From Actinomycetota bacterium (GTDB lineage: Bacteria > Actinomycetota > AC-67): 64,000 nucleotides of DNA. The position numbers and the translations under genes are program-made. Positions within the stretch are counted from its first letter, which is position 1. Every line of letters begins with the position of its first letter. This document shows, one piece after another, positions 1-64,000 of this stretch. The notes under the pieces were generated by a model. It had not been told where the DNA came from. It ran no database searches and worked only from the letters and a program-made list of their open reading frames with translations. The stretch spans positions 8,174 to 72,173 of the forward strand of contig DASWHR010000027.1 in NCBI GenBank assembly GCA_036398095.1. Reading direction: 5' to 3'.

Positions 1-895
1 CCGCCAGGCGCCGCGCGTTGGCGAAAATCAGCGTGGTGCGGTGGGCCAGCACGAGCTCGAGCAATTTGGGATGCACGGCCGGCCAGATGCTGCGCCGCGT
101 CTGCGCCTCACCCAGCATCGGCGTGCCCGGCTCCGGCGGGACCGTGGACAGGTCGCTCATGTCCTCGATCGGCACGACGACGGAGATTTCAAGTTCTTTG
201 CGGATGCCGGCGTCCACGATCGTGACCGGTCGCGGCCCGTGTTCGGTCGTCCCGCCCAGGAACGCGGCGATCTCCTCAAGCGGCCGCTGCGTCGCGGACA
301 GGCCGATTCGCTGCGGCGGCGCGCCGGTGATTTGCTCCAGCCGCTCCAGCGAGAGCGCCAGGTGCGCGCCGCGCTTGACCGGCGCGAGCGCATGGATCTC
401 ATCCACGATCACCCAACGGACGCTGCGCAGCGTTTCGCGCGCCTGGGACGTGAGCATCAGATACAGCGATTCGGGCGTGGTGATCAAGATGTCGGGTGGC
501 GCGCGCAGGATCGCGGCGCGTTCGCGTGAGGACGTGTCGCCGGTGCGCACGGCGGCTTCGGGTACGTGGATGCGCTCGCCCAGCCGCTCGGCCGCAAGCG
601 CCATCCCGCTTAGCGGCGCGCGCAGGTTCTTTTCGATGTCGACGGCGAGCGCGCGCAGCGGCGAGATGTAGAGCACTCGCATCCGGGACGTCTTGTCCGG
701 CACCGGCTCGGTGGCCATCCGGTCGAGCGCCCACAAGAATGCCGCGAGCGTCTTGCCCGATCCGGTGGGCGCGCAGATCAGCGCATGCTCCCCGCCCGCG
801 ATCGCCTCCCAGCCCAGCGACTGCGCCTTGGTCGGCGCGGCGAACGTCGATTCGAACCACGCGCGCGCGGCGGGGGAGAAGGCATCAAGGCTCAC
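1..895 (-). CDS. lhr: Lhr-like DEAD/DEAH-box ATP-dependent helicase, N-terminal part (gene continues upstream of window)
   Basis: Reverse-strand translation gives MSLDAFSPAARAWFESTFAAPTKAQSLGWEAIAGGEHALICAPTGSGKTLAAFLWALDR...VIVDEIHAL...GLSATQRPLEEIA. Walker A (GSGKT), the DEIH box and SAT motif occur in Lhr order. The GTG start is near 895. The ORF runs off the window edge, so the six-frame track lists no complete ORF for it. Confidence 0.8.
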   Translation of the reverse strand, partial: MSLDAFSPAARAWFESTFAAPTKAQSLGWEAIAGGEHALICAPTGSGKTLAAFLWALDRMATEPVPDKTSRMRVLYISPLRALAVDIEKNLRAPLSGMALAAERLGERIHVPEAAVRTGDTSSRERAAILRAPPDILITTPESLYLMLTSQARETLRSVRWVIVDEIHALAPVKRGAHLALSLERLEQITGAPPQRIGLSATQRPLEEIAAFLGGTTEHGPRPVTIVDAGIRKELEISVVVPIEDMSDLSTVPPEPGTPMLGEAQTRRSIWPAVHPKLLELVLAHRTTLIFANARRLA

Positions 896-996
896 GGCGC
901 TCAGGCTACTCCGGGCCGGCGACGTCCGGCGCGGCGAATGATGCGGAGGAAGCGGGGCCGCCGCGCCGCACGGCGGCCCCGCTTCGGGTGATGGCG

Positions 997-1635
997 CTAC
1001 TGGATGACGGTGTAGGGCTTTCGAACCGGTTCCTGGCGACCGGCGGTGCCGCAGAAGTCGCCGTAGCCGCTGGGCGGAAGCGGACCGGTCGCCGACACGT
1101 TTGCGACCGTGGTCTCGTGCGCGTGCGGCGTGCCGCCGCCGGTGCTGCCGTTGCTCGTCACGTGCACGCCCTCGCACAGGAACACCACGTAGCCGTTCCA
1201 TCCGCTCGCGGTCGGGCCGCACGACATCGAGGTCGGTAGCGGGCCGAGCGGGTTGTGGAAGAAGCCCGCGTCGTCGTGGCTGAAGAACATCCGGTCGGCG
1301 CACGGGCTCGAGTTGAACTTGTCGTCCACGCAGATGCCGTCGCCGTCGTTGTCGATGCAGACCTGGAACGCGACGTTGTGACCGTTGAGCGCGTCGAGCA
1401 CCTCGACGAAGCCGCCGAGGGTGAAGTCCAGGCAGGCGCCGCCGGTGCCGATTCCGGTTCCCGGTTCGCAAACCAGCGTGCCGTTGTCCACGGCCGGCCC
1501 GGCTCCTTGCTCCTTGGCGACGACGGTCCCGCCGCCGATGACGACGTCGGCCTGTGCGGTGCCGACGACCGTTGCGAACAGTGCGCCCAGCGACAGCACG
1601 ACGGCGATCGCGGCGCGGATGGTGGTGCGAGTCAT
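997..1635 (-). CDS. secreted hypothetical protein (signal peptide, Gly/Thr-rich, Cys-containing)
   Basis: This is the 997..1728 ORF trimmed to the internal ATG at 1635 (MTRTTIRAAIAVVLSLGALFATVVGTAQA is a signal peptide). A GGAGG RBS sits 7 nt upstream. GC3 is high. No recognisable domain. Confidence 0.55.
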   Translation of the reverse strand: MTRTTIRAAIAVVLSLGALFATVVGTAQADVVIGGGTVVAKEQGAGPAVDNGTLVCEPGTGIGTGGACLDFTLGGFVEVLDALNGHNVAFQVCIDNDGDGICVDDKFNSSPCADRMFFSHDDAGFFHNPLGPLPTSMSCGPTASGWNGYVVFLCEGVHVTSNGSTGGGTPHAHETTVANVSATGPLPPSGYGDFCGTAGRQEPVRKPYTVIQ

Positions 1636-1753
1636 GTCGGTTCCTCCCCTTGAATCCGCCGGCCTCTGCCGGTCCGATGCGATAAGGATCGCCGGGGTCG
1701 GGCCGGCCGTCCGTGCATTCCTGCACATTCGGGGCCGGTCCTTTGATGTCCTT

Positions 1754-2080
1754 CTAGGAGAGGATCTCGCGCAGGCCCTTCAAGGCCGTCGGGACCACCC
1801 GGTAGTAGGTCCAGGTACCGCGGCGCTCGCGCTCGAGCAACCCGGCCTCGGTCAGGACCCGCAGGTGGTGGGTGACGGTCGGCTGCGTCAGGCCGAGGGG
1901 AACGACAAGGTCGCAGGTGCAGGCCTCGCGACCCGGCTGGGCGGCGATGAGCGACAGCAGCCGCAGGCGGGCCGGATCGGCAATGACCTTGAAGGCGGCG
2001 GCCGCCCGTTCGGCGTCCCGTTTGGTCAGCGGGGAGTCGAGGACCGAGCAGCATTCCAGGACGGGCACAGAACTTTTCAC
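1754..2080 (-). CDS. arsR: ArsR/SmtB-family metalloregulator
   Basis: It has a winged-HTH and the canonical metal(loid)-binding ELCVCDL-type motif, here EACTCDLVVPL, plus an N-terminal CC pair. The listed ORF (to 2176) runs through the AT-rich intergenic region, so I trimmed it to the GTG at 2078-2080. The gene is divergent from a CadI/ArsI-like gene. Confidence 0.8.
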   Translation of the reverse strand: MKSSVPVLECCSVLDSPLTKRDAERAAAAFKVIADPARLRLLSLIAAQPGREACTCDLVVPLGLTQPTVTHHLRVLTEAGLLERERRGTWTYYRVVPTALKGLREILS

Positions 2081-2223
2081 CCCTGGATATTGACAGACAT
2101 CTATATGATGCGTCAAGATGCTGCCCAGAAGATATCGATGAAGGTCGATATAGATATCTGTGGATATCGATGCCAATGGATATTGATGTGGGTCGATGTG
2201 GATGGAAGTGGAGGGAGGACGTC
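2081..2223. promoter_or_regulatory. AT-rich divergent promoter/operator region between arsR and cadI-like genes
   Basis: About 45% GC in a ~70% GC background. It contains many GATAT/ATATC/GGATAT(T/C)GA repeats, including the inverted repeat TCGATAT-N12-ATATCGA around 2143-2170. A GGAGG RBS precedes the ATG at 2224. Confidence 0.6.
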
Positions 2224-2619
2224 ATGGGACGAGTGCAACTGGCCATCAACGTGCGCGACGTGGACGAGGCGATCGCGTTCTACTCGAAGCTGTTCGACAC
2301 CGAGCCGGCCAAGGTCAAGCCCGGCTACGCCAACTTCGCGATCGCGGACCCGCCGCTCAAGCTGGTCCTGATCCAAAACGAGGCTGCGCCCGGCACGCTG
2401 AATCATCTCGGAGTTGAGGTCGCCGGCCGCGACGAGGTCGCCGCCGCAACCAAGCGACTGTCCGCCAAGGGTCTCGCCACGGTCACCGAGCAAGGCGCCT
2501 GCTGCTACGCCGAGCAGGACAAGGTTTGGGTCACCGACCCGGGCGGCGCGTCCTGGGAGGTCTACACCGTCCTCAAGGACGCTGAGGTGATGTCCCCGTC
2601 GGGCACCGCCTGCTGCTGA
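2224..2619 (+). CDS. cadI: CadI/ArsI-family VOC (glyoxalase-fold) metalloprotein
   Basis: MGRVQLAINVRDVDEAIAFYSKLFDTEPAKVKPGYANFAIADPPLKLVLI...TEQGACCYAEQDKVWVTDPGGASWEVYTV is near-collinear with the mycobacterial CadI (Rv2641) sequence as I recall it and with ArsI C-As lyases. The vicinal Cys-Cys is conserved. An extra C-terminal SPSGTACC tail is present. I trimmed the listed 2170 start to the ATG at 2224, which follows a GGAGG. Confidence 0.8.
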   Translation: MGRVQLAINVRDVDEAIAFYSKLFDTEPAKVKPGYANFAIADPPLKLVLIQNEAAPGTLNHLGVEVAGRDEVAAATKRLSAKGLATVTEQGACCYAEQDKVWVTDPGGASWEVYTVLKDAEVMSPSGTACC

Positions 2620-2645
2620 ACCGGAGACCGGCATACGATGGCGGG

Positions 2646-3218
2646 ATGCCGGATCCCGCCATCGATGCCGTCCGCGCCGAAGCCGCGCGCGTGGTCGCGC
2701 TTGCTCGCTCGCTGACTCCCACCGACTGGAGCGCGCCGAGCCGCTGCGACGATTGGACCGTCGCCGATGTGATCGCCCATCTCGCGTGCGATTGTCAGCG
2801 GTTCACCGAGTGGCTGGCCGATGCCGAGCGGGGCGTGCTGGTCCCGCCGTTTCCGCCGGAGCAGTTCCGCGCCGACAACGCGATGATGCTCGAGCGCTTC
2901 ACCGGCGTGACCGGCCCGCGGCGCCTCGCCGCCTTCGAATCGGCCTTCGGCCGGTGGATCGAACGCGCCGCCGCGCTTGACCCGGCGACGCCGCAGCGGC
3001 ATCCGCGTGGAACCATCAGCGTCGGCTCGCAGCTGTTGCTTGCCGCCGGCGAGTTCGCGATCCACGGCTGGGACGTCGCCGACGCGCTCGGTCGAGATTG
3101 GGATCCGCCGGCCGCGCTGGTCGACATCGTGGCCGCCTGGACGTCGAACGTCGCGCCCGTCCGGAACGGTGACCCCTGGCATGCGCTGCTGAAGGCGAGC
3201 GGCCGCACGCCGATCTGA
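2646..3218 (+). CDS. DinB_2 / mycothiol-dependent maleylpyruvate-isomerase N-terminal-domain family protein (TIGR03083-like)
   Basis: N-terminal pattern ...DWSAPSRCDDWTVADVIAHLA... with a conserved His and about 190 aa, typical of the actinobacterial MDMPI/DinB_2 family. This is a family-level call only. Confidence 0.6.
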   Translation: MPDPAIDAVRAEAARVVALARSLTPTDWSAPSRCDDWTVADVIAHLACDCQRFTEWLADAERGVLVPPFPPEQFRADNAMMLERFTGVTGPRRLAAFESAFGRWIERAAALDPATPQRHPRGTISVGSQLLLAAGEFAIHGWDVADALGRDWDPPAALVDIVAAWTSNVAPVRNGDPWHALLKASGRTPI

Positions 3219-3227
3219 GCGGCGCGG

Positions 3228-4139
3228 TCAGCGCGTGATGGTGCTTCCGAGGAGGATTCCGTTGGCCCAGTAGGCGCCGGTTGGCCCGTCCGGAAGCAGG
3301 TCGTAGGTCGCGGATGCCTCGCGCCAAACGACATCGATGCCTTCGACGGTCGCGCCGTCCATCGGGTCCCCGGCCGCGAGCGCTCCGATGGGCCGGCCGC
3401 GGGCGTCGGGATGGGCGGATGCCGCGACCAGAACGCGGCCGTCGCTGAGCGTCAGGCGCAGCATCGGATGAGGCGATCCGACCGGACGCCGAACCGTCCG
3501 AAGGACCGGCGCGGCCACGCGGCGCCCGCGCGCGTCCATCGTCCATACAAGATCGCCGGAGCGGAGCGTGGTCACGTCGCGATCCCCCGACGGTGTCGCG
3601 ATCAGCGTGCCGGCCGCCAGGCAGATCGGACAGAACGCGTCGACGGGTCGCTGCGTCGCGACGTGAATCGAGCCGTTGCGGGCGATCGTGCCGTCGATCG
3701 CGGTCGCGTCGCCTTCGGTCCCCTCGTTAACGGTGAACCGCCAAGCGGCATCCGATGAGGTCAGCGCGATCACCCGGATTCGCTTGTGCACTTCGTAGAT
3801 GCGCATCGTCTGGTCGTCGGTGAGCGGCTCGCGATAGCCGAGCGACGCGCGGATCGCGGCGGCTTCCCTGGATCGTTCCGCGATTCGGTACCACGCGAGG
3901 CCGCGCTCGCGGCGCTCCTGCGGTCCGACGCCGACCGGATAATCGTCGGGATCGCAGAAGAAGATGTCGAAGCGCTCGTCCAGGGCGAGGCGCGCGTCCC
4001 ACTCGTCGGTGATCACGCCGCCGCTCGCCTGCGGCGAGGCCGACGGCGAAGGGGAGGCCGACGGCTCCGTGCGCTGTGGCCGATACGTGCAGGCGCCGGC
4101 AACCAGGGCCAGCAGCGCGACGAGCGCGATCCGCTTCAC
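3228..4139 (-). CDS. lipoprotein with C-terminal Hint (Hedgehog/intein-like) domain
   Basis: Lipobox VKRIALVALLALVAGAC, then a Ser/Pro-rich linker. The C-terminal block CPICLAAGTLIATPSGDRDVTTLRSGDLVW...LLPDGPTGAYWANGILLGST looks like a Hint module. The GTG start at 4139 overlaps the TGA of the upstream oxidoreductase (GTGA). Confidence 0.65.
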   Translation of the reverse strand: MKRIALVALLALVAGACTYRPQRTEPSASPSPSASPQASGGVITDEWDARLALDERFDIFFCDPDDYPVGVGPQERRERGLAWYRIAERSREAAAIRASLGYREPLTDDQTMRIYEVHKRIRVIALTSSDAAWRFTVNEGTEGDATAIDGTIARNGSIHVATQRPVDAFCPICLAAGTLIATPSGDRDVTTLRSGDLVWTMDARGRRVAAPVLRTVRRPVGSPHPMLRLTLSDGRVLVAASAHPDARGRPIGALAAGDPMDGATVEGIDVVWREASATYDLLPDGPTGAYWANGILLGSTITR

Positions 4140-5656
4140 GCTCCCAGCGCCACCCGCGCGGCGTTGCGGCCGGCTGTGCCCATCACGCCGCCGCCCGGCC
4201 GCGCTCCCGATCCGCACAGATACAGCCCCTCGATCGGTGTGCGGTAGTCGAAGCGCTCGCCGAAGGACTGCTCGGGCGTGATGGCGCCGTGAAAGATGTC
4301 ACCGCCGGTCAGCGCGAGCCGCTCTTCCAGGTCCGGCGCCGCGAGCACGTCCTCGGCCACGATCGCATCGCGAAGGTTCGGCGCGTAGGCCGCCAGCGCC
4401 GCCACCGCATTCTCGCGCGCTGCGGCGCGAACCAGGTCCCAATCCTCCGGAAGCGACGGCGCGTACTGCGTGAACGCGCTGAGCACGTGCCGGCCGGCCG
4501 GCGCCAGGGTCGGGTCGGTCGAGGACTGAAGAAAGACCTCCATGTACGGCCGCGGCGAGGGCATCGCGCCGCGAGCGTCCTCGCGCGCCTGCTGGATGTA
4601 TTCGATCGAAGGACAGATCTCGACCGTGCCGAAATGCTGCGACGCCGGCTCGGTTCCCGGCAGCATCGAAAACGACGGCAGCTCGCTCAGCGCCAGGTTC
4701 ACCTTCACCACCGCGCCCTCGTAGCGCCACGACGCGACCCGCTCGGCGAACGGCGACGGCAGCAGTCCCTCATCCAGCAAAGAACCGAACGTGACCGCCG
4801 GCGTCGCATTCGACAGCACCATCGGCGCTTCGACCAGCTTCCCGCCGGCAACCTCCACGCCTCGCACCCGCCCGCCGTCCACCACGATCCGCGCAACCGG
4901 CGACGAGACGCGGATGACCGCGCCCGCCTCACGCGCCGCCGCCGCGATCGCCTGCGTCACGCCGCCCATCCCGCCGCGCACGTACGCCCACGTCCCGTCC
5001 ATGCCGTTCAGCTCGCCGCCGATCGCGTGGAACGTCATGATCCAAGCGGTGCCGTCCTCCTCCGGCCCCAGCGCCGTCCCGATGATCCCTTGCCCGGCCA
5101 TCGGTCCTTGGATCTCGGGCGCGCCGAAGAACGAGCGCACCGTGCCGGCGCACGAGCCCGACACGCACATCCGGTACATCTCGTCTCCCAACGCGGCCCG
5201 CACGCCGTCCAGACCCGGCGGATCGGGCGACTCGACGAGCGGGCGGATCGCGGCGACCGCATCATCCCAGAATGCGCTCCAGCGCTTGTGTGCGTCCGCG
5301 TCGGCGGGACTGATCTTCGACAGCTCCGCGCGCGTGCGCTCGCCGTCGCGCCACACGAAGTAGTGGCGGCCGTCGGGCAGCGGCACGAACATCTGCGGAT
5401 CCTTCGGCGTGAACACCAGGCCGTGACGCGCCAGCTCCAGCTCGCGGTAGACGTCCGGCCGCAGCAGCGACAGCGAATACGACGCGGTCGAGATCCGGTA
5501 GCCCGGCGCGAGCTCTTCGGTGACGGCCGCGCCGCCGATCACGTCGCGCCGTTCCAACACCAGCACGCGCTTGCCGGCGCGCGCCAAGTAGGCGGCGGCG
5601 ACCAGTCCGTTGTGGCCGGCGCCGATCACGATCACGTCGTGTCGTTCGGCGATCAT
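4136..5656 (-). CDS. phytoene-desaturase (CrtI)-like FAD/NAD(P)-dependent oxidoreductase
   Basis: N-terminal Rossmann motif DVIVIGAGHNGLVAAAYLARAGKRVLVLE. About 500 aa with a C-terminal GSGARPGGGVMG motif typical of the CrtI/amine-oxidase fold. Confidence 0.75.
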   Translation of the reverse strand: MIAERHDVIVIGAGHNGLVAAAYLARAGKRVLVLERRDVIGGAAVTEELAPGYRISTASYSLSLLRPDVYRELELARHGLVFTPKDPQMFVPLPDGRHYFVWRDGERTRAELSKISPADADAHKRWSAFWDDAVAAIRPLVESPDPPGLDGVRAALGDEMYRMCVSGSCAGTVRSFFGAPEIQGPMAGQGIIGTALGPEEDGTAWIMTFHAIGGELNGMDGTWAYVRGGMGGVTQAIAAAAREAGAVIRVSSPVARIVVDGGRVRGVEVAGGKLVEAPMVLSNATPAVTFGSLLDEGLLPSPFAERVASWRYEGAVVKVNLALSELPSFSMLPGTEPASQHFGTVEICPSIEYIQQAREDARGAMPSPRPYMEVFLQSSTDPTLAPAGRHVLSAFTQYAPSLPEDWDLVRAAARENAVAALAAYAPNLRDAIVAEDVLAAPDLEERLALTGGDIFHGAITPEQSFGERFDYRTPIEGLYLCGSGARPGGGVMGTAGRNAARVALGA

Positions 5657-5696
5657 TTCATCACTGTACGCGAGCCCGCACGCCGCGACCGGGACG

Positions 5697-6725
5697 CTAC
5701 GACCATTGGATGCGCTCGAGCGCGCCGTCGCCGACGAGCGAAGCGAACGCGGCGGCGAGCGCGGGATCCAGATGATTGCCGGCGAGGCGTTCGATCTCGG
5801 CCAGCGATCGTTCGACCGGCCACCGCTTCTTGTAGGGACGCTCGTGCGTGAGCGCGTCGAAGACGTCGGTCACGGCGACGATCCGCGCGCTCAGCGGAAT
5901 GTCCTCGCCGGCGAAACCGGCCGGATAGCCGGCGCCATCCCAGCGCTCGTGGTGGAACAGTGCGATCTCTTGCGCGGCCTTCAACACGGCCGCGTGGCTG
6001 CCCCACAGGATCCGGCCGCCGATCACGGTGTGGGCGCGAACGCGTGCGAACTCGGACTCGTCCAGCGGTCCGGGCTTGAGCAGCGTCGCGTCCGGAATGC
6101 CGATCTTTCCGATGTCGTGCAGCGGCGCCGCAAGCCGGATCGTCTCGCACTCGCCGGCCGCCAGTCCGGCCGCCTCGGCGAGCAGTCCCGACGTTTCGCC
6201 GACGCGGCGCGTGTGCGCTGCCGTGTCGTCGTCGCGGTATTCGGCGGCGCGCACGAGCCGGTCCAGCACTTCGCGCCGCGCGTCCTCCAACTCGCCGGTC
6301 CGCTGACGCACCTGCTCTTCGAGCAGCGCGCCGGTGTCGGTCAGCAACCGGCGCAGCGCCACCGCCTCGAGTGCGCCGCGGACCCGTGCGATCAGCGTCG
6401 CTCGGTCGGCCGGATCCGCGATTGTGTCGCGCGCGCCTGCGGCCAGCAGCCGCGCCGAATCCGCCGCCGTCGCCGCCACGGCCAGCGTTGCGGCATCCCC
6501 CAGCAAGCGCAGCACGTCGACGGCTTCGTCGGGCGGCGCGTCCACGATTGTCAGCGCGACCGGCGTGAGCCCGGCCGGCGCGAGGCGCCCTGCGGGCTCG
6601 GTCCGGATCGCGGTGAAGCCGGCAGCGCGAAGCATGGTCGCGATCGCGTCCGAAGAGGACACCACCGCGATGGCCATCGCGGTGACGTTCCCGGGCGGCG
6701 GGACCGGGCTGCGCTGCGCGCTCAT
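5697..6725 (-). CDS. HD-GYP domain c-di-GMP phosphodiesterase with REC-like N-terminal domain
   Basis: HD motif HDIGKIGIP and GYP motif DGAGYPAG are present. I trimmed the listed ORF (to 7061) to the ATG at 6725 (MSAQRS...), because its upstream part is Arg/Pro-rich frame noise. The exact start is uncertain; an MAIAVV start is also possible. Confidence 0.7.
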   Translation of the reverse strand: MSAQRSPVPPPGNVTAMAIAVVSSSDAIATMLRAAGFTAIRTEPAGRLAPAGLTPVALTIVDAPPDEAVDVLRLLGDAATLAVAATAADSARLLAAGARDTIADPADRATLIARVRGALEAVALRRLLTDTGALLEEQVRQRTGELEDARREVLDRLVRAAEYRDDDTAAHTRRVGETSGLLAEAAGLAAGECETIRLAAPLHDIGKIGIPDATLLKPGPLDESEFARVRAHTVIGGRILWGSHAAVLKAAQEIALFHHERWDGAGYPAGFAGEDIPLSARIVAVTDVFDALTHERPYKKRWPVERSLAEIERLAGNHLDPALAAAFASLVGDGALERIQWS

Positions 6726-6876
6726 CTTGCCCGGCACTGTACGCGAAGCCGTGCGAACCGGGCATCCCTTCCCCGGTCGCGGAGAGCCGCGGAAGGATTG
6801 TGGGGATCTGCGTCCGCGACCTGGCGGAGGCCTCTTCGTTTGACCAGATGAAGGCTCACGCGACAAGGAGAGGCGC

Positions 6877-7131
6877 ATGGCACGCAGACTCGGGCTTGTG
6901 ATCGCAGGACTGCTCGTCTTCGGCGCGTCGCTCCCGGCGCATGCGGCCGGCGAGGCGGCCGCCGCGGAGATCGTTCGCGGCAGCGCGACCGCGGGATTCG
7001 AACGCCCGGCCGACGTGCCGTGGCTTCTGATCGTCGCCCTAATCGGCGCGGCGATTCTCACCCTTCAGGCCGGCTTGCGACCGCAGCCGCGCGCCGTGCG
7101 CGTGGCGATCAGGCCACCCAAGCAACGCTAA
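6877..7131 (+). CDS. small secreted/membrane protein (signal peptide + C-terminal TM)
   Basis: A strong AAGGAGAGG RBS lies 7 nt upstream. Signal peptide LVIAGLLVFGASLPAHA and a second hydrophobic segment WLLIVALIGAAILTL. 84 aa. Confidence 0.5.
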   Translation: MARRLGLVIAGLLVFGASLPAHAAGEAAAAEIVRGSATAGFERPADVPWLLIVALIGAAILTLQAGLRPQPRAVRVAIRPPKQR

Positions 7132-7208
7132 AGATCTGGCGGGGATCCATCGAGAGGCGGGAGCGTCGGCGGCTCTCGCCTCTCAGGTTCTTCCTGCGTC
7201 CGATCCGT

Positions 7209-7868
7209 TCATGAGCGGGTCATCTCGGCAGGCAGGATTCCCTCGAACCCGCGCATCATCCAGTTGACGGCGATGGCGACCATCTTGTCGCGCTCCAGCG
7301 GCTTGGAGGCCAGCCACCATCGGGCCAGCTCTTCGGCGACGGCGACGATCGCGCGGTTGTAGAGCTCGACGATCACGGGCGGTGCGTTGACCGGCTCGGC
7401 CAGCGCGTCGGCGCGGTCGGTCATGATCTTGATGATCTGCTCGCGCACGCGGATGCCCCGCTCGACGATCCCCGGGTCGGACGTGCCGGGCGGGCCGAAC
7501 ATCACCCGGAAGGCGCTCGGGTTGACGTCGGCGTAGTCCAGGAACGCGGCCAGACCGACCGTGAGCGCGTCGCGCAGCTTCATTCGCCCGGTCGAGGCGA
7601 GCACGCCGATCATGTGCGCCCGGAACCGTTCCTCTTCCCGTTCCAGCACCGCGAAGTAGATCTCTTGCTTGCCGCCGCTGAAGCAGTCGTACAGGACCGG
7701 CTTGGTCGTGCCCGCCTTGCGGCCGAGCGCCTCCATCGAGGCGTCCGCGAAGCCGCCCTGGGCGAACAGTTCCAGGGCCGCGTCCAAGACCAGGGGACGC
7801 CGCCTGGCCGGGCCGAGATACTCGGCTCGCTTGCCTTTCTGAGCCCGCGGGTCTGCCATGACCGCCAT
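7209..7868 (-). CDS. TetR-family transcriptional regulator
   Basis: N-terminal HTH LDAALELFAQGGFADASMEALGRKAGTTKPVLYDCFSGGK. About 220 aa. Divergent from the Tat-amidohydrolase gene. Trimmed to the ATG at 7868. Confidence 0.8.
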   Translation of the reverse strand: MAVMADPRAQKGKRAEYLGPARRRPLVLDAALELFAQGGFADASMEALGRKAGTTKPVLYDCFSGGKQEIYFAVLEREEERFRAHMIGVLASTGRMKLRDALTVGLAAFLDYADVNPSAFRVMFGPPGTSDPGIVERGIRVREQIIKIMTDRADALAEPVNAPPVIVELYNRAIVAVAEELARWWLASKPLERDKMVAIAVNWMMRGFEGILPAEMTRS

Positions 7869-8225
7869 TGTGGCCCCCGACCGGGGCGGCAACGCAAGGA
7901 TTCGGACGAAACTTTCTTAGCGGACAACCCTCAGGTTCTTGACGATTCGTCGCGAAACGATCACAATGCTACGGCGCGGTAGGTTTTCGCGCCCGGCCGA
8001 TCCGGCGGCGATCCCGACTGGACGGAAGGATTCCGGCGAGAGAGTCACGAACTAGACACCACGCACCGCATGCAGCAAACGTTGAAGAAACCGACCCGGG
8101 AGCCGGCCATGATTCGTTGGAAGCGTTCATGGGAGGACCTGTCCGAGGCCCTTCCGCTCGACGTAATGCCTTGCTCGAACGGCGAGTTCTATCCGCCGCC
8201 CCCGACCAAGGAACAAAGAGCCGTC

Positions 8226-10034
8226 ATGGAGATCGCCGACCGCGAGGTCGAGCGCGTCCGCAAGAAGTTCAACATGAACCGCCGCGACTTCGTTCGCACC
8301 ACCGCGGCCATGGCGATCTGCTTCTGGGCCCGCGACGTCGTCATCGGCGGCGGCGGCGCGCAGGCGCACAACACCACCACCACCGACGCATGCGATCTTG
8401 AATGGGAAGAAGAAGTCGGCCTGTTCACCCTCAACAACCTGCCGGGCGAGTTCGTCTTCGACATCCAGTCCCACCACGTCGAGTCCGACGGCATGTGGCG
8501 CGTCACCAACCCCGGCTTCCACGCGTTCTTCGCCGGGATCTGGTCGCAGGCCGGTCCGATCACCGGTGCGCGCCCGGGCATGCGCAGCGGCGGCAACCTC
8601 GATCCCGGATCGAGCAACTTCGCGGTGCGCGGCGCCGGCGCCGGCGAACTCGACCCGATCGAAAACCTGTCGCGCTTCCACTACATGAAAGAGCTGTTCC
8701 TGGATTCGGCGACGACGATGACGGTGCTCTCGGCCGTGCCGGCCGCGCCCGACATCACCCAGCCGCTGCCGATCGAGCGCGCTGCGCTGACCGTGCAGAT
8801 GGTCAACGAGCTCGCCGGATCGCAGCGCACGGTCATGCACGCGTTCGCGATGCCGAACCGCGGCTCGGCCGGGACCATCGCCTCGTCGCTGGGCCAAGAG
8901 CCCGTCTACATGCAGCGCGAATTCGAGATCATGGAGGAGCGCGCGGTCAAGTACGGTTCGATCATCCGCGGCTGGAAGACCTACCCCGCATGGGGTGACA
9001 TTCCCTACGCGAGCGGCTGGTTCTTCGACGACGAGCTGGTCGGGCAGCGCTTCATCGACCACGTTCGCGCCCTCAGCCAGAAGTACCCGAAGCTGCCGCC
9101 GAACATCGCGACGCACAAGGGCTTCGCGCTTCCCGCGTTCGACCAGCGGGCCGCCTCGCCCCGCGACATCGGCCCCGCCGCTTCCCGCAACCCGGATGTG
9201 AACTTCATCGTCTACCATTCGGGCTTCGACGGCGAGACCGTCGGCCCCTACGGCGGCGACACGGCCGATATCTCCACCGACGGCGCCAAGGGCGACCGCC
9301 GCGTGAGTTCGGCCGACCGTATGGTGGACTCGCTGATCAAGTCGCTTCGCGAGAACAACTGGGACGCGACCCGCTTCGGCACCGTGCCGGGCGTCAAGTG
9401 GGCGAACGTGCCAAACGTCTTCGCCGAGATCGGCTCGACCTGGCGCGACGTCATGGGCCAGATCCGCCGCGGCGAGCCCGTCTCAAGCACACCGGCCGCC
9501 GCGATCCATCTGCTCGGCAAGCTCATCACCTACGTCGGTCCGAAGCGGATCGCGTGGGGAACCGACTCGCTGTGGTTCGGATCGCCGCACTCCGAGATCG
9601 TCGGCTTGAGGCGCGTGGACTACAGCCACGCGCCCGGGCTGTGGGACTTCTACAAGCTCCCGTACGCGATCGACGGTGACGCCGACGACCCGCGGGTGGA
9701 CACGCGCAACTGGGTCAACTACACGCCGTCGTCGTCGAACGCGTCGCTGCCGGGCTGGCCGACGGATTCCAAGGCCCACCCCGAGCGGTCGATCCGCAAC
9801 TGGATCTTCGGCCGCTCCGCCGCCGAGGTGTATCGCGTCGACGCCGACGCGCACATGCTCGACCGGGGCACGCATCCGCTCAAGTGCGACGAGGTGCAGA
9901 AGATCCGCGACGCCTACATCGTGAACCAGTACACGCCGAAGGAGCAGGTGCCGATGGCGTCCAACACGCTGATCGGTGCGCGCACTGCCTCCGAGCTCAA
10001 AACCGAAAGGATGAATCAGCCGTGGGCGCCGTAA
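8226..10034 (+). CDS. Tat-exported amidohydrolase-family metal-dependent hydrolase
   Basis: Twin-arginine motif NRRDFVRTTAAMAICFWA. The C-terminal part (WGTDSLWFGSPHSEI) resembles the amidohydrolase TIM-barrel family. The listed ORF starts at 8070, but codons 8070-8225 are A/T-ending and look non-coding. From the ATG at 8226, GC3 is typical of the other genes. Confidence 0.55.
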   Translation: MEIADREVERVRKKFNMNRRDFVRTTAAMAICFWARDVVIGGGGAQAHNTTTTDACDLEWEEEVGLFTLNNLPGEFVFDIQSHHVESDGMWRVTNPGFHAFFAGIWSQAGPITGARPGMRSGGNLDPGSSNFAVRGAGAGELDPIENLSRFHYMKELFLDSATTMTVLSAVPAAPDITQPLPIERAALTVQMVNELAGSQRTVMHAFAMPNRGSAGTIASSLGQEPVYMQREFEIMEERAVKYGSIIRGWKTYPAWGDIPYASGWFFDDELVGQRFIDHVRALSQKYPKLPPNIATHKGFALPAFDQRAASPRDIGPAASRNPDVNFIVYHSGFDGETVGPYGGDTADISTDGAKGDRRVSSADRMVDSLIKSLRENNWDATRFGTVPGVKWANVPNVFAEIGSTWRDVMGQIRRGEPVSSTPAAAIHLLGKLITYVGPKRIAWGTDSLWFGSPHSEIVGLRRVDYSHAPGLWDFYKLPYAIDGDADDPRVDTRNWVNYTPSSSNASLPGWPTDSKAHPERSIRNWIFGRSAAEVYRVDADAHMLDRGTHPLKCDEVQKIRDAYIVNQYTPKEQVPMASNTLIGARTASELKTERMNQPWAP

Positions 10035-10555
10035 TCCGTCGAGCCAGCGTTCTCATCGCCGTTGTCGCATTGCTCGTTCCGTCGGGCGCGAGCGCCGCGA
10101 CGACCACGTACGGCCGTCCGTTCGCGAACGGTCCGAGCGGCGGCGACGAGTTCAACACGATCGAGCGTGACGGCGCGACCGGCGAGATGTCCATCGTCCG
10201 CCTCTATCCCACGCCGGTAGGCGGCGCGCTTGGCTGCGGCGGAAGCGGCGGCTGGGCCACGTTCGAGATCGCGCACACTGCGGTCTCAACGATCGAGTCG
10301 GTTGCCGTGGCCTACACCGGAGCGCTCGTCGATCCGTACTCGTTCGTTACGGTCGCCGTCTATCAGGACGGCGCGTTCGTGGACTCGAAGGTCGTTCGCG
10401 GACCCGTGCTGGGAGACGGGACCGTCGAGCTGGAGCCGCGGACCGCCGCAAGCGGCGACGTGACCATCTGGTTCGGCCTGCAGATGTCGTCGGCCTGCCC
10501 CAACATCGGCATGGCCGAGGCCGTCTTCGAGTCGGTGACGGTAACCGAAGCGTAG
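10022..10555 (+). CDS. secreted hypothetical protein
   Basis: GTG start at 10022 (VGAVIRRASVLIAVVALLVPSGASA is a signal peptide) overlaps the end of the upstream gene. No known domain. A Cys pair CGGSGGWATF is present. Confidence 0.5.
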   Translation: MGAVIRRASVLIAVVALLVPSGASAATTTYGRPFANGPSGGDEFNTIERDGATGEMSIVRLYPTPVGGALGCGGSGGWATFEIAHTAVSTIESVAVAYTGALVDPYSFVTVAVYQDGAFVDSKVVRGPVLGDGTVELEPRTAASGDVTIWFGLQMSSACPNIGMAEAVFESVTVTEA

Positions 10556-10559
10556 TTCG

Positions 10560-10934
10560 TTACGCCGGCGCGACGGCCAGCAGGCCATTCATGTCCGGAT
10601 GATTCGAGCAGTAGAAGCGGTACGTGCCCGGCTCCAGGCCGGGCACTCCGTTTACCTCGCTCACTTGGCCGGGCCCGATCTGGCCCGCCCAGAACAGCGG
10701 TGTCGCGTCGGCACGCAAGTCCTCCGAGACGATCGAATGGAAGCCGCCGACGGTGTCCGCGCTCGTGAACGTCAGCGACGCGCCCTGCTCGACCACAAGC
10801 GGCAGTTCCGGAACCTCGGTATCGCCCGGCAGGTACAGGAATGCCGCGACCGTGATAACGCCCGGCGTCGGATCGGCGGCGTGAGCGGGGACCACCCCGC
10901 TCAGGGCAAGCAGCATCGCAAGAGTGCGTCGCAC
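10560..10934 (-). CDS. cupredoxin (plastocyanin/amicyanin-like blue copper protein), secreted
   Basis: Type-1 copper ligand set H...C-x2-H-x2-M is visible (GGFHSIV ... GTYRFYCSNHPDMNG). Signal peptide VRRTLAMLLALSGVVPAHA. Start is GTG 10934 or ATG 10916. The listed ORF extends further upstream as frame noise. Confidence 0.75.
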   Translation of the reverse strand: MRRTLAMLLALSGVVPAHAADPTPGVITVAAFLYLPGDTEVPELPLVVEQGASLTFTSADTVGGFHSIVSEDLRADATPLFWAGQIGPGQVSEVNGVPGLEPGTYRFYCSNHPDMNGLLAVAPA

Positions 10935-11021
10935 GATGCTTCGTATTCGCCCTCGCAGCGTTCGGGTCCTCCCCCGTACGCTTTGATGGAACCGAACCGG
11001 TCCGGGCCGAGTCTTGACACC

Positions 11022-11537
11022 ATGGAGGATGCCGCCACGAGCCAGCGAATCGAGGCCGGTCGGCTCGAAGGGGGCCGTCTGGAGGCGTTGTATCGAACGC
11101 ACGCCGTCAAGGCGGCTCGAACGGCCTATCTGCTCACCGGAGACGCCGCGCTGGCCGACGATCTGGTGCAAGAGGCATTCGTGCGGCTCGCCGGCCGGTT
11201 CGTCGATTGGCGCCGCGAAGACGCGTTCGAAGCGTACCTTCGGCGCACCATCGTCAACCTCGCTCGGACGCGCGCGCGCCGGATGCAGCGCGAGCGCGAG
11301 CGTCACGAGCAACAGGTTGCCGCTCCGGTTCCGCCGCCGCCCGACGTCGCGGACCTGATCGCGGTGCGTGACTCGCTGATGCGCTTGACCGAGCGCCAGC
11401 GCACCGCCGTCGTGCTTCGCTACTACGAGGATCTGCCCGAAGCCGAAATCGCCGATCTGATCGGCTGCCGCCCGGGAACCGTCAAGAGCCTGCTGTCGCG
11501 TGCGATGGACACGCTGCGCGAGGAGCTATCGAGGTGA
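11022..11537 (+). CDS. ECF-type sigma-70 family RNA polymerase sigma factor
   Basis: Region 2 (AYLLTGDAALADDLVQEAFVRL) and region 4 (RQRTAVVLRYYEDLPEAEIADLIGCRPGTVKSLLSRA) are present. Trimmed to the ATG at 11022. About 171 aa. Confidence 0.85.
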   Translation: MEDAATSQRIEAGRLEGGRLEALYRTHAVKAARTAYLLTGDAALADDLVQEAFVRLAGRFVDWRREDAFEAYLRRTIVNLARTRARRMQRERERHEQQVAAPVPPPPDVADLIAVRDSLMRLTERQRTAVVLRYYEDLPEAEIADLIGCRPGTVKSLLSRAMDTLREELSR

Positions 11538-12991
11538 GAACCGTGGATATCAAGGAGAAGCTCGTCAACCTGGCCGAGAGCCAGATGCCCGCCGCGCCCG
11601 CGATCCGCCCCGCGACGCTGCGTCGCGCGAAGCGTCGCCGTGCCGCGGTCGCGGCCGCAACCTCATTCGCGGTCGTCGTCGCCGGGCTCGGCGTCTGGGC
11701 GGGTGTCGATTCTTTCTCGCGCAGCCGGCCGGTCCCGCCGGCCGCGCAGCAGGGTCGCTTCGAGACGTTTCCGCTGGCCGGTCGCGAAGCGAGCGACCTG
11801 GCCGCCTCCGGGTCGGTTGCGTGGGCTGCGGCGGGGGAGACCGTGTTTCGGCTCGGCGATACGCCGGCCACGTTCGAGATCGAAGAGCCGGTCGTGGACG
11901 TCGCGGCGGATCCACGCGGGGCGTGGGTCGCGTCGATGCGAGACGACGACCGGTGCGACGGGTCGCTCGACGTGCTGATCGATTGCGCGACGGCGACGCG
12001 GATCTCCGCCACCGGCGGCCTGGAGCGCTCGATCCCGGTTCCGCGCGCGGGCGGCGGGCTTGCGATCGGCAACGGCGTCGTCTGGATCGGCGGCCGCACC
12101 GAGGTGGTCCGGCTCAATCCTCCGGACGACCCGTTCATCGCGCCGCTTCGCGACGTCACGCGCGTTGTGGACGTGGTCACGATGCCCGGAATGGTGTTCG
12201 TGCTCGCGGAAGCGTCGGGCAATCGCGCGGACCGCGTGCTGATCGCGCTCGAAGATCACCGCGGCAGCGAGATTCGGCGTGTCCCCCTGCCGGGGGCGCT
12301 CGGCATCGCGCAAGGGCTCGGCTCATTGTGGGCGTGGGGGTCGCGGGACGAGGTCGGGGTCCTGCAGATCGAGCCGAGCAGTCTGTCGACCCTGCGCATT
12401 ATTCCGCTCGCCACCGCCCGGGAGCCGGGCGCGCCGATCGTCGTCTCATCGCTCGCGTTCTCGGGCACGACCGTCTACGCGGCCGCGTTGTTCGCCGACG
12501 AGGGACACGTGTATACGGTTGACGTCACCTCGGGCGACGTGACCGGAACGATCGCGGCGGTCGCCGCGCCCGTCGCTGCCGCGGCCGGCACGGAATCGGT
12601 GTGGCTCCTGCACGCCGAACCGGCTCGGGCGGCGCGCATGACGATTCCCGATCCGTGGGCCGCGCACGCGCCGGTCGTGTCCGGCGAGATGCAGAACGTC
12701 CCGCAGCGTCCGGGCCTTTCCACTCCGCGTATCTCCTGGGTGGACCGGTTCGAACGCGCCGGCGACGAATTGACGATCACGTTTCTCGGCGGGATGTATC
12801 CGTGCGGCATGCTCGATCACGTCGAGCTTTGGCGGGACGGCGATACGGTCAAGGTATTGGTCGTGGTGGGAACGCGGCCGGCTCCCGACGGCAATTTCGC
12901 GTGCAAATCGGTGGGTCGTAGCCGAACGACGGTCGTGCAGCTGCCGGCCGACTGGCGAAGCCTCGCCGTGGACGACGCCTCCCGCCGGTAG
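11534..12991 (+). CDS. putative membrane-anchored anti-sigma factor with large beta-propeller-like ectodomain
   Basis: GTG start overlaps the sigma stop (GTGA). There is a short cytoplasmic N-terminus, one TM (AAVAAATSFAVVVAGLGVWAGV), then about 420 aa of repeated ...VW..G....V.RL.P... blades. Confidence 0.6.
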   Translation: MRTVDIKEKLVNLAESQMPAAPAIRPATLRRAKRRRAAVAAATSFAVVVAGLGVWAGVDSFSRSRPVPPAAQQGRFETFPLAGREASDLAASGSVAWAAAGETVFRLGDTPATFEIEEPVVDVAADPRGAWVASMRDDDRCDGSLDVLIDCATATRISATGGLERSIPVPRAGGGLAIGNGVVWIGGRTEVVRLNPPDDPFIAPLRDVTRVVDVVTMPGMVFVLAEASGNRADRVLIALEDHRGSEIRRVPLPGALGIAQGLGSLWAWGSRDEVGVLQIEPSSLSTLRIIPLATAREPGAPIVVSSLAFSGTTVYAAALFADEGHVYTVDVTSGDVTGTIAAVAAPVAAAAGTESVWLLHAEPARAARMTIPDPWAAHAPVVSGEMQNVPQRPGLSTPRISWVDRFERAGDELTITFLGGMYPCGMLDHVELWRDGDTVKVLVVVGTRPAPDGNFACKSVGRSRTTVVQLPADWRSLAVDDASRR

Positions 12992-13090
12992 AGCGCGCTC
13001 CGGCGACCGCCGGTTCGATCCATGCGCCGGGCCGGCTCGAAGACCGCATGCCGCGGCGTTAATGTCACACCCTCGTTGTACGTTGTTTGC

Positions 13091-14317
13091 ATGCTTTCGG
13101 TATCGGTTTCGGAACTCGATCAAGTCACTGCCGAGCTGCATGCGGCGATCGATCGGGTGCAGCGGGTGGCCGCGCGCGCGTCGGACGGCGCGACCGATCT
13201 TGCGGTGAGCGCCTTGCGGGCCGCGGATCGCCTGACCGCGACCGCGACATCGGTCATCGCGCGCGGCGGCTTCTCCGCGGGAGCGGGACTGCCCGCACCG
13301 ATCATGCTGCAGATGGAGGCGCGCACCACAAGCTGGGATGCGCGCACCATCACCCGCATCGCCGGCATCCTTACCGGCATGCCCGACACAGCCTCCGCAT
13401 TCGAAGAAGGCGTGCTGTCTTGGTCGCAGATCCGTGCGATCACCGACGCAGCCAAACCCTGCGACACCGCCGGACGCGAACGCATCGACCGGCTCATCGC
13501 CCGCCGCGCCACGAGCCAATCCAACGCTGACCCCGACCAGATCGTCGCCGACGTCCAAGACGAAGCCGCCACCATCCGCAAGGACCTCACCGAGCGCCGC
13601 GAGCAGCGCGCCGTCGAGCAAAGTTTCATCGCATTCCAGCCGCGCCTGGACGGGCGAACCTTCTTCTACGGCGAAGGGGACCACGCCTCGGTCGCCGGCC
13701 TCGTCGACAGCCTCGACGCCGCAGCCGGCCCACCCAAACCCGACGGCCGCCCCCGCGCCCAACATCGCTACGACGCCCTCATCGCCCTCACCAGCCAAAA
13801 CCCGGGCGGCAACCGGGCGAGCAGGGCGCGGCCGCGGATCATCGCAGCCCTTGACCTTGCAGAACTCACTCGCAACGAACAGGACGCCGCCGCACGCATC
13901 CTGTGGGCCCTGACCGGCCGGCCACCACGCCTGTCACCCATCGGCACCCAAACCCTGCTCTGCGACGCCGACGTGCTCCCCATCATCTTCGACAACGGCC
14001 AACCCATCGCCATCGGCCACCCGACCTCGCCGATCCCGCGTCGCATCCGCCGCGCAATCGAAGCTCGCGACCAAGGCTGCCGATTCCCCGGCTGCCACGC
14101 TCCCCTTGACTGGACAGACCTGCACCACATCATCCACCGCATAAACGGCGGCCGATCCGCACCCGAAAACCTCATCAGCCTGTGCCGCCGCTGCCACCGG
14201 CGCATCCACGACCACGGCTGGAAAATCACCATCAACCCCGGCGGCAACATCATCTTCACCCGCCGCGGCCGCCGCTACGAAAGCCCGCCACCGACCGGCC
14301 CGCCGCTCCTCGAATGA
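13091..14317 (+). CDS. DUF222 + HNH endonuclease domain protein (REP13E12-like family)
   Basis: C-terminal HNH block (LHHIIHRINGGRSAPENLISLCRRCHRRIHDHGW) with the N-terminal domain architecture of the actinobacterial 13E12-repeat proteins. ATG at 13091. Confidence 0.8.
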   Translation: MLSVSVSELDQVTAELHAAIDRVQRVAARASDGATDLAVSALRAADRLTATATSVIARGGFSAGAGLPAPIMLQMEARTTSWDARTITRIAGILTGMPDTASAFEEGVLSWSQIRAITDAAKPCDTAGRERIDRLIARRATSQSNADPDQIVADVQDEAATIRKDLTERREQRAVEQSFIAFQPRLDGRTFFYGEGDHASVAGLVDSLDAAAGPPKPDGRPRAQHRYDALIALTSQNPGGNRASRARPRIIAALDLAELTRNEQDAAARILWALTGRPPRLSPIGTQTLLCDADVLPIIFDNGQPIAIGHPTSPIPRRIRRAIEARDQGCRFPGCHAPLDWTDLHHIIHRINGGRSAPENLISLCRRCHRRIHDHGWKITINPGGNIIFTRRGRRYESPPPTGPPLLE

Positions 14318-14329
14318 CCAGTCTCAGCG

Positions 14330-14686
14330 TTATTGCGTCAGCGATGCGACCCCGAATCCGGTGTTGAACCGCTTGCACCAGATCAGCACGCTCTTGAACG
14401 TCGAAAGGTCGGTGCCGGCCGGGATCGCGTAGTTCTGATCACCGATATTTCCTTTGAGCCGGCCCAGGTTGATTCCCGCGTCGGCGATGACGTCGTCCGC
14501 AAGTCTCGCAACGGTTATCGAACCAGGACCACGAGCACCAGCAGCGACAGTATTCCCGCAGCCGGTAGCGCGCAGCCTCCCACGGCCTTGCCGATCTTTC
14601 GCTGGCGGCCGCTTCGCGTCAACGGAATCCCGGTCGTGCGCGAAATTCGGCTCTTCGCGCGCGTCACGCCGGTGAGGCGCTTCCAT
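14330..14686 (-). pseudogene. possible frameshifted small membrane-anchored protein
   Basis: One reverse frame encodes a TM-like segment KIGKAVGGCALPAAGILSLLVLVVLVR and stops at 14515. The -1 frame continues as a protein-like domain ...ITVARLADDVIADAGINLGRLKGNIGDQNYAIPAGTDLSTFKSVLIWCKRFNTGFGVASLTQ. No single intact ORF spans both. Confidence 0.3.
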
Positions 14687-14702
14687 GAGAACCCGCCCTT
14701 GT

Positions 14703-17363
14703 TCAACGCGACAGCTCCCGCACCACGGCCGGCAGGATTCCGCCCTCGCGGAAGTAGCGCACCTCGGTCGGGGTGTCCAGCCGGCAGCGCGTGTCGAACT
14801 CGACGACCGAGCCGTCGTCGCGACGCGCGACGACCCGCAACGTCTGGCCCGGCTTCAAATCCGACAGGCCGGTGATGTCGAAGACCTCGCGGCCGGTCAA
14901 TCCCAGCAGCGCGGCCGTCTCGCCCGGCGCGAATTCCAGCGGCAGCGCACCCATCTGCGCGAGGTTCGACCGGTGGATCCGCTCGAACGACTCGGCGATG
15001 ACCGCGCGCGCGCCCAGTAACGTCGTGCCCTTCGCGGCCCAGTCGCGACTCGACCCCGACCCGTACTCCTTGCCGGCCAGGATCACAAGTGGCACGCCCG
15101 CCTCGCGATACAGAACCGACGCGTCGAAGATCGTCATCGTCTCGCCGTCCGGCAGATGCGCCGTCACGCCGCCTTCGCTGCCCGGCACGAGCAGGTTGCG
15201 CAGCCGGATGTTGGCGAACGTGCCGCGCATCATCACCTCGTGGTGGCCGCGGCGCGCGCCGTAGGAATGCAGCTTGCCCGGCGCGACGCCTCGCTCGCCC
15301 AGCCAGCGCGCCGCCGGCGAGTCTTTCGCGATCGATCCGGCCGGCGAGATGTGATCGGTCGTGACCGAGTCGCCGACGAACACCAGACAGCGCGCGCCCG
15401 TGATATCGGAAACCGGCGGCGGCTCCATTCCGATGCTTGCGACGAACGGCGGCTCGGTGATGTAGGTCGAAGACGGATCCCACTCGTACAGGTCGCCTTC
15501 GGGAACCGGCAGCGCGGCCCATCGCTCGTCGCCGGTGAACAGGCCTGCGATGCGGCTGCGATACGACTCGGGATTCATCGCGGACGCGACGGTCGAGGCG
15601 ATCTCGGAATCCGCCGGCCAGATGTCGCGCAGGAACACGGGAGCGCCACCGGAATCCAGGCCGAGCGGCTCGGTGTTGAGATCGATGTCGACCGTTCCCG
15701 CCAGGGCATAGGCGACGACCAGCGGCGGCGAACCGAGGAAGGAGAACCGAACCTGCGGATGGATGCGGCCTTCGAAGTTGCGGTTGCCGCTCAGAACGGC
15801 CGCGACGGCAAGCGCGTTCTCGTCCACCGCCTCGGCGATCGGATCCAGCAGCGGACCGGAGTTACCAATACAAGTGGTACATCCAAAGCCGACCGCGAAG
15901 AAGCCGATCTTCTCCAGATCGTCGAGCAGGCCGGCGCGCTTCAGATAGTCGATCACGACCGGGGAACCCGGCGCCAAGGACGTCTTGACCGCCGGATCCA
16001 CGCGCAGGCCGCGTGCGACCGCGTTGCGCGCCAGCAGACCCGCGCCGATCATTACCGACGGATTCGAGGTGTTCGTGCACGAGGTGATCGCCGCGATCGC
16101 GACCGTGCCGTCCCCGACGTGCGTCGAGCCGGCCGGCAGCGACACCGGGATCTTTCTGATCGCCGGCTCGCCGTCTTCATCGCGCAGCGCCGCCAATTCG
16201 CGGCGGAACGTGCGGCCGACCTCGCCGACGACGACGCGATCTTGCGGCCGGCGCGGCCCGGCGAGGGACGGCTCGATCGTGGACAGGTCCAGGTCGAGCA
16301 TCTCGCCGAACACGGGCTCGGCGCCGTGATCGTGCCAGAGTTGCTGCTCCTTGCAGTAGCGTTCGACCAGATCGACCAGGTCGTCGCTGCGGCCGGTCGC
16401 GCGCAGGTAGGCGATCGTCTGCGCATCGACGGGGAAGAAGCCCTCCGTCGCGCCGTACTCGGGCGACATGTTCGCGATCGTGGCGCGGTCGGGGACGGTC
16501 AAGGCCGCCAGGCCCGGCCCGTAGAACTCGACGAACTTTCCGACGACGCCGTGTGCGCGCAGCATCTCGGTCAGCGTCAGCACCAGATCGGTTGCCGTTG
16601 CGCCCGAGGGCATCGAGCCGGACAGCTTCAAGCCGACGACGGCCGGGGTCAGCATTGTGACCGGCTCGCCCAGCATCGCCGCTTCGGCTTCGATGCCGCC
16701 CACGCCCCAGCCGAGCACGCCCAGCCCGCCGATCATCGTGGTGTGCGAGTCGGTGCCGACGAGCGTGTCGGGATAGGCGACACCGTCGGCGCCGGTCATG
16801 ACCACGTCGGCGAGAAACTCCAAGTTGACCTGATGCACGATCCCGCTTCCCGGGGGCACGACTCGCATCTTTCGGAACGACTTCTGGGCCCATCGAAGGA
16901 ACGCGTAGCGTTCGCCGTTGCGCTCGTACTCCAATCCGACGTTGCGTTCGAAGGCTTCGCGCGAGCCGAAGAAGTCGACGATCACCGAATGGTCGATCAC
17001 CAGGTCGACGGGTACGCGCGGGTTGACGCGCGAGGTGTCTCCGCCGAGTCGCTCGACTGCGCCGCGGATCGCGGCCAGATCGGCCACGACCGGCACGCCG
17101 GTGAAGTCCTGCAGCACGACGCGTCCCGGCAGAAACGGAAACTCGACGGCGGTGTCACCGGGCCAGTCTGCGAGCGCGTCCAGATGCAACCGCTCCGCGC
17201 CGGCGCCCTGATGGCGCAGCACGTTTTCGAGGAAGATGCGCACGACGAACGGCAGCCGCGCGATCGCGCCCGCATCCAGAACGCGATCAAGACGGTAGAG
17301 CGCGACGCTGCCGCCGCCGGCCTGCAGCCGGTCCAGCGCGCCGAGCGGGTCGTTGAGGCTCAT
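14703..17363 (-). CDS. acnA: aconitate hydratase A
   Basis: Full-length aconitase (~886 aa) with Fe-S ligand motifs SCTNTSN and GCTTCIGNSG and the C-terminal swivel domain. Trimmed to MSLNDPLG at 17363. Confidence 0.95.
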   Translation of the reverse strand: MSLNDPLGALDRLQAGGGSVALYRLDRVLDAGAIARLPFVVRIFLENVLRHQGAGAERLHLDALADWPGDTAVEFPFLPGRVVLQDFTGVPVVADLAAIRGAVERLGGDTSRVNPRVPVDLVIDHSVIVDFFGSREAFERNVGLEYERNGERYAFLRWAQKSFRKMRVVPPGSGIVHQVNLEFLADVVMTGADGVAYPDTLVGTDSHTTMIGGLGVLGWGVGGIEAEAAMLGEPVTMLTPAVVGLKLSGSMPSGATATDLVLTLTEMLRAHGVVGKFVEFYGPGLAALTVPDRATIANMSPEYGATEGFFPVDAQTIAYLRATGRSDDLVDLVERYCKEQQLWHDHGAEPVFGEMLDLDLSTIEPSLAGPRRPQDRVVVGEVGRTFRRELAALRDEDGEPAIRKIPVSLPAGSTHVGDGTVAIAAITSCTNTSNPSVMIGAGLLARNAVARGLRVDPAVKTSLAPGSPVVIDYLKRAGLLDDLEKIGFFAVGFGCTTCIGNSGPLLDPIAEAVDENALAVAAVLSGNRNFEGRIHPQVRFSFLGSPPLVVAYALAGTVDIDLNTEPLGLDSGGAPVFLRDIWPADSEIASTVASAMNPESYRSRIAGLFTGDERWAALPVPEGDLYEWDPSSTYITEPPFVASIGMEPPPVSDITGARCLVFVGDSVTTDHISPAGSIAKDSPAARWLGERGVAPGKLHSYGARRGHHEVMMRGTFANIRLRNLLVPGSEGGVTAHLPDGETMTIFDASVLYREAGVPLVILAGKEYGSGSSRDWAAKGTTLLGARAVIAESFERIHRSNLAQMGALPLEFAPGETAALLGLTGREVFDITGLSDLKPGQTLRVVARRDDGSVVEFDTRCRLDTPTEVRYFREGGILPAVVRELSR

Positions 17364-17442
17364 TGGGACTCCTTGTGTCGCAGAAAACGAGAGCGTGGTT
17401 GCTCTCATCCTACGACGCCGGAGCGAGCCGCGTTTTCCGCGT

Positions 17443-18591
17443 TCAGGCGCGTTGCGCCGCGCGCATCCCGAGCACGATCATCGCGACCAGGAAGCCCAGC
17501 GCCGCGACCCCGCCGGCGATCGGCGCGGCGATCGCCAGCGCATTCGAACGCGTCGCCGGCGGCCGGCGCGTCGCGCGGCCCGCCGAGCCGTCGCCGCTTC
17601 CCGGCGAGGCGGCAACGCTCGCCTCGGCCGATGCGCTCGCGCCGAGCGAAGGCTCGGCGCCGCCACCGGTCCCGCGCGTCGTGCGGCCGTCCAGCGCCGG
17701 CGCCGGCGACGGGCCACCGTTTCCCGGCAGTGCGGCGAACGGGCTTCCCGCCGCCCAAGCGGGGCGCCCGGTCGCATCGTCGCCGAAGGAGGCGTCCTGG
17801 CCGCCGGCCGAGTCGCGGGCGATCGAGCCGGCGCCGTCGTCGAAGTGATAGAGCGCGACAGTTCGCGCGTCGGATGAAAACGCGCGCGCCGGCCGCGCGA
17901 AGGTCGCTGCGTATCGGATGGTGTCGGAGACGCGAAGCTCGTCGATCGAGCCGATGAAGGACGCAGCCGACTGATTGGCTTTGCCGCCGATGAACAGCCA
18001 CGGATCCTGCGTGCAGTTCGCGCAGCCGATCGGCGGAACCGCGTTGTCGGGATAGGACACGTCACCGGCCGGGCCGGTTGCCGCCGCATCGAGCGTGCCG
18101 TCCACCCAGATCGTCATCCGACCGTCCGCCGCGCGGCGTTGCACGGCGACGTGGTGCCAGAAGCCGTCGGCGACGCTCCGCGATCCGCAGACGCCGCCGT
18201 AGACGCCGCCCGCTCCGGTCACGCCGAATGCGATCCGCATGCGCGAGACGGACAGGCCGAACGCGCGTCCTCCCTCGTCGGCTCCGCGGCTGCGGTCCAG
18301 CAACACGTTGCCGAGCGGCCACCAGGCGGACTCGCCGCAGTCGACCTCGCGCGTGTTCGAGCCGGGCGCGGCTTTGATGAACAGCTCGATCGTGAAGTCA
18401 CCCGCTCCGACGTCGATCGGCGGCCCGATCGACGATGAATTGGGATCGTCCACCACGATCGACAGATACGGCGAGGGATACGAGTCGTGCGAGGGAAGCA
18501 CGAGGCCGTACGACGCGGCGTTGGCCGGCCATGGCGAAGCCGCGGCGAGCACGAGCCCCGCCGCGATGCCGACCAGACTCGCGAGACGCAT
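17443..18591 (-). CDS. LamG/concanavalin-A-like lectin-fold surface protein with signal peptide and C-terminal TM anchor
   Basis: Signal peptide MRLASLVGIAAGLVLAAASPWPANA. The jelly-roll region DFTIELFIKAAPG...FWHHVAV...WVDG...LFIGG...FIGSIDELRVS is LamG-like. The C-terminus carries a TM helix plus a basic tail. The listed ORF (to 19134) is an upstream frame artefact. Confidence 0.65.
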   Translation of the reverse strand: MRLASLVGIAAGLVLAAASPWPANAASYGLVLPSHDSYPSPYLSIVVDDPNSSSIGPPIDVGAGDFTIELFIKAAPGSNTREVDCGESAWWPLGNVLLDRSRGADEGGRAFGLSVSRMRIAFGVTGAGGVYGGVCGSRSVADGFWHHVAVQRRAADGRMTIWVDGTLDAAATGPAGDVSYPDNAVPPIGCANCTQDPWLFIGGKANQSAASFIGSIDELRVSDTIRYAATFARPARAFSSDARTVALYHFDDGAGSIARDSAGGQDASFGDDATGRPAWAAGSPFAALPGNGGPSPAPALDGRTTRGTGGGAEPSLGASASAEASVAASPGSGDGSAGRATRRPPATRSNALAIAAPIAGGVAALGFLVAMIVLGMRAAQRA

Positions 18592-18643
18592 ACAAAGAAG
18601 TGTCGGCTTGCTCGCCCCGAGGCTTGACCGTACGCTCGACCCT

Positions 18644-20020
18644 GTGGAGCAGCAGATCGTCTTCGGAGATCGGTTTTTGTCCGTGAACCTGCCGGATCGG
18701 ACCCGGACGCTCTCGGCCGGCCTGACCACGACCCTCGAACCGACGAACGATCTTGAAGGGGCCGTGCGCGACGCGCTGGCGACTCCCGCCGACACGCCGC
18801 CGCTGCGTGACCTGGCGCGCGGCAAGCGGCGCGTCACCGTCGCCTTCGACGATCCCACCGTTCCCTGCTTCGCGCCGGTCTGGCAGACCGCGATCCCGCT
18901 CGCGCTCGCCGAGTTGGAGGCCGCCGGGGTTGACCGGAAGAATGTGACCCTGCTGTGCGCGAACGCGCTGCACCGGCAGTTCTCCCACAACGAGCTCGCC
19001 GGCATTCTCGGGCCGGATCTGGTGCGCGAGTTCGCCGACCGGCTGGTCTGCCACGACGCGGAAGACCCCGGCATGATCGAGCGGCTCGGCGTCACCGAAC
19101 ACGGATACGACGTCGAGCTCTCCAGGCACGTCACCGACTCGGATCTGACGATCTACGTCAACGCCTCGACGATCCGCGGCTTCAGCGGCGGATGGAAATC
19201 GATCTGCGTGGGGCTGTCCACCTACAACTCGATCCGCCACCACCACAATCCCGACGACATGTCGATGTCGCTGCATCGCAACACGATGCACGAGATGCTC
19301 GACGAGATGGGCGCGCTGGTGACCCAGCAGCTCGGCAGCGATCGCATCTTCAAGATCGAGACGATCCTTTCCAATCCGCTCGCGGTCTCGCGCATCCACG
19401 CCGGCACCGTCGACGGCACGCGCCGCATCGCCGTCGAGACCAACCGCGCCGCGCAAGGCCCGCGCGCGACCGTCGACAAGGCCGACGTCGTTTTGTACGG
19501 CCTGCCCGACTGGAGCCCGTACGCCGCCTACTCGCACACCAATCCCATCTTGACGCTGATCTCGACCGGGCTTGGGTATCTCGGAGGCATGATCGAAGCC
19601 GCCGGCAAGCCCGGCTGCACCGTCATCATCGCCACGCCGTGCCCCGACCGGTGGGACGACCGCGCGCATCCGTCCTACCGCGAGGTATGGGAGCGCGTTC
19701 TGCCGGTCACCCGCGACCCGTACGAGGCCAAGCGGCAGTTCGAGAACGAGTACGCGCGGCATCCCGAATACATCGAGCGCTACCGCTTCCAGAACGGGTT
19801 CCATCCGGTGCACGGGATCATGGCGCTGTTCCCGCTCAAGCGCCTCAAGCACGCCGGGCGCGTCTTCGTCGCCGGCATCGAAAACCCGGCGCTGGCGCGC
19901 CACGTCGGCTACGAGCCGTTCGCGACCGTCGAAGACGCCGTCGGTGCAGCCCAAGAGATTCACGGCGGCGATGCCGACATCGGCCTGGTTCCGTATCCGA
20001 TGGCGGTCAACCGGCAATAG
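18644..20020 (+). CDS. LarA-like (DUF2088, lactate racemase N-terminal domain family) protein
   Basis: The N-terminal pattern ...LSVNLPD...LEGAVRDALATPADTPPLRDLARGKRRVTVAFDDPTVP resembles the LarA/DUF2088 N-terminus. The start must lie after the LamG start at 18591. GTG 18644 or TTG 18608 are the candidates. Confidence 0.5.
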   Translation: MEQQIVFGDRFLSVNLPDRTRTLSAGLTTTLEPTNDLEGAVRDALATPADTPPLRDLARGKRRVTVAFDDPTVPCFAPVWQTAIPLALAELEAAGVDRKNVTLLCANALHRQFSHNELAGILGPDLVREFADRLVCHDAEDPGMIERLGVTEHGYDVELSRHVTDSDLTIYVNASTIRGFSGGWKSICVGLSTYNSIRHHHNPDDMSMSLHRNTMHEMLDEMGALVTQQLGSDRIFKIETILSNPLAVSRIHAGTVDGTRRIAVETNRAAQGPRATVDKADVVLYGLPDWSPYAAYSHTNPILTLISTGLGYLGGMIEAAGKPGCTVIIATPCPDRWDDRAHPSYREVWERVLPVTRDPYEAKRQFENEYARHPEYIERYRFQNGFHPVHGIMALFPLKRLKHAGRVFVAGIENPALARHVGYEPFATVEDAVGAAQEIHGGDADIGLVPYPMAVNRQ

Positions 20021-20022
20021 CC

Positions 20023-20685
20023 GTGCGCGCAATCGCAATGCTCGTCACGGCCGCTGCGCTGCTCGCCTCATGTGGTGGTGGGAACGCCCCCCGGCCCATC
20101 GAATCGCTGTCTCCCGAAGCCGCGGCGTTTCGCGACCTCGGTCTCAAAGGCGCCGGCGCGACCGCGCGCATCGCCTATGGCGTACAGGCCGGGCAAGACG
20201 CCAGCGAGGTGATCGTGTCGCAGCGGCCGCCGCAGCGATCGTTCCGCGTGACGCAAGGACGGACATCGCTGATCGTGGCGACCGAAGCCGGCGATGTGGT
20301 CACCTGCGGCGAAGACCAGTGCTTCCGCATCCCCGGGCTCGGCTCGTCCATCGCGCAGGCCGGCGCGGCGATTCTCGGTCCGCTCGCGCAAGGCTTCGAC
20401 ATGTTCCACGGCGAGCGGAACCTGGCCGAGTTCCAAGCCGCCGCCGACCGAACCATCGCCGGCCGCTCTGCCACATGCGGCACCTGGAAGCCCGATTTCT
20501 CGCCCGAGGGGTTTACGATGTGCTTGGACCCGCAGACCGGCGTCGCGCTGTCCTACGACATCGCCAGCGGAAACATCGCCGTCAGCCTCGAGGCGACGAG
20601 GGTGGACGCGCCCTCCGACGCCGACTTCGAACCGCTCTTTCCCGTGACGGACTTGCCGACGGGCTACGTTCCTCCGACCGATTAG
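20023..20685 (+). CDS. lipoprotein, unknown function
   Basis: Lipobox LLASCGGG. Start is GTG 20023 or ATG 20038. No known domain. It sits immediately downstream of the LarA-like gene. Confidence 0.55.
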   Translation: MRAIAMLVTAAALLASCGGGNAPRPIESLSPEAAAFRDLGLKGAGATARIAYGVQAGQDASEVIVSQRPPQRSFRVTQGRTSLIVATEAGDVVTCGEDQCFRIPGLGSSIAQAGAAILGPLAQGFDMFHGERNLAEFQAAADRTIAGRSATCGTWKPDFSPEGFTMCLDPQTGVALSYDIASGNIAVSLEATRVDAPSDADFEPLFPVTDLPTGYVPPTD

Positions 20686-20767
20686 CCCGGTCGCTGGCCC
20701 GGTCCGGCAGGGATCGGCGGTCGCGGCGAAGAATTCCCTCGCAGGACCGAACAACCGGGAGGAAACC

Positions 20768-22375
20768 GTGAGACGCATCGCCGCTATCGCCGCACTCGCT
20801 TTGATCGCCGCCGCCCTCCCCGGCGGGGCGGATCCGGTCGAGATCGAACGCACCGACGCGATGGTCGCGATGAGCGATCACGTTCGTCTCGACGTCTCGC
20901 TCTACATCCCGCTCGTTGACTATCCCGACGGCGGCTTTCCCTTGATCGTGCGGCAGCACGGGGGCGGCTCGAGCAAGGACAGCGAATACGACGTGCGCTA
21001 CGGAATGAAGGCAGTGCAGACCGGCCGGTTCGCGCTGCTCACCTACTCGCACCGCGGCCACGGCGACTCGGAAGGGATCTTCGACTTCTTCGGCGAGCGC
21101 TCCGCGCAGGACGTGTCCGAGCTGCTCGAGTGGGTTGACGCAAAGACCGACGAGGTGGACGTGAGCCGCGTCGGCATGTGGGGCTACTCGCAGGGCGGCG
21201 GCCTGTCGCTGCTGCCGGCGATGACCGACCCGCGCATCAAGGCCGTCGCGATCGGCAACACCTTCGATGACCTCAACCATGCGCTCAACCCGAACGATTG
21301 CTTCAAGTTCTCGTTCGCCACCGGCATCTTCGCGCTCGCCTACAAGACCGCCGCCGCGCGCACCGACGACGCGACCGCGCTGCGCTGGGGCGCGCAGTGG
21401 AACACCGACACCGAAGACGTCGCGCTGCCCGTTCTCGGCTCGACGACCGACGAAGCCTTCGCGCACTCGCCGGCCGCGCATGTCGGCGGTACGCCCGGCA
21501 CCGTCTACGACACCGGCTTGAACGTGCCCGTCTTCTGGACGAACTCGTGGGAGGACGCGCTGTTTCCCGCCGACCACGGACTCGGCATGATCGCGGATCT
21601 GGATGCGCGCGGGATTCCCACGCACCTGTGGTTCGCATCCGGCGGCCACGAAGTGCCGGAGACGCACCCGGCCGACGAAGCCGGCAAAGAGCAGGCGATG
21701 CTGGAATGGTTCGAGGAGTTCCTGCTCGGCGTCGACCACGGCTACGCGAGCGGCGCGCGTCCGAAGGTCGACTACGCGCAGCGAATCCCCGGCGGCGGAT
21801 GGACGCACAAGACGGCATCCGCATGGCCGGTACCGGGCGACGACGTGACGCTGCACGCCGACGCAGACGGCAGCCTCGGTCCGGTCGCCACGCCGGGCAC
21901 GCTCGGCACGATCGTCAACACGGTCGCATCCGCGAACCTTGCCACCGAGCCGATCCTGTCCAACCGCGCCGCGCCGCTCGTGTCGAACATCGCCGACTCG
22001 CCCGAATCTCCCGCGACGCTGACGTTTGCGACCGACCCGGCCGCCGCGCCGTTCGAGTTCACCGGCGCTCCGCGCGTCGCGATCCGCTACGACAGCACCG
22101 CGCAGCGCGTCGCCCAGTTCAACGTCAAGCTGTGGGACGAGCACGATGGGCAGCGGCGGATGATCACGCGCGGGTGCTTGAGCGACGAGACCCCCGGTGA
22201 CGGAATCGCCGACTTCGACCTTTGGCCGAACTCTCACGTGCTCGCGCCCGGCCACCGCATCGTGATGACCATCTCAACCGTGGACTTCCCCACGTTCAAG
22301 CCCGACACCGAGCCGCAAACTTCCACGCTTGCCTCGGCCACGATCACGATCGGCAGCAGCAAGAGCGTGCATTGA
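20768..22375 (+). CDS. CocE/NonD-family (peptidase S15 / X-Pro dipeptidyl-peptidase-like) alpha/beta hydrolase, secreted
   Basis: Signal peptide, then GYSQGG (nucleophile elbow GxSxGG) and a C-terminal beta-sandwich domain. A GGGAGGAAA RBS precedes the GTG start. Confidence 0.75.
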   Translation: MRRIAAIAALALIAAALPGGADPVEIERTDAMVAMSDHVRLDVSLYIPLVDYPDGGFPLIVRQHGGGSSKDSEYDVRYGMKAVQTGRFALLTYSHRGHGDSEGIFDFFGERSAQDVSELLEWVDAKTDEVDVSRVGMWGYSQGGGLSLLPAMTDPRIKAVAIGNTFDDLNHALNPNDCFKFSFATGIFALAYKTAAARTDDATALRWGAQWNTDTEDVALPVLGSTTDEAFAHSPAAHVGGTPGTVYDTGLNVPVFWTNSWEDALFPADHGLGMIADLDARGIPTHLWFASGGHEVPETHPADEAGKEQAMLEWFEEFLLGVDHGYASGARPKVDYAQRIPGGGWTHKTASAWPVPGDDVTLHADADGSLGPVATPGTLGTIVNTVASANLATEPILSNRAAPLVSNIADSPESPATLTFATDPAAAPFEFTGAPRVAIRYDSTAQRVAQFNVKLWDEHDGQRRMITRGCLSDETPGDGIADFDLWPNSHVLAPGHRIVMTISTVDFPTFKPDTEPQTSTLASATITIGSSKSVH

Positions 22376-22420
22376 CCCTCTGGACGAGCTCACTGGGGGT
22401 GGACTACGCTTTGAAGCGTT

Positions 22421-23137
22421 ATGGGACTACGTTCCCATGGGCGCTCCATACGAATGATCGCCATGGCGACTGCGGTTGGGATGGCGATCGCGGTTCCTAT
22501 CGCCCTCACGAGTGATCGTCTGCCGAGGGAGTCCGGTCACACCGTGCCCGCAGGCGCTCTCGCATCACCAACGCCGTCACTGACGCCATCGCCGGCGCCG
22601 CGACCGGGTCCGTACTACGTCGCCAAGGAGGATCATGATCGGGCGGCGGTGATCGCTCTTGGAGACTCCGGTGCGCAAGCGCTTCTTGGAACCTCCAAGT
22701 ACCGCGTCGTTTCGGTCATCGAGTACGGACCGTTGGGCCCGGCCGACAAGCCTGATCCGGCGGATCCATGTCTGTCGCGCGCATGTCTTCGAGTGGGCAT
22801 GTACAACTATACGAAGTCAGTTGTGGTACGCGTTTTTGTGGACCGATCGGCTTGGACGATTGTCGGAATCGAAGAGAGCCGGCAGACTGCGGGGCCCGGG
22901 CTCACCAACGAGGAAGTGGACCTCGCTCATTATCTGGCGGATCGCGATGTGCGCGTCCAAGCAATTGTCGGCAGCGATCACGCGCATCTTCGCGGGCCGT
23001 GGCCTGGAAGCACCATCGCCCCGGGGCCGTGTTCCGGTGAGATCAGCAGATGCGCGGTCGTGTTCTACAAGCTCGACTCGGACAAGCTCCTCGTTTTCGT
23101 GGACCTGAAATCGGACGAGGTCGTCGCCCTCATCTAA
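22421..23137 (+). CDS. secreted hypothetical protein encoded in a lower-GC segment
   Basis: Signal peptide MIAMATAVGMAIAVPIALTS and a Pro/Ser linker. The gene body is about 57% GC against about 70% for its neighbours. No known domain. Confidence 0.5.
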   Translation: MGLRSHGRSIRMIAMATAVGMAIAVPIALTSDRLPRESGHTVPAGALASPTPSLTPSPAPRPGPYYVAKEDHDRAAVIALGDSGAQALLGTSKYRVVSVIEYGPLGPADKPDPADPCLSRACLRVGMYNYTKSVVVRVFVDRSAWTIVGIEESRQTAGPGLTNEEVDLAHYLADRDVRVQAIVGSDHAHLRGPWPGSTIAPGPCSGEISRCAVVFYKLDSDKLLVFVDLKSDEVVALI

Positions 23138-23179
23138 CGCCGGCACGCTGGGGGATGCACCTCGACGAACCGGAACCGT

Positions 23180-25033
23180 CTACGCGGGAAGCACCGGCAG
23201 GTTCAGCCACGACTCCAGGCCGGCGCGGTGGTGGATCGTGTTCAGCGCCGGCTTGAGCAGGTTCAGGTGGTTCGGCGTGTCGGCCGAGTAGATATCGATC
23301 CGCAGCGAATGGCCGGCCGCGAACGTCTTCGCCGTCGGCCAGATCTCGATCTCGTAGGTGTCGCGCGGTCGCGGCGGCTGCAGCGAGCCGGCCGTATGCG
23401 GGTGATAGGCCGCGATCACGTCGCCGTTCGGCGCAAACATGGTCTTGGACCGATCCAGCGCCTGATGCGACGCCCGCAGATAGCCCTGCGTGATCAACGT
23501 CGAGCGTCCGGACGGATCCACGTCGGTCAGCTTCACCACGAAATCGGTGTCGTGATACGGCGGCAGCGTCTGTAGCAGGCCGGGAAGCGGCCCCGGGTCC
23601 GCGACGCCGGGAATCCCGACCGATGTCGCGCGCAGATGCAGGTTGATCGTGCCGGCGATCTTCATGGCCGAGGAGAACGGCACCGTCGTATACGTGAGGC
23701 CCTTCGGCTCGTCGGTGCGCTGATCCCAATCCATGTAGGCGGCGCCGGCGAGCGCGTTGTCCCACCGCGAGGCGATCTCGGCCGTGCCGGCCGCCGGGTT
23801 GTAGACGTAGCGCGCGTCGGCGTCCGTGCCGGGCGCGTCGGGAGAGAGCACGCCGCCTTCGCGCAAGTAGTAGCGCTGATAGGCCGTCTCGGCCGGCGGC
23901 CACTGCGACGCGCTGCGCCACTCGCCGGTCGCATCCAGATGCGCGCCCGTGCCGATCAGGTAGTACTGCACCCGCGGGCCGTTCATCCACAACGGCGCCG
24001 GCGCGCCGGCGAGCCAGTGCAGATACCAGGCGGCCAGCGCGTCGCGCAGGCCCGGCTTCGGTTCGGGCGTGATGAAGTGCGTCTGTCCGTGATTCCACGG
24101 TCCAACGATCACATAGTTCGGACCGCGGCCGGTTCCGTCGGATTCTTGCGCGTGGGCTTGGCGGAACATCTCCATGCTGCCGCGCGTGAACGCGTCGAAC
24201 CAGCCGGCCAGTTGCAGCACCGGCACGCGCAAGTTCTGGATGCGCGGCAGGGACGATGAGTCGTCGTAGAGCTTCTGCGTGAACGCCGGCGTGGTGTGAT
24301 TCGACGTATACGTCGCGTCCGAATAGGGCGCGTTGAGGTAGTGCAGCATCATCGGGTCGTTCTTCGTCAAGTGATCCGTCCAGGCCGTTTGTCCCTGCGG
24401 GGTGTTCACGTCGGTCGGCGGCTGGGTGTAGAAGCCCGTCGTCCCGGTGGACCATGCAAGCCCGAAGGACCCGATGACCTGGCCGCCGTGATAGACGATG
24501 TCGCGATACAGGTCGCCGTAGGCGCGCTGCGGTGCGATCGCCGCCAGATGCTCGGGCGCGAGCGACGGCGGGAGTGTCGCGACCAGGTTCTGGATGATCC
24601 CCGAGTACGAGCCGCCGTACATACCGACCTCGTCCAGGCACGCGTCGGGGAAGCCGGGCAGCGAAAGGTCGGCCGCCATGTCCACGGCCGCGGCCGCGTC
24701 CAGTTGCTCGCGCATCGAGAACACGATGTCGTATTCGCCCTCCGAGCCGCCGGTGCCGCGCGCGTCCACCTCGATCAATGCGATGCCGGCGCCCGGCAGG
24801 AACGAGGCGCCTTCGGCGGCGCGCGTCTCTTTGCGGTACGGCGTCAGCTCGACCACGCACGGGAAGGGACCGTCGCCGTCGCCGGGCAGGTAGACATCGG
24901 CGGCCAATCGGACGCCGTCGTCCATCACGAGCGGCACGTCGATGAATTTTCGCGGCTCGGCCGCGCGCGTGGCGGCCGGAGCCAGCAGCATGGCGGACGC
25001 GAGGGCGAGCCCGGTCAAACGCTTGATCTTCAC
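23180..25033 (-). CDS. CocE/NonD-family (S15) hydrolase, secreted (paralog of 20768..22375)
   Basis: Signal peptide VKIKRLTGLALASAMLLAPAATRA. GGSYSG nucleophile motif. 617 aa with the C-terminal jelly-roll. A GGGAGGAA RBS precedes GTG 25033. Confidence 0.75.
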   Translation of the reverse strand: MKIKRLTGLALASAMLLAPAATRAAEPRKFIDVPLVMDDGVRLAADVYLPGDGDGPFPCVVELTPYRKETRAAEGASFLPGAGIALIEVDARGTGGSEGEYDIVFSMREQLDAAAAVDMAADLSLPGFPDACLDEVGMYGGSYSGIIQNLVATLPPSLAPEHLAAIAPQRAYGDLYRDIVYHGGQVIGSFGLAWSTGTTGFYTQPPTDVNTPQGQTAWTDHLTKNDPMMLHYLNAPYSDATYTSNHTTPAFTQKLYDDSSSLPRIQNLRVPVLQLAGWFDAFTRGSMEMFRQAHAQESDGTGRGPNYVIVGPWNHGQTHFITPEPKPGLRDALAAWYLHWLAGAPAPLWMNGPRVQYYLIGTGAHLDATGEWRSASQWPPAETAYQRYYLREGGVLSPDAPGTDADARYVYNPAAGTAEIASRWDNALAGAAYMDWDQRTDEPKGLTYTTVPFSSAMKIAGTINLHLRATSVGIPGVADPGPLPGLLQTLPPYHDTDFVVKLTDVDPSGRSTLITQGYLRASHQALDRSKTMFAPNGDVIAAYHPHTAGSLQPPRPRDTYEIEIWPTAKTFAAGHSLRIDIYSADTPNHLNLLKPALNTIHHRAGLESWLNLPVLPA

Positions 25034-25195
25034 AATCGATTCCTCCCGAAATGTTTCCGTACTCCTTCTGCATTGCCCGGTTCGAATCCTGCCGTCCGGT
25101 CCGGCGGTGAATGCCGTTCCTCGCCGCGGCGGCCGATTTGCCCGCGGCCAGGGCCATAGCCTTTCGCTTCGCCGGCCGTTAAACTCGATGAAGCT

Positions 25196-25552
25196 ATGCG
25201 GCGGGGTATCGGGGTATTCGCGCGCGTGCTGCTGGGGGTCCTGGCAGTGCTCGCTCTGGCGATGCCTGGGTCATTGCCTGCTCTCGCCGGCGAAACCTGC
25301 GTTTCCGAGCCCGACTCCAATCCCGGATCGGTTCCCGGCGTGACGCTCGGCCCCGCGACCAAGTGCGTCCGCGACGACGGCGGCGCCACCACGGCAGATC
25401 AAGCTCCGGCCGGCGCGCGAAGCGACGACGGCGCGACCTCGTGGGTCACGATCGCAGGGGCGGGCCTGGCGGTCGGAGGGTTTTCGTACGGATCGTGGCG
25501 CGTCCGCCGCCGCTTCCACCGCTCGCAGTCGCAAGCCCGCGCGGCGGCCTGA
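25196..25552 (+). CDS. small signal-peptide protein with C-terminal TM + basic tail
   Basis: MRRGIGVFARVLLGVLAVLALAMPGSLPALAGE...WVTIAGAGLAVGGFSYGSWRVRRRFHR. GC3 is high. The RBS is weak. Confidence 0.4.
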   Translation: MRRGIGVFARVLLGVLAVLALAMPGSLPALAGETCVSEPDSNPGSVPGVTLGPATKCVRDDGGATTADQAPAGARSDDGATSWVTIAGAGLAVGGFSYGSWRVRRRFHRSQSQARAAA

Positions 25553-25912
25553 TCAGCGGTAGCGGTAGGTGATCCGGCCGCGGTTGAGGTCGTAGGGCGA
25601 CAGCTCCAACTTCACGCGGTCGCCGGGCAGGATCCGGATGTAGTGCTTGCGCATCTTGCCGGAGATATGGCCGAGCACGATATGCCCGTTCTCCAGCTCG
25701 ACGCGGAACATCACGTTGGGCAGCGCCTCGGTGATGACGCCTTCCATCTCGATGGCCTCTTCTTTGGTGTTCTGCGAGCGAGCGAGCTGCTTTTCACGCT
25801 GCTCGGCCCGACTTTGGGCGCGCGCGGCCCGCGAAGCTGCGCCGCCTTTGCGCGCGCCTGGGCTTCGCTGCCCTCCCGGCCGTCCGCCGGGCTTTCTCGG
25901 TCGTCCTGCCAT
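25553..25912 (-). CDS. infA: translation initiation factor IF-1 homolog with ~55-aa basic N-terminal extension
   Basis: C-terminal 65 aa [63 protein letters not shown] are canonical IF-1. [10 protein letters not shown] matches the usual IF-1 N-terminus, but no start codon lies between ATG 25912 and the internal ATG at 25747. The gene is therefore either 119 aa with an R/K/G-rich extension or a truncated 65-aa form. Confidence 0.7.
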
Positions 25913-25924
25913 GGTTGTGTTCGG

Positions 25925-25953
25925 CTCACAAAAAACCGGCCTGCCGGCCGGCG
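25925..25953 (-). terminator. intrinsic terminator (minus strand) downstream of LOX-like gene
   Basis: Minus-strand sequence CCGGCC-ggca-GGCCGG followed by TTTTTTGTG, located about 50 nt after the 26005 stop and 20 nt before the infA ATG. Confidence 0.55.
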
Positions 25954-26004
25954 TCGATCATTCGCAGCCGCTGGCAGTATACCCCCGGCCAGGGGAAACG
26001 CCTT

Positions 26005-27204
26005 TCAGCAGCCGGGCGGCGGCGCGACGCATTCGGCTACGGTCATTCCGGCGATCCGGATGCGCGTGAAGGCCGAGTCGTTGTCTCGTGTGAGCTGGCG
26101 AAGGACGGCCGACGGATCGACCTCGACGACGACCGCGTAGACGCCGTCGTCCAAGTTCGAGATGTCCAGATACTGGCCGGGCAGATCCCAGGTGTAGACG
26201 TCCGCCCATCCGACGTCGATGCCTTGGCGCATCTCGGTCGGGCCGGCCGCGTCGCCGCCCGGCAGGTTGCACTGCGGGAAGTGATGGTTGCGCGGACCGT
26301 TGCCGGGCAGCCCGAACCACAGAAGCCGCGTGTCGATCATGCAGAAGTCGGCTTTGCGGGAGCGCAGAATCTCGGCGCCCGGCGTGCCGTCCGTGTTGAC
26401 CGCATGCAGCCGGTATTCGGCGAAGTTCTGATAGTGGACGTGTCCGTGCGTCGCATGCCACGTGTAGGTGCCGGCATCGGTCGTGGTGCGGGTCCCGTCG
26501 GCGGCGTAGACGTCCTGCCACACCACCGGATCGGTCGCCGCCGAGGCCGCGTCCAAGCGAAGCTCGAACGGTCCGTGTCCGAGGTTGGCGACCGCCGAGT
26601 CGAAGCGCAGGCAGCGAGTGAGCGACGGGTTTTCGGCGAGCTCGTCCGGATAGCACCCGCCGGTGTCTTGATATTCGACCGGCGTGAACGACAGCGCACC
26701 GGCCGCGATCTTGAACTCGGCGGGCGCGAGCGCGACAAGGTCTGGCTTCAGCGGATCGGTTCGCGTCGTGTCCAGCTCGACTTGCGCGATGCCGTCGTAG
26801 TTCGAGTCGATCGCCACCGCGGTGGGGATGACGACGACGTGGTAGAGGCCGTTCGCCGGCTCGCGCATGATCAGCGCTTCGGCCGAGGTGGGAAAGCCGG
26901 TCGCCGACGCGACCGTGGCGCCCGAGGCGTTGAGCACGTACAGGTCGAACACGTTGTATTCGCTGAACCAGCGGATCGCGACTTCGACGCCGCCGTCGTG
27001 GGTGTCCCAATAGCCGGCCGGCAGGTCGATCGTCAGATCGAAGCGGTCGGGCAGCGGCACGTCGCTCGTCGTCCAGGTGCGGCCGGTCCAGGCGAGCGTC
27101 GCCGACGGGTCCGACAGCGTCCCCTGATCGGGCGATGCGGCCGATGCGGGAAGCAGCACTCCGGCCAGCGCCAGCGCCGACAGCAGGATCAACACGCGTC
27201 GCAT
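26005..27204 (-). CDS. secreted lysyl-oxidase-like (LOX catalytic-domain) copper amine oxidase family protein
   Basis: Signal peptide MRRVLILLSALALAGVLLPASA. The motif YTWHATHGHVHYQNFAEY has the W-H-x2-H-x-H-x-H-Y spacing of the LOX copper site (WEWHSCHQHYH). About 399 aa. Confidence 0.6.
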   Translation of the reverse strand: MRRVLILLSALALAGVLLPASAASPDQGTLSDPSATLAWTGRTWTTSDVPLPDRFDLTIDLPAGYWDTHDGGVEVAIRWFSEYNVFDLYVLNASGATVASATGFPTSAEALIMREPANGLYHVVVIPTAVAIDSNYDGIAQVELDTTRTDPLKPDLVALAPAEFKIAAGALSFTPVEYQDTGGCYPDELAENPSLTRCLRFDSAVANLGHGPFELRLDAASAATDPVVWQDVYAADGTRTTTDAGTYTWHATHGHVHYQNFAEYRLHAVNTDGTPGAEILRSRKADFCMIDTRLLWFGLPGNGPRNHHFPQCNLPGGDAAGPTEMRQGIDVGWADVYTWDLPGQYLDISNLDDGVYAVVVEVDPSAVLRQLTRDNDSAFTRIRIAGMTVAECVAPPPGC

Positions 27205-27214
27205 GAATGCCTCC

Positions 27215-28054
27215 TCACAGAAGGATGCGGGGATCGTTGGTGATAACGCCGTCCACGCCCAGCGCGATCATCCGGGCCGCGTCGGCCGCGGAATCCACGG
27301 TCCAGGTGATGACGCGCCGGCCGAGCAGGTGCGCGGCGGCGACGCCTTCGGCGGTGAAATCGGCCGCCTCAAAGTCGGGCGCCGAGATCTCATAGCCGCG
27401 CGCCGTCGCATAGACCGCGTTCTCGGTCAGCAGGAATCCCAGGTCCGAGGTCGTCAGCAGCATCGTGTCGAGCGCCGGATCGAGCAACTCGACGCGGTCC
27501 AGCGCCGGCGGCCAGAACGACTGCACGATGATCCGATCCTTCGGGTACCCCGACGAGCCGATGAGCGCGACGAGCGCGTCGGCGACGAGCGTTCCGGCCG
27601 GATCGAAGTTGGTCTCGCCGGGAATGTCTTTGATCTCGATCATCACACCCCACGCGGGCGATGCCTGCATGCCGCGTGCCAGAACATCGGCAAGCAGCGG
27701 CACCGGCTCGAAGCCGAACGACGGCCGCCACCGCTTCGCCGCGTCGCACTCCGTGGCGCTGTAGGTCCAGTCGATGACCGGGCCGGCGCACGTCGTGGTG
27801 CGGTCGAGCGTGTCATCGTGAATCAGCACCAGCGCGCCGTCCGCGGTCGCTTGCGTGTCCATCTCGAGCCAGCCGTCCACGCCGGCGCCGGCGAACAGCG
27901 CGGCCGCGTTCTCGAAGGCCGCCATCGTGTTTTCGGGTGCGATCGATGCGCCGCCGCGATGCGCGTAGACGGTGACCGGCGACGCCGCGGCGGGTACGGC
28001 CTGAAGCGTGGCGGCGGCGACCGGAAGCAGGCAGAGCAGGGTTCGGATTCTCAC
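27215..28054 (-). CDS. glycerophosphodiester phosphodiesterase (GDPD family), secreted
   Basis: Signal peptide, then VYAHRGGASIAPENTMAAF (HR...PENT) and EMDTQATADGALVLIHDDTLDRTT, which are GDPD catalytic motifs. Confidence 0.85.
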   Translation of the reverse strand: MRIRTLLCLLPVAAATLQAVPAAASPVTVYAHRGGASIAPENTMAAFENAAALFAGAGVDGWLEMDTQATADGALVLIHDDTLDRTTTCAGPVIDWTYSATECDAAKRWRPSFGFEPVPLLADVLARGMQASPAWGVMIEIKDIPGETNFDPAGTLVADALVALIGSSGYPKDRIIVQSFWPPALDRVELLDPALDTMLLTTSDLGFLLTENAVYATARGYEISAPDFEAADFTAEGVAAAHLLGRRVITWTVDSAADAARMIALGVDGVITNDPRILL

Positions 28055-28106
28055 GAACGTGACTTTCTCCGCCGCCGGACCCGATTCCTGCCCTTAATCT
28101 CGGCCG

Positions 28107-28787
28107 TTATGCCGCAGCCTTCGCCTGCTCGATGAACTGCTCGATAGTCGCGACCGGCAAAGCGCCGACCGCGCGGGCGGCCACGCGCCCCCGCGCGTCG
28201 AGGAATACGAACGCGGGGAAGCTCGACATGCCGTAGGCCCCGAGCGCGGTGCTGGATTCGTCGTCGGCCAAGACCGGGACCGTCCAGCCTTCCCGTTCCA
28301 GCCAGGCCTTCGGCGGGAAGTTGCCGCGCACCTCGCTCACCGAGGTCGAGACCGAGACCACTTCGATCCCAGCCGGCGCGCCCTTTTCGGCGAGCCAGGC
28401 TTGGACGACCGGCACCTCCTTCTGGCACACGTGACACCAGTGGGCGATGAACATGATTACCTTCGGCGTGCCGTCGCGGGTGATCGCGATTGCGTCGCCG
28501 TCGAAGGTCGTGCCGCGCATCTCGGGTGCGAGCGCGCCGGCGGCCGGGTCTGGGGCGCCGCCCGAGGGGAAGTCGGGCAGCGCCTCGCCGGTCACGCTCA
28601 CATCCGAGCCGAACGCCGATCCGCCGGTGCCGTCCCCGCCCGACGTCACCACGACCGCGACCATCGCCGCGGCGGCGACGACGGCGAGGGCGATCCATCC
28701 GACGGGCGCTCGCCGCGAACCCCGCCGCTTCGCCTTAGCGCGCGCCTTCTGTCGCGAAATCTGCCGTCCGGCCGTCTTCGTGCTCAT
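28107..28787 (-). CDS. TlpA/ResA-like thiol:disulfide oxidoreductase (thioredoxin fold, membrane-anchored)
   Basis: N-terminal TM followed by a thioredoxin fold with WCHVCQ (CxxC). The start may be downstream of 28787, because that start overlaps the dsbB-like gene by 53 bp. Confidence 0.8.
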   Translation of the reverse strand: MSTKTAGRQISRQKARAKAKRRGSRRAPVGWIALAVVAAAAMVAVVVTSGGDGTGGSAFGSDVSVTGEALPDFPSGGAPDPAAGALAPEMRGTTFDGDAIAITRDGTPKVIMFIAHWCHVCQKEVPVVQAWLAEKGAPAGIEVVSVSTSVSEVRGNFPPKAWLEREGWTVPVLADDESSTALGAYGMSSFPAFVFLDARGRVAARAVGALPVATIEQFIEQAKAAA

Positions 28788-29355
28788 CGGTGGTCTCCTC
28801 GTCGAGAGTGTCGGGGCCCCGTCGCGGCAGCGTCAGCATCAGCACCGCGATCAGCGCGAACGCCGACAGAGCCATGAACGGAATCGAGATGTAATGGAAC
28901 TTCCAGATCCAGACCAGCGTGCAGGGCGCCTCGAGATCACACGAGACCGTCGACTGCGCCGGGAATCGTTCGAGTTGATAGTGGTAGATCGAAAGCAGCG
29001 CGCCGGCGATCGCCAGCGGCAACGCAAACCGCCGGATCGATGCGTCCCGCTTGATCCACGCCACGCCCAGCAGCAGCGTCATCGGGTACATCGCGATCCG
29101 TTGGTACCAGCACAGGCGGCACGGCGTGAAATGCGCGACCTCCGAGTAATACAGGCTGCCGGCCGTCGCGACGGCGGCCGCGACCCACGCGAAGCCGATC
29201 GCCGACGGCCGCAGAGATTCGGCGGCGCCGCGCAAGCGTGCGGCCCACGCGGGCGAGCGGCGCGCGGCGACCCATAGCCCGAGCGCCGCGACCACGAACA
29301 GGTTCGCGGCGACGGTCAGCAGGGCAAAGAACATCGAGAACGTGTCGGTCGTCAT
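28735..29355 (-). CDS. DsbB/BdbC-family disulfide bond formation protein
   Basis: Four-TM protein with Cys pairs (CRLCWYQRIAMYPM ... VSCDLEAPC). Trimmed to the ATG at 29355. Upstream of, and probably co-transcribed with, the TlpA-like gene. Confidence 0.7.
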   Translation of the reverse strand: MTTDTFSMFFALLTVAANLFVVAALGLWVAARRSPAWAARLRGAAESLRPSAIGFAWVAAAVATAGSLYYSEVAHFTPCRLCWYQRIAMYPMTLLLGVAWIKRDASIRRFALPLAIAGALLSIYHYQLERFPAQSTVSCDLEAPCTLVWIWKFHYISIPFMALSAFALIAVLMLTLPRRGPDTLDEETTDEHEDGRTADFATEGAR

Positions 29356-29491
29356 CGCCCGAAGTTTCGGTGGAATCGGGTGCGAGCGGCAGGGTCGTTC
29401 GGTCCCGGGACATCCGGGCCGTCCGGCCCTCAAAGCGCACGAAAGGGCACCATCCGGCGGATCGGATGCGCCCCCGGTAGCATCTGGGGCC

Positions 29492-30322
29492 ATGTTGATC
29501 TCCGCGAAGCTTGCCCCAACGTTCGACTACGCAACGCTCACCGAGTTCTGGACCACGGCCGACGAGGCCGGCTACCACGCCGTCTGGAACTACGACCATT
29601 TCTACGGGCTCGGCCAGCAAGCCCAAGATCACGAAGCGCCGACGCTGGAGGGCTGGACGACGCTGGCGGCGATGGCGGTGCTCGTGAAGCGAGCGCGTAT
29701 CGGCTGCATGGTGACCGGCGTGACCTACCGGCATCCGTCGGTGCTCGCCAACATGGCCATCACCGTCGATCACATCTCGGGTGGCCGGCTGGAGCTGGGG
29801 ATGGGCGCCGCCTGGCACGAGGCCGAACACGCGGGCCTGGGCATCGAGTTTCCGCCGCCGGGGGAGCGGGTCGCGCGTCTCGCCGAGGCGCTGACCGTGA
29901 TCAAGGCGCTCATGACCGAAGACCGCGCGAACTTCGAGGGCCGCTACTACACGCTGCGCGACGCGATCACCCAACCCAAGCCGGTGCAGCGGCCGCGGCC
30001 GCCGATCGTCGTCGGCGGCGTCCAGCCCAAAATGCTGAAGGTCATCGCCGAGCACGCCGACGAATGGAATGTGCCCGGCGCCGATCCCGAGATGTGGGCG
30101 ACGCTGTCGAAGCAGATCGACGACAACTGCGCCTCGATCGGCCGCGATCCGGGGCAGGTTCGCCGCGGCGTGCAACTGTTCATTCATCCCGCCGTCGACG
30201 GACAACCCGAAGAGCAGCTCGCCATGCTGCCCGCCTACGAGGACAAAGGATGCGAACACGTCGTGCTCTCCTTCTACCAGCCGCCCTCCCGCGACCTGCT
30301 CGAGCGATGCGCGCCCAAGTAG
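29492..30322 (+). CDS. LLM-class (luciferase-like) F420-dependent oxidoreductase
   Basis: TIM-barrel LLM motifs: YHAVWNYDHF, GRLELGMGAAW, PPIVVGG. Trimmed to the ATG at 29492. Confidence 0.75.
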   Translation: MLISAKLAPTFDYATLTEFWTTADEAGYHAVWNYDHFYGLGQQAQDHEAPTLEGWTTLAAMAVLVKRARIGCMVTGVTYRHPSVLANMAITVDHISGGRLELGMGAAWHEAEHAGLGIEFPPPGERVARLAEALTVIKALMTEDRANFEGRYYTLRDAITQPKPVQRPRPPIVVGGVQPKMLKVIAEHADEWNVPGADPEMWATLSKQIDDNCASIGRDPGQVRRGVQLFIHPAVDGQPEEQLAMLPAYEDKGCEHVVLSFYQPPSRDLLERCAPK

Positions 30323-30990
30323 CGGCCGTCGCGCTTGCGCTGGCGCTCGGCTCGTGCGGCGGCGGCGGGACGAAAAGCACCGACGCGCCGCTTGAGGGCG
30401 CGCAACTGGTGGTGGACGTCAAGGGCGACCACGCGAACGCGCTCAACGCCGACGGCGTGAAGCCGAAGAACCCGCCGGCCGCCGCCGACATCACCGGCGT
30501 GCGCCTGGACGCCGATACCGACTCGCTGACGGTCCGGATCGCGATCGGCGGCTCGCCGATGACGAACCTCGCCGCCGACTCGATGCAAGGACCGGCATGG
30601 TTCGCGCAGATCTGGGCCGACGCGATCTCGGCCACGCCCGCCTACTTCATGGCGATCGTCCGCGACGGCGAGGCGAAGGAGGAAGGCGGCACCATCACCG
30701 GCTGGCGGTTGTCGGTCTGCCCCGGCGTGGACGTGTGCGAGACTCCGGCCGAGGGAGCGACGCTCAAGATCACTGCGTCCGAAGTGCGGGCCGACATTCC
30801 GCTGACGCTGCTCTCCAATCTGAAGAATCCGTTCACGTGGGCGATGCTCTCGTACTGGAACGAGACGCAAGATCCGGTGCAGGCCCACAGCGACTGGGTG
30901 CCGGAAGCGGCGCGCCCCGGGCCCGGCGCGACCACCTACTCCGCGCCCGAGACTCGCGCGACCTTCCCGCCACAAGACCAAAAGAAATGA
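30307..30990 (+). CDS. lipoprotein, unknown function
   Basis: Lipobox LALGSCGGGG. The ATG at 30307 overlaps the end of the LLM gene by 16 bp. About 227 aa. Confidence 0.55.
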   Translation: MRAQVAAVALALALGSCGGGGTKSTDAPLEGAQLVVDVKGDHANALNADGVKPKNPPAAADITGVRLDADTDSLTVRIAIGGSPMTNLAADSMQGPAWFAQIWADAISATPAYFMAIVRDGEAKEEGGTITGWRLSVCPGVDVCETPAEGATLKITASEVRADIPLTLLSNLKNPFTWAMLSYWNETQDPVQAHSDWVPEAARPGPGATTYSAPETRATFPPQDQKK

Positions 30991-32147
30991 CCGACCGGCT
31001 GATCGTCGCCACCGGACTGTCCACCGACGCGGACGGCGTGGCGGCGGCGGCCGAAGCGGCCTCGGCGGCCGCGCGCGGCCTGAACGGCGCCTCGTGCGAT
31101 CTGGCTGCGATCTTCGTGTCGGCCGCGCACGCCGACGCGGCCGTCGAGATCGCCGCGGCGATCCACGTCGCGCTGCAGCCGGGCGCGCTGATCGGCGCCA
31201 CCGCCGGCACCGTCGCCGAAGGGGCGCGCGAAGTGGAGGATCGTCCGGCGATCGCGGTCTGGGCGGCGCATCTGCCCGGCACCACCGTCGAGCCGTTCTC
31301 GGTCGAGTTCACCGAAACGCCCGACGGTCCGACGTTCCTCGGCTGGCCGGCGCCGCCGGCCGACGCGGCCGTGATCGTGCTCGCCGACCCGTACACGGTT
31401 CCGGTCGACCGCCTCCTTTCGCGCGTCAACGACGAGCAACCCGGGCTGACCATCGTCGGCGGTCTTGCCTCCGGCGCATCGCGGCCGGGCGGACATCGCA
31501 TCTGGCAGGGCGACGAGGTCGCAAACGGCGGCGCCGCCGGCGTCGTGATTCGCGGCCGGGTCGGTGTGCGCGCGCTCGTGTCGCAAGGATGCCGCCCGAT
31601 CGGCACGCCGGCGACCGTCACGAATGCCGAGCGCAACCTGATCGTCGAGCTGGCCGGCCTTCCCCCGATCGAGCGTCTCCGCGACCTGTGGATCGAAGCC
31701 TCTCCCGACGACCGCGCCCTGATCCAGCGCGGCCTGCACATCGGCCGCGTCGTCGACGAATACAAGACCGAGTTCGAGCGCGGCGACTTCCTGATCCGAA
31801 ACGTGATGGGCGCCGACGAATCCACCGGCGCGATGGCCGTCGGGGATCTGGTCGGCGTCGGCGAAACTGTCCAATTCCATGTGCGCGACGCCGCGAGCGC
31901 GGATGAGGATCTGCGCAGGGCGGCCGCGTCGGTCGAGCCGCCGGCCGGCGCGATGCTGTTCACCTGCAACGGCCGCGGTTCGCATCTGTTCGGCGCGCCC
32001 GATCACGACGCCGGCGTGCTCGCCGCAGCCTGGCGGGCGCCGCTCGCCGGCATGAGTTGCTCGGGCGAGATCGGACCGGTGGGCGGCCGCGCCTTCCTGC
32101 ACGGCTTCACCGCATCGGTCGCGCTGTTCTATGACCGCACGTCGTAG
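30987..32147 (+). CDS. FIST-domain (FIST_N/FIST_C) sensory protein
   Basis: ATGA overlap with the upstream stop. About 386 aa. The architecture is consistent with FIST N and C domains. This is a family-level call from memory. Confidence 0.5.
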   Translation: MTDRLIVATGLSTDADGVAAAAEAASAAARGLNGASCDLAAIFVSAAHADAAVEIAAAIHVALQPGALIGATAGTVAEGAREVEDRPAIAVWAAHLPGTTVEPFSVEFTETPDGPTFLGWPAPPADAAVIVLADPYTVPVDRLLSRVNDEQPGLTIVGGLASGASRPGGHRIWQGDEVANGGAAGVVIRGRVGVRALVSQGCRPIGTPATVTNAERNLIVELAGLPPIERLRDLWIEASPDDRALIQRGLHIGRVVDEYKTEFERGDFLIRNVMGADESTGAMAVGDLVGVGETVQFHVRDAASADEDLRRAAASVEPPAGAMLFTCNGRGSHLFGAPDHDAGVLAAAWRAPLAGMSCSGEIGPVGGRAFLHGFTASVALFYDRTS

Positions 32148-32163
32148 GCGGGGTGCGGCGGAT

Positions 32164-32790
32164 ATGCTGCCCGCGATGCTGCTGTTTCTCATACGACACG
32201 CGATGACGCCGGTCACCGGCGTGAAGCTCGCCGGCTGGTCGCCCGTTCCGCTGTCCGCAGAGGGCGTGCGGCAGGCCGGCGCGATGGCGCAACGCTTCGC
32301 GTCGATTCCGCTGGATGCGATCTACTCGTCGCCGGTCGAGCGTGCCGTTCAAACCGCCAAGCCGCTCGCGGCCGTCAAGAAGATGCGGCTGCGAATCCGG
32401 CCGGGCCTCGGCGAGGTCCGCTACGGCGACTGGGAAGGCCGCCCGCTCAAACAGCTCGCCAAGACGCAGCATTGGCGCGACGTGATCGCCCATCCCTCCG
32501 AGGGACGTTTCCCCGGCGGCGAAGCGCTGCGCGAGACGTCGGCGCGTGTCGTGGCGGCCACGGCCGAAGTCGCCGCCGCCCACCCGAACGGTGCGGCCGC
32601 CATCGTGTCGCACGCCGATGGGATCAAGATGATCCTCGCCCACTATGCCGGCATCCACCTCGACCTGTACGCGCGGCTTGCGATCGGTCCGGCGTCGGTG
32701 AGCGCCGTGTGGGTCGGCAACGGCGCCCCGCGAATCCTGAAGATCAACGACAGCGGCTCGCTCGACGAGCTTGCCCCGAGGAAGCGATGA
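32164..32790 (+). CDS. histidine-phosphatase (PGAM-like) family putative phosphomutase (MSMEG_4193-like)
   Basis: N-terminal LFLIRHAMT resembles the RHG catalytic motif. About 208 aa. It lies immediately upstream of DUF3090 and SCO1664-family genes, as in the conserved actinobacterial triad. Confidence 0.6.
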   Translation: MLPAMLLFLIRHAMTPVTGVKLAGWSPVPLSAEGVRQAGAMAQRFASIPLDAIYSSPVERAVQTAKPLAAVKKMRLRIRPGLGEVRYGDWEGRPLKQLAKTQHWRDVIAHPSEGRFPGGEALRETSARVVAATAEVAAAHPNGAAAIVSHADGIKMILAHYAGIHLDLYARLAIGPASVSAVWVGNGAPRILKINDSGSLDELAPRKR

Positions 32791-33356
32791 GCACATCTTT
32801 CGAATTGGATCCCGTATCGCGCATCACCGCCGGCGCCGTCGGCGAGCCCGGCAACCGCACCTTCTACATTCAGGCGCGAAAGGATGAGCTGCTGGTCACG
32901 CTGCTGGCCGAGAAGCAGCAAGTGCAAGTCCTGGCGACGACGCTCGCGCAACTGCTGGAAACGCTCGATCCGATCGACGACGAAGGCGTCCCGCCGGCAT
33001 CGGATGATCTCGAGTTGGAAGATCCGCTGCTTCCCGAATGGCGGATCGGCCCGATGGCGATCGAAGTCGAAGAAGACACCGGCATGATGGTCTTCGTCGC
33101 CGAAGAGGTTCCGGCCGGCGACGACGCCGACGACGAGGACGAAGCCGGCATCGCAGCCTCCATCGAAGAGGAGACCGTCGCCGATCTCGCGCACGCTCGC
33201 TTCGTCGCGACCCGCGCGCAGATGAAAGCGCTTGCCGAGCATGCCGAGATCGTCTGTTCGGCCGGCCGGCCTCGGTGCCAATTGTGCGGCTTCCCGATGG
33301 ACCCCGACGGGCACGTATGTCCCGCGACGAACGGTCATCGTTCCCCCGAGTTGTGA
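32787..33356 (+). CDS. DUF3090-domain protein
   Basis: ATGA overlap with the upstream gene. There is an acidic middle region and a C-terminal CQLCGFPMDPDGHVCP zinc-ribbon-like motif typical of DUF3090. Confidence 0.6.
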   Translation: MSTSFELDPVSRITAGAVGEPGNRTFYIQARKDELLVTLLAEKQQVQVLATTLAQLLETLDPIDDEGVPPASDDLELEDPLLPEWRIGPMAIEVEEDTGMMVFVAEEVPAGDDADDEDEAGIAASIEEETVADLAHARFVATRAQMKALAEHAEIVCSAGRPRCQLCGFPMDPDGHVCPATNGHRSPEL

Positions 33357-34069
33357 GCGAGGCGACCGACTCCGCCGCGATCCGCATCCTGGAACGCGGT
33401 GCAATCGAAGTCCTGGGAGCGTTGCCGAACGCCTCCAACCACACGTTTCTGGCTCGTGTCACGGATGGGGACGCCGCCGTGCGTGCCGTCTACAAGCCGC
33501 GCGACGGCGAATCGCCGCTGTGGGACTTCCCCGACGGGACGCTCTGGCAGCGCGAGATCGCCGCGTGGCACGTGTCGGAGCGGCTCGGCTTTGGGTTCGT
33601 GCCGCCCACGCTCGCGCGCGAGGGGCCCTACGGGATCGGCTCGGTGCAACTGTTCGTCGACCACGATCCGAGCATGCATTACCTCAACATGCCGCCCGAG
33701 TTCGACGATCTGTTCCGCCTGGTCTGCCTGTTCGATCTGCTGATCAACAACGCCGACCGCAAGGCCGGGCATTGTCTGCTGGATCCGAAGACGAGCCGTA
33801 TCTGGATGGTGGACCACGGGGTGTCGTTCCACGAGGACACGAAGGTGCGGACGGTGATCTGGGATTTCGCCGGTGAGCCGATGCCGCCGGTCGGGCTCGA
33901 CGCGGTGCGGCGGTTCTGCGCCGATGTTGCGGCCGACCCGGGGCCGCTGGAGGCGCTGCTGTCGCGGGGCGAGCTGGTCGCGCTCGGGCGTCGCGCGGAA
34001 CGGATCGTCGCGGCCGGCGTGTTTCCCGACCCGGGTCCCGGCCGCCCCTTCCCTTGGCCGCCGGTCTAG
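33317..34069 (+). CDS. SCO1664-family protein (TIGR03843-like)
   Basis: HTFLARVTDGDAAVRAVYKP...LFDLLINNADRKAGHCL...WMVDHGVSFH is characteristic of the SCO1664 family. Start is ATG 33317 or GTG 33353; the GTG overlaps the upstream stop (GTGA). Confidence 0.6.
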   Translation: MSRDERSSFPRVVSEATDSAAIRILERGAIEVLGALPNASNHTFLARVTDGDAAVRAVYKPRDGESPLWDFPDGTLWQREIAAWHVSERLGFGFVPPTLAREGPYGIGSVQLFVDHDPSMHYLNMPPEFDDLFRLVCLFDLLINNADRKAGHCLLDPKTSRIWMVDHGVSFHEDTKVRTVIWDFAGEPMPPVGLDAVRRFCADVAADPGPLEALLSRGELVALGRRAERIVAAGVFPDPGPGRPFPWPPV

Positions 34070-34074
34070 ACCCT

Positions 34075-35106
34075 CTACAGCGAGATCGTCAGCTCGACGA
34101 CGGGAACGTCGACGACCAGGATCGGGTCGTCGGAATTCAGCGGGATCTCGATCAGCGGCTTCGGCGGCTCGGCCGGCTTCCGCGTGGATGCCTTCGGCGT
34201 GGTGGCGGCCGGCTGCTTGACGGTCGCGCTACGCGCGGCTCGCGGCTTCGGCGCGACCGGGGCCGGCGCGGCCGGCGCGGCCGGAACTTCGGCGCCAAAC
34301 TCGGCGCCAAATTCGCCGCCGGTCGGGTGGCCGACGCTCAGCACGTCAAGGTTCAGCGCGCTCAGAAGATTGCGGACCAGATTCACGACCGAGCCGACCA
34401 GATCGGTGGGGGTCGGAGCGGGCGAGGCCGCGGACGGCGCGGACGTTCGGGCGCCGAATATGGGCGTGATTCCGCCGGTCGGCTGCGCGACCGGCGCGGC
34501 CGTCGCAGCGGGTGCGGCCGGGTTCGGCCGCCGGGTCTCGCGGATTCCCAGAACCTGCGTGCGTCGCGTGGGTTGCGTGCCGGGCGTCGTCGCCGTTGGA
34601 CGCACGGACGGCGTCGCCTGCTCGCCGTTCGTCGGCGGCGTGCTCGGCGGGAACGTGTTGGCGACGGTCGGGATCGGAGTGATCGCCGTGCCGCCCCCCG
34701 GAACGCGGTCGCCGCGCGTCGTCGTGAAGAACACCGTTGCCACCAGCACCAGCACCGCAGCGGCCGCCGCGCCGCCGATCTGCCACAGGCGTGCCGCGTC
34801 GCCGCGTCCGAGCAAGCGGCTCATCAGTCGCGCGCGCATGTCGCCCGGCAGTGGCCGAGGCGCGTCCAGGTCGTCGAAGTGAGCCGCGAAGCGCTCGTTG
34901 TGCTCTTCGCCGGTCAATACGTCGGTCAGGCGCGTGCGCATGTCCGTCGGGAGGCGCTTGGGGCGGTCGAGGATGTAGAGCAAGTTTTCGTCGGCCGGCG
35001 CGAGCGTGCTCGCGACCAGCGCGCCTTCCAGGCGCTCGCGCATCCGCGCAGGAATCGGTCGCGGCGCGTCGGCACCGCGAAGCAGCGTCGCCGTCCGGTC
35101 AGCCAC
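34075..35106 (-). CDS. putative anti-sigma factor: repeat-containing cytoplasmic domain, one TM, Pro/Thr/Ala-rich ectodomain
   Basis: Its start overlaps the ECF sigma stop by 8 bp. The N-terminus has three copies of P[RK]x[LI]PxxMRxRLxxxL. The TM is LWQIGGAAAAAVLVLVATVFF. The rest is low-complexity PT-rich sequence ending ...ILVVDVPVVELTISL. Confidence 0.5.
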   Translation of the reverse strand: MADRTATLLRGADAPRPIPARMRERLEGALVASTLAPADENLLYILDRPKRLPTDMRTRLTDVLTGEEHNERFAAHFDDLDAPRPLPGDMRARLMSRLLGRGDAARLWQIGGAAAAAVLVLVATVFFTTTRGDRVPGGGTAITPIPTVANTFPPSTPPTNGEQATPSVRPTATTPGTQPTRRTQVLGIRETRRPNPAAPAATAAPVAQPTGGITPIFGARTSAPSAASPAPTPTDLVGSVVNLVRNLLSALNLDVLSVGHPTGGEFGAEFGAEVPAAPAAPAPVAPKPRAARSATVKQPAATTPKASTRKPAEPPKPLIEIPLNSDDPILVVDVPVVELTISL

Positions 35107-35698
35107 GGTTCGGCTCCAGTTGCCGGCGCATCGCGTCCCGGGCGCGTTGGAGCAGCGACTGGATCTGCACGCGCGGCCGCCCGACTTCGGCGGCGATCTG
35201 CTCGACGGAGTACTCGTCGAGATACTTCAGCACGAGCACCTGCCGGTGCAACGGAGCAAGGTTCCCGAGCGCGCGCAAGACCTCGTCGCGGATGTCGATG
35301 ACGACGTGCGGCTCATAGGGCCGCGGCGCCGGCTGGTTGGCGACCGCCGTCTGCTTTCGTTCGCGCTCCCAGTGACGAGCGATCCGGCGGCGGGCGATGG
35401 TGCACAGCCATGTGTTGAGCGCCGCCTCCCCTCGGAACGAGTCGGCGGAGCGCACTCCTTCGATGAGCGTCTCTTGCATGATGTCCTCGGCGATGTCCTC
35501 ATTCCCTCCGACACGGGCAAGCACGAATCCGTACACAGAAGGAAGATGCTCATCCATCAGCGTCCGGACTGAGTCCGGGTCGCCGGCGGCTACGGCACGC
35601 AACAGATCGGCCTCCCGAGAAGCTGATCCGACCAATTCCATGCGTTCCCCCGTAGCTTCGTGGTCGTCCGAGGACGAAATCAACCGGTGTGTCGCCAT
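35099..35698 (-). CDS. ECF-type sigma-70 family sigma factor
   Basis: Region 2 (LMDEHLPSVYGFVLARVGGNEDIAEDIMQETLIEG) and region 4 (HRQVLVLKYLDEYSVEQIAAEVGRPRVQIQSLLQRARDAM). Start is ATG 35698 or 35641. The listed ORF extends further as noise. Confidence 0.85.
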   Translation of the reverse strand: MATHRLISSSDDHEATGERMELVGSASREADLLRAVAAGDPDSVRTLMDEHLPSVYGFVLARVGGNEDIAEDIMQETLIEGVRSADSFRGEAALNTWLCTIARRRIARHWERERKQTAVANQPAPRPYEPHVVIDIRDEVLRALGNLAPLHRQVLVLKYLDEYSVEQIAAEVGRPRVQIQSLLQRARDAMRRQLEPNRG

Positions 35699-35830
35699 TC
35701 CAGCAAACCTCTCGCCGTTGTGCCAGGAAAGGTTCGGCCCGCCGTTCTGGTTTTCCTGTTGATACAGACGTGAACCTGCCCGGCCGGCGGAGTATTTTTT
35801 GGCCGGGAAATGTCGCACCGCGCCCGCTAC

Positions 35831-35866
35831 CGCTACAATTCGGGCACGCACGGGTGGCGAGTCGGG
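35831..35866 (+). promoter_or_regulatory. candidate sigma-70-type promoter (-35 TGTCGC / -10 TACAAT) in the divergent intergenic region
   Basis: TACAAT hexamer with a 17-nt spacer from a weak -35, oriented toward the 36024 gene. This is sequence-only support. Confidence 0.3.
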
Positions 35867-36023
35867 GAGGAGCGGCAAACCGGCAGGGACGCTGCTTTCG
35901 AAATATTCCGCCATCGACTGGAACCTGAGCGGTTGATAAGAGCATCCTCATAGCACGAAGGGGCTAGAAAGCGGTAGCCCAAATGGGAGGGTGCCGCACG
36001 ATCACGGTCCGGGGGGACACAAG

Positions 36024-37385
36024 ATGAAGAAGTTGCGTTGGACTCGCCGGTTGACGGCGAGCATGGCGCTGGCGGCCGTAGCGATCGTTGCTACCGGTCC
36101 CGGGGCTTCCGCGGCAGTCGACACCTACGCCGCACAGGCCAGCGGTACCACGCTGAGCCTTTCCGTTTCTCTGCCGCTCGGCGACGTCGTCGCCGGGATT
36201 CTCGGCAACGCCGGTGTGAAGGGGAACACGATCTCCGAGCGGATCTCCTTCTCGAACGCCACCGCCGACGTCACCTCGACGCAGTCGAAGGGTTCGGCGC
36301 TCGGTCAGGTGTTCTTCGGAACGCTCGACCCGGTCATCCTTCAGGTCTCGCGCCTGGTGGGCTACTCGAAGGACAAGCTGCCGGAGGTCTCCTCCAGCGT
36401 GACCAGCGCATCGGCCGACGGTGTCGCCGACAGCAAGAAGGACGCAATCGCGGCGGTTGACATCGGCCCGATCCACGTTGGCGTCGGTGAGGTCGAGTCC
36501 ACGGCCAAGCGTGCCGGTCGCCTCGTCTCGACGAAGTCGGCCGCTCGCCTGCTGGGCATCAAGGTCGACCTGGCGTCCGTCTTGAGCGAGGGCGCGATCG
36601 CGGACCTGCTCAAGCCGGTGACCGACCTGCTCGACGGCACAGGCAGCCAGCCCGGTCTGATCGACCAGCTCAACGGCTTGCTCGACGGCGTCGAGGACAC
36701 CCTCAAGGGTGCCGGCCTCGACGTGGACCTGACGATCCCGGCGATCAAGGACCTGCTGTCCAAGCCGCTCGTCAACGTGGGCATCATCGAGTCGGTTAGC
36801 GAGACGGGCTTCAACGGCGCGTCGCGCTTCGCCAAGGGCGTCACCCGCCTGGCGAACGTCGACTTGCTCGGTGGCTTCATCCACCTCGACGCGATCAACA
36901 TCGAGTCGTTCGCGTCGATCGACGGCACGGCCACGGGCGCACTCGCCTCAGGCATCCAGCGCATCGTCGGCCTGAAGGTCGGCGGCAACATCGTCAACCT
37001 GAACACCGGCTCGCTGCAGGTGCTCGGCAAGACGATCCAGATGCCGGTGGACCTGGCGCAGTTGCTCAACGTGACGGTGGACGCGCTCGGCCTGAAGGTT
37101 CAGGTCGCGCAGAAGCCCGAGATCGTCCGCACCGCCACGCACGCTCGTGCCGCGACGTCGTCGCTGCACGTCGGTCTGGCTCCGAAGCTCCTCTCGGGCG
37201 CGCCGCTGTTCTCGATCGCGCTCGACGGTCCGGCTTCGGTCGCGGATGTCCGCGGCGGAAACGTCCTGGGCGTCAAGGAAGTTCGCATCCCCACGACGGG
37301 TGTGAGCGACACCGCGATGCTGCTGGTCGGCATGATGCTGGTCGGTCTTGCCATCGGCGCTCGCAAGTTCGCGCTCAGCAAGTAA
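36024..37385 (+). CDS. large secreted surface protein with C-terminal TM anchor (non-canonical IPTTG sorting-like motif)
   Basis: GGGGGGA RBS. Signal peptide MKKLRWTRRLTASMALAAVAIVATGPGASAA. About 450 aa rich in V/L/G/K. The C-terminus is ...RIPTTGVSDTAMLLVGMMLVGLAIGARKFALSK. The gene is divergent from an ECF sigma. Confidence 0.6.
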   Translation: MKKLRWTRRLTASMALAAVAIVATGPGASAAVDTYAAQASGTTLSLSVSLPLGDVVAGILGNAGVKGNTISERISFSNATADVTSTQSKGSALGQVFFGTLDPVILQVSRLVGYSKDKLPEVSSSVTSASADGVADSKKDAIAAVDIGPIHVGVGEVESTAKRAGRLVSTKSAARLLGIKVDLASVLSEGAIADLLKPVTDLLDGTGSQPGLIDQLNGLLDGVEDTLKGAGLDVDLTIPAIKDLLSKPLVNVGIIESVSETGFNGASRFAKGVTRLANVDLLGGFIHLDAINIESFASIDGTATGALASGIQRIVGLKVGGNIVNLNTGSLQVLGKTIQMPVDLAQLLNVTVDALGLKVQVAQKPEIVRTATHARAATSSLHVGLAPKLLSGAPLFSIALDGPASVADVRGGNVLGVKEVRIPTTGVSDTAMLLVGMMLVGLAIGARKFALSK

Positions 37386-37403
37386 CGCCTCATCCGATAG
37401 ACA

Positions 37404-37431
37404 CGAAGGGCCGCCTGCGGGCGGCCCTTCG
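37404..37431. terminator. bidirectional stem-loop terminator
   Basis: GAAGGGCCGCC-tgcg-GGCGGCCCTTC forms a perfect 11-bp GC-rich stem between convergent genes ending at 37385 (+) and 37473 (-). The flanking U-tracts are weak. Confidence 0.55.
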
Positions 37432-37472
37432 TCTTACTCGGCGCCTTGTTCGGCGCCTTGCTCGGCGACAGC

Positions 37473-37808
37473 TCACTCGCGGCCGTATTTCTCCTCCCAG
37501 CGCTTCCTGCTCAGCCCCGACTTGGGGTCGTACGTGTCCCCCTGCAGGCGTCGGCGCCAGCGCGAGTGAAGCGCTTGCCGGCTCGTGCCCATCAAGAAGG
37601 CGAGGCGATCCCAAGAGAGCCCCCGGGATCGTGCTTTCCGGACGATTTTCTCCTCGAAGATCACGCTCAGGCGATTGAGCTCGCCGACCGCCTCCGCCGC
37701 CGCCCAGACATCGGCGTCGGCACGCATGATCAGGCGCGCGCACTCCGCGAGGTTGTCCCGGCAGCGAGCGATCGTCAAACCACCCGATGGATCGTGCGGA
37801 CGCGGCAT
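37473..37808 (-). CDS. small HTH-domain protein (putative transcriptional regulator)
   Basis: 111 aa. The C-terminal GLSWDRLAFLMGTSRQALHSRWRRR is helix-turn-helix-like. A 13-bp palindrome GTCTCGTCGAGAC lies just upstream of the ATG. Confidence 0.5.
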   Translation of the reverse strand: MPRPHDPSGGLTIARCRDNLAECARLIMRADADVWAAAEAVGELNRLSVIFEEKIVRKARSRGLSWDRLAFLMGTSRQALHSRWRRRLQGDTYDPKSGLSRKRWEEKYGRE

Positions 37809-37893
37809 GCGGATAGTCTCGTCGAGACACGGGCGCGTTCAAGTGCGACGAACGTCGCCGGCAGGGCAAACCCTCAACTTCTGACGGCACTCG

Positions 37894-39357
37894 TCAAGAA
37901 TCTTGACGAGTGCCGTCAATACCTGACGGCCGCCCTCGCCGTCGCCCGGGGCCGGTCATGCCCTTCAGATCCAGCGCCTCGTCCAGCTCCTTCTCCGGAA
38001 GCACCTTGCGCTCTAACGCGACCTGCCGGATCGACTTGCCGGTCGTGAACGCTTCCTTGCTGATCTCGGCCGACAGGTCGTAGCCGATGGCCGGGACCAG
38101 CGCCGTCACGATCGGGAAGGTCTGCTCGGCCAGGTGCAGGGCACGTTCGCGGTCGGGTTCGAGCCCGTCGATGCACTTGTCGACGAACAGGCCGGCGGCC
38201 GACGACAACAGCTCGATCGACTCGAGCAGGTTGCGGGCGATCATCGGCATGAAGACGTTTAGCTCGAAATGGCCTTGCATGCCGCCGGCGACGATGGCGG
38301 CGTCGTTGCCGATCACCTGCGCGGCGACTTGCGTGACGACTTCGGGGATCACCGGGTTGATCTTGCCCGGCATGATCGACGAGCCGGGTTGCAGCTCGGG
38401 CAGCTTCAGCTCGCCCAGGCCGGCGCGCGGACCCGAGCCCATCCAGCGGATGTCGCTTGCGATCTTCATCAGCGACACGGCGATGGTGCGGAGCTGGCCG
38501 CTGGTTTCGACGCAGGCATCCTTCGCGCCTTGCGCCTCGAAATGGTTCTCGGCTTCGCGCACCGCAAGTCCGGAGCGTTCGGCCAGAATGGCGATCGCGC
38601 GCGCAGCGAACCGCTCGTCGGCGTTGATGCCGGTGCCGACGGCTGTGCCGCCCAGCGCCAGCTCGCCGAGCCGCGCGGTGGCGTCTTCGAGCCGGTCGAT
38701 GCCGCGGCGGATCTGCATCGCGTAGCCGGAGAACTCCTGTCCGAACGTGATCGGCGTTGCGTCCATCAGATGGGTCCGACCGGTCTTGATGTCGCCGGCC
38801 CACGCAGCCGCTTTCTCGTCGAGCGCGCCGCGAAGGCGCTGCAGCGCAGGGATCAGGTCGAAGGCGATGCCGGCGAGCGCCGCCACGTGGATCGCGGTCG
38901 GGATCACGTCGTTGGACGACTGGCCGCTGTTGACGTGGTCGTTGGGATGGACGAGCTTGGACCCGCGGTTTCCGCCGGCGATCTCGCTCGCGCGGTTGGC
39001 GATCACCTCGTTGGCATTCATGTTGGTCGAGGTGCCGGATCCGGTCTGAAAGATGTCGAGCACGAAATGCTCGTCGAGCGTCCCGGCGACGACCTCGTCG
39101 CACGCCGCTTTGATCGCGTCCGCGGTCTTCGCCTCGAGCAGCCCGAGTTCTGCGTTTACCGCGGCGGCGGCCCACTTGATCTGCCCGAGTGCTTCGATGA
39201 AACGGCGCGGGAATCGCCGTCCCGACACGGGAAAGTTCTCCACGGCGCGCTGCGTGGATGCGCCCCAGTAGGCATGCGCGGGGACGCGCACCTCGCCCAT
39301 CGAGTCCTTCTCGGTTCGGTCCTTGCTCACGGTCGATCCCTTCCTCGCCTCGATCAC
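37894..39357 (-). CDS. fumC: class II fumarate hydratase
   Basis: GSSIMPGKINP signature. N-terminal DSMGEVRVPAHAYWGASTQRAVENFPVSG. 487 aa. The GTG start is at 39357. Confidence 0.95.
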   Translation of the reverse strand: MIEARKGSTVSKDRTEKDSMGEVRVPAHAYWGASTQRAVENFPVSGRRFPRRFIEALGQIKWAAAAVNAELGLLEAKTADAIKAACDEVVAGTLDEHFVLDIFQTGSGTSTNMNANEVIANRASEIAGGNRGSKLVHPNDHVNSGQSSNDVIPTAIHVAALAGIAFDLIPALQRLRGALDEKAAAWAGDIKTGRTHLMDATPITFGQEFSGYAMQIRRGIDRLEDATARLGELALGGTAVGTGINADERFAARAIAILAERSGLAVREAENHFEAQGAKDACVETSGQLRTIAVSLMKIASDIRWMGSGPRAGLGELKLPELQPGSSIMPGKINPVIPEVVTQVAAQVIGNDAAIVAGGMQGHFELNVFMPMIARNLLESIELLSSAAGLFVDKCIDGLEPDRERALHLAEQTFPIVTALVPAIGYDLSAEISKEAFTTGKSIRQVALERKVLPEKELDEALDLKGMTGPGRRRGRPSGIDGTRQDS

Positions 39358-39492
39358 CTGAGTCTATTGATGACGGCCGCCCGCGGCCGAATCGGGACAA
39401 CGCGGAGGCAAATCCGGGAATCCGGCCGAAGCGGAATCGCGTGGGCGAGGGGCGCGGCGGTGCCGCGGCGAACCCCTGTGCGAGGGGGTGCG

Positions 39493-40245
39493 ATGCGATC
39501 CAGGGCTCGTTTCATGATTCCGTTGATGCTGCTCGCGGTGATGGGGCTGGCGCCGCTGCCGTCCCACGCCGTGACGCAGATGTTCATCATGAACGACGTC
39601 AATTCCAGTCTGGACGTCTACCAGCCGGCCTACACCCCCACGAGCGCGCTGCTTGCGCCCGGGACGGAGGTCAAGTGGCGAAACGACGACTTCGGGTCGC
39701 GATCGATTCATACAGCCACGGCCTATTACGGCGCGGCCTTCGCGTCGTCGGCCGTCGATCCCGGCGCCACGTTTACCACCACCTACGCGGGCGGAACCGC
39801 CCTGTTTCGATGCCTGTACCACTCGTCGCTCGATATGACCCTCACCCCGCCGGCGTGTAGCGGCATGTGCGGCGCGCTGCACGACGCCACCCAGGATCTG
39901 GCGCCGCCCACGGTGTCGATCACGACCAGTGACGGATTCGTCTTCACCGGCGGCGTCCGCATCGACGGGGTCGCCTCCGACGATCGGGCGGTCAAGACGA
40001 TCGCGATCACGTTCCGTCCGATCGCCGAAGTCCCGACCGTTCTTCCCGCCAAGAGCGTCGTCGCGCAGTGTGCCGGATGCGACGGCCCGTCCGCGAAGTG
40101 GAAGACGTTTCAAGATCCGGGCGTGAAAGGGCAGGCGCCGTTCTTGACGATGCCGCCGGGTCCATACCGCGTCGAGGCGATCGCGACCGATCCGCACGGC
40201 AACACCGGCTCCGCGCAGCCGATCACCATCTACGTACTCACCTAG
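39493..40245 (+). CDS. secreted cupredoxin-like protein with additional C-terminal beta domain
   Basis: GAGGGGG RBS. Signal peptide MRSRARFMIPLMLLAVMGLAPLPSHA. Candidate type-1 Cu ligands are H (RSIHTA), C-x2-H-x4-M (ALFRCLYHSSLDM). Trimmed from the long listed ORF. Confidence 0.55.
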   Translation: MRSRARFMIPLMLLAVMGLAPLPSHAVTQMFIMNDVNSSLDVYQPAYTPTSALLAPGTEVKWRNDDFGSRSIHTATAYYGAAFASSAVDPGATFTTTYAGGTALFRCLYHSSLDMTLTPPACSGMCGALHDATQDLAPPTVSITTSDGFVFTGGVRIDGVASDDRAVKTIAITFRPIAEVPTVLPAKSVVAQCAGCDGPSAKWKTFQDPGVKGQAPFLTMPPGPYRVEAIATDPHGNTGSAQPITIYVLT

Positions 40246-40288
40246 CGCTGTTGCTCGCCGCTCGATGCGGCCGATACGCTCGCCGTCC

Positions 40289-42229
40289 ATGAGCGACTAC
40301 GCCTGGACGCCGACACCCGCCTATGCCGACGCTGCGCGCGTCACGCGCCTGATGCGCGCTCACGGAATCGACGACTATCGCGAGCTGGTTCGCCGCTCGA
40401 ACGACGATCCGGCGTGGTTCTGGGATGCCGCCGTCAAAGATCTCGGCATCGAGTTCTTCACGCCGTATGCCCGCGTCTACGACGATGCGCGCGGTATCGC
40501 GTGGACGACCTGGTTCGACGGCGGGACGGTGAACCTGACCTACAACTGCGTGGACAAGCAGGATCCGTCGGCGCGCGCGATCGTGTGGGAGGGCGAGGAC
40601 GGAGCCGTTCGCACGCTCACCTTCGCCGACCTCCGCCGCGAGGTCGATCGCGTCGCGCGCGGGTTGCTGGCGCTGGGGATCGGCCAAGGAGACCGCGTCG
40701 CGATCCAGATGCCGATGGTCCCCGAGAACGCGATCGCGCTCTACGCGTGCGCCAAGATCGGCGCGGTGGTGCTTCCGATCTTCTCCGGCTTCGCGGCATC
40801 GGCGGTCGCGACGCGTCTGCAGGACGCCGGCGCGGTGGCGCTCGTCACGGCCGACGGATTTTTTCGCCGCGGTTCGGTCGTGCCGCTGAAAGAGACGGCC
40901 GATGAGGCGGCCGCCGCCTCGCCCACGGTCGGGCACGTCATCGTGTTCCGACGGATCGGGCGCGACATTCCCTGGACCGACGGCCGCGACGTCGAATGGG
41001 ACTCGCTCGGCCCCGGCGAGCCGTTGGACGCCCCGGCGCTGGATCCCGAGCATCCGCTCATGATCGCCTACACGTCGGGCACGACCGGCAAGCCGAAAGG
41101 CGCCGTGCACGTGCACGGCGGCTTCCTGGTCAAGATCGCCGAAGAAGCTGCGTATCAGACCGATCTAGGTCCGGGCGATCTGCTGTTCTGGTTCACCGAC
41201 ATGGGCTGGATCATGGGGCCGTGGGAGCTGATCGGCGCGAACGCCAACGGCGCTGCCGTGTTGTTCTACGAGGGCGCGCCCGACTATCCGGCACCCGACC
41301 GCATCTGGCGGATCGTCGAGCGGCATCGCGTCACGGCGCTGGGTATGTCGCCGACGGGGATCCGGGCGCTGATCCCGCACGGCGATGAGATGGCGCGTTC
41401 GCGCGACCTGTCGTCGCTGCGGATTCTTGCCTCCACCGGCGAGCCGTGGAATCCCGATCCGTGGCGCTGGTACTTCGAGATCGTCGGCGGCGGCCGTTGT
41501 CCGATCATCAACTTGAGCGGCGGCACCGAGGTGGGGGCGTGCTTCCTTTCGCCTTCGGTGCTCACGCCGCTGCGGCCGTGCACGCTCGGTGGGCCGTCGC
41601 TCGGCATGGCGATCGACGTCTACGACCCCGACGGCAAGCCGATGGGTCCCGGCGAGGTCGGCGAACTGGTCTGCACGAAACCGTGGCCGGGGATGACGCG
41701 CGGCATCTGGAACGATCCCGATCGCTACATCGCCGCGTACTGGTCGCGGTGGCCCGATGTGTGGGTGCACGGCGATTGGGCATCGACCGACGCCGACGGC
41801 TTCTGGTATCTGCACGGCCGCAGTGACGACACGCTCAAGATCGCCGGCAAGCGGCTCGGTCCGGCCGAGGTCGAGTCGATCCTGGTCGAGCATCCGGCCG
41901 TCGCGGAAAGTGCCGCCGTCGGTGTGCCCGACGAGGTCAAAGGCGAGAAGGTCTGGTGCTTCGTGGTGCTCAGGCCCGGCGTCGCCGGCGATGCGGCGCT
42001 TGCCGCGACGCTGCGAACGATGGTGGCCGACGGGCTGGGCAAGGCGTTCCGGCCCGACGCGGTTCGCTTCGTGAATGCGTTGCCCAAGACCCGCAGCGCC
42101 AAGATCTTGCGCCGCGCGGTCCGCGCCGCGGCGCTCGGCGAAGACCCCGGCGACCTGTCCAGCCTGGAAAACCCCGCCGCCCTCGACGAGATTCGGTCGA
42201 CCAGGGAAGAAGACTCTCGAAGCGTTTAG
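40289..42229 (+). CDS. AMP-forming acetyl-CoA synthetase family (acetate/propionate--CoA ligase-like)
   Basis: AMP-binding motif IAYTSGTTGKPKGAVH. The N-terminal region is Acs-like. C-terminal KIAGKRLGPAEVES. Trimmed to the ATG at 40289. Confidence 0.85.
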   Translation: MSDYAWTPTPAYADAARVTRLMRAHGIDDYRELVRRSNDDPAWFWDAAVKDLGIEFFTPYARVYDDARGIAWTTWFDGGTVNLTYNCVDKQDPSARAIVWEGEDGAVRTLTFADLRREVDRVARGLLALGIGQGDRVAIQMPMVPENAIALYACAKIGAVVLPIFSGFAASAVATRLQDAGAVALVTADGFFRRGSVVPLKETADEAAAASPTVGHVIVFRRIGRDIPWTDGRDVEWDSLGPGEPLDAPALDPEHPLMIAYTSGTTGKPKGAVHVHGGFLVKIAEEAAYQTDLGPGDLLFWFTDMGWIMGPWELIGANANGAAVLFYEGAPDYPAPDRIWRIVERHRVTALGMSPTGIRALIPHGDEMARSRDLSSLRILASTGEPWNPDPWRWYFEIVGGGRCPIINLSGGTEVGACFLSPSVLTPLRPCTLGGPSLGMAIDVYDPDGKPMGPGEVGELVCTKPWPGMTRGIWNDPDRYIAAYWSRWPDVWVHGDWASTDADGFWYLHGRSDDTLKIAGKRLGPAEVESILVEHPAVAESAAVGVPDEVKGEKVWCFVVLRPGVAGDAALAATLRTMVADGLGKAFRPDAVRFVNALPKTRSAKILRRAVRAAALGEDPGDLSSLENPAALDEIRSTREEDSRSV

Positions 42230-42340
42230 GAGGGTGCTGAAAAAGTGAGTGTCTGCATGCAAGCCCTCCCGACGTTAGCCCTCCGACCTTGGGCTGATTG
42301 AAGTCCGACCAGGCACGGGTCGGTCTTTTTCAGCACCCTC
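42227..42340. repeat. ~115-bp element bounded by perfect 17-bp inverted repeats (GGAGGGTGCTGAAAAAG ... CTTTTTCAGCACCCTCC)
   Basis: Seen directly in the sequence. The arms start at the acs stop codon and end at the stop of the PPOX-like gene. Internal sub-hairpins are AGCCC..GGGCT and CCGAC-caggcacgg-GTCGG followed by TCTTTTT. Confidence 0.6.
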
Positions 42341-42754
42341 CTAGGGAGTGTGGGACCAGTCGGTCCAGGCGGTGGCGTCGATCGCCACGATGGCCGGCGG
42401 CGGGGGATCGTCGGCCAGTTGCGGGTACTTGTCGCGCAGCGCCGCGTCGGCGCGCTCGTATTCCTCGCCGCGCTCCAGAATCCGGCCGCGGCCTCGGATC
42501 CGGACCCACCACGCGTTCTCCCAGGCTTCCTCGTAGTGGTCCACGATCACGATGCAGTCGGGCCGGACGCGCAGGTTCTCGACGCGGCGGAGGCTGGTCG
42601 TGGTCTTGGGTTTGTGGTCGACCGGAGAGTAGATCGTGTCCCCGATCAGCGCGTAGCAGAATGGAACCAGGTTCGGCCGGCCGTCGGGATCGATGGTGGC
42701 GAGCCGGGCGACGCGGCCGTCGGCGACGCGGCGACGTGCGCGATCCGGCGTCAT
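42341..42754 (-). CDS. PPOX-class (pyridoxamine 5'-phosphate oxidase-like) probable F420-dependent enzyme
   Basis: About 137 aa, MTPDRARRRVADGRVARLATIDPDGRPNLVPFCYALIGDTIYSPVDHKP... The ATG at 42754 overlaps the TGA of the upstream gene (ATGA). Confidence 0.65.
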   Translation of the reverse strand: MTPDRARRRVADGRVARLATIDPDGRPNLVPFCYALIGDTIYSPVDHKPKTTTSLRRVENLRVRPDCIVIVDHYEEAWENAWWVRIRGRGRILERGEEYERADAALRDKYPQLADDPPPPAIVAIDATAWTDWSHTP

Positions 42755-44001
42755 GAGGTGATCTGCATGATCAAGCCGTCGTGGGTGACCACGAACACTT
42801 CGCCGGCGGCGTTTTCGCCGAGCGACACGACCGACTTGTTCGTGCGCGACACGATCCGGCTGGGTGCGCTGCCGTCGCGCGCATCGGTGGCCGACAGCGC
42901 GCGGACGAAGCCCGAGCATGCATCGCTGTAGAAGTAGAAGCCGCGCAGCTTCGGCGAGGCGGCGCCCCGATAGACGTAGCCGCCGGTAACGGCGCAATCG
43001 CCCTGGCTCTGATCGTATTGCGCGACCGGCAGCGTGAGGCCGCTCCGGTTGCACGAGGATGCGTTGAAGCAGGAGCGGCCCTCCATGATTCGCCAGCCGA
43101 AGTTCTTCCCGCCGCGCAGGGGGGCCGGTTCGAAGTCGACCTCCTCGAGCCGGTTCTGGCCGACATCGCCGATCCACAGATCCCCGGTCTGCCGGTCGAT
43201 CGAGATCCGCCACGGATTGCGAAGCCCGTAGTCGAAGATCTCGGCGCGCGCATCGGAGCGGCCGCGGAACGGGTTGCTCGGCGGGATTCCGTACGGCGAC
43301 CCGCTGTTGACGTCGATCCGCAAGATCTTTCCCAGCAGCGTCGTCAGCTTCTGGCCGTTGTTCTGCGGATCGCCGCCGCTGCCGCCGTCGCCCGTGGCGA
43401 TCAGCAGCATCCCGGTCTTGTCGAATACCAGCGCGCCTCCGTTGTGGTTCGCGTAGGGCTGATCGATGCGCAGCAAGACCATCTCCGATCCGGCGTTCGC
43501 GCTGCCGGCGTTTCCGGAGAACTCGCTAATACGGCTATCGCCGCTCGTGTTGGTGTAGTTGACGAACAGCCGGCCGTTGGATGCGAAGTTCGGATGGAAC
43601 GCCAAGCCGAGCAGGCCGCGCTCGCCGCCCGACCCGATCCGGCCGCGAATGTCCAGATACACCTGCGGCGAGGCGCCGGGCTCGATCCGCATGATCCGGC
43701 CGGCTTGCTCGATGGCATACAGCGTCGCATCGCCCGCGTGGGTGACGCCCACCGGCGAATCCAGTCCCGAAGCGACCGTCCGCAACCTGATGCTCAGATT
43801 CGAAAGCGTCGTCGCCGGTGGCGCAGGCGACGCGCTTCGCGCGGTGGGCGGGGTCGGCGACGGCGACGGCGACGGCGTCGGCGAAGGACTGGGCGATGGC
43901 GGTGAGGGCGATTCGCTCGCGGTGGGTCGCGTGACGGGTGAGCCGGACGAGCAGGCGGCAAGGCCCAGCAGCAGGGCGCACAGTGCGGCGATTCCTCGCA
44001 T
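42751..44001 (-). CDS. PQQ-dependent sugar dehydrogenase (soluble aldose/sorbosone dehydrogenase family) lipoprotein
   Basis: Lipobox LGLAACSSG, then a Pro/Ser linker. The beta-propeller signature includes RGLLGLAFHPNF and GGALVFDKTGMLLIATGDGG. Confidence 0.8.
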   Translation of the reverse strand: MRGIAALCALLLGLAACSSGSPVTRPTASESPSPPSPSPSPTPSPSPSPTPPTARSASPAPPATTLSNLSIRLRTVASGLDSPVGVTHAGDATLYAIEQAGRIMRIEPGASPQVYLDIRGRIGSGGERGLLGLAFHPNFASNGRLFVNYTNTSGDSRISEFSGNAGSANAGSEMVLLRIDQPYANHNGGALVFDKTGMLLIATGDGGSGGDPQNNGQKLTTLLGKILRIDVNSGSPYGIPPSNPFRGRSDARAEIFDYGLRNPWRISIDRQTGDLWIGDVGQNRLEEVDFEPAPLRGGKNFGWRIMEGRSCFNASSCNRSGLTLPVAQYDQSQGDCAVTGGYVYRGAASPKLRGFYFYSDACSGFVRALSATDARDGSAPSRIVSRTNKSVVSLGENAAGEVFVVTHDGLIMQITS

Positions 44002-44219
44002 CCACCGCAGCCTAATCGCTCATATTTCGGCTCGCCCGAGGTTCCGAGAGTTTCGATTTCTCCGCTTCCGAAGGAACGTCGAACCGCGATCGCGAATCGT
44101 TGAGCAGTCGAACGCAGGGAATGAGCCGTCCGGAGCAAAGAGGGGATGCTCCGGCCGGCCGTCCCCGCGGGGGCGAACCGGACAGATGGTTCACTAAGGA
44201 AATAGTGTCCGAAGGAAAT

Positions 44220-46727
44220 ATGACCCGGATTCGACTGCGGTTCCTCGTCGGCGCGCTCGCCGTGGTTCTGGCGATCCCCGGCGTCCGCGCGTCCGGCGAG
44301 ACGCCGCCGAAGATTCTCACCGTCGCCAACGACTCGACGCGTCCGCTCGCCTGGGACGGAACGGCCGTGCTGGCGCCGGCCGGCGTCCAGCAGTCGCAGC
44401 TGCGCGACGCGTCCTTCACCGCCGGCGCGGCCCATCAGCGTTTCGTCGCGAAGGTCGGACCGGCACGCGAGGCGCGCGTGACGATCTGGATCCACTGGGA
44501 GACCCCTGAGGATCTCGCCCTGGCCGTCACCGACGGAAAGCAAACGACCTACGCATCTTCGGACGAACAAGCCGGCACCGACGAGATCGTCTCGTTCGAC
44601 GTCGCGAACGGCGCGACCTACACGGTCGAGGTGTATGCGAAAGCCGGCGCACCCACCGGGGTGCGGCCCCAGTACGAGGCGACCGCCTGGGTTCGCCACG
44701 CCGACGGGATCAATACCACCAAGCGCGCCAACGCCACCTTGAAGTTCGTCAAGCCGAACGTGTGCGGCGATCCCAACTATCGCGTCGATGCGAACGGCTC
44801 GCGCGTCTACGAGCCGCCGCCGCCGTGCTACATGAAGCTGAAGATGCCGATTAACGTAGTCTTCGTCGGCTTCGACAAGGCCGAGGTGGACGCGCACAAG
44901 CCGGACGTCGCCGGCCAGTTCCCCGACCCAGACCCGCGCGCCCAATTGGTCAAGCCGATCGTCGAGAACGAATCGCGCACCGGCGGGGGCGTGCCGCTCG
45001 CGCGGAACGGCGGAAGCCAGGTGCGCCAGGCCGCCATGCTTCAGGGTTCGGCGATGAGCTATCTGCCGTGGGCGTACGATTTTGGCGAGCCCAACATCGT
45101 GGTCACCGACGAGGCCTGGACGCGCCGGCTGTTCGGCGCGGCGAAGGCGGCGACGACGTCGGGGGAGTACGCGCACCCCTGGGATCGCGCCTATCTGGAG
45201 TCCTACAACGGCCGTGCCGCCGCGCTCCGCCGCGATCATCCGGTCGTGCCCGGCTCGCCGGTGGACTTCATCGACGCGATGAAGGTCGAAGACTGGATCG
45301 CCAAGAACCCGCCGAAGGGATTGAAGTTCAACCCGGCCGACTCCGCGCTCGGATTCACCTATTTCGTCATCGACACCTACCGTCCGTCATATGCCGGCGA
45401 ATACTTCAACGTGGACCGTTACCACAATTTCCGCGTTATGAACTCGCTCACGACCGACCCCGATACCGGCGAGCAGCGCGGATTCGACTGGGGCCGCGTT
45501 TGGGGCGGCCGCTACCGGTTCTTGATGCTCGACGTCGGCGCGGCGCCGAACTCGTTCGAAGGATCCACGCCGGTCAACGGCGCGACTTACCGCGTCGCCG
45601 GAGGCGGCGATTCCGCGCTGCTGGATCCACCGGTGTGGGAGTACGCGAACTGCGCCGCGATCGACTGCCGCGACTTGCTGCCGATCATGTATCAGCGGAT
45701 CGGCGAGAACGCGCTCAGCGCGTTGTATACGCGTTTCGCGCGCGGATATGCCACCCGCCCGCGCGCCACCGATCTGTACCTGTTGTCGTCGAACACCTGG
45801 ACCGACGCGAACGCGGTCACCGACGCCCCGCCGCGCTACGACGCCAAGCGCGTCGCCGCGAGCGTCTACGACCTGATGCGCTACACGCGCGTCGTGCCGT
45901 TCACCCGCGCGAAGACGCTCCACGCCGGCGACGCCGAGCAAGAGGCGCTCGACGCCGCGCGAATGCAGTCGGCCGCGCGGCTGCCGTCGGGGACCGGAGC
46001 CGACCCGCATCCGGTGATGCGGATGATGCTTCGCGACCGAGCGGCCTACGCGCCGAAGATCCCCGGTTCGATTTCGATTCCGATCGTCAACGCGCTGCTT
46101 CCCGGCGCGACGTCGTGGAACGGCGCCGACGCCGACGGCTCGCTCCTTGCCGACCTCGGCGGCGACCCGTGGGGGCTCGTGCAGTCGATCAGCGACGCCG
46201 GGGCGGCACCGGTTGAGCGGGGCTTCACCGTGCCCGCGATCCGAAACGTCGGCCGCGTGCTCGGGCTGTATCCCGCGACGGAAGGCATCGCCTACACCCG
46301 CGACTTGCCGCCGGACGTGAACGCGCCGCGGCCTCATCCGGCGAAGGCGGACGAGCAGTATCGCGCCTACTACAAGACGTTCGACTGGACGCACGCGACG
46401 ACCGCGACGCCCATGGCGGCGGGATGGTTCTATTCGCGCTTCGAGATCCTGGACAAGGACGCGATCGGGATCGCGCACGCGTTCGACTGGCTCGACCGGT
46501 CGCTCGACGACGTCGCCGACGCGTTCGCGATCCTGGACGTGCGCGGGCACCGGACGCTGCCGAAGGCCGTGGAAGATCAGATCATGCGCGCCGGAACCTT
46601 CATGGGCCAGACCGTCGCCTACGTTCAGTTCGGCCTGATGACCCAAGCCGTGCGCGCCGCCCGTCGCGCCAAGACCGAGACCGAAAAAGTCGTCACCACC
46701 GCGATCAGGGCCGGGGTCCGTCGCTAG
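44220..46727 (+). CDS. large secreted protein of unknown function (~835 aa)
   Basis: AAGGAAA RBS. Signal peptide MTRIRLRFLVGALAVVLAIPGVRASG. There is no domain I can name. It is preceded by a 218-bp structured leader. Confidence 0.6.
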   Translation: MTRIRLRFLVGALAVVLAIPGVRASGETPPKILTVANDSTRPLAWDGTAVLAPAGVQQSQLRDASFTAGAAHQRFVAKVGPAREARVTIWIHWETPEDLALAVTDGKQTTYASSDEQAGTDEIVSFDVANGATYTVEVYAKAGAPTGVRPQYEATAWVRHADGINTTKRANATLKFVKPNVCGDPNYRVDANGSRVYEPPPPCYMKLKMPINVVFVGFDKAEVDAHKPDVAGQFPDPDPRAQLVKPIVENESRTGGGVPLARNGGSQVRQAAMLQGSAMSYLPWAYDFGEPNIVVTDEAWTRRLFGAAKAATTSGEYAHPWDRAYLESYNGRAAALRRDHPVVPGSPVDFIDAMKVEDWIAKNPPKGLKFNPADSALGFTYFVIDTYRPSYAGEYFNVDRYHNFRVMNSLTTDPDTGEQRGFDWGRVWGGRYRFLMLDVGAAPNSFEGSTPVNGATYRVAGGGDSALLDPPVWEYANCAAIDCRDLLPIMYQRIGENALSALYTRFARGYATRPRATDLYLLSSNTWTDANAVTDAPPRYDAKRVAASVYDLMRYTRVVPFTRAKTLHAGDAEQEALDAARMQSAARLPSGTGADPHPVMRMMLRDRAAYAPKIPGSISIPIVNALLPGATSWNGADADGSLLADLGGDPWGLVQSISDAGAAPVERGFTVPAIRNVGRVLGLYPATEGIAYTRDLPPDVNAPRPHPAKADEQYRAYYKTFDWTHATTATPMAAGWFYSRFEILDKDAIGIAHAFDWLDRSLDDVADAFAILDVRGHRTLPKAVEDQIMRAGTFMGQTVAYVQFGLMTQAVRAARRAKTETEKVVTTAIRAGVRR

Positions 46728-47815
46728 CCGAGCACCTCGCGGATCGCGTCCAGAAGGAACTCGATCGCGTCCTCGTGGCATGACTCACCCATGAGACCGA
46801 TCCGCCACGCCGTTCCCGCGAGCGGACCCAATCCGCCGCCGACCTCGACATCGAACCGATCCAGCAGCTCGCGCCGGAGCGCGTCGGCGTCCCGGCCGCC
46901 GGGCAGACGGACCGCTTGCAACTGTGGCAGGCGAAAACCGTCCTGCGCGAACTGCTCGAAGCCGAGTGCATCCAGCTCCTTGGCCAGCACGGCACCGAGT
47001 CGCTCGTGCCGGGCCCATCGGGTTTCGAGTCCCTCTTCGAGCACGAGGCGCAGACCTTCGTGCAATCCGAGCAGCATCGAGATCGGGGCGGTGTGATGGT
47101 AGACGCGCTCGGAACCCCAATATCGCGTCAGCAAGGAAACATCCAGGTACCACGATTGCACCGGGGATCGTCGCGCGGCGATGGCCTCGACGGCGCGCGG
47201 CGAGAACGTGATCGGCGCAAGGCCCGGCGGGACCGACAAGCACTTCTGCGTCCCCGAATAGCACACGTCCACGCCCCACGCGTCGGTCTCGACCGGGATC
47301 CCCGCGAGGGACGTCACGGCGTCCACCACGATCATTGCTCCCGCATCACGCCCGAGCGAGGCGAGCGGCTCGACCGGCTGCCGCATTCCGGTGGATGTCT
47401 CGGCATGCACGAACGCGAGCACTTTCGCCCCGTCCAGGTGTGGCACGATCCGCGCGGGCTCGATCGGGGTTCCCCATTCCGCGCGAACCTCGCGAACCTG
47501 CGCGCCGCATCGCCGGGCGACCTCGGCCATCCGCTCGCCGAACACGCCGGCGATCCCGACGACGGCGATGTCGCCCGGCTCGAGCAGATTCACCAGCGCG
47601 GCCTCCATCCCGGCACTGCCGGTGCCACTGACGGCGAACGTGGTTTCGTTGGCGGTTTTGAACGTGCGCCTGAGCATGTCGCGCACCTCGTCCATCATGG
47701 ACAGGAACTCCGGATCGAGATGGCCGAGCAGCGGACGGGCCATCGCCTGAAGCACCGAGGGAGCCACGGTGGACGGCCCGGGTCCGAATAGCCGCCGAAT
47801 TCGGTAGTTTCGCAC
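46724..47815 (-). CDS. class V aminotransferase (alanine--glyoxylate / serine--pyruvate aminotransferase family)
   Basis: LFGPGPSTVAPSVLQAMARPLLGH and SGTGSAGMEAALVNLLEPGD are collinear with AGXT. Trimmed to GTG 47815, because the listed TTG at 47878 would overlap the divergent neighbour's start. Confidence 0.8.
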   Translation of the reverse strand: MRNYRIRRLFGPGPSTVAPSVLQAMARPLLGHLDPEFLSMMDEVRDMLRRTFKTANETTFAVSGTGSAGMEAALVNLLEPGDIAVVGIAGVFGERMAEVARRCGAQVREVRAEWGTPIEPARIVPHLDGAKVLAFVHAETSTGMRQPVEPLASLGRDAGAMIVVDAVTSLAGIPVETDAWGVDVCYSGTQKCLSVPPGLAPITFSPRAVEAIAARRSPVQSWYLDVSLLTRYWGSERVYHHTAPISMLLGLHEGLRLVLEEGLETRWARHERLGAVLAKELDALGFEQFAQDGFRLPQLQAVRLPGGRDADALRRELLDRFDVEVGGGLGPLAGTAWRIGLMGESCHEDAIEFLLDAIREVLG

Positions 47816-47868
47816 GAGCCGGAAGCATAACCTTGATCCTTTCCGGGTGGGCTGGTCGTTTATAGATC

Positions 47869-49326
47869 GTGAAGCCAACCCACAGGGTGATCTCGCGCGG
47901 GCGCGTCATGCTCGCCGCCGCGTTGTCGGTCGCCGCGATCGTGCCGCTCACGCCGGCCCGAGCGCTCGTTCCTTATCAGGGCTGGACGCCGTCGTCGCTT
48001 GGCATGGTTCCGGAATGCGGCAAGTATGAGACGAGCGGCTACGCGGTCTCCGGTTGTTTGATCACGCGCCGCATGCGCTTCCACCCGACGTTGCCCGGCG
48101 TGGCCGTCGTTGGGACGCTGCGACAAGGGCCGTGGATCACGACGAACGGATCCACCTGGACGCCGCTCGCGCCGCACTGTCTGTCGACGCTATACACAAT
48201 CGAAAGCGCAGTCGGGAACGGCCTGGGCGCCTGCGGGGTCGAAGACATCGCGTTCGATCCGCTCGAGCCTCAGACAATCTATGTCACCGCATTCACGTTC
48301 TCGTCGCCGCTGTTGATCGGCTACAACATCGAGCCGGCCGGCGTGTACCGCTCGATCAACATGGGCGTTACGTGGGAGTTGATCTCGCCTCCGATTCGCG
48401 GCGCCGGCCTTGCGGTGATCCGCGACGCGGCGCGCACCACGATCATGGCGGGACAGATCCAGCACTCCGACTGGGACATCGGTACGACCAAGAGCTTGAT
48501 CATCTCCGACAACGGCGGGCAGACATGGCGCAACGTGAGCCTGCCGGCCGCGTCCGGCTGCAACCGCAACGTCTTCCTGTCCTCGTCGTATCTGGTCGCG
48601 ACGATCGTGCGGCATCCGACGAACCCGAACCTTGTGTATGCGGCAACGAACGGCGGCATCTACATGAGCGCCAACCGCGGTGCCTCGTGGTCGGTTGTGC
48701 TTGCCAAGTGCATCTCGAAACCGGTTTCGATCGGCATGATCTGGGGGCTGACGATCTCCCCCGACGGCAAGACCGTCTTCGCCGGCCTCTGGGACGGGAC
48801 CATCATGATGTCGTCGACGACGCGCACTTCGACCAAGACGTGGAAGAAGGTGACGACGATCGATGGGACGATGATCTCGCACTTGATGCCCGATGTGCGC
48901 GATCCAACGGGAAAGACCTTCTACGCGGCGGCGCTCAACAAGGCGGCCGGAAAGACCAACATCTCCGCCGGCGTCTACCGGATCAAGATCGGCTCGCCGA
49001 CGAAATGGGAGCTGCTGATGGATTCGTGGGCGTCCGGGGTGAACCACGCGATGGGATCCTTGCCGCGCGGCCCGTACAATCTGATCAAAGACTCGCCGGC
49101 ATTCTGGATGGCGCAAAACCCGGTCGACCGCGATGTGATCTACGTGTCGCAGGCCGCCGGCGGAATCTTCTGGCGAAGCGAAGGCTCGCCGTCCCCGTCG
49201 GCGGAGAATCCGGGATTGCCGGCGGTGCCGGCCGCTCCGCCCGTCCCGACCGCGACGCCGACCGCGCTTCCGACCGCGACGTCCACGCCGCGCGTGCCGT
49301 TTCCCACCGCAACCCCGACGCTCTAA
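47869..49326 (+). CDS. secreted BNR/Asp-box repeat protein (sialidase-fold / Ycf48-like beta-propeller)
   Basis: Signal peptide, then repeated S-x-D-x-G-x-T-W motifs (SDNGGQTWRNV, ATNGGIYMSANRGASW, SPDGKTVF). The C-terminus is Pro/Thr/Ala-rich. Start is GTG 47869 or ATG 47908. Confidence 0.65.
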   Translation: MKPTHRVISRGRVMLAAALSVAAIVPLTPARALVPYQGWTPSSLGMVPECGKYETSGYAVSGCLITRRMRFHPTLPGVAVVGTLRQGPWITTNGSTWTPLAPHCLSTLYTIESAVGNGLGACGVEDIAFDPLEPQTIYVTAFTFSSPLLIGYNIEPAGVYRSINMGVTWELISPPIRGAGLAVIRDAARTTIMAGQIQHSDWDIGTTKSLIISDNGGQTWRNVSLPAASGCNRNVFLSSSYLVATIVRHPTNPNLVYAATNGGIYMSANRGASWSVVLAKCISKPVSIGMIWGLTISPDGKTVFAGLWDGTIMMSSTTRTSTKTWKKVTTIDGTMISHLMPDVRDPTGKTFYAAALNKAAGKTNISAGVYRIKIGSPTKWELLMDSWASGVNHAMGSLPRGPYNLIKDSPAFWMAQNPVDRDVIYVSQAAGGIFWRSEGSPSPSAENPGLPAVPAAPPVPTATPTALPTATSTPRVPFPTATPTL

Positions 49327-49340
49327 CGCAGTCGGCGCTC

Positions 49341-49346
49341 TATAAT
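49341..49346 (+). promoter_or_regulatory. consensus -10 hexamer TATAAT 9 nt upstream of the malic enzyme ATG (leaderless-type promoter)
   Basis: Seen directly: gctcTATAATcgcgcccacATG. There is no room for an RBS. Confidence 0.45.
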
Positions 49347-49355
49347 CGCGCCCAC

Positions 49356-50771
49356 ATGAGTCAAATCTCGCCCTCAGCCGGCTATTCGCTGCGTTTGCTC
49401 GTCAACCTGCGCAGCACGCCCGGCACGCTCGGCCGCCTTATGACCGCGATCGGCCGCGCCGGCGGCGACCTTGGCGCGGTGGACCTGATCGAGCATCGCG
49501 GCAACATTGTCGTCCGCGAGATCACCGTGAAATGCCGCGACGACGCGCACGGCCGGCAGATCGTCAAGGCCGCCCAACGCGTCCAGGGTGTCGAGGTTCG
49601 CGGAACCTCGGACCGAACCTTCGATATCCACGTCGGCGGCAAGATCTCGGTCACGCCGAAGTTTCCGCTCCGAAGTCGCGACGACCTGTCCATGGCCTAC
49701 ACGCCCGGCGTCGGACGCGTCTCCAGCGCAATCGCCGAAAACCCCGAGCTTGTCTACGACTACACGATCAAGGCCAACTCGGTTGCGGTCTTCACCGACG
49801 GATCGGCCGTGCTCGGCCTGGGCGATCTCGGTCCCGAGGCTGCGATGCCGGTGATGGAAGGCAAGGCGATGCTCTTCAAAGAGTTCGCCGACATCGACGC
49901 CTACCCGATCTGCATTCGCGCCGACACTGCCGACGAGATCGTGGCCGTGGCCAAGGCGATCGCACCCGGCTTCGGCGGGATCAACCTGGAAGACATCGCC
50001 GCACCCGAATGCTTCGAGGTCGAGGCGCGCCTGCGCACGGAGCTCGACATCCCCGTCTTCCACGACGATCAGCACGGCACCGCCGTCGTCGTCGCCGCCG
50101 CGCTGATGAATGCGGCGCGCGTTGCCGGCCGTCCGCTGGAGGATCTCAAGGTCGTCGTGCTCGGCATGGGCGCGGCCGGTGTCGCCTGCTCGAAGCTGAT
50201 GCTCCGCATCGGCGTCGGCGATCTGATCGGCCTGGATCGTCACGGCGTGATCCATCCCGGCCGCGGCGGTCTGCCGGCCGAGAAGCAGTGGATCGCCGAT
50301 CACACCAACCGCGACAAGGTGACCGGTGACTTGGAGGCGGCGCTCCGCGGCGCGAACGTGTTCGTCGGCCTGTCCGGGCCGAACTTGGTCAAGCCCGAAT
50401 GGGTCGAGCAGATGTCCAACGACGCGATCGTGTTCGCGATGGCCAACCCGGTGCCCGAGATCATGCCCGAGCAAATGCCCCGCAATGTGCGCGTGATCGG
50501 CACCGGCCGCAGCGACTATCCCAATCAGATCAACAACGTGCTCGTCTTCCCCGGCTTCTTCCGCGGTCTGCTCGACTGCCGCGCCTCCAGCGTCACCGAC
50601 ACGCAGAAGGTCGCCGCCGCCGAGGCGCTCGCGGCGTTCGTGGGCGAAACCGAACTCGATGAGGAATACATCCTTCCGTCGGTCTTCGACCGGCGCGTCA
50701 TGCCTTCGATCGCCGCAGCCGTTCGAGACGCCGCGGTCGCCGAAGGTGTCGCTCGAAGAAAGACCGGCTAA
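49356..50771 (+). CDS. NAD(P)-dependent malic enzyme with N-terminal ACT domain
   Basis: The ACT-like N-terminus is followed by the malic enzyme signatures [11 protein letters not shown] and [12 protein letters not shown]. Trimmed to the ATG at 49356. Confidence 0.9.
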
Positions 50772-52111
50772 GGCCCCAGCACGATCACGCGCTCGGGCGC
50801 GGGATTGGGTGCCCGATCGTCTGACCTCGACGCGGCGGCCGGCAGGGTCACCGTGAAAGTGCTGCCCTCATCGACCGCGCTGTGCACGTCGATGTGAGCG
50901 TTCATGCGATCGCACAGCAGCCGCGCCAAGTACAGGCCGATTCCCAGCCCGCCCGCCGCGCGCCGGTCGGCCGGCTCGACTTGAAAGAAGCGGTCGAAGA
51001 CGCGGCCCAGATGCTCTCCAGGGATGCCGGGACCATGATCGCGGACCGACACGACGACACGCTCGCCGTTCCGCGCGGCGACGCGCACGTCCACGTCGCT
51101 TCCCGACGGCGAAAACTTGCACGCATTCGACACCAGCGCCGCCACGATCTGCCGGAGGCGCTCCCCGTCGGTGAGCACGCGCGGCACGTCCGGATCCACG
51201 CGGAGACGAAGCCGGTGTTGCTGGTCGGATGTCTCGGCGCAGGCGGCGCGGACGATCGGCTCGATGTCGACCGGGGCGACCTCGACGGCCAGATCGCCGT
51301 CCTGCAAGCCGGCGATGCGCATTAGGTCGTCGAGATGCCGGCCGAGGCGATGCCCGCCGGCGAGGATACGATCCGCCAGGTAGACGATCAGATCCCGGTC
51401 GAGTTCGCGACCGTGCCGCTTGATCGATTCGGCAAAGCCGACGATCGACGTGAGCGGCGTGCGCAGCTCGTGCGAGACGATCGCGATGAAGTCGTGCTTG
51501 AGCCGCTCGGTCTCGATGCGCTCTTCGACGGTCGCCAGCTCGTGCGCGTGGATGATCGCGTTCTGCACCGCCGAGGCGATGGCCGGGGCGAAGGCGGTGA
51601 TCGTGTCGCGATCCGCTTGCGTGAAGGCATCCACCTCGGGCGCGTCCACCTGGACGACGCCGATGATCTCGCCGTGGGCGATGAGCGGCAGCCCGAAGTA
51701 GCTGCGAACGCCGCTGCTGACGCCCTTCGTGCGGCCCTCCGGATGGACGCGCGAATCGATGGTGATATCCGGGATGTAGACGGGGTCGCCGCCGGCCGCG
51801 ATCCCGCCCGACACGCCCGCGCCGACGGGGATTCGCACCGTCTTGGCCGCGGGCGAAGCGGGCGGATCTGTCGCGGCGGCGAGCAGAAACCCGTTTTCGA
51901 TCAACTGAATCGCGCCGCCACCGAAGCCGACCAGCCGCCGCAGCGCCGCAAGGCTCCGATCGAGCGCATCCTGCAGGTCTAGCGTGCCGGTGACTTCGCG
52001 CGTCAAGGCAAGCAACAGCCGGCCGGTGCGATCCTCTCCGTTCACACCTGCACAATGCGCGTTCCGGAGGCCGCGCGTCCATGCCTCGGCCGGGCCATTC
52101 GCGCGCCACAA
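50768..52111 (-). CDS. GAF-domain sensor histidine kinase (orphan; no cognate response regulator adjacent)
   Basis: H-box IAIVSHELRTPLTSIVGF and ATPase N/G boxes (SNACKF, DHGPGIP, GGLGIGL). An N-terminal GAF-like region is present. The start is uncertain: TTG 52111 or GTG 52045. Confidence 0.8.
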   Translation of the reverse strand: MWRANGPAEAWTRGLRNAHCAGVNGEDRTGRLLLALTREVTGTLDLQDALDRSLAALRRLVGFGGGAIQLIENGFLLAAATDPPASPAAKTVRIPVGAGVSGGIAAGGDPVYIPDITIDSRVHPEGRTKGVSSGVRSYFGLPLIAHGEIIGVVQVDAPEVDAFTQADRDTITAFAPAIASAVQNAIIHAHELATVEERIETERLKHDFIAIVSHELRTPLTSIVGFAESIKRHGRELDRDLIVYLADRILAGGHRLGRHLDDLMRIAGLQDGDLAVEVAPVDIEPIVRAACAETSDQQHRLRLRVDPDVPRVLTDGERLRQIVAALVSNACKFSPSGSDVDVRVAARNGERVVVSVRDHGPGIPGEHLGRVFDRFFQVEPADRRAAGGLGIGLYLARLLCDRMNAHIDVHSAVDEGSTFTVTLPAAASRSDDRAPNPAPERVIVLGP

Positions 52112-52126
52112 AACGCCCGATGAGTG

Positions 52127-52855
52127 TCAAAGGTCGGCGAACATGAACCCGACCCACAGGCCGTGCGCGACCGAACGCGAATCAACGCGCAGCCCCAGCC
52201 GCTCGAAGTGGCGTGCGACGTTTCCCAAGTCGCGCTCGAGCAGCTCGTGTCCGTCACGCGCAGTCCGGGGATCGACGGCCTGGGGAAAGTCGATGAGCAC
52301 CGGCCGTTCGTCCCACCACAGGATGTTGTAGGGCGACAGGTCGCAGTGGATGACGTTCGCGGCGAGCATCTTTTCGACGTTGGCGACGATCCGTTCCCAC
52401 GCGTCGCGCGCCTCGCGATGGCCGAGCCGGACGCGATTCAGTTGCGGCGCGGCGGTCTCGATCGAGCCGATGTATTCCATCGCGATCGAGCGCGGCCCTT
52501 GCGCGATCGGCTCGGGCACGTCGCAGCCGGCGGCGTGCAACTCGACCAGCCGCTCCCACTCGCGGTGGATCCATAGCCCTTCCTGCATCTGATGGCCCCA
52601 CCCGGTCTTCTTCTGGATCGCGCGCCGGTCGCGGGCTTTCAGCGTGCGAATGTCGGCGCCCATGTAGGCAAGGTCGGCGCGAAAGCCGCGTTCCTCGATC
52701 GGTTTGTATTCCTTGATCGCGATCAGGTCGCGTCCCGTGCGCGGATGGGCTTCGCACAGCACGACCGTCGCTTCCTTGCCGCTCTTCATGGGCCGGATGG
52801 GGCGCGTGATGTAGGCCTCTCCGGTGAAGTAATCCAGGGTTTCGCTTGTGAGCAC
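52127..52855 (-). CDS. RIO1-family atypical serine protein kinase
   Basis: VIHCDLSPYNILWWDERPVLIDFPQAVD matches the catalytic and metal-binding loops of RIO kinases. A GGAGA RBS precedes the GTG start. Confidence 0.75.
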   Translation of the reverse strand: MLTSETLDYFTGEAYITRPIRPMKSGKEATVVLCEAHPRTGRDLIAIKEYKPIEERGFRADLAYMGADIRTLKARDRRAIQKKTGWGHQMQEGLWIHREWERLVELHAAGCDVPEPIAQGPRSIAMEYIGSIETAAPQLNRVRLGHREARDAWERIVANVEKMLAANVIHCDLSPYNILWWDERPVLIDFPQAVDPRTARDGHELLERDLGNVARHFERLGLRVDSRSVAHGLWVGFMFADL

Positions 52856-53077
52856 GATCGCATCTCCTCGAAAAGGTCGCAGTCGGATAGGACATGCGCC
52901 ATCGGGAGTCGCGAGGGGTGTGACGGTGTGTCGAGAGCGGACCGGAATCCGGTCCGCTTCTTACACAGCGTGGAGGCTGGCGGCGTCCCGAAGGCGCGCG
53001 AAGACCGTGACGGTGTCCGTCATGGTGCGCCTCCCTTCGGGTCAGAGCCGGCACCGCGGCCGGCGATGTGAACGACT

Positions 53078-54379
53078 CTACGTCGCCGGCCGAGCCGCGT
53101 CCAGCATTTTTTCGGCGACCGCCTTGGTGCGGTCGTATCGGATGAATGACGGCAGCGCGAGTGCGACCACGCCGGCGCCGACCAGGCAGGCCAGCCCGCC
53201 CGACACGACGCTGAGCCGCACCGACGTCAATCCCGCGACCACGCCGGCTTCCACATCGCCGAGCGTCGGGCCGCCCGCATAGACGGCGATCTCCATCCCC
53301 GACAGGCGGCCGCGAAGATGGTCGGGCGTGACCTCTTGCACGATCGCCATCCGGAAGATGCCGCTGACCGCGTCGGCGAAGCCGGCCGCCGCCAAGCACG
53401 CGACCGCGACCGGGATGCTGCGCGTCAACCCGAACGCGGCGATCGCAACGCCCCAGCCCAGGACCGAGAGCGTGACGGCCAGGCCTTGCCGGCGTATGCG
53501 TCCCGACCAGCCGCTCGCCGCCATCGCCAGGAACGATCCGGCGCTGGGCGCGGCGTAGAGAAGTCCGAGGGACTTTGGCCCGCCGCCCATCATCGCCGCC
53601 ATCGCGGGAAACAGCGCCCTGGGCATGCCGAACACCATCGCGTTCAGGTCGATCAGGAATGAGCCCTGCAGCATCGGCCGGCCGCGAAGGAACGCGAAGC
53701 CTTCCAGGATCGACTTGAACCCGGGCGCGGCGGCATGCTCGCTCGCCGGCGAGGGCCGCATCATCGAGATCATCGCCAACGCGAACACGAACGTGCCCAC
53801 GTCGACCAGGTACGTGCCGGCCAGTCCGATCGTTGCGATCGCCAGCCCGCCGATCGCCGGCCCGGCCAGATGCGAGATCCCGAACGAGGATCCTTCTAGC
53901 GCCGCCATCGCCGGCAGCTTCGCCGGCGCGACCAAACGCGGCGCCCACGAGCGACGCGCCGGGATCGCGAAACCGAACGCGCCGGCCTGCACCGCAGCCA
54001 TTACGTAGAGGAACCACAGCGGCCCGCCGATTGAGGCGTTCCACGCGAGCAGCGACGACACGCCGATCTCGGCCAGGAGAATGATCGTGAGCAGCCGGCG
54101 ACGTTCGTGCGCGTCGGCGATCGCGCCGCCGACGATCGAGGCCACGATCAGCGGCGCCAACTCGGCCGCGCCCAGCAAGCCGACGGCCATCGCCGAGTGC
54201 GTGATCCGCCAGACTTGGTAGGGGAGTGCCACCATCGCCATGGCGGACCCGAGCGACGACACCGACATGCCGAAGAACAGGAAGCGGAAGTCGCGCGACT
54301 CGCGAAGAGGAGAGACGTCAAGCGCAATCCCGCGAATGCGAGACCGCATCCGCGAGCCGGGTTTCGACGGTTCGCTCAC
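53078..54379 (-). CDS. MFS transporter
   Basis: About 12 predicted TM segments with the MFS arrangement. 433 aa. Confidence 0.8.
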   Translation of the reverse strand: MSEPSKPGSRMRSRIRGIALDVSPLRESRDFRFLFFGMSVSSLGSAMAMVALPYQVWRITHSAMAVGLLGAAELAPLIVASIVGGAIADAHERRRLLTIILLAEIGVSSLLAWNASIGGPLWFLYVMAAVQAGAFGFAIPARRSWAPRLVAPAKLPAMAALEGSSFGISHLAGPAIGGLAIATIGLAGTYLVDVGTFVFALAMISMMRPSPASEHAAAPGFKSILEGFAFLRGRPMLQGSFLIDLNAMVFGMPRALFPAMAAMMGGGPKSLGLLYAAPSAGSFLAMAASGWSGRIRRQGLAVTLSVLGWGVAIAAFGLTRSIPVAVACLAAAGFADAVSGIFRMAIVQEVTPDHLRGRLSGMEIAVYAGGPTLGDVEAGVVAGLTSVRLSVVSGGLACLVGAGVVALALPSFIRYDRTKAVAEKMLDAARPAT

Positions 54380-54431
54380 AACCGAGCAACGTTAGCGCGA
54401 TCCGCGGTCGCCGGGCATAGATTTACGCCGG

Positions 54432-55319
54432 CTATGGGCGGAAGGCGGCCGTTTCTCGCACAAGTGCGTCCACCAGCGCGCCGGCGGCGGGCGGAAGCGT
54501 TCGCTCGTGGAGCCAGGCGATCACGTAGTCGAAGTCGGCGCTGGATCCCGCGCGGGCCAGCGGCACGGATCGAATATCCGGCGGCAGGCGGACCGAGTCG
54601 GGCAGCACGCCGACGCCCAGGCCCCGGCGTGCGAGCGACACGACCGCCTCGGGGGTCGCGTCGCGCAGCCGCACGCGCAGACGCAAACCGGCTCGCTCGG
54701 CAAGATGCGTTACGTGCCGCGTGACCATGAACTCGGGCGCCAGCATCAGCAGCGGCTCGGCGGCCAGCGCCCCGATCGGGACCGAACGCATTGACGCGAA
54801 GCGGTGCGCGGGCGGCACCGCCAGCACGACCCGCCATGTCGCAAGCTTGCGCGAGCGCATCCCGTCCTCCAACGCGCTGCCGGCCAACGTGGACAGGTCC
54901 ACTTCTCGGTCGTGCAGCGCGCGGATCGCCTCCTGCGCGTCCAACGACCGGATCTCCACCTCCACGTCCGGATGCGCGGCATTGAAACGTTCCAGTCCGC
55001 GGGCCAAGACTGCGATGCCGCCGGCGAGGGACGACAGGCGAATCCGTCCGGCCGCGCCGCGCGTGATCGCATCGGCCGCCTCCCGGGCACGATCCATCTC
55101 GGCCAGAACCCGCGAGGCGGCGGCCGCGATCTCGGTGCCGAGCGGCGTCGGCGCGGCGTGCCGCGGCAGCCGGTCGAAGAGCCTCCCGCCCAGCTCGTTC
55201 TCCAGTCGCGCGATGCGGCGCGACAGGGCCGGCTGCGCGACGCGCAGGTCGTCGGCTGCGGCCGAAAACGTCCCGGCATGCACGATTGCCCGGACGGCGG
55301 CCAGATCGTGGGTATCCAT
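54432..55319 (-). CDS. LysR-family transcriptional regulator
   Basis: N-terminal HTH LAAVRAIVHAGTFSAAADDLRVAQPALSRRIARLENELG plus a LysR substrate-binding domain. It is divergent from the citE-like gene. Confidence 0.85.
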   Translation of the reverse strand: MDTHDLAAVRAIVHAGTFSAAADDLRVAQPALSRRIARLENELGGRLFDRLPRHAAPTPLGTEIAAAASRVLAEMDRAREAADAITRGAAGRIRLSSLAGGIAVLARGLERFNAAHPDVEVEIRSLDAQEAIRALHDREVDLSTLAGSALEDGMRSRKLATWRVVLAVPPAHRFASMRSVPIGALAAEPLLMLAPEFMVTRHVTHLAERAGLRLRVRLRDATPEAVVSLARRGLGVGVLPDSVRLPPDIRSVPLARAGSSADFDYVIAWLHERTLPPAAGALVDALVRETAAFRP

Positions 55320-55437
55320 CCATGCAGAACCATAACAGAACGGCATGGTTTATGACTCGAATGGCTATTGGACAGCATGAAAGCGAGCGGGAGATACTGA
55401 CCCTCGGCACCCGATTCCTAACAGGAGGTCTCACCGA

Positions 55438-56379
55438 ATGCGCGCGCGCCGCTCATGCCTATCGGTCCCCGGCTCGTCGGCGAAGTTTCTCGCCAAGGCG
55501 GCCACGCTGGACGCCGACGAAGTTTTCTTTGACCTGGAAGACTCCGTCGCCCCGCTCGAAAAGGAGGCCGCGCGCGGCAACGTCGTGCAGGCGCTGAAGG
55601 AGCACGAGTACAAGGCGCCCACCAAGGTGCTCCGTGTCAACGGCGTCTACACACGCTGGTGCGCCAAGGATCTGATTGAGGTCGTCGAGAACGCCGGCGA
55701 GCAACTCGACTGCATCATGATTCCCAAGGTTGAAACCGTCGCCGACGTGAAGTTCGTGTCGAACATGCTTCGCATGATCGAACAGAACATGGGCTTCGAA
55801 AAGAAGATCGGCATCGAGGTGCAGATCGAAACCGCGCTGGGCCTGCTGAATCTTCCGCAGATCGCCGCCTGCGACGATCGCATCGAAGACCTGATCCTCG
55901 GTCCGGCCGACATGAGCGCCTCGCTGGGTCTGCCGACCGTCACGGCCGGCGAGCCGATCCCCGGCTACGAGAATCTCGATCACTTCCACTACGTGCTTAC
56001 GCACATCAACATCGCGGCGCGCGCCAACAACTTGCAGGCGATCGGCGGGCCGTACCTGCTCATCCGCGATCTGGATGGCTTTCGCGCCGCCGCGATGCGC
56101 GAGCGCGCGCTGGGCTACGACGGCAAGTGGGCGCTGCATCCCGACCAGGTCACCGTCCTCAACGAGGTCTTCGCGCCGACGCAAGACGAGTACGACAAGG
56201 CCGAATCGGTGCTCGAGCACTACAAGTACGTCACCGAGGTCGAGCGCAAGGGCGCCGTCATGTTCGGCAAGGAGATGATCGACGAAGCCAGCCGCAAGAT
56301 GGCCGAACAGTTCGCCGCACGCGGCCGCGCCGCCGGCATCAAGCGCGTCAAACAAGTAAAGGACTTCCTCGGCGGATGA
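55438..56379 (+). CDS. citE: HpcH/HpaI-family CitE-like acyl-CoA lyase (malyl-/citramalyl-CoA lyase type)
   Basis: FFDLEDSVAP, IMIPKVE, GKWALHPDQV are collinear with malyl-CoA / beta-methylmalyl-CoA lyase and mycobacterial CitE. Confidence 0.8.
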   Translation: MRARRSCLSVPGSSAKFLAKAATLDADEVFFDLEDSVAPLEKEAARGNVVQALKEHEYKAPTKVLRVNGVYTRWCAKDLIEVVENAGEQLDCIMIPKVETVADVKFVSNMLRMIEQNMGFEKKIGIEVQIETALGLLNLPQIAACDDRIEDLILGPADMSASLGLPTVTAGEPIPGYENLDHFHYVLTHINIAARANNLQAIGGPYLLIRDLDGFRAAAMRERALGYDGKWALHPDQVTVLNEVFAPTQDEYDKAESVLEHYKYVTEVERKGAVMFGKEMIDEASRKMAEQFAARGRAAGIKRVKQVKDFLGG

Positions 56380-56384
56380 AAGGT

Positions 56385-56684
56385 TTACCGAGCCGGTGCA
56401 GCCACGGCCGTCGTCGCGACGAGTCGCTCCCAGACGACGGCATCGTTCCCGGCGCCCGCGCTGTTCATCGCGTCGCGAACGAGGGATGTCGCTCGCGTGA
56501 TCGCGGGTTCGATGCCATCGCCTTCGACCGTGATCGCGATCTCGATCTCGCCGTCGGCCATGGAGCCGCCGATCGCCGGATCCGCCCTCGGAAGCGATGC
56601 CAAACTGGCCATGACTTCGTCCAGCCAGGCTTCGGCTCCCTCGGGTCGCAGGATCCGGCCCGCCAGCCCAATTTCGTATCTCAT
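56385..56684 (-). CDS. small hypothetical protein
   Basis: 99 aa, not Arg-rich. A GGGAG RBS lies 9 nt upstream. Convergent with citE. No homology recognised. Confidence 0.35.
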   Translation of the reverse strand: MRYEIGLAGRILRPEGAEAWLDEVMASLASLPRADPAIGGSMADGEIEIAITVEGDGIEPAITRATSLVRDAMNSAGAGNDAVVWERLVATTAVAAPAR

Positions 56685-56789
56685 GCGGCGGCTCCCAACA
56701 ATCGCATCGGCGGAACCATTGTTTCAGATTCGTCGCGTACCGCCAATCGGACGGCTGATCGTTTTCGAACCCGACAGAAGTGAGGTCCC

Positions 56790-57964
<1,175 letters not shown>

Positions 57965-57968
<4 letters not shown>

Positions 57969-58633
57969 ACGAGCACGTTCTGCATGCCTTGTCGGCCGAG
58001 TGCGCGCGGACGGGGGCGCTGCTGGATTCGCTGACGTCCGACGACTGGCCACGGCCGACACGCTGTCCGCCACTGACGGTGTTCGAGCTGGCCGCGCACG
58101 CCTACCGGGGCGCGCTTCGCATCGCCGAAATGATCGACGAGGGTGCGCGCGACGACGAAGCTGAAAAGAGCGCGATCACCTATTTCCAGTACGACGCGAA
58201 GGCCGAAGCCCCGATGATCGTCAAGCGGGCACAAGAGGTTGCACAGACGCTGCACCCGGGGACCATGGCCGGCATCTGGCAGTCGGGGTGGGATGCCGCG
58301 CTCGCGAAGGCCGCGCCCCACATGCACGTCGATCCGGTTTTCGACACCGTCTTCGGGCGGATGCACCTGTCGGAGTACCTCAAGACCCGCGTGGTCGAGG
58401 TCACCATCCACGCGATGGACATGCGGGACGGACTCAATCTGGCGCCCGACCCGACCGAGCCGGGCCTGACCGTGTGCTGCGAGGTCCTACGTGGCCTGCT
58501 CGGCGCCGACGTCCGGCCGCTCGGCATCGACGATGTCCGCTTCGCCGAGACCGCGACCGGCCGCGCGACGCTGGACGACGCCGAGCGCGAGATGCTGGGC
58601 CCGCTGGCCGGCCTGTTTCCCGTGCTCGCATAG
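57965..58633 (+). CDS. DinB_2 / MDMPI N-terminal-domain family protein (TIGR03083-like), second copy
   Basis: The GTG at 57965 overlaps the ACAD stop (GTGA). WPRPTRCPPLTVFELAAHA is a family-typical N-terminus. Confidence 0.55.
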
Positions 58634-58690
58634 CCAGCGGCGAACCGATTCCGAAAGTACACTTCCGACACCGCAAGGAGGACTCAGTCG

Positions 58691-59197
58691 ATGGGCGAGG
58701 CACGAGACTTCGGACGCTTCTACGAGGACTTCGTCATCGGGGACGTCTACAAGCACTGGCCGGGAAAGACGATCACCGAGTCCGACGATCACCTGTTCTG
58801 CATGATCACGATGAACCATCATCCGCTGCACACCAACGTCCACTACGCCGAGACCTCGACGCATTTCAAGCGCAACGTCGTCGTCGGAAACCTCGTCTAC
58901 TCGCTGGCGCTCGGGATGAGCGTCCCGGATGTGTCCGGCCGCGCGATCGCCAACCTGGAGGTCGAATCGCTGTTGCACAAGGGGCCGATGTTCCACGGCG
59001 ACACGCTCTACGCCGAGACGACAGTGCTGGACAAGAAGGAATCCTCCTCCAAGCCCGACCGGGGGGTCGTCGCGGTCGAAACGCGCGGCTACAACCAGGA
59101 CGGCGTCGAAGTGCTGTACTTCCGTCGCAAGGTCATGGTCCCGAAGCGGTCGCACCACCCCGAGACGCAGCCGGGCCGTCCCGAGCCGCGCGAATAG
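58691..59197 (+). CDS. MaoC-like (R)-specific enoyl-CoA hydratase/dehydratase
   Basis: AAGGAGG RBS. Hot-dog fold with HFKRNVVVGNLVYSLALG. 168 aa. Confidence 0.8.
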   Translation: MGEARDFGRFYEDFVIGDVYKHWPGKTITESDDHLFCMITMNHHPLHTNVHYAETSTHFKRNVVVGNLVYSLALGMSVPDVSGRAIANLEVESLLHKGPMFHGDTLYAETTVLDKKESSSKPDRGVVAVETRGYNQDGVEVLYFRRKVMVPKRSHHPETQPGRPEPRE

Positions 59198-59207
59198 GAG
59201 GTCCTGG

Positions 59208-60392
59208 TTGAACTGGGTCGATCTCGTCATCCTCGGCGCGCTCGGCCTCGGCATCTGGACCGGCTACCGGCGCGGCGCCGTCTTGCAGGTGTTCTCCTGG
59301 GGCGGATTCGTTCTGGGGTTGGTGATCGGCTTCCTGCTGGCGCCGCCGCTCGTCGGCTTGTTCATCAACAACCCCGAAAGCGCGTCGATTCCCATCTACA
59401 CGATCGTCGCGCTGCTCGGCATCGCCTTCGTGGTCGAAGGGATCGTCGCCGCGTTCGCGATGAAGCTTCGCAAGAAGATCACCAACGCGACGATCAACAA
59501 GACCGACAAGATCGTCGGCTCGGCGATCGCCGGCATCCTGTCTCTGGTCGGCGCGTGGCTGCTCGGGTCGACGCTTGGCAACCTGCCGGCCAAGTCGGTC
59601 GCGTCCGCCGTGCGCGAATCGGCGATCATCCGAGTGCTCAACAACATCGCGCCGCCGCCGCTTTCCATCACCGCCGAGATCAGCCGCCTGCTTCGCAACA
59701 GCGGCTTCCCCGAAGTCTTCGCCGCTCTCAATCCGTCACTCGCGCCCGGCGTCGAACCGCCGCCCGAGAGCCTGGCCGGCGACCAAGAGATCCTGGCTGC
59801 GGCCGAGATCACCTACAAGATCGAATCCAAAGGATGCAACGGGCTGGTAGACGGCTCAGGATTCCCGATCGGATCGGACATGCTCGTCACCGCGGCGCAC
59901 GTCGTGGCCGGCACGCGTGACACGCAGGTCCTGCCGGCGACGGACCGGCGCTCCTACAAGGGAACCGTCATCTATATGGACACCGACAAGGACATCGCGA
60001 TCATCCGCGTGAGCCTGCCCGGCAAGGTGTTCTTCGTCGAAGACGAGCACGCGGCGCGAAACACCGACGGCGCGGCGATCGGCTATCCCGGCGGCGGAAA
60101 GCGCAAGATCTCGCCGGCGCGCGTGCGGTCGCGTACGCAGGCTCGCGGCTACGACATCTACTCGCAAGGGACGGTCACGCGCACGATCTATGTGCTCCAC
60201 GCCGAGGTGCGCCAAGGCAACTCGGGCGGGCCGTTGGTGGATACCGACGGCAGGATTCGCGGGATGGTCTTCGCCGCCTCCCGCGAGGATCCCAACGAGT
60301 CCTACGCCCTGGCCGAAAACGAGATCTTCCGCGCCGTCGATCGCGCCAGAGGAAAGACCCAGCAGGTCGACACCGGCCGCTGTGCCCTGTAG
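59208..60392 (+). CDS. MarP-like membrane serine protease (CvpA-family TM domain fused to trypsin-like S1 protease)
   Basis: AGGAGG RBS 6 nt before TTG 59208. About four TM helices (CvpA-like). Catalytic triad His (TAAHVV), Asp (DIAIIRV), Ser (GNSGGPLV). Confidence 0.75.
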   Translation: MNWVDLVILGALGLGIWTGYRRGAVLQVFSWGGFVLGLVIGFLLAPPLVGLFINNPESASIPIYTIVALLGIAFVVEGIVAAFAMKLRKKITNATINKTDKIVGSAIAGILSLVGAWLLGSTLGNLPAKSVASAVRESAIIRVLNNIAPPPLSITAEISRLLRNSGFPEVFAALNPSLAPGVEPPPESLAGDQEILAAAEITYKIESKGCNGLVDGSGFPIGSDMLVTAAHVVAGTRDTQVLPATDRRSYKGTVIYMDTDKDIAIIRVSLPGKVFFVEDEHAARNTDGAAIGYPGGGKRKISPARVRSRTQARGYDIYSQGTVTRTIYVLHAEVRQGNSGGPLVDTDGRIRGMVFAASREDPNESYALAENEIFRAVDRARGKTQQVDTGRCAL

Positions 60393-60413
60393 CCGGCGAG
60401 TACCATTGAAGCC

Positions 60414-61595
60414 GTGCGCGACTATGCGATCCTCCATTACCACGAGATCGGGCTGAAGGGCGGCAATCGGTCGTTCTTCGAGCGGGCCCTGCAGCGCAAC
60501 GTCGATCGCGCGCTGAGGGGTCTGGCCGGCAATGCCAAGCGGCTGCCCGGCCGCCTGCTCGTCCCGTTGGTCGCGGGCGCGGATCGCGACGAGGTGATCA
60601 TGCGCCTCGGCCGCGTCTACGGCATCGCCAACTTCGCGCTGGCCACGGGTGACGAGATGACGCTCGAGCAGATCCACGACGTCGCCTGGGACCATATGCA
60701 GCGCGCCGACTTCGAAACGTTCGCCGTCCGCGCGCGCATCGCGCACTCGACGCTGCCCTACACCGTTCGTGAGCTCAACGAAAGGATCGGCGCCGTCTTG
60801 CTCGAGCGCAGCAAGACGAAGGTGAACCTGAGCGCGCCCGATCTGACCGTCCACGTCGAGATCGTCGGCGATCTCGTGCTCGTCTACACCACCAAGCATC
60901 CCGGGCCGGGCGGCCTGCCGGTCGGTGTCAGCGGCCGCAGCGTCGTGTTGATCTCGGCCGGGATCGACTCGCCGGTCGCGGCCGCCCGCATGATGCGCCG
61001 CGGCTCGAAGGTCACCTTCGTGCACTTCCATTCGATGCCGTTCACCGACGCGTCCAGCACGCGGCAGACCGAAGAGATCGTCCAGCATCTGACACGCCAC
61101 CAGAACGAGGCGAACTTGTGGATCGTGCCGCTGGCGCAGGCGCAGCAAGAGATCGTCGCCGTCGCGCCGCAGCAGCTTCGCACGATCCTGTACCGCCGAA
61201 TGATGATGCGCATCGCCGCGCTCGTCGCCGAGCAGGAAGGCGCCAAAGCGCTGGTCACCGGCGACTCGCTCGGCCAGGTCGCCAGCCAGACGATCGAGAA
61301 TCTCACCGCCGTCGAGGATGCCTCGTCGCTGCCGGTGCTTCGGCCGCTGATCACGCTCGACAAGATCGAGATCATCGCCGAAGCGCAGAAGCTGGGAACG
61401 TTCGAGGTGTCGGCGGCGCCGTGCCAGGAAGCCTGCGTCCTGTTCGAGCCCAAGCGGCCGGCGACCAAGGCGAGCGTAGAGGAATCCCGCCGCGCCGAGG
61501 AGAAGCTGGACGTGGACGCGCTCGCCAAAGAGGCTTTCGCGCAGGCCGAGCTCCGCACGTATCGTTATCCGGAGACTCCAGGAGACCACACGTGA
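60414..61595 (+). CDS. thiI: tRNA 4-thiouridine synthase (tRNA uracil 4-sulfurtransferase)
   Basis: THUMP-like N-terminus and PP-loop SAGIDSPVAA. 393 aa. GTG start. Confidence 0.85.
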   Translation: MRDYAILHYHEIGLKGGNRSFFERALQRNVDRALRGLAGNAKRLPGRLLVPLVAGADRDEVIMRLGRVYGIANFALATGDEMTLEQIHDVAWDHMQRADFETFAVRARIAHSTLPYTVRELNERIGAVLLERSKTKVNLSAPDLTVHVEIVGDLVLVYTTKHPGPGGLPVGVSGRSVVLISAGIDSPVAAARMMRRGSKVTFVHFHSMPFTDASSTRQTEEIVQHLTRHQNEANLWIVPLAQAQQEIVAVAPQQLRTILYRRMMMRIAALVAEQEGAKALVTGDSLGQVASQTIENLTAVEDASSLPVLRPLITLDKIEIIAEAQKLGTFEVSAAPCQEACVLFEPKRPATKASVEESRRAEEKLDVDALAKEAFAQAELRTYRYPETPGDHT

Positions 61596-62677
61596 GCGAC
61601 GAAGAGTTCCGACCGCCGCCCGAGCCCGCCGACCCGCCGGGCGTGCTTGACTCCGGGTGGTCCGCGGCTAGGGTCAACCCGGGAGGATCCGACATGAGCG
61701 TGCCCATCAAACCTGCCCGAAACCCGCGCTGGGAGCCCCAGGCGGACGAGCCGATCACGCTCGACGCCGAGCCCGCCCCCGACGACGACGGCAGCTACGA
61801 CGACGACGTCGCGAAGATCCTCACCGAGATCCAATCGGTCACCGCCGTCGCAGAGCTCGAGGCTCGGGTCGCCGAGCTCGAACACGAACTGAGCCGCGTC
61901 CGCAGCGGCCACGCCGAGGACACCGACAAGGTGAGCGGCGAGCTGACGATCATGAGGGCCCGCATCGAAGACGCGCTGGGGGCCGTCGGCGCGACCGTCG
62001 AGCAGCTCCGCGGCGAAGCCGCCCGCAAGGCCTTGGAAGCGGCCGAACCCGCGGTGCCGGTCATCGACGAAGACGCGCTTCGCGAGCGCGTCCGCACCGA
62101 GATCAAGCCGGCCCGCGACGAAGTCGTCGCGACCGCCCGCGAAGAGGTCAACGCGCGCGTCAAGCAGATGCGCATCGACCTGGACGCCTCGGTCAACACG
62201 ATCCGCGCCGAATTCCAGTCTTCGTTCACCGGGCTTCTGCAAGGAATGGAATCGGGCCTTCAGCAGGCTCGTGAGCAAGCGATGCGCGAGATCACGCGCC
62301 TCCGGGAACGGATCGAACCCGAATTGCAGACCGCGCGTGAGGACGTCGCCGATCAGACGTCAACGCTGCGCCGGGATCTGGTTTCGAGCGAGGAGACCTT
62401 CACCGGCGCGCTGCGCGCGTTCGCGGGCCGGCTGGAGGGGCTGCAGTCGCAGCTATCGGAAGCGGGCGCGCGTATGGCGGCCGAACGGGCCGCAGCGGCC
62501 GCGCAGCTTCAAAGCATGGGCACGCGCATCGACGCGCTGGACGAGCGCATCACCGAAGGGCTCGCCCGCCTGTCCGAGGGAATCTTGCGCGTCGCCGAGA
62601 ACATCGGGTCGGCCACGACCCTGCAGCGCCGCATCGCGGCCCTGGAAACCGCGATGAGCGACCTGCCCCAGGGATAG
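61592..62677 (+). CDS. coiled-coil protein, unknown function
   Basis: The GTG at 61592 overlaps the thiI stop (GTGA). The N-terminus is Pro-rich and acidic, followed by about 300 aa of heptad-like coiled coil. An alternative start is the ATG at 61695. Confidence 0.5.
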   Translation: MSDEEFRPPPEPADPPGVLDSGWSAARVNPGGSDMSVPIKPARNPRWEPQADEPITLDAEPAPDDDGSYDDDVAKILTEIQSVTAVAELEARVAELEHELSRVRSGHAEDTDKVSGELTIMRARIEDALGAVGATVEQLRGEAARKALEAAEPAVPVIDEDALRERVRTEIKPARDEVVATAREEVNARVKQMRIDLDASVNTIRAEFQSSFTGLLQGMESGLQQAREQAMREITRLRERIEPELQTAREDVADQTSTLRRDLVSSEETFTGALRAFAGRLEGLQSQLSEAGARMAAERAAAAAQLQSMGTRIDALDERITEGLARLSEGILRVAENIGSATTLQRRIAALETAMSDLPQG

Positions 62678-62680
62678 GGC

Positions 62681-62944
62681 CTACTTCTTCTTCTTGGCCT
62701 TCTTCGGACCGGCCTTGGCGGCCGGCTTCTTCGCGGCAGGCTTGGCCTTGGCGGCCTTGCCGTTCGTCTTGCCCGCGGCTGGAAGGAACTGGACGGTCCC
62801 GGCGCCTGGGGCGAACAGGGTCTCGGACCCGTCCTCCCAGCGGACCTGGATCAAGGATCCCACGACCTTGCGCAGAGTTCCTTCGCGGCGGCTCCCGCCG
62901 ACCTTCGAGCCTTCCACGACGACCCGGTCTCCTACCTTCGGCAT
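62681..62944 (-). CDS. DUF1918-domain protein with C-terminal histone-H1-like Lys/Ala/Pro-rich tail
   Basis: GGGGAGGA RBS. MPKVGDRVVVEGSKVGGSRREGTLRKVVGSLIQVRWEDGSETLFAPGAG matches DUF1918. It continues into AAGKTNGKAAKAKPAAKKPAAKAGPKKAKKKK. Confidence 0.65.
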   Translation of the reverse strand: MPKVGDRVVVEGSKVGGSRREGTLRKVVGSLIQVRWEDGSETLFAPGAGTVQFLPAAGKTNGKAAKAKPAAKKPAAKAGPKKAKKKK

Positions 62945-63004
62945 GCGGCGATCCTCCCCTGTGCGATACGATACGGACGGTTTCCCGGTCCCCCAGATTC
63001 AGGT

Positions 63005-63032
63005 TTGCCAATCGGGGACCGCGCGCTATACT
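63005..63032 (+). promoter_or_regulatory. candidate rRNA operon promoter (-35 TTGCCA, 16-nt spacer, -10 TATACT)
   Basis: Seen directly, about 270 nt upstream of the 16S 5' end. Confidence 0.45.
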
Positions 63033-63295
63033 AGCGCTCCGCTGTCCACTGGGGACGGCGGGAACTCGACCAAACTCCTACCCGAGATTTGGGTTGGTGT
63101 TTGGTCGCTGTCTGCGCCTTGAAAACCGCATAGCGAGGACACGCGATTCGATCCGGGCCGGAAGAGCTTTCGGGTTCGACCGGACCGGGGGAACGCAAGT
63201 GAGAGCGGGCACCCTTTTGTAACGCCTTGTTAGAGATCAGCACCGACGGCAACCAAGGAGCTTCGGCCCCGAGGAAGCCGGCGGTGAGAAACCTC

Positions 63296-64000
<705 letters not shown>

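Follow-up and report, generated by a model that had tools for sequence, protein, structure and literature searches.

What is the structured stretch that separates the stop codons of two convergent genes at this locus? On its left is an acetyl-CoA synthetase-like gene (acs; 40289-42229, + strand, 646 aa; Pfam ACAS_N, AMP-binding and AMP-binding_C), a called gene with a 100% identical database protein, P0001. On its right is a PNPOx-like gene (42341-42754, - strand, 137 aa; Pfam PNPOx_N and Pyridox_ox_2), which is a called gene in L118. An earlier note on this DNA had suggested a compound bidirectional terminator, a small structured RNA or a MITE/REP-like mobile repeat. Having compared the window (the whole 64-kb stretch of DNA analysed) with other genomes and metagenomes, we conclude with considerable confidence that the stretch is a MITE which has IS5-type ends and has inserted where the stops of the two convergent genes abut.

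Structure of the element and its junctions

The element is 113 bp long and non-coding, with perfect terminal inverted repeats (17/17) of sequence GGAGGGTGCTGAAAAAG and a duplicated TA on both flanks. The left repeat lies at 42229-42245 on the + strand, and the right repeat, its inverted match on the - strand (CTTTTTCAGCACCCTCC as read on the + strand), lies at 42325-42341. The two copies of the target dinucleotide are at 42227-42228 and 42342-42343, the latter supported by the sequence itself, by the sibling copies and by other genomes; the window reads ...AGCGTT TA GGAGGGTGCTGAAAAAG (79 nt) CTTTTTCAGCACCCTCC TA GGGAGT.... Because TA flanks each arm, perfect complementarity reaches 19 nt (19/19; 42227-42245 and 42325-42343), and the non-coding, subfamily-specific interior at 42246-42324 is a spacer of 79 nt. 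The anatomy described in the earlier note thus largely stands: its 17-bp perfect terminal inverted repeats are real, with the end corrected from 42340 to 42341, its roughly 80 enclosed nucleotides are these 79, and its sub-hairpins are present. One of these, detected by the terminator scan on the + strand at 42305-42330, is terminator-like (CCGACC-AGGCACG-GGTCGG, that is CCGACC-N7-GGTCGG, followed by TCTTTTT).

Chance is ruled out as the source of the repeats: two arm matches occurred in 0 of 100 shuffles, and the 64 kb contain no other perfect spaced inverted repeat of 15 nt or more. No further arm match was found in the window at up to three mismatches, so the element is single copy there. 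Its G+C content is 57%, compared with 68% for the window. Folding is predicted to be about 4 standard deviations better than that of shuffled sequences on both strands, and the stem formed by the two arms dominates. At 113 bp, the element falls under the size of about 300 bp expected of a MITE, and it has no coding capacity.

Both neighbouring genes end exactly at the junctions. The acs stop codon (TAG, 42227-42229) consists of the left TA and the first G of the element. The PNPOx-like gene stops at 42341-42343 (CTA when read on the + strand), a codon made up of the last C of the element and the right TA. The bounds given earlier, at the stops of acs and the PPOX-like gene, are therefore accurate, in that each stop is TA plus the first base of an arm. 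TAG is rebuilt at both junctions because the element begins with G and the insertion hits the TA of a stop codon. On the + strand, all three reading frames are closed within 21 nt of entering the element, the second by a TGA in the left arm (42238-42240) and the third by a TGA in the interior (42246-42248).

The closest relative that keeps the acs/PNPOx pair (L121/L122; acs 78% identical) has no element, and its two genes overlap by 27 nt. In an affine-gap alignment, one long gap spans the element and both flanks align; at 78% identity, the junction of this empty site is approximate rather than base-exact. The other acs relatives (P0002 and P0004-P0007) have no PNPOx neighbour and hence provide no empty site. 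If the element and one of the two TAs are deleted from the window, the predicted sequence is ...GTT TAG GGA... (AGCGTTTAGGGAGTG), in which acs would end at TAG and the PNPOx-like gene at TAA, with the TA common to both.

Copies, target site and gene ends

We scanned metagenomes for a partial arm together with 7 bases of the interior and retrieved 10 loci. Seven of these were full copies, from six distinct sites (L127 and L135 are the same site). This gives six more copies at unrelated loci in Ga0214471 and Ga0214472, the metagenome series that holds the window contig, counted across these metagenomes and not within one proven genome. The sibling contigs have 65-70% G+C and unrelated flanks. 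The siblings are 92-97% identical to the window copy over their full length, and 89-95% identical when only the interior is compared. None of the 34 arm bases varies among the seven copies of the subfamily, while interiors differ by 5-11%; at 8% divergence, the probability of zero changes in 204 arm sites is about 4e-8. The invariance of the arms despite divergence of the interior indicates that the arms are under constraint, as expected if only intact-ended copies transpose. The window contig, which belongs to an Actinomycetota MAG, is present in ENA and in JGI metagenome 3300033417; the JGI contig of the locus stops inside the left arm, breaking at the repeat as assemblies do.

The same arms occur far more widely. 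A scan for the exact 17-mer in one genome per species found at least 117 loci, and in at least about 39 of them a second, inverted arm lies 75-280 nt away, giving elements of about 100-170 bp. At least about 25 of these, each of about 100 nt, belong to sponge-associated Acidimicrobiia (Ca. Spongiisocius and relatives), several per genome. Beyond Acidimicrobiia, the matches listed extend to Acidobacteriota, Mycobacteriales, Chloroflexota and Proteobacteria, with hosts in Bryobacteraceae/Solibacteraceae, Acidobacteriaceae, Mycobacteriales, Tepidiformaceae, Anaerolineae, Acetobacteraceae, Syntrophobacteraceae and Opitutales. The arms of these elements are the same and the interiors outside the subfamily are unrelated. 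The remaining 17-mer matches listed are single chance matches in coding sequence. A 19-mer scan of viral contigs gave no matches, and the seven matches to the 17-mer in viral contigs were all chance occurrences in coding sequence. No relevant paper on the arm sequence was found in the literature searched, and the family is also absent from Rfam. The family with these arms is widespread in uncultured lineages.

A search for further copies of the arms had been proposed as the way to tell a mobile repeat from a plain terminator, and the many dispersed copies favour a MITE. Of the mobile repeat named earlier, the MITE half is upheld by these copies, by the terminal inverted repeats and by the TA duplication, and the REP half is not. 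REPINs, REP doublets spread by a RAYT (IS200/IS605-like) transposase, are of similar size and have two inverted short repeats flanking a spacer, and the window element likewise has two inverted short repeats around a spacer in about 110 bp. However, its arms are not themselves palindromic, they match IS5-family ends (see below), and a TA target duplication is present, whereas REPs lack one. We regard a REPIN as having almost no chance of being correct.

All seven subfamily copies are inserted in a C/T-TA-G context. The sequence is C-TA-GGAGGG...CCCTCC-TA-G in five of the six siblings and T-TA-...-TA-G in the window copy; the sixth sibling, L128, has two extra bases at one end. TA is thus present at both ends in the window and in 5/6 siblings. 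Because the context is CTAG, a 2-bp (TA) and a 4-bp (CTAG) duplication are indistinguishable in such copies. In the window copy, the left end is TTAG and the right end CTAG, which leaves TA as the only duplicated part. A 4-bp CTAG model fits five of the seven young copies, but neither the window copy nor most older copies. A TA duplication with fixed G...C termini fits both the window copy and the older copies, in which the outer bases vary and the inner G/C is constant. Among the matches listed from other genomes, TA precedes 20 of 42 left arms and follows 27 of 42 right arms. This is a very large enrichment, and the flanks that are not TA are mostly one-base variants of it. On this evidence we take TA to be the duplicated target and YTAR the preferred site, a call made from flanking sequence in which the choice between 2 and 4 bp is not settled. 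Members of the IS427 group of the IS5 family make 2-bp duplications (PMC3281130). Set against 4 bp in the IS5 group and 2 bp in the IS427 group, the window copy shows only TA, and the outer bases of older copies vary.

Gene ends coincide with the junctions throughout the subfamily. In all seven copies, the junction TAG is the stop codon of at least one Pfam-confirmed gene. The genes ending there encode a zf-HC2 anti-sigma factor, an HD-domain protein, Lgt, a chorismate-binding enzyme, a RES-domain protein, cytochrome b, a GAF-domain protein and a carbamate kinase-like protein, in addition to acs and PNPOx. Three of the seven copies (window, L127 and L131) are flanked by convergent genes whose stop codons both fall in the junctions; L128 has a second convergent gene that stops 2 nt beyond the junction. 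One sibling is inside a cytochrome b operon, where it separates the N- and C-terminal genes, with the following start codon 13 nt downstream. When all elements are pooled, 19 gene ends read into an element; 16 of them use the junction TAG as their stop, and two that stop at +11 belong to elements in which the TA is lost. In a G+C-rich genome, the TAs in YTAR sites that tolerate insertion would largely be stop codons, suggesting that target preference and purifying selection are sufficient to account for this pattern.

Terminator and RNA readings of the fold

The + strand hairpin has a 6-bp stem with five G-C pairs, and the right arm supplies its T-run. All seven subfamily copies retain this stem, and their loops vary. 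Such features could also be read as a host-selected bidirectional terminator or insulator, with the copies reflecting recruitment rather than selfish spread. Arms of the form ...CTGAAAAAG / CTTTTTCAG... place an A-tract and a T-tract around the hairpin, which keeps its T-run throughout the subfamily. The three copies between convergent genes, together with L128, which misses one stop by only 2 nt, also fit this reading, and the Bryobacteraceae subfamily has a clean hairpin and T-run on both strands. The - strand of the window copy, however, has no terminator-like site in the terminator scan. The sibling in the cytochrome b operon also speaks against this reading, since a strong terminator 13 nt before a start codon would be harmful, and the TA duplication and invariant arms point to transposition instead.

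Family-wide counts also argue against it. Hairpins abutting a T-run are found on 16 of 91 element strands, the rate in shuffled interiors being 7.4%; once the window subfamily is set aside, the count falls to 9/77, barely above these controls. Because the excess fades in this way, a terminator role is not a property of the family. A portable terminator across the whole family is not supported outside two subfamilies, that of the window and that of Bryobacteraceae, for which such a role is possible judging from the predicted hairpins. Recruitment by the host as the explanation of the copies is thus very unlikely. Of the compound bidirectional terminator proposed earlier, termination is left as a possible side effect, as the canonical hairpin and T-run are on the + strand only and such hairpins are not family-wide. 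Bidirectional intrinsic terminators share with the element a G+C-rich hairpin that is bordered by an A-tract and a T-tract and placed between convergent genes. Unlike them, the element is multi-copy, mobile and TA-duplicating, and has the hairpin and T-run on one strand only.

The fold predicted for each strand is strong (z about -4), and this speaks for a small structured RNA, whether an sRNA or a 3' UTR element that regulates in cis. The terminal inverted repeats explain this fold by themselves. A covariance search had been proposed earlier; Rfam searches of the region (at E up to 10), of 16 related loci and of the whole window returned no relevant family. Among the seven copies, no compensatory change was seen at any of the 42 predicted pairs, and the variable positions are concentrated in the middle of the element regardless of pairing. 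No promoter-like site was found in the element, and interiors are unrelated between subfamilies. With neither an Rfam match nor a compensatory change among the seven copies, the structured RNA suggested earlier loses its footing, and we consider it extremely improbable.

A broader claim can be built on the same observations. The GGAGGGTGCTGAAAAAG elements may form one MITE superfamily in at least five phyla, with ends shaped to home to and rebuild TAG/TAA stops through G-first termini and stops in the other frames, and hosts may keep them in some lineages (this one and Bryobacteraceae) to serve as portable terminators or insulators at the ends of genes that are closely packed or overlap. We offer this as speculation that is probably wrong as a whole.

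Source of the ends and comparison with known elements

The preferred reading, a MITE with IS5-type ends, draws on matches between the arms and the ends of autonomous insertion sequences. The 1366-bp picocyanobacterial IS at L167 reads C-TA-GGAGGCTGCTGAAAAAG...CCTCC-TA-G, an arm match of 16/17. Its transposase scores 241 bits against the NCBIfam IS5-family model NF033581 (cut-off 140), has DUF772 and DDE_Tnp_1 domains, and has close relatives in Synechococcus/Cyanobium among the matches listed in a protein search. A short BLAST search against plasmids identified an annotated IS5-family IS of Acidithiobacillus caldus (L147) whose left end, TTAG followed by GAGGCTGCTGAAAAAGTCAGTG, also matches the arm at 16/17. 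This IS shares the next bases with the window element as well (subterminal GT.AGTG), and a second A. caldus copy (ISAtc5 family) has CTAA on both sides. IS5-family ISs in Mesorhizobium and Methylocella have the ends CTAG followed by CAGGCTG(C/T)TGAAAAAG, and the end of E. coli IS5 (IS5A, K-12), GGAAGGTGCGAA(T/C)AAG, matches at 14/16 with one gap. A search of viral contigs with a transposase alignment gave 17 loci, and 12 of the 13 examined have the same end type beside YTAR. The ends of the window element fit the IS5-family inverted-repeat type GGAAGGTGC.GAA.AAG.

Ends matching at 16/17 are thus known on autonomous ISs of other phyla, and none was seen in the window or in the compared Actinomycetota loci. 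A tblastn search with four IS5-family transposases detected no such gene in the window or the compared Actinomycetota loci. An actinobacterial partner was also sought by protein search with the L167 transposase, and the matches listed were all its picocyanobacterial relatives. No full-length IS with exactly these arms was seen among the at least 117 17-mer loci. Arm pairs 1.7-3.3 kb apart in L037 and L086 have no transposase between them, and ORFs beside single arms are ordinary genes or high-G+C artefacts. Because no IS5-family transposase was found in the window or compared Actinomycetota loci, the partner enzyme is named from the ends of the element.

The target site by itself could point to another family. 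Duplication of TA at CTAG is the classical habit of the IS630 family, and a MITE derived from or mobilised by an IS630/Tc1-mariner-family transposase, like pneumococcal RUP, would be consistent with the duplicated TA, with the preferred CTAG context and with the lack of a partner transposase in the window and compared Actinomycetota loci. The arms point instead to IS5-family ends. They match at 16/17 the ends of ISs whose transposases pass the NCBIfam IS5 model and at 14/16 the end of IS5 itself, and all end matches found belong to IS5-family elements. We therefore judge an IS630-type origin to be improbable.

For the MITE with IS5-type ends, we propose the following course of events. The 17-bp arms would be the binding and cleavage sites of an IS5-family DDE transposase supplied in trans, which would place the element in the TA at the centre of YTAR (most often CTAG, but TTAG here) and duplicate that dinucleotide. 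In an organism with 68% G+C, sites that tolerate insertion would mostly be TAG/TAA stop codons. With a G at its start and a C at its end, the element would create TA plus G at each junction, so that neighbouring stops would be rebuilt and the other frames closed within 21 nt. It would have landed where acs and the PNPOx-like gene met tail to tail, pushing them 115 bp apart. Transcribed into a 3' UTR, the element would form a long hairpin, and the + strand would present a hairpin and U-run. Incidental termination or stabilisation of the acs transcript may occur.

This reading explains the structured 115-bp gap between genes that overlap in a relative, with no need to annotate an RNA gene or regulatory site. 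The locus is a clean example of a transposon entering the stop codons of a compact G+C-rich genome and leaving both neighbours undamaged. The 17-mer is also a signature by which this MITE family can be recognised across many uncultured lineages, above all in sponge-symbiont Acidimicrobiia, and is useful for repeat masking and assembly.

The kind of element is well known, as are IS5-type ends and MITE-borne hairpins at gene ends, and mechanistically little is new. IS5-family ISs resemble the window element in end sequence and in insertion at YTAR/CTAG with a central TA. They differ from it in that the element is only 113 bp, has no transposase gene and, in the window copy, duplicates only TA, whereas the full-length IS relatives mostly look like 4-bp (YTAR) duplicators.

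RUP of Streptococcus pneumoniae and the Correia elements of Neisseria are MITEs of about 100-150 bp with terminal inverted repeats and TA duplications, which lie at gene ends and have known or proposed effects on transcript termination or stability. RUP is tied to an IS630-family transposase. The sequences of both are unrelated to that of the window element, whose arms are IS5-like.

Paracoccus contains a closer counterpart. A multi-copy 160-bp MITE (L145, Paracoccus versutus) has GCAGGCTGCTGAAAAAG arms, CTAG flanks and a long hairpin fold. MITEPye1 of Paracoccus yeei is 159 bp long with 18-bp repeats and a 4-bp duplication, and was related by its authors to the IS1182 family (PMC11578231). 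L145 resembles MITEPye1 and may be the same element. Like the window element, MITEPye1 and L145 are small, non-coding, multi-copy and intergenic, with 17-18-bp repeats of the same type (GCAGGCTGCTGAAAAAG), CTAG flanks and a long hairpin fold; they differ from it in the interior, in the first four arm bases and in their host, an alphaproteobacterium.

The element locus with and without the insertion

The window locus is also present in a second assembly (L119, JGI Ga0214471_10007869), whose contig ends 16 nt inside the left arm of the element (L119 4941-4956). We attribute this assembly break to the element being a repeat. In the element-free relative, acs and the gene for the PNPOx-like protein are likewise convergent and overlap by 27 nt (L121 4481-4507; L122 4321-4347), and the C-termini of both proteins are unlike those encoded in the window.

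Elsewhere in the window, a bacterial 16S rRNA gene on the forward strand is cut off by the window's end after its first ~700 nt (63295-64000; 650 bits), and this partial gene could be used for taxonomic placement of the MAG. Upstream of the ORF at 38269, within or close to intergenic DNA, are an imperfect palindrome of 44 nt (37856-37944), whose arms are 73% complementary and 1 nt apart, and a 22-nt hairpin (82%; 37394-37441).

Sibling and subfamily copies, and a repeat that shares the arm

One sibling copy (L132 3421-3545) lies between the genes for the N-terminal and C-terminal parts of cytochrome b. As the sequence following this copy is TAGGAGATTCGGATG, the target TA falls within a stop-codon/Shine-Dalgarno-like sequence, 13 nt upstream of the next start codon. 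In the Bryobacteraceae MAG subfamily, which has the same arms, each strand of the element (L003, ~4840-4951) has a clean G+C hairpin that leads straight into the arm's T-run. This subfamily has the best-looking design for a bidirectional terminator among the elements.

The 17-bp arm sequence was also found in an A+T-rich repeat, GGAGGGTGCTGAAAAAGTCAAAAAAGAAAAAAATATTACTAATG..., of the Lachnospirales MAG VLC_046 (L019, L023, L025, L066, and L107). At least five contigs carry this repeat, and a second unit resembling it lies ~88 nt downstream. The repeat is unrelated to the MITE family and does not belong to it.

Target sites of IS5-family elements, and plasmid MITEs

Four full-length, intact-looking IS5-family ISs from IMG/VR (L156, L159, L162, and L163) always retain the TA, while the outer positions of the YTAR context are unequal between the left and right ends. 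Moreover, two copies of one IS on a single contig (L163 and L164) differ in the base adjoining the TA. The actual length of the duplication in the clade of these four ISs may not be a simple 4 bp.

Among plasmid MITEs, a 160-bp element of Paracoccus versutus pBEN (L145 2506-2665) is bounded by perfect arms of 17 bp, GCAGGCTGCTGAAAAAG, and flanked by CTAG. This MITE is multi-copy, being found at this locus and at 14 places in the pBEN replicon. A similar element of ~150 bp, with TTAG flanking either side, is carried by a Phaeobacter plasmid (L151). The published MITEPye1 is a probable relative of the P. versutus MITE.

Follow-up and report, generated by a model that had tools for sequence, protein, structure and literature searches.

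The metzincins (MEROPS clan MA(M)) carry the zinc-binding consensus HEXXHXXGXXH/D on their active-site helix, and in astacins and serralysins a tyrosine follows the methionine of the Met-turn. The catalytically dead ADAMs, ADAM22 among them, are found in animals as transmembrane proteins that carry disintegrin and EGF modules. GPI anchoring cannot proceed without PIG-S, which sits in the membrane through an N-terminal and a C-terminal helix and assembles with PIGK, PIGT, GPAA1 and PIGU into a five-subunit complex that bacteria lack; to our knowledge, no PIG-S has been reported with a retained active site. Residues 222-398 of PIGS are metzincin-like without the His3/Met site and hold PIGK in two grooves (PMC9098846), while its role has been described as unclear, all that is known of the subunit being a metzincin-like fold that lacks an active site (PMC9098846).

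This framework helps in reading a gene for an 835-aa secreted protein lying in the 64-kb stretch of DNA that was analysed as a whole (hereafter the window). On balance, we favour the view that its product is a secreted, dead metzincin-like pseudopeptidase of PIG-S-like fold, which is maintained by purifying selection and acts as a non-catalytic binder, and that the DNA upstream of it is a shared control region. The genes and the parts of the protein are as follows.

42751 to 44001, minus strand: GSDH gene, encoding a lipoprotein glucose/sorbosone (PQQ-type) dehydrogenase (Pfam GSDH PF07995, E 2e-39; LAAC lipobox)
44002 to 44219, no strand assigned: 218-bp intergenic region, a divergent control region, called a leader in the initial annotation
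44220 to 46727, plus strand: coding sequence of the 835-aa secreted protein (monocistronic, ~87 kDa)
44220 to 44291, plus strand: Sec signal peptide, aa 1-24, read from the sequence, with cleavage after VRA, between MTRIRLRFLVGALAVVLAIPGVRA and SG
44307 to 44714, plus strand: probable PPC / collagen-binding-type beta-sandwich, aa ~30-165
44832 to 46439, plus strand: PIG-S-like body around a metzincin-like core, aa ~205-740, with borders read from the secondary structure of the model
45405 to 45560, plus strand: most conserved block of the family, aa 396-447, inside the PIG-S-like body
46236 to 46286, plus strand: degenerate zinc-binding helix A673-IRNVGRVLGLYPATE-G689, aligning to HEAGHFxGLSHxHD of the paralogues
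46401 to 46427, plus strand: Met-turn remnant TATPMAAGW, aa 728-736, with M732 kept and the tyrosine of the relatives replaced by alanine (A734)
46446 to 46709, plus strand: C-terminal three-helix bundle, aa 743-830, from the AF2 model
46724 to 47878, minus strand: class-V aminotransferase gene, convergent with the 835-aa gene

The initial annotation took the product for a secreted protein, and the reading frame at 44220-46727 indeed encodes 835 residues with a Sec-type signal peptide; a hydrophobic N-terminal segment recurs throughout the family. Among the genes of the window to which no family could be assigned, this is probably the largest, as was also stated there; the longer reading frames are an aconitase and its shadow frame. 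Pfam and NCBIfam scans of the protein returned no curated family at threshold, a PDB sequence search with the single protein gave nothing meaningful, and tblastn found no paralogue inside the window. The PPC domain (PF04151) matches just below threshold, at 24.8 bits against the Pfam gathering cut-off of 25.9. The further claim that there is no recognisable domain fares less well, as the family alignment and structure prediction together point to a PIG-S-like or metzincin-like fold. In place of an unknown, domain-less protein, we read a probable PPC domain followed by a body of PIG-S/metzincin-like kind whose zinc site has been ablated.

The evidence for the fold comes from predicted models. 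The AF2 model of the protein (pTM 0.82) matches PIG-S (E 1.1e-8) and Gpi17 (E 2.5e-5) in Foldseek with probability 1.0, the structures named for comparison being PDB 7w72_S, 7wld_S, 8imx_S and 9ub7_D. The overall fold of the luminal "shamrock" domain of PIG-S is found in the model, as is the metzincin catalytic-domain fold with its five-stranded sheet, active-site helix and C-terminal helix; going by the model secondary structure, the apparent catalytic core is split by several hundred inserted residues. When the family profile is run against the PDB, the best matches outside the PPC domain are metzincins, namely myroilysin (E 0.003), aligned from the zinc helix as far as the Met-turn, and serralysin (E 0.027). 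As modelled, the 835-aa protein most resembles PIG-S, a non-catalytic subunit of the eukaryotic GPI transamidase.

This resemblance does not extend to membership of PIG-S by sequence, which was considered and rejected. Pfam scans brought up the PIG-S family neither with the window protein and 15 of its relatives (E up to 0.1-10) nor with any of the 32 members of alignment A1 (E up to 0.01), the profiles of alignments A1 and A3 retrieve no PIG-S chain from the PDB at E up to 10, and neither the search with an archaeal member nor the profile search of a large protein database yielded a homologue annotated as PIG-S. Further, unlike PIG-S, the window protein starts with a cleavable signal peptide, includes an additional, putative PPC domain, closes with a C-terminal helical bundle and is not anchored in the membrane: the two flanking transmembrane helices of PIG-S are absent, and the protein shows neither an LPXTG signal nor a C-terminal hydrophobic or transmembrane segment. 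A sortase-type signal is likewise absent from all proteins of its own clade, clade A, and occurs as LPATG or LPSTG in many members of clade B and more distant relatives. Additionally, the active site persists in the majority of the prokaryotic relatives of the window protein, whereas no PIG-S is reported to have one.

The other described groups differ from it in their own ways. Compared with the metzincins (archaemetzincin AmzA, serralysin, myroilysin and astacin-like enzymes, ADAM/adamalysin), the window protein is without the zinc ligands and the catalytic glutamate, and even its active relatives match no metzincin family of Pfam at threshold. From inactive metallopeptidase homologues (pseudopeptidases) of the ADAM22 kind it is set apart as a soluble, bacterial protein of an undescribed family. 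The Pfam family DUF7906 (PF25483) gives sub-threshold matches of 13.5-24.2 bits (cut-off 27) around a conserved EDW...YTYFV in five family members, the archaeal P0064, P0066 and P0061 and the bacterial P0032 and P0041, but no match in the window protein at E up to 1; DUF7906 has no described function, and no paper mentioning it was found in the literature searched. NCBIfam scans gave no family. The wider family, with ~40 cluster representatives among 1.8 billion, is found in Actinomycetota and Thermoplasmatota; it is a rare, uncharacterised, actinobacterial and archaeal family of zinc-protease-like proteins.

Inspection of the alignments shows where the window protein departs from this family. 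The metzincin consensus HEXXHXXGXXH/D is found in all 18 aligned relatives outside clade A and is absent from the window protein, which reads I-R-N-V-G-R-V-L-G-L-Y-P where the relatives have HEAGHFxGLSH, with the replacements H675R, E676N, H679R, H685P, H687T and D688E; the AF2 model places a helix at 670-680. In alignments A1 and A3 the 18 relatives, archaeal ones included, share the pattern HE[AS/P]xHxxG[LY]xHxHD, and the eight sequences of clade A all have [RQ][NDG]xG[RS]xxGLx[PG]x[TN]E in its place; HExxH occurs nowhere in the window protein or in the rest of clade A. At the Met-turn, archaeal members carry TIMSY, clade B carries TPMGY, other actinobacterial members APT[TS]Y, and clade A TPM-x-x without the tyrosine; that tyrosine is present in 18 of the 18 sequences outside clade A, preceded by methionine in most and by threonine in one actinobacterial branch. 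The clade has thus lost all three histidines that bind zinc, together with the catalytic glutamate, the His-Asp pair that follows and the Met-turn tyrosine (R675, N676, R679, P685, T687, E688 and A734 in the window protein). As the zinc ligands are missing, inactivity is predicted: judging from the sequence, we infer that the protein would be unable to hydrolyse peptides by the metzincin mechanism.

Loss of every residue for zinc catalysis might also mark a decaying metalloprotease relic, a pseudogene in the making without a function, yet we regard this as extremely improbable. Clade A comprises eight orthologues that all keep a full-length, uninterrupted reading frame, at identities ranging from 86% to 46%, and the gene keeps a fixed chromosomal position, with synteny conserved in L001-L006 over the same range of identity. 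The dN/dS ratios against the two closest orthologues are 0.13 (L001) and 0.17 (L002), and the lowest values, 0.09-0.12, fall in the very segment with the dead motif, as compared with 0.12-0.16 in the middle region. Additionally, clade A has gained four cysteines and conserved them; two disulfides, C182-C203 and C478-C483, are predicted in the window protein. Neighbour-joining bootstraps recover clade A as monophyletic in 100 of 100 replicates, all outgroups are motif-positive, and both motif-intact and dead-motif paralogues occur in at least one genome, the MAG DATLFO01. Going by these sequences, loss of the zinc site is most parsimoniously a single event in the ancestor of clade A, and purifying selection has acted on the gene ever since.

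A different objection to a non-catalytic role is that the protein could still be an enzyme, having discarded the metzincin site and relying on another, family-wide site for real chemistry, so that clade A would be a specialised but active form. Such a site would be centred on the invariant block at aa 396-447 (YH402NF...DPD...DWGRVWGGRYRF..D438xGAAPNxxE) together with Y329, R337 and E357. This block, in which H402, W428-G-G430 and D438 are invariant, is separate from the zinc motif, and the window protein keeps it whole; the block, rather than the zinc helix, shows the strongest conservation in alignments A1 and A3, is untouched in clade A, and sits in the middle region with its low dN/dS. However, Pfam, NCBIfam and PDB sequence searches reveal no recognisable catalytic signature in it, and it is common for a buried core rich in tryptophan, glycine and proline to be what a fold conserves best. 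Further, all of the 18 aligned members outside clade A keep the full metzincin motif and the Met-turn tyrosine, which argues that the zinc site is the active site of the family. A second catalytic site therefore strikes us as an unlikely explanation.

Under the pseudopeptidase reading, the ~87-kDa protein would be exported by the Sec route as a PPC-type beta-sandwich, a PIG-S-like domain on a metzincin core and a helical bundle, and outside the cell would serve as a non-catalytic binder or scaffold, one that binds rather than cleaves. By analogy, its role could be to keep a partner enzyme in place, or it could recognise the sort of ligand that its active relatives bind; the zinc-less PIG-S holding the protease PIGK in the GPI transamidase may be the model for a scaffold of this sort. 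The gene neighbourhood of clade A consists of metabolic genes and a secreted BNR propeller, and nothing in the conserved surroundings of the window and L001-L006 suggests a complex. Similarly, no conserved operon partner was found, and the contexts of the active relatives differ, one being a Tad pilus/sortase locus and others housekeeping genes.

The gene begins directly after the 218-bp spacer, which contains the following elements.

44067 to 44076, plus strand: first copy of TCCGAAGGAA, an exact match
44125 to 44159, plus strand: GC-rich inverted repeat or hairpin GCCGTCCGGAGCA-N9-TGCTCCGGCCGGC, with 13-nt arms at 44125-44137 and 44147-44159
44163 to 44172, no strand assigned: palindrome CCCCGCGGGG, a stretch variable in L001 and L002
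44179 to 44211, plus strand: inverted repeat CGGACA-N21-TGTCCG, enclosing a possible promoter
44196 to 44220, plus strand: two copies of AAGGAAATA spaced 16 nt, with the core GGAAAT twice
44208 to 44217, plus strand: second copy of TCCGAAGGAA, overlapping the second AAGGAAATA just 5' of the ATG

The initial annotation saw here a structured leader of low GC content with direct repeats, a GGAGC-N11-GCTCC hairpin and a palindrome. Its description of the letters largely stands: the GC content is 59.6% as against 67.8% over the 64-kb window, the palindrome is present, the hairpin motif (GGAGC at 44132, GCTCC at 44148) is the core of the 13-nt inverted repeat, and TCCGAAGGAA does occur twice, if about 10 nt away from where it had been placed (44067 and 44208 as against ~44058 and ~44206). 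The label of a leader is not borne out, the 218 bp being a divergent intergenic region, flanked by the GSDH gene on the minus strand and the 835-aa gene on the plus strand, and serving both. The notion of a structured leader with direct repeats is likewise not supported: Rfam yields no match, conservation of the repeat is lacking, and the long spacer is missing in the orthologues of 46-52% identity, whose intergenic regions measure 80-94 nt.

In its strongest form, that notion would be a 218-nt riboswitch-like structured 5' leader, in which hairpins and the two copies of TCCGAAGGAA, one of which lies across the ribosome-binding site, jointly control a fold-less orphan secreted protein. The repeats and the hairpin do exist in the sequence. 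However, while the two copies of TCCGAAGGAA are the only exact ones in the window and the expected count of the 10-mer is 0.12, dinucleotide shuffling of the 218 nt yields an exact direct repeat of at least 10 nt in 4% of cases, and 13% (77/586) of real 218-nt chunks from the window contain one too. Nor is the repeat kept in the orthologous regions, where L001 has TACGAAGGAA and TCCTAGGGAA and L002 has CGCGAAGGAA and TCCTAAGGAA; a G to T change in the second copy is seen in both, and in L001 it creates a TAG in frame with the conserved ATG. The repeat is unremarkable, being neither statistically unusual nor conserved, and has no demonstrable role. A longer reading frame from TTG 44100 (875 aa) was rejected on account of frame-breaking indels (+4 nt) in L001 and the same in-frame TAG.

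The hairpin counts in favour of such a leader, as does the conservation of the start-proximal spacer described below. It folds with a free energy of -24 kcal/mol (z = -3.2 for 44120-44165; -21.7 for the stem region by itself), and it is kept in the window, L001 and L002 with one compensatory change of its closing pair from A-T to G-C, though the entire upstream region folded as RNA reaches a z of -2.1 only. The binding site of a dimeric protein would be just as likely to show a symmetric change of this kind in its palindrome, and the GC-rich palindrome could be either an RNA stem-loop or a protein-binding site. The hairpin is deleted in L003, the orthologue of 58% identity, in which only the two GGAAAT and ATCGTTGA (44096) survive among the features of the spacer. 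Additionally, the Rfam 15 covariance-model scan of 43800-44500 (E up to 10), of the kind suggested in the initial annotation, found no family at threshold and nothing near a gathering score, its only two matches being Scr3920 (24.9 bits, gathering 88) and Scr2736 (17 bits, gathering 43). A scan of metagenome contigs for GGAAATAGTNTCNNNNGGAAAT gave at least 119 matches, of which a single one, in L056 from an L001-like organism, adjoins the gene; the remainder look like chance matches. Together with the service of the region to the divergent gene and the recognisable fold of the protein supposedly under its control, this makes a riboswitch-like leader rather improbable.

The start-proximal part of the spacer is nonetheless constrained. 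Identity to L001 is 80% over the whole of 44002-44219 and rises to 91-93% in the last 60 nt, above the 64% at third codon positions; three close relatives share the hairpin and the last ~60 nt, which more distant orthologues lack. Some constraint on the start-proximal part is thus genuine, so regulatory signals of some kind are probably present, and the conserved start-proximal ~100 nt would probably be a promoter and/or a short 5' UTR. One specific possibility, tentative but better placed than the RNA leader, is that the 218 bp are purely promoter and operator DNA and the mRNA is nearly leaderless: a -35-like CGGACA at 44179, an 18-nt spacer and a TANNNT-type -10 box TAGTGT at 44203-44208 would set transcription going a few nt before the ATG, with the upstream palindrome as a regulator-binding site or an insulator between divergent promoters. 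No part of the spacer is better conserved than the CGGACA...TAGTGT segment (91-93% identical to L001), which is still recognisable in L003 as CGAACA...TAGTTT; further, GGAA lies 0-2 nt from the start codon in the window, L001 and L003, too close for a Shine-Dalgarno sequence, and the called start of L002 is 21 nt past the GGAA motif. On the other hand, a sigma-70 consensus scan of the spacer found no promoter, and the 11 nt from the -10 box to the ATG are above the ideal for a strictly leaderless start. The promoter in 44179-44211 and the roles given to the other elements of the spacer are putative. The terminator consensus scan of the spacer was also empty, and a comparison of Shine-Dalgarno usage in the other genes of the window with the AAGGAA elements gave no clear pattern. 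In sum, the region is an ordinary, lineage-restricted control region common to two divergent genes and of local interest only.

The wider meaning lies with the protein. A bolder proposal, which we put forward as speculative and on present evidence improbable, is that this family of Actinomycetota and Thermoplasmatota is the prokaryotic, still-catalytic counterpart of PIG-S, that PIG-S arose from an active metzincin-type surface peptidase, and that clade A is an independent, parallel conversion to a zinc-less scaffold, whose task might be to keep a partner enzyme in place within a bacterial machine for processing or anchoring proteins at the cell surface, much as PIG-S does with PIGK. The family, new to Pfam and NCBIfam at the threshold level, is predicted to share the overall fold of PIG-S. 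As such, the textbook metzincin site that most of its members keep would give PIG-S a plausible enzymatic ancestry, the family would offer a tractable bacterial or archaeal system for that fold, and the natural pair of active and inactive paralogues in one genome would allow one to ask what such a scaffold binds. For the 835-aa protein itself, the annotation would move from a hypothetical or PPC domain-containing protein to a defined pseudopeptidase.

The 835-aa secreted protein had been described in the initial annotation as lacking any recognisable domain, and in the curated family libraries its only match is indeed a near-threshold PPC domain (Pfam PF04151; 24.8 bits against a cut-off of 25.9). 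The family alignment and a structural model nevertheless resolve that domain together with a body resembling metzincins and PIG-S, the subunit of GPI transamidase that holds the protease PIGK, so that the predicted architecture is a Sec signal followed by PPC-type and PIG-S/metzincin-like parts. Homologues are few: 32 clusters were recovered from a collection of 5.8 billion proteins, and an exhaustive search of 1.84 billion gave 42 representatives at E < 1e-3. Their hosts are all uncultured Actinomycetota (Gaiellaceae, Acidimicrobiia, Nitriliruptoraceae and unclassified MAGs), with an additional Thermoplasmatota branch. The family as a whole, which neither Pfam nor NCBIfam captures at threshold, appears undescribed, and a literature search found no description of prokaryotic PIG-S-like proteins or of DUF7906.

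In the alignment the close relatives divide into two clades: clade A, comprising the window protein and seven orthologues (46-86% identity), and clade B, its nearest relatives. Neighbour-joining recovers clade A as monophyletic in all 100 bootstraps, and does the same for A and B combined. Outside clade A, each of the 18 aligned sequences, archaeal ones among them, carries the motif HE[A/S/P]xHxxG[L/Y]xHxHD, HExxHxxGxxH being the metzincin signature, and each also conserves a Met-turn tyrosine (archaea, TIMSY; clade B, TPMGY; a further actinobacterial branch, APT[TS]Y). The family profile agrees with this assignment: apart from PPC its best matches among PDB sequences are metzincins, led by myroilysin (E 0.003, covering the zinc helix to the Met-turn) and followed more weakly by serralysin, ADAM33 and the MMPs, and Pfam Matrixin and Reprolysin reach the zinc helix of the motif-intact relatives below threshold. 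At the motif columns the window protein instead reads A-I-R-N-V-G-R-V-L-G-L-Y-P-A-T-E-G, with the substitutions H675R, E676N, H679R, H685P, H687T and D688E. The zinc ligands, the catalytic glutamate and the Met-turn tyrosine are all lost (the last giving TATPMAAGW in the window), and no HExxH occurs elsewhere in clade A proteins. As the defining zinc motif was tested for and is absent, the window protein is predicted not to be a functional metzincin, and since every outgroup is motif-positive, it is most parsimonious that the motif was lost once, in the ancestor of clade A. Clade A has also gained exactly four cysteines (182, 203, 478, 483), which probably form two disulfides.

An AF2 model of the window protein, built from a 32-sequence alignment (mean pLDDT 78.7, pTM 0.82), retrieved PIG-S (E 1.1e-8 and 4.1e-8) and Gpi17 (2.5e-5) in Foldseek, each with probability 1.0. 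Model confidence is low in the loop from the degenerate helix to the Met-turn remnant (residues 691-722), and the equivalent stretch of a motif-intact paralogue is confidently modelled. In the human GPI transamidase structure, residues 222-398 of PIGS adopt a fold like that of the metzincin AmzA, without the tri-histidine site or the methionine, and the 'shamrock-like' PIGS grips PIGK in two grooves, its function otherwise being called unclear (PMC9098846). The predicted fold of the window protein resembles PIG-S most, but its sequence, membrane topology and complex context place it outside that family; Pfam, PDB-profile and protein-database searches found no sequence-level bridge between the two.

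Loss of the site has not released the gene from purifying selection: dN/dS is 0.13 and 0.17 against its orthologues in L001 and L002, and falls to its lowest values (0.09-0.12) in the degenerate-motif segment. Clade A genes share one neighbourhood, in the order acetyl-CoA synthetase, PNPOx-like, (GSDH, a glucose/sorbosone dehydrogenase), target, convergent class-V aminotransferase, BNR propeller and malic enzyme. This marks a stable chromosomal orthologue, neither mobile nor decaying. The BNR/sialidase-like propeller of the window (47869-49326, plus strand) is itself secreted, has a Pro/Thr-rich C-terminal tail, matches Pfam Sortilin-Vps10 below threshold and the NCBIfam F510_1955 glycosylhydrolase weakly, and keeps its synteny with the target at every clade A locus; a similar gene lies near a clade B gene (L033, 794-2131).

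Both clades are represented in the MAG DATLFO01 (L007 for clade A; L010, protein P0027, for clade B), so that motif-dead and motif-intact paralogues coexist in at least one genome. In a sister MAG P0027 sits within a Tad pilus cluster beside a sortase gene (L029/L030, 4681-13703), with TadE, a Tad-family gene, a DUF4244 gene, two T2SSF genes and a T2SSE ATPase; other clade B members have unrelated contexts. In many clade B proteins and more remote members (e.g., P0009, P0010, P0014, P0020, P0028, P0030, P0036, P0040 and P0041) the C-terminus has LPATG or LPSTG, then a hydrophobic segment and a basic tail; these are probably sortase-anchored substrates. Such an anchor is never present in clade A proteins.

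Upstream, the intergenic region 44002-44219 separates two divergent genes, and every motif initially reported there exists, at slightly shifted coordinates:

42751-44001, minus strand: GSDH-family lipoprotein, 416 aa (Pfam GSDH, E 2e-39; LAAC lipobox)
44067 and 44208: direct repeat TCCGAAGGAA
44132-44152: GGAGC-N11-GCTCC, core of a 13-nt inverted repeat at 44125-44159
44163-44172: CCCCGCGGGG
44220-46727, plus strand: target CDS, 835 aa by translation

The lipoprotein has a Ser/Pro/Thr-rich linker of about 45 residues (SPSPPSPSPSPTPSPSPSPTPP) between lipobox and beta-propeller. The region's GC content is lower, as had been noted (59.6% against 67.8% for the window). As a specific word TCCGAAGGAA is expected in only 0.12 copies per window, but this is the wrong test: dinucleotide shuffling of the region yields some exact direct repeat of at least 10 nt in 4% of cases, and 13% of the window's actual 218-nt segments contain one. 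The repeat, which orthologous intergenic regions do not keep, is on these grounds incidental. Six orthologous loci were retrieved for comparison with the window, five of which are tabulated.

Intergenic length and identity of the target protein to that of the window
Locus; intergenic length; protein identity
Window; 218 nt; (reference)
L001; 228 nt; 86%
L002; 455 nt; 80%
L003; 199 nt; 58%
L004; 94 nt; 52%
L005; 80 nt; 46%

Between the window and L001 the spacer is 80% identical, rising from 55% at the GSDH end to 91-93% in the final 60 nt, against 64-66% at third codon positions of both flanking genes, which indicates constraint on the start-proximal part. The GC-rich hairpin (44125-44159) is retained in the window, L001 and L002 (-21.7 to -25.4 kcal/mol), deleted in L003 and absent from L004 and L005. 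Among the three, A-T at its closing pair is exchanged for G-C; such a symmetric change in a palindrome is as compatible with an RNA stem as with the binding site of a dimeric protein. Two elements, ATCGTTGA (44096) and GGAAATAGTKTC-N4-GGAAAT (44198-44219), are kept down to 58% identity. When metagenomes were searched for the conserved motif, only one further genuine copy turned up. The conserved segment could be read as a promoter (-35-like CGGACA, an 18-nt spacer and a TANNNT-type TAGTGT), and a consensus scan of the spacer found none. In the window, L001 and L003 just 0-2 nt separate GGAA from the start codon, too close for a Shine-Dalgarno, and this may point to a 5' UTR that is very short or missing. 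The comparison presents the stretch as a real but lineage-restricted control region, and the proposed structured leader as putative; an Rfam scan of the region matched no family, and its interest is low. AAGGAAATA is duplicated immediately before the start codon (44196-44204 and 44212-44220, 16 nt apart). In the window an in-frame GTG follows the first copy, and it is not the start, as a stop follows that GTG in L001 and L002. An 875-aa extension from a TTG is likewise not coding: L001 interrupts it with frame-breaking indels and has a TAG in the reading frame of the conserved ATG.

Elsewhere in the window, two long plus-strand ORFs without a family match, 15156-17957 (933 aa) and 38269-40245 (658 aa), are most likely shadow ORFs opposite the minus-strand aconitase (14703-17408) and fumarase (37894-39357) genes, such ORFs being common at this GC content. 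Five more of 577-675 aa lack a Pfam match (E up to 1e-5) and may be real genes or shadow ORFs: 23130-25157 (minus), 8070-10034 (plus), 52254-54044 (minus), 4076-5851 (plus) and 59856-61589 (minus).

The family's most conserved block, YHNF...DPDTG...DWGRVWGGRYRF..D.GAAPN..E (residues 396-447; nt 45405-45560), is far from the zinc motif in sequence, has no known signature and could represent a structural core or a second site. An alternative activity retained around this invariant block is one way to account for the protein, but we consider it improbable. We moderately favour a non-catalytic binder, which would work much like a pseudopeptidase: once exported and freed of its signal peptide, the protein would function by binding or scaffolding, with no metzincin catalysis, and what is left of the substrate cleft, where R675 and R679 now form the lining, may serve together with the PPC domain. 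Possible ligands would be the substrates of the motif-intact relatives, those relatives themselves or another enzyme, for the last of which the binding of PIGK by PIG-S offers a model by analogy. The interest of the protein, moderate to good, lies in what its family may imply for the ancestry of PIG-S.
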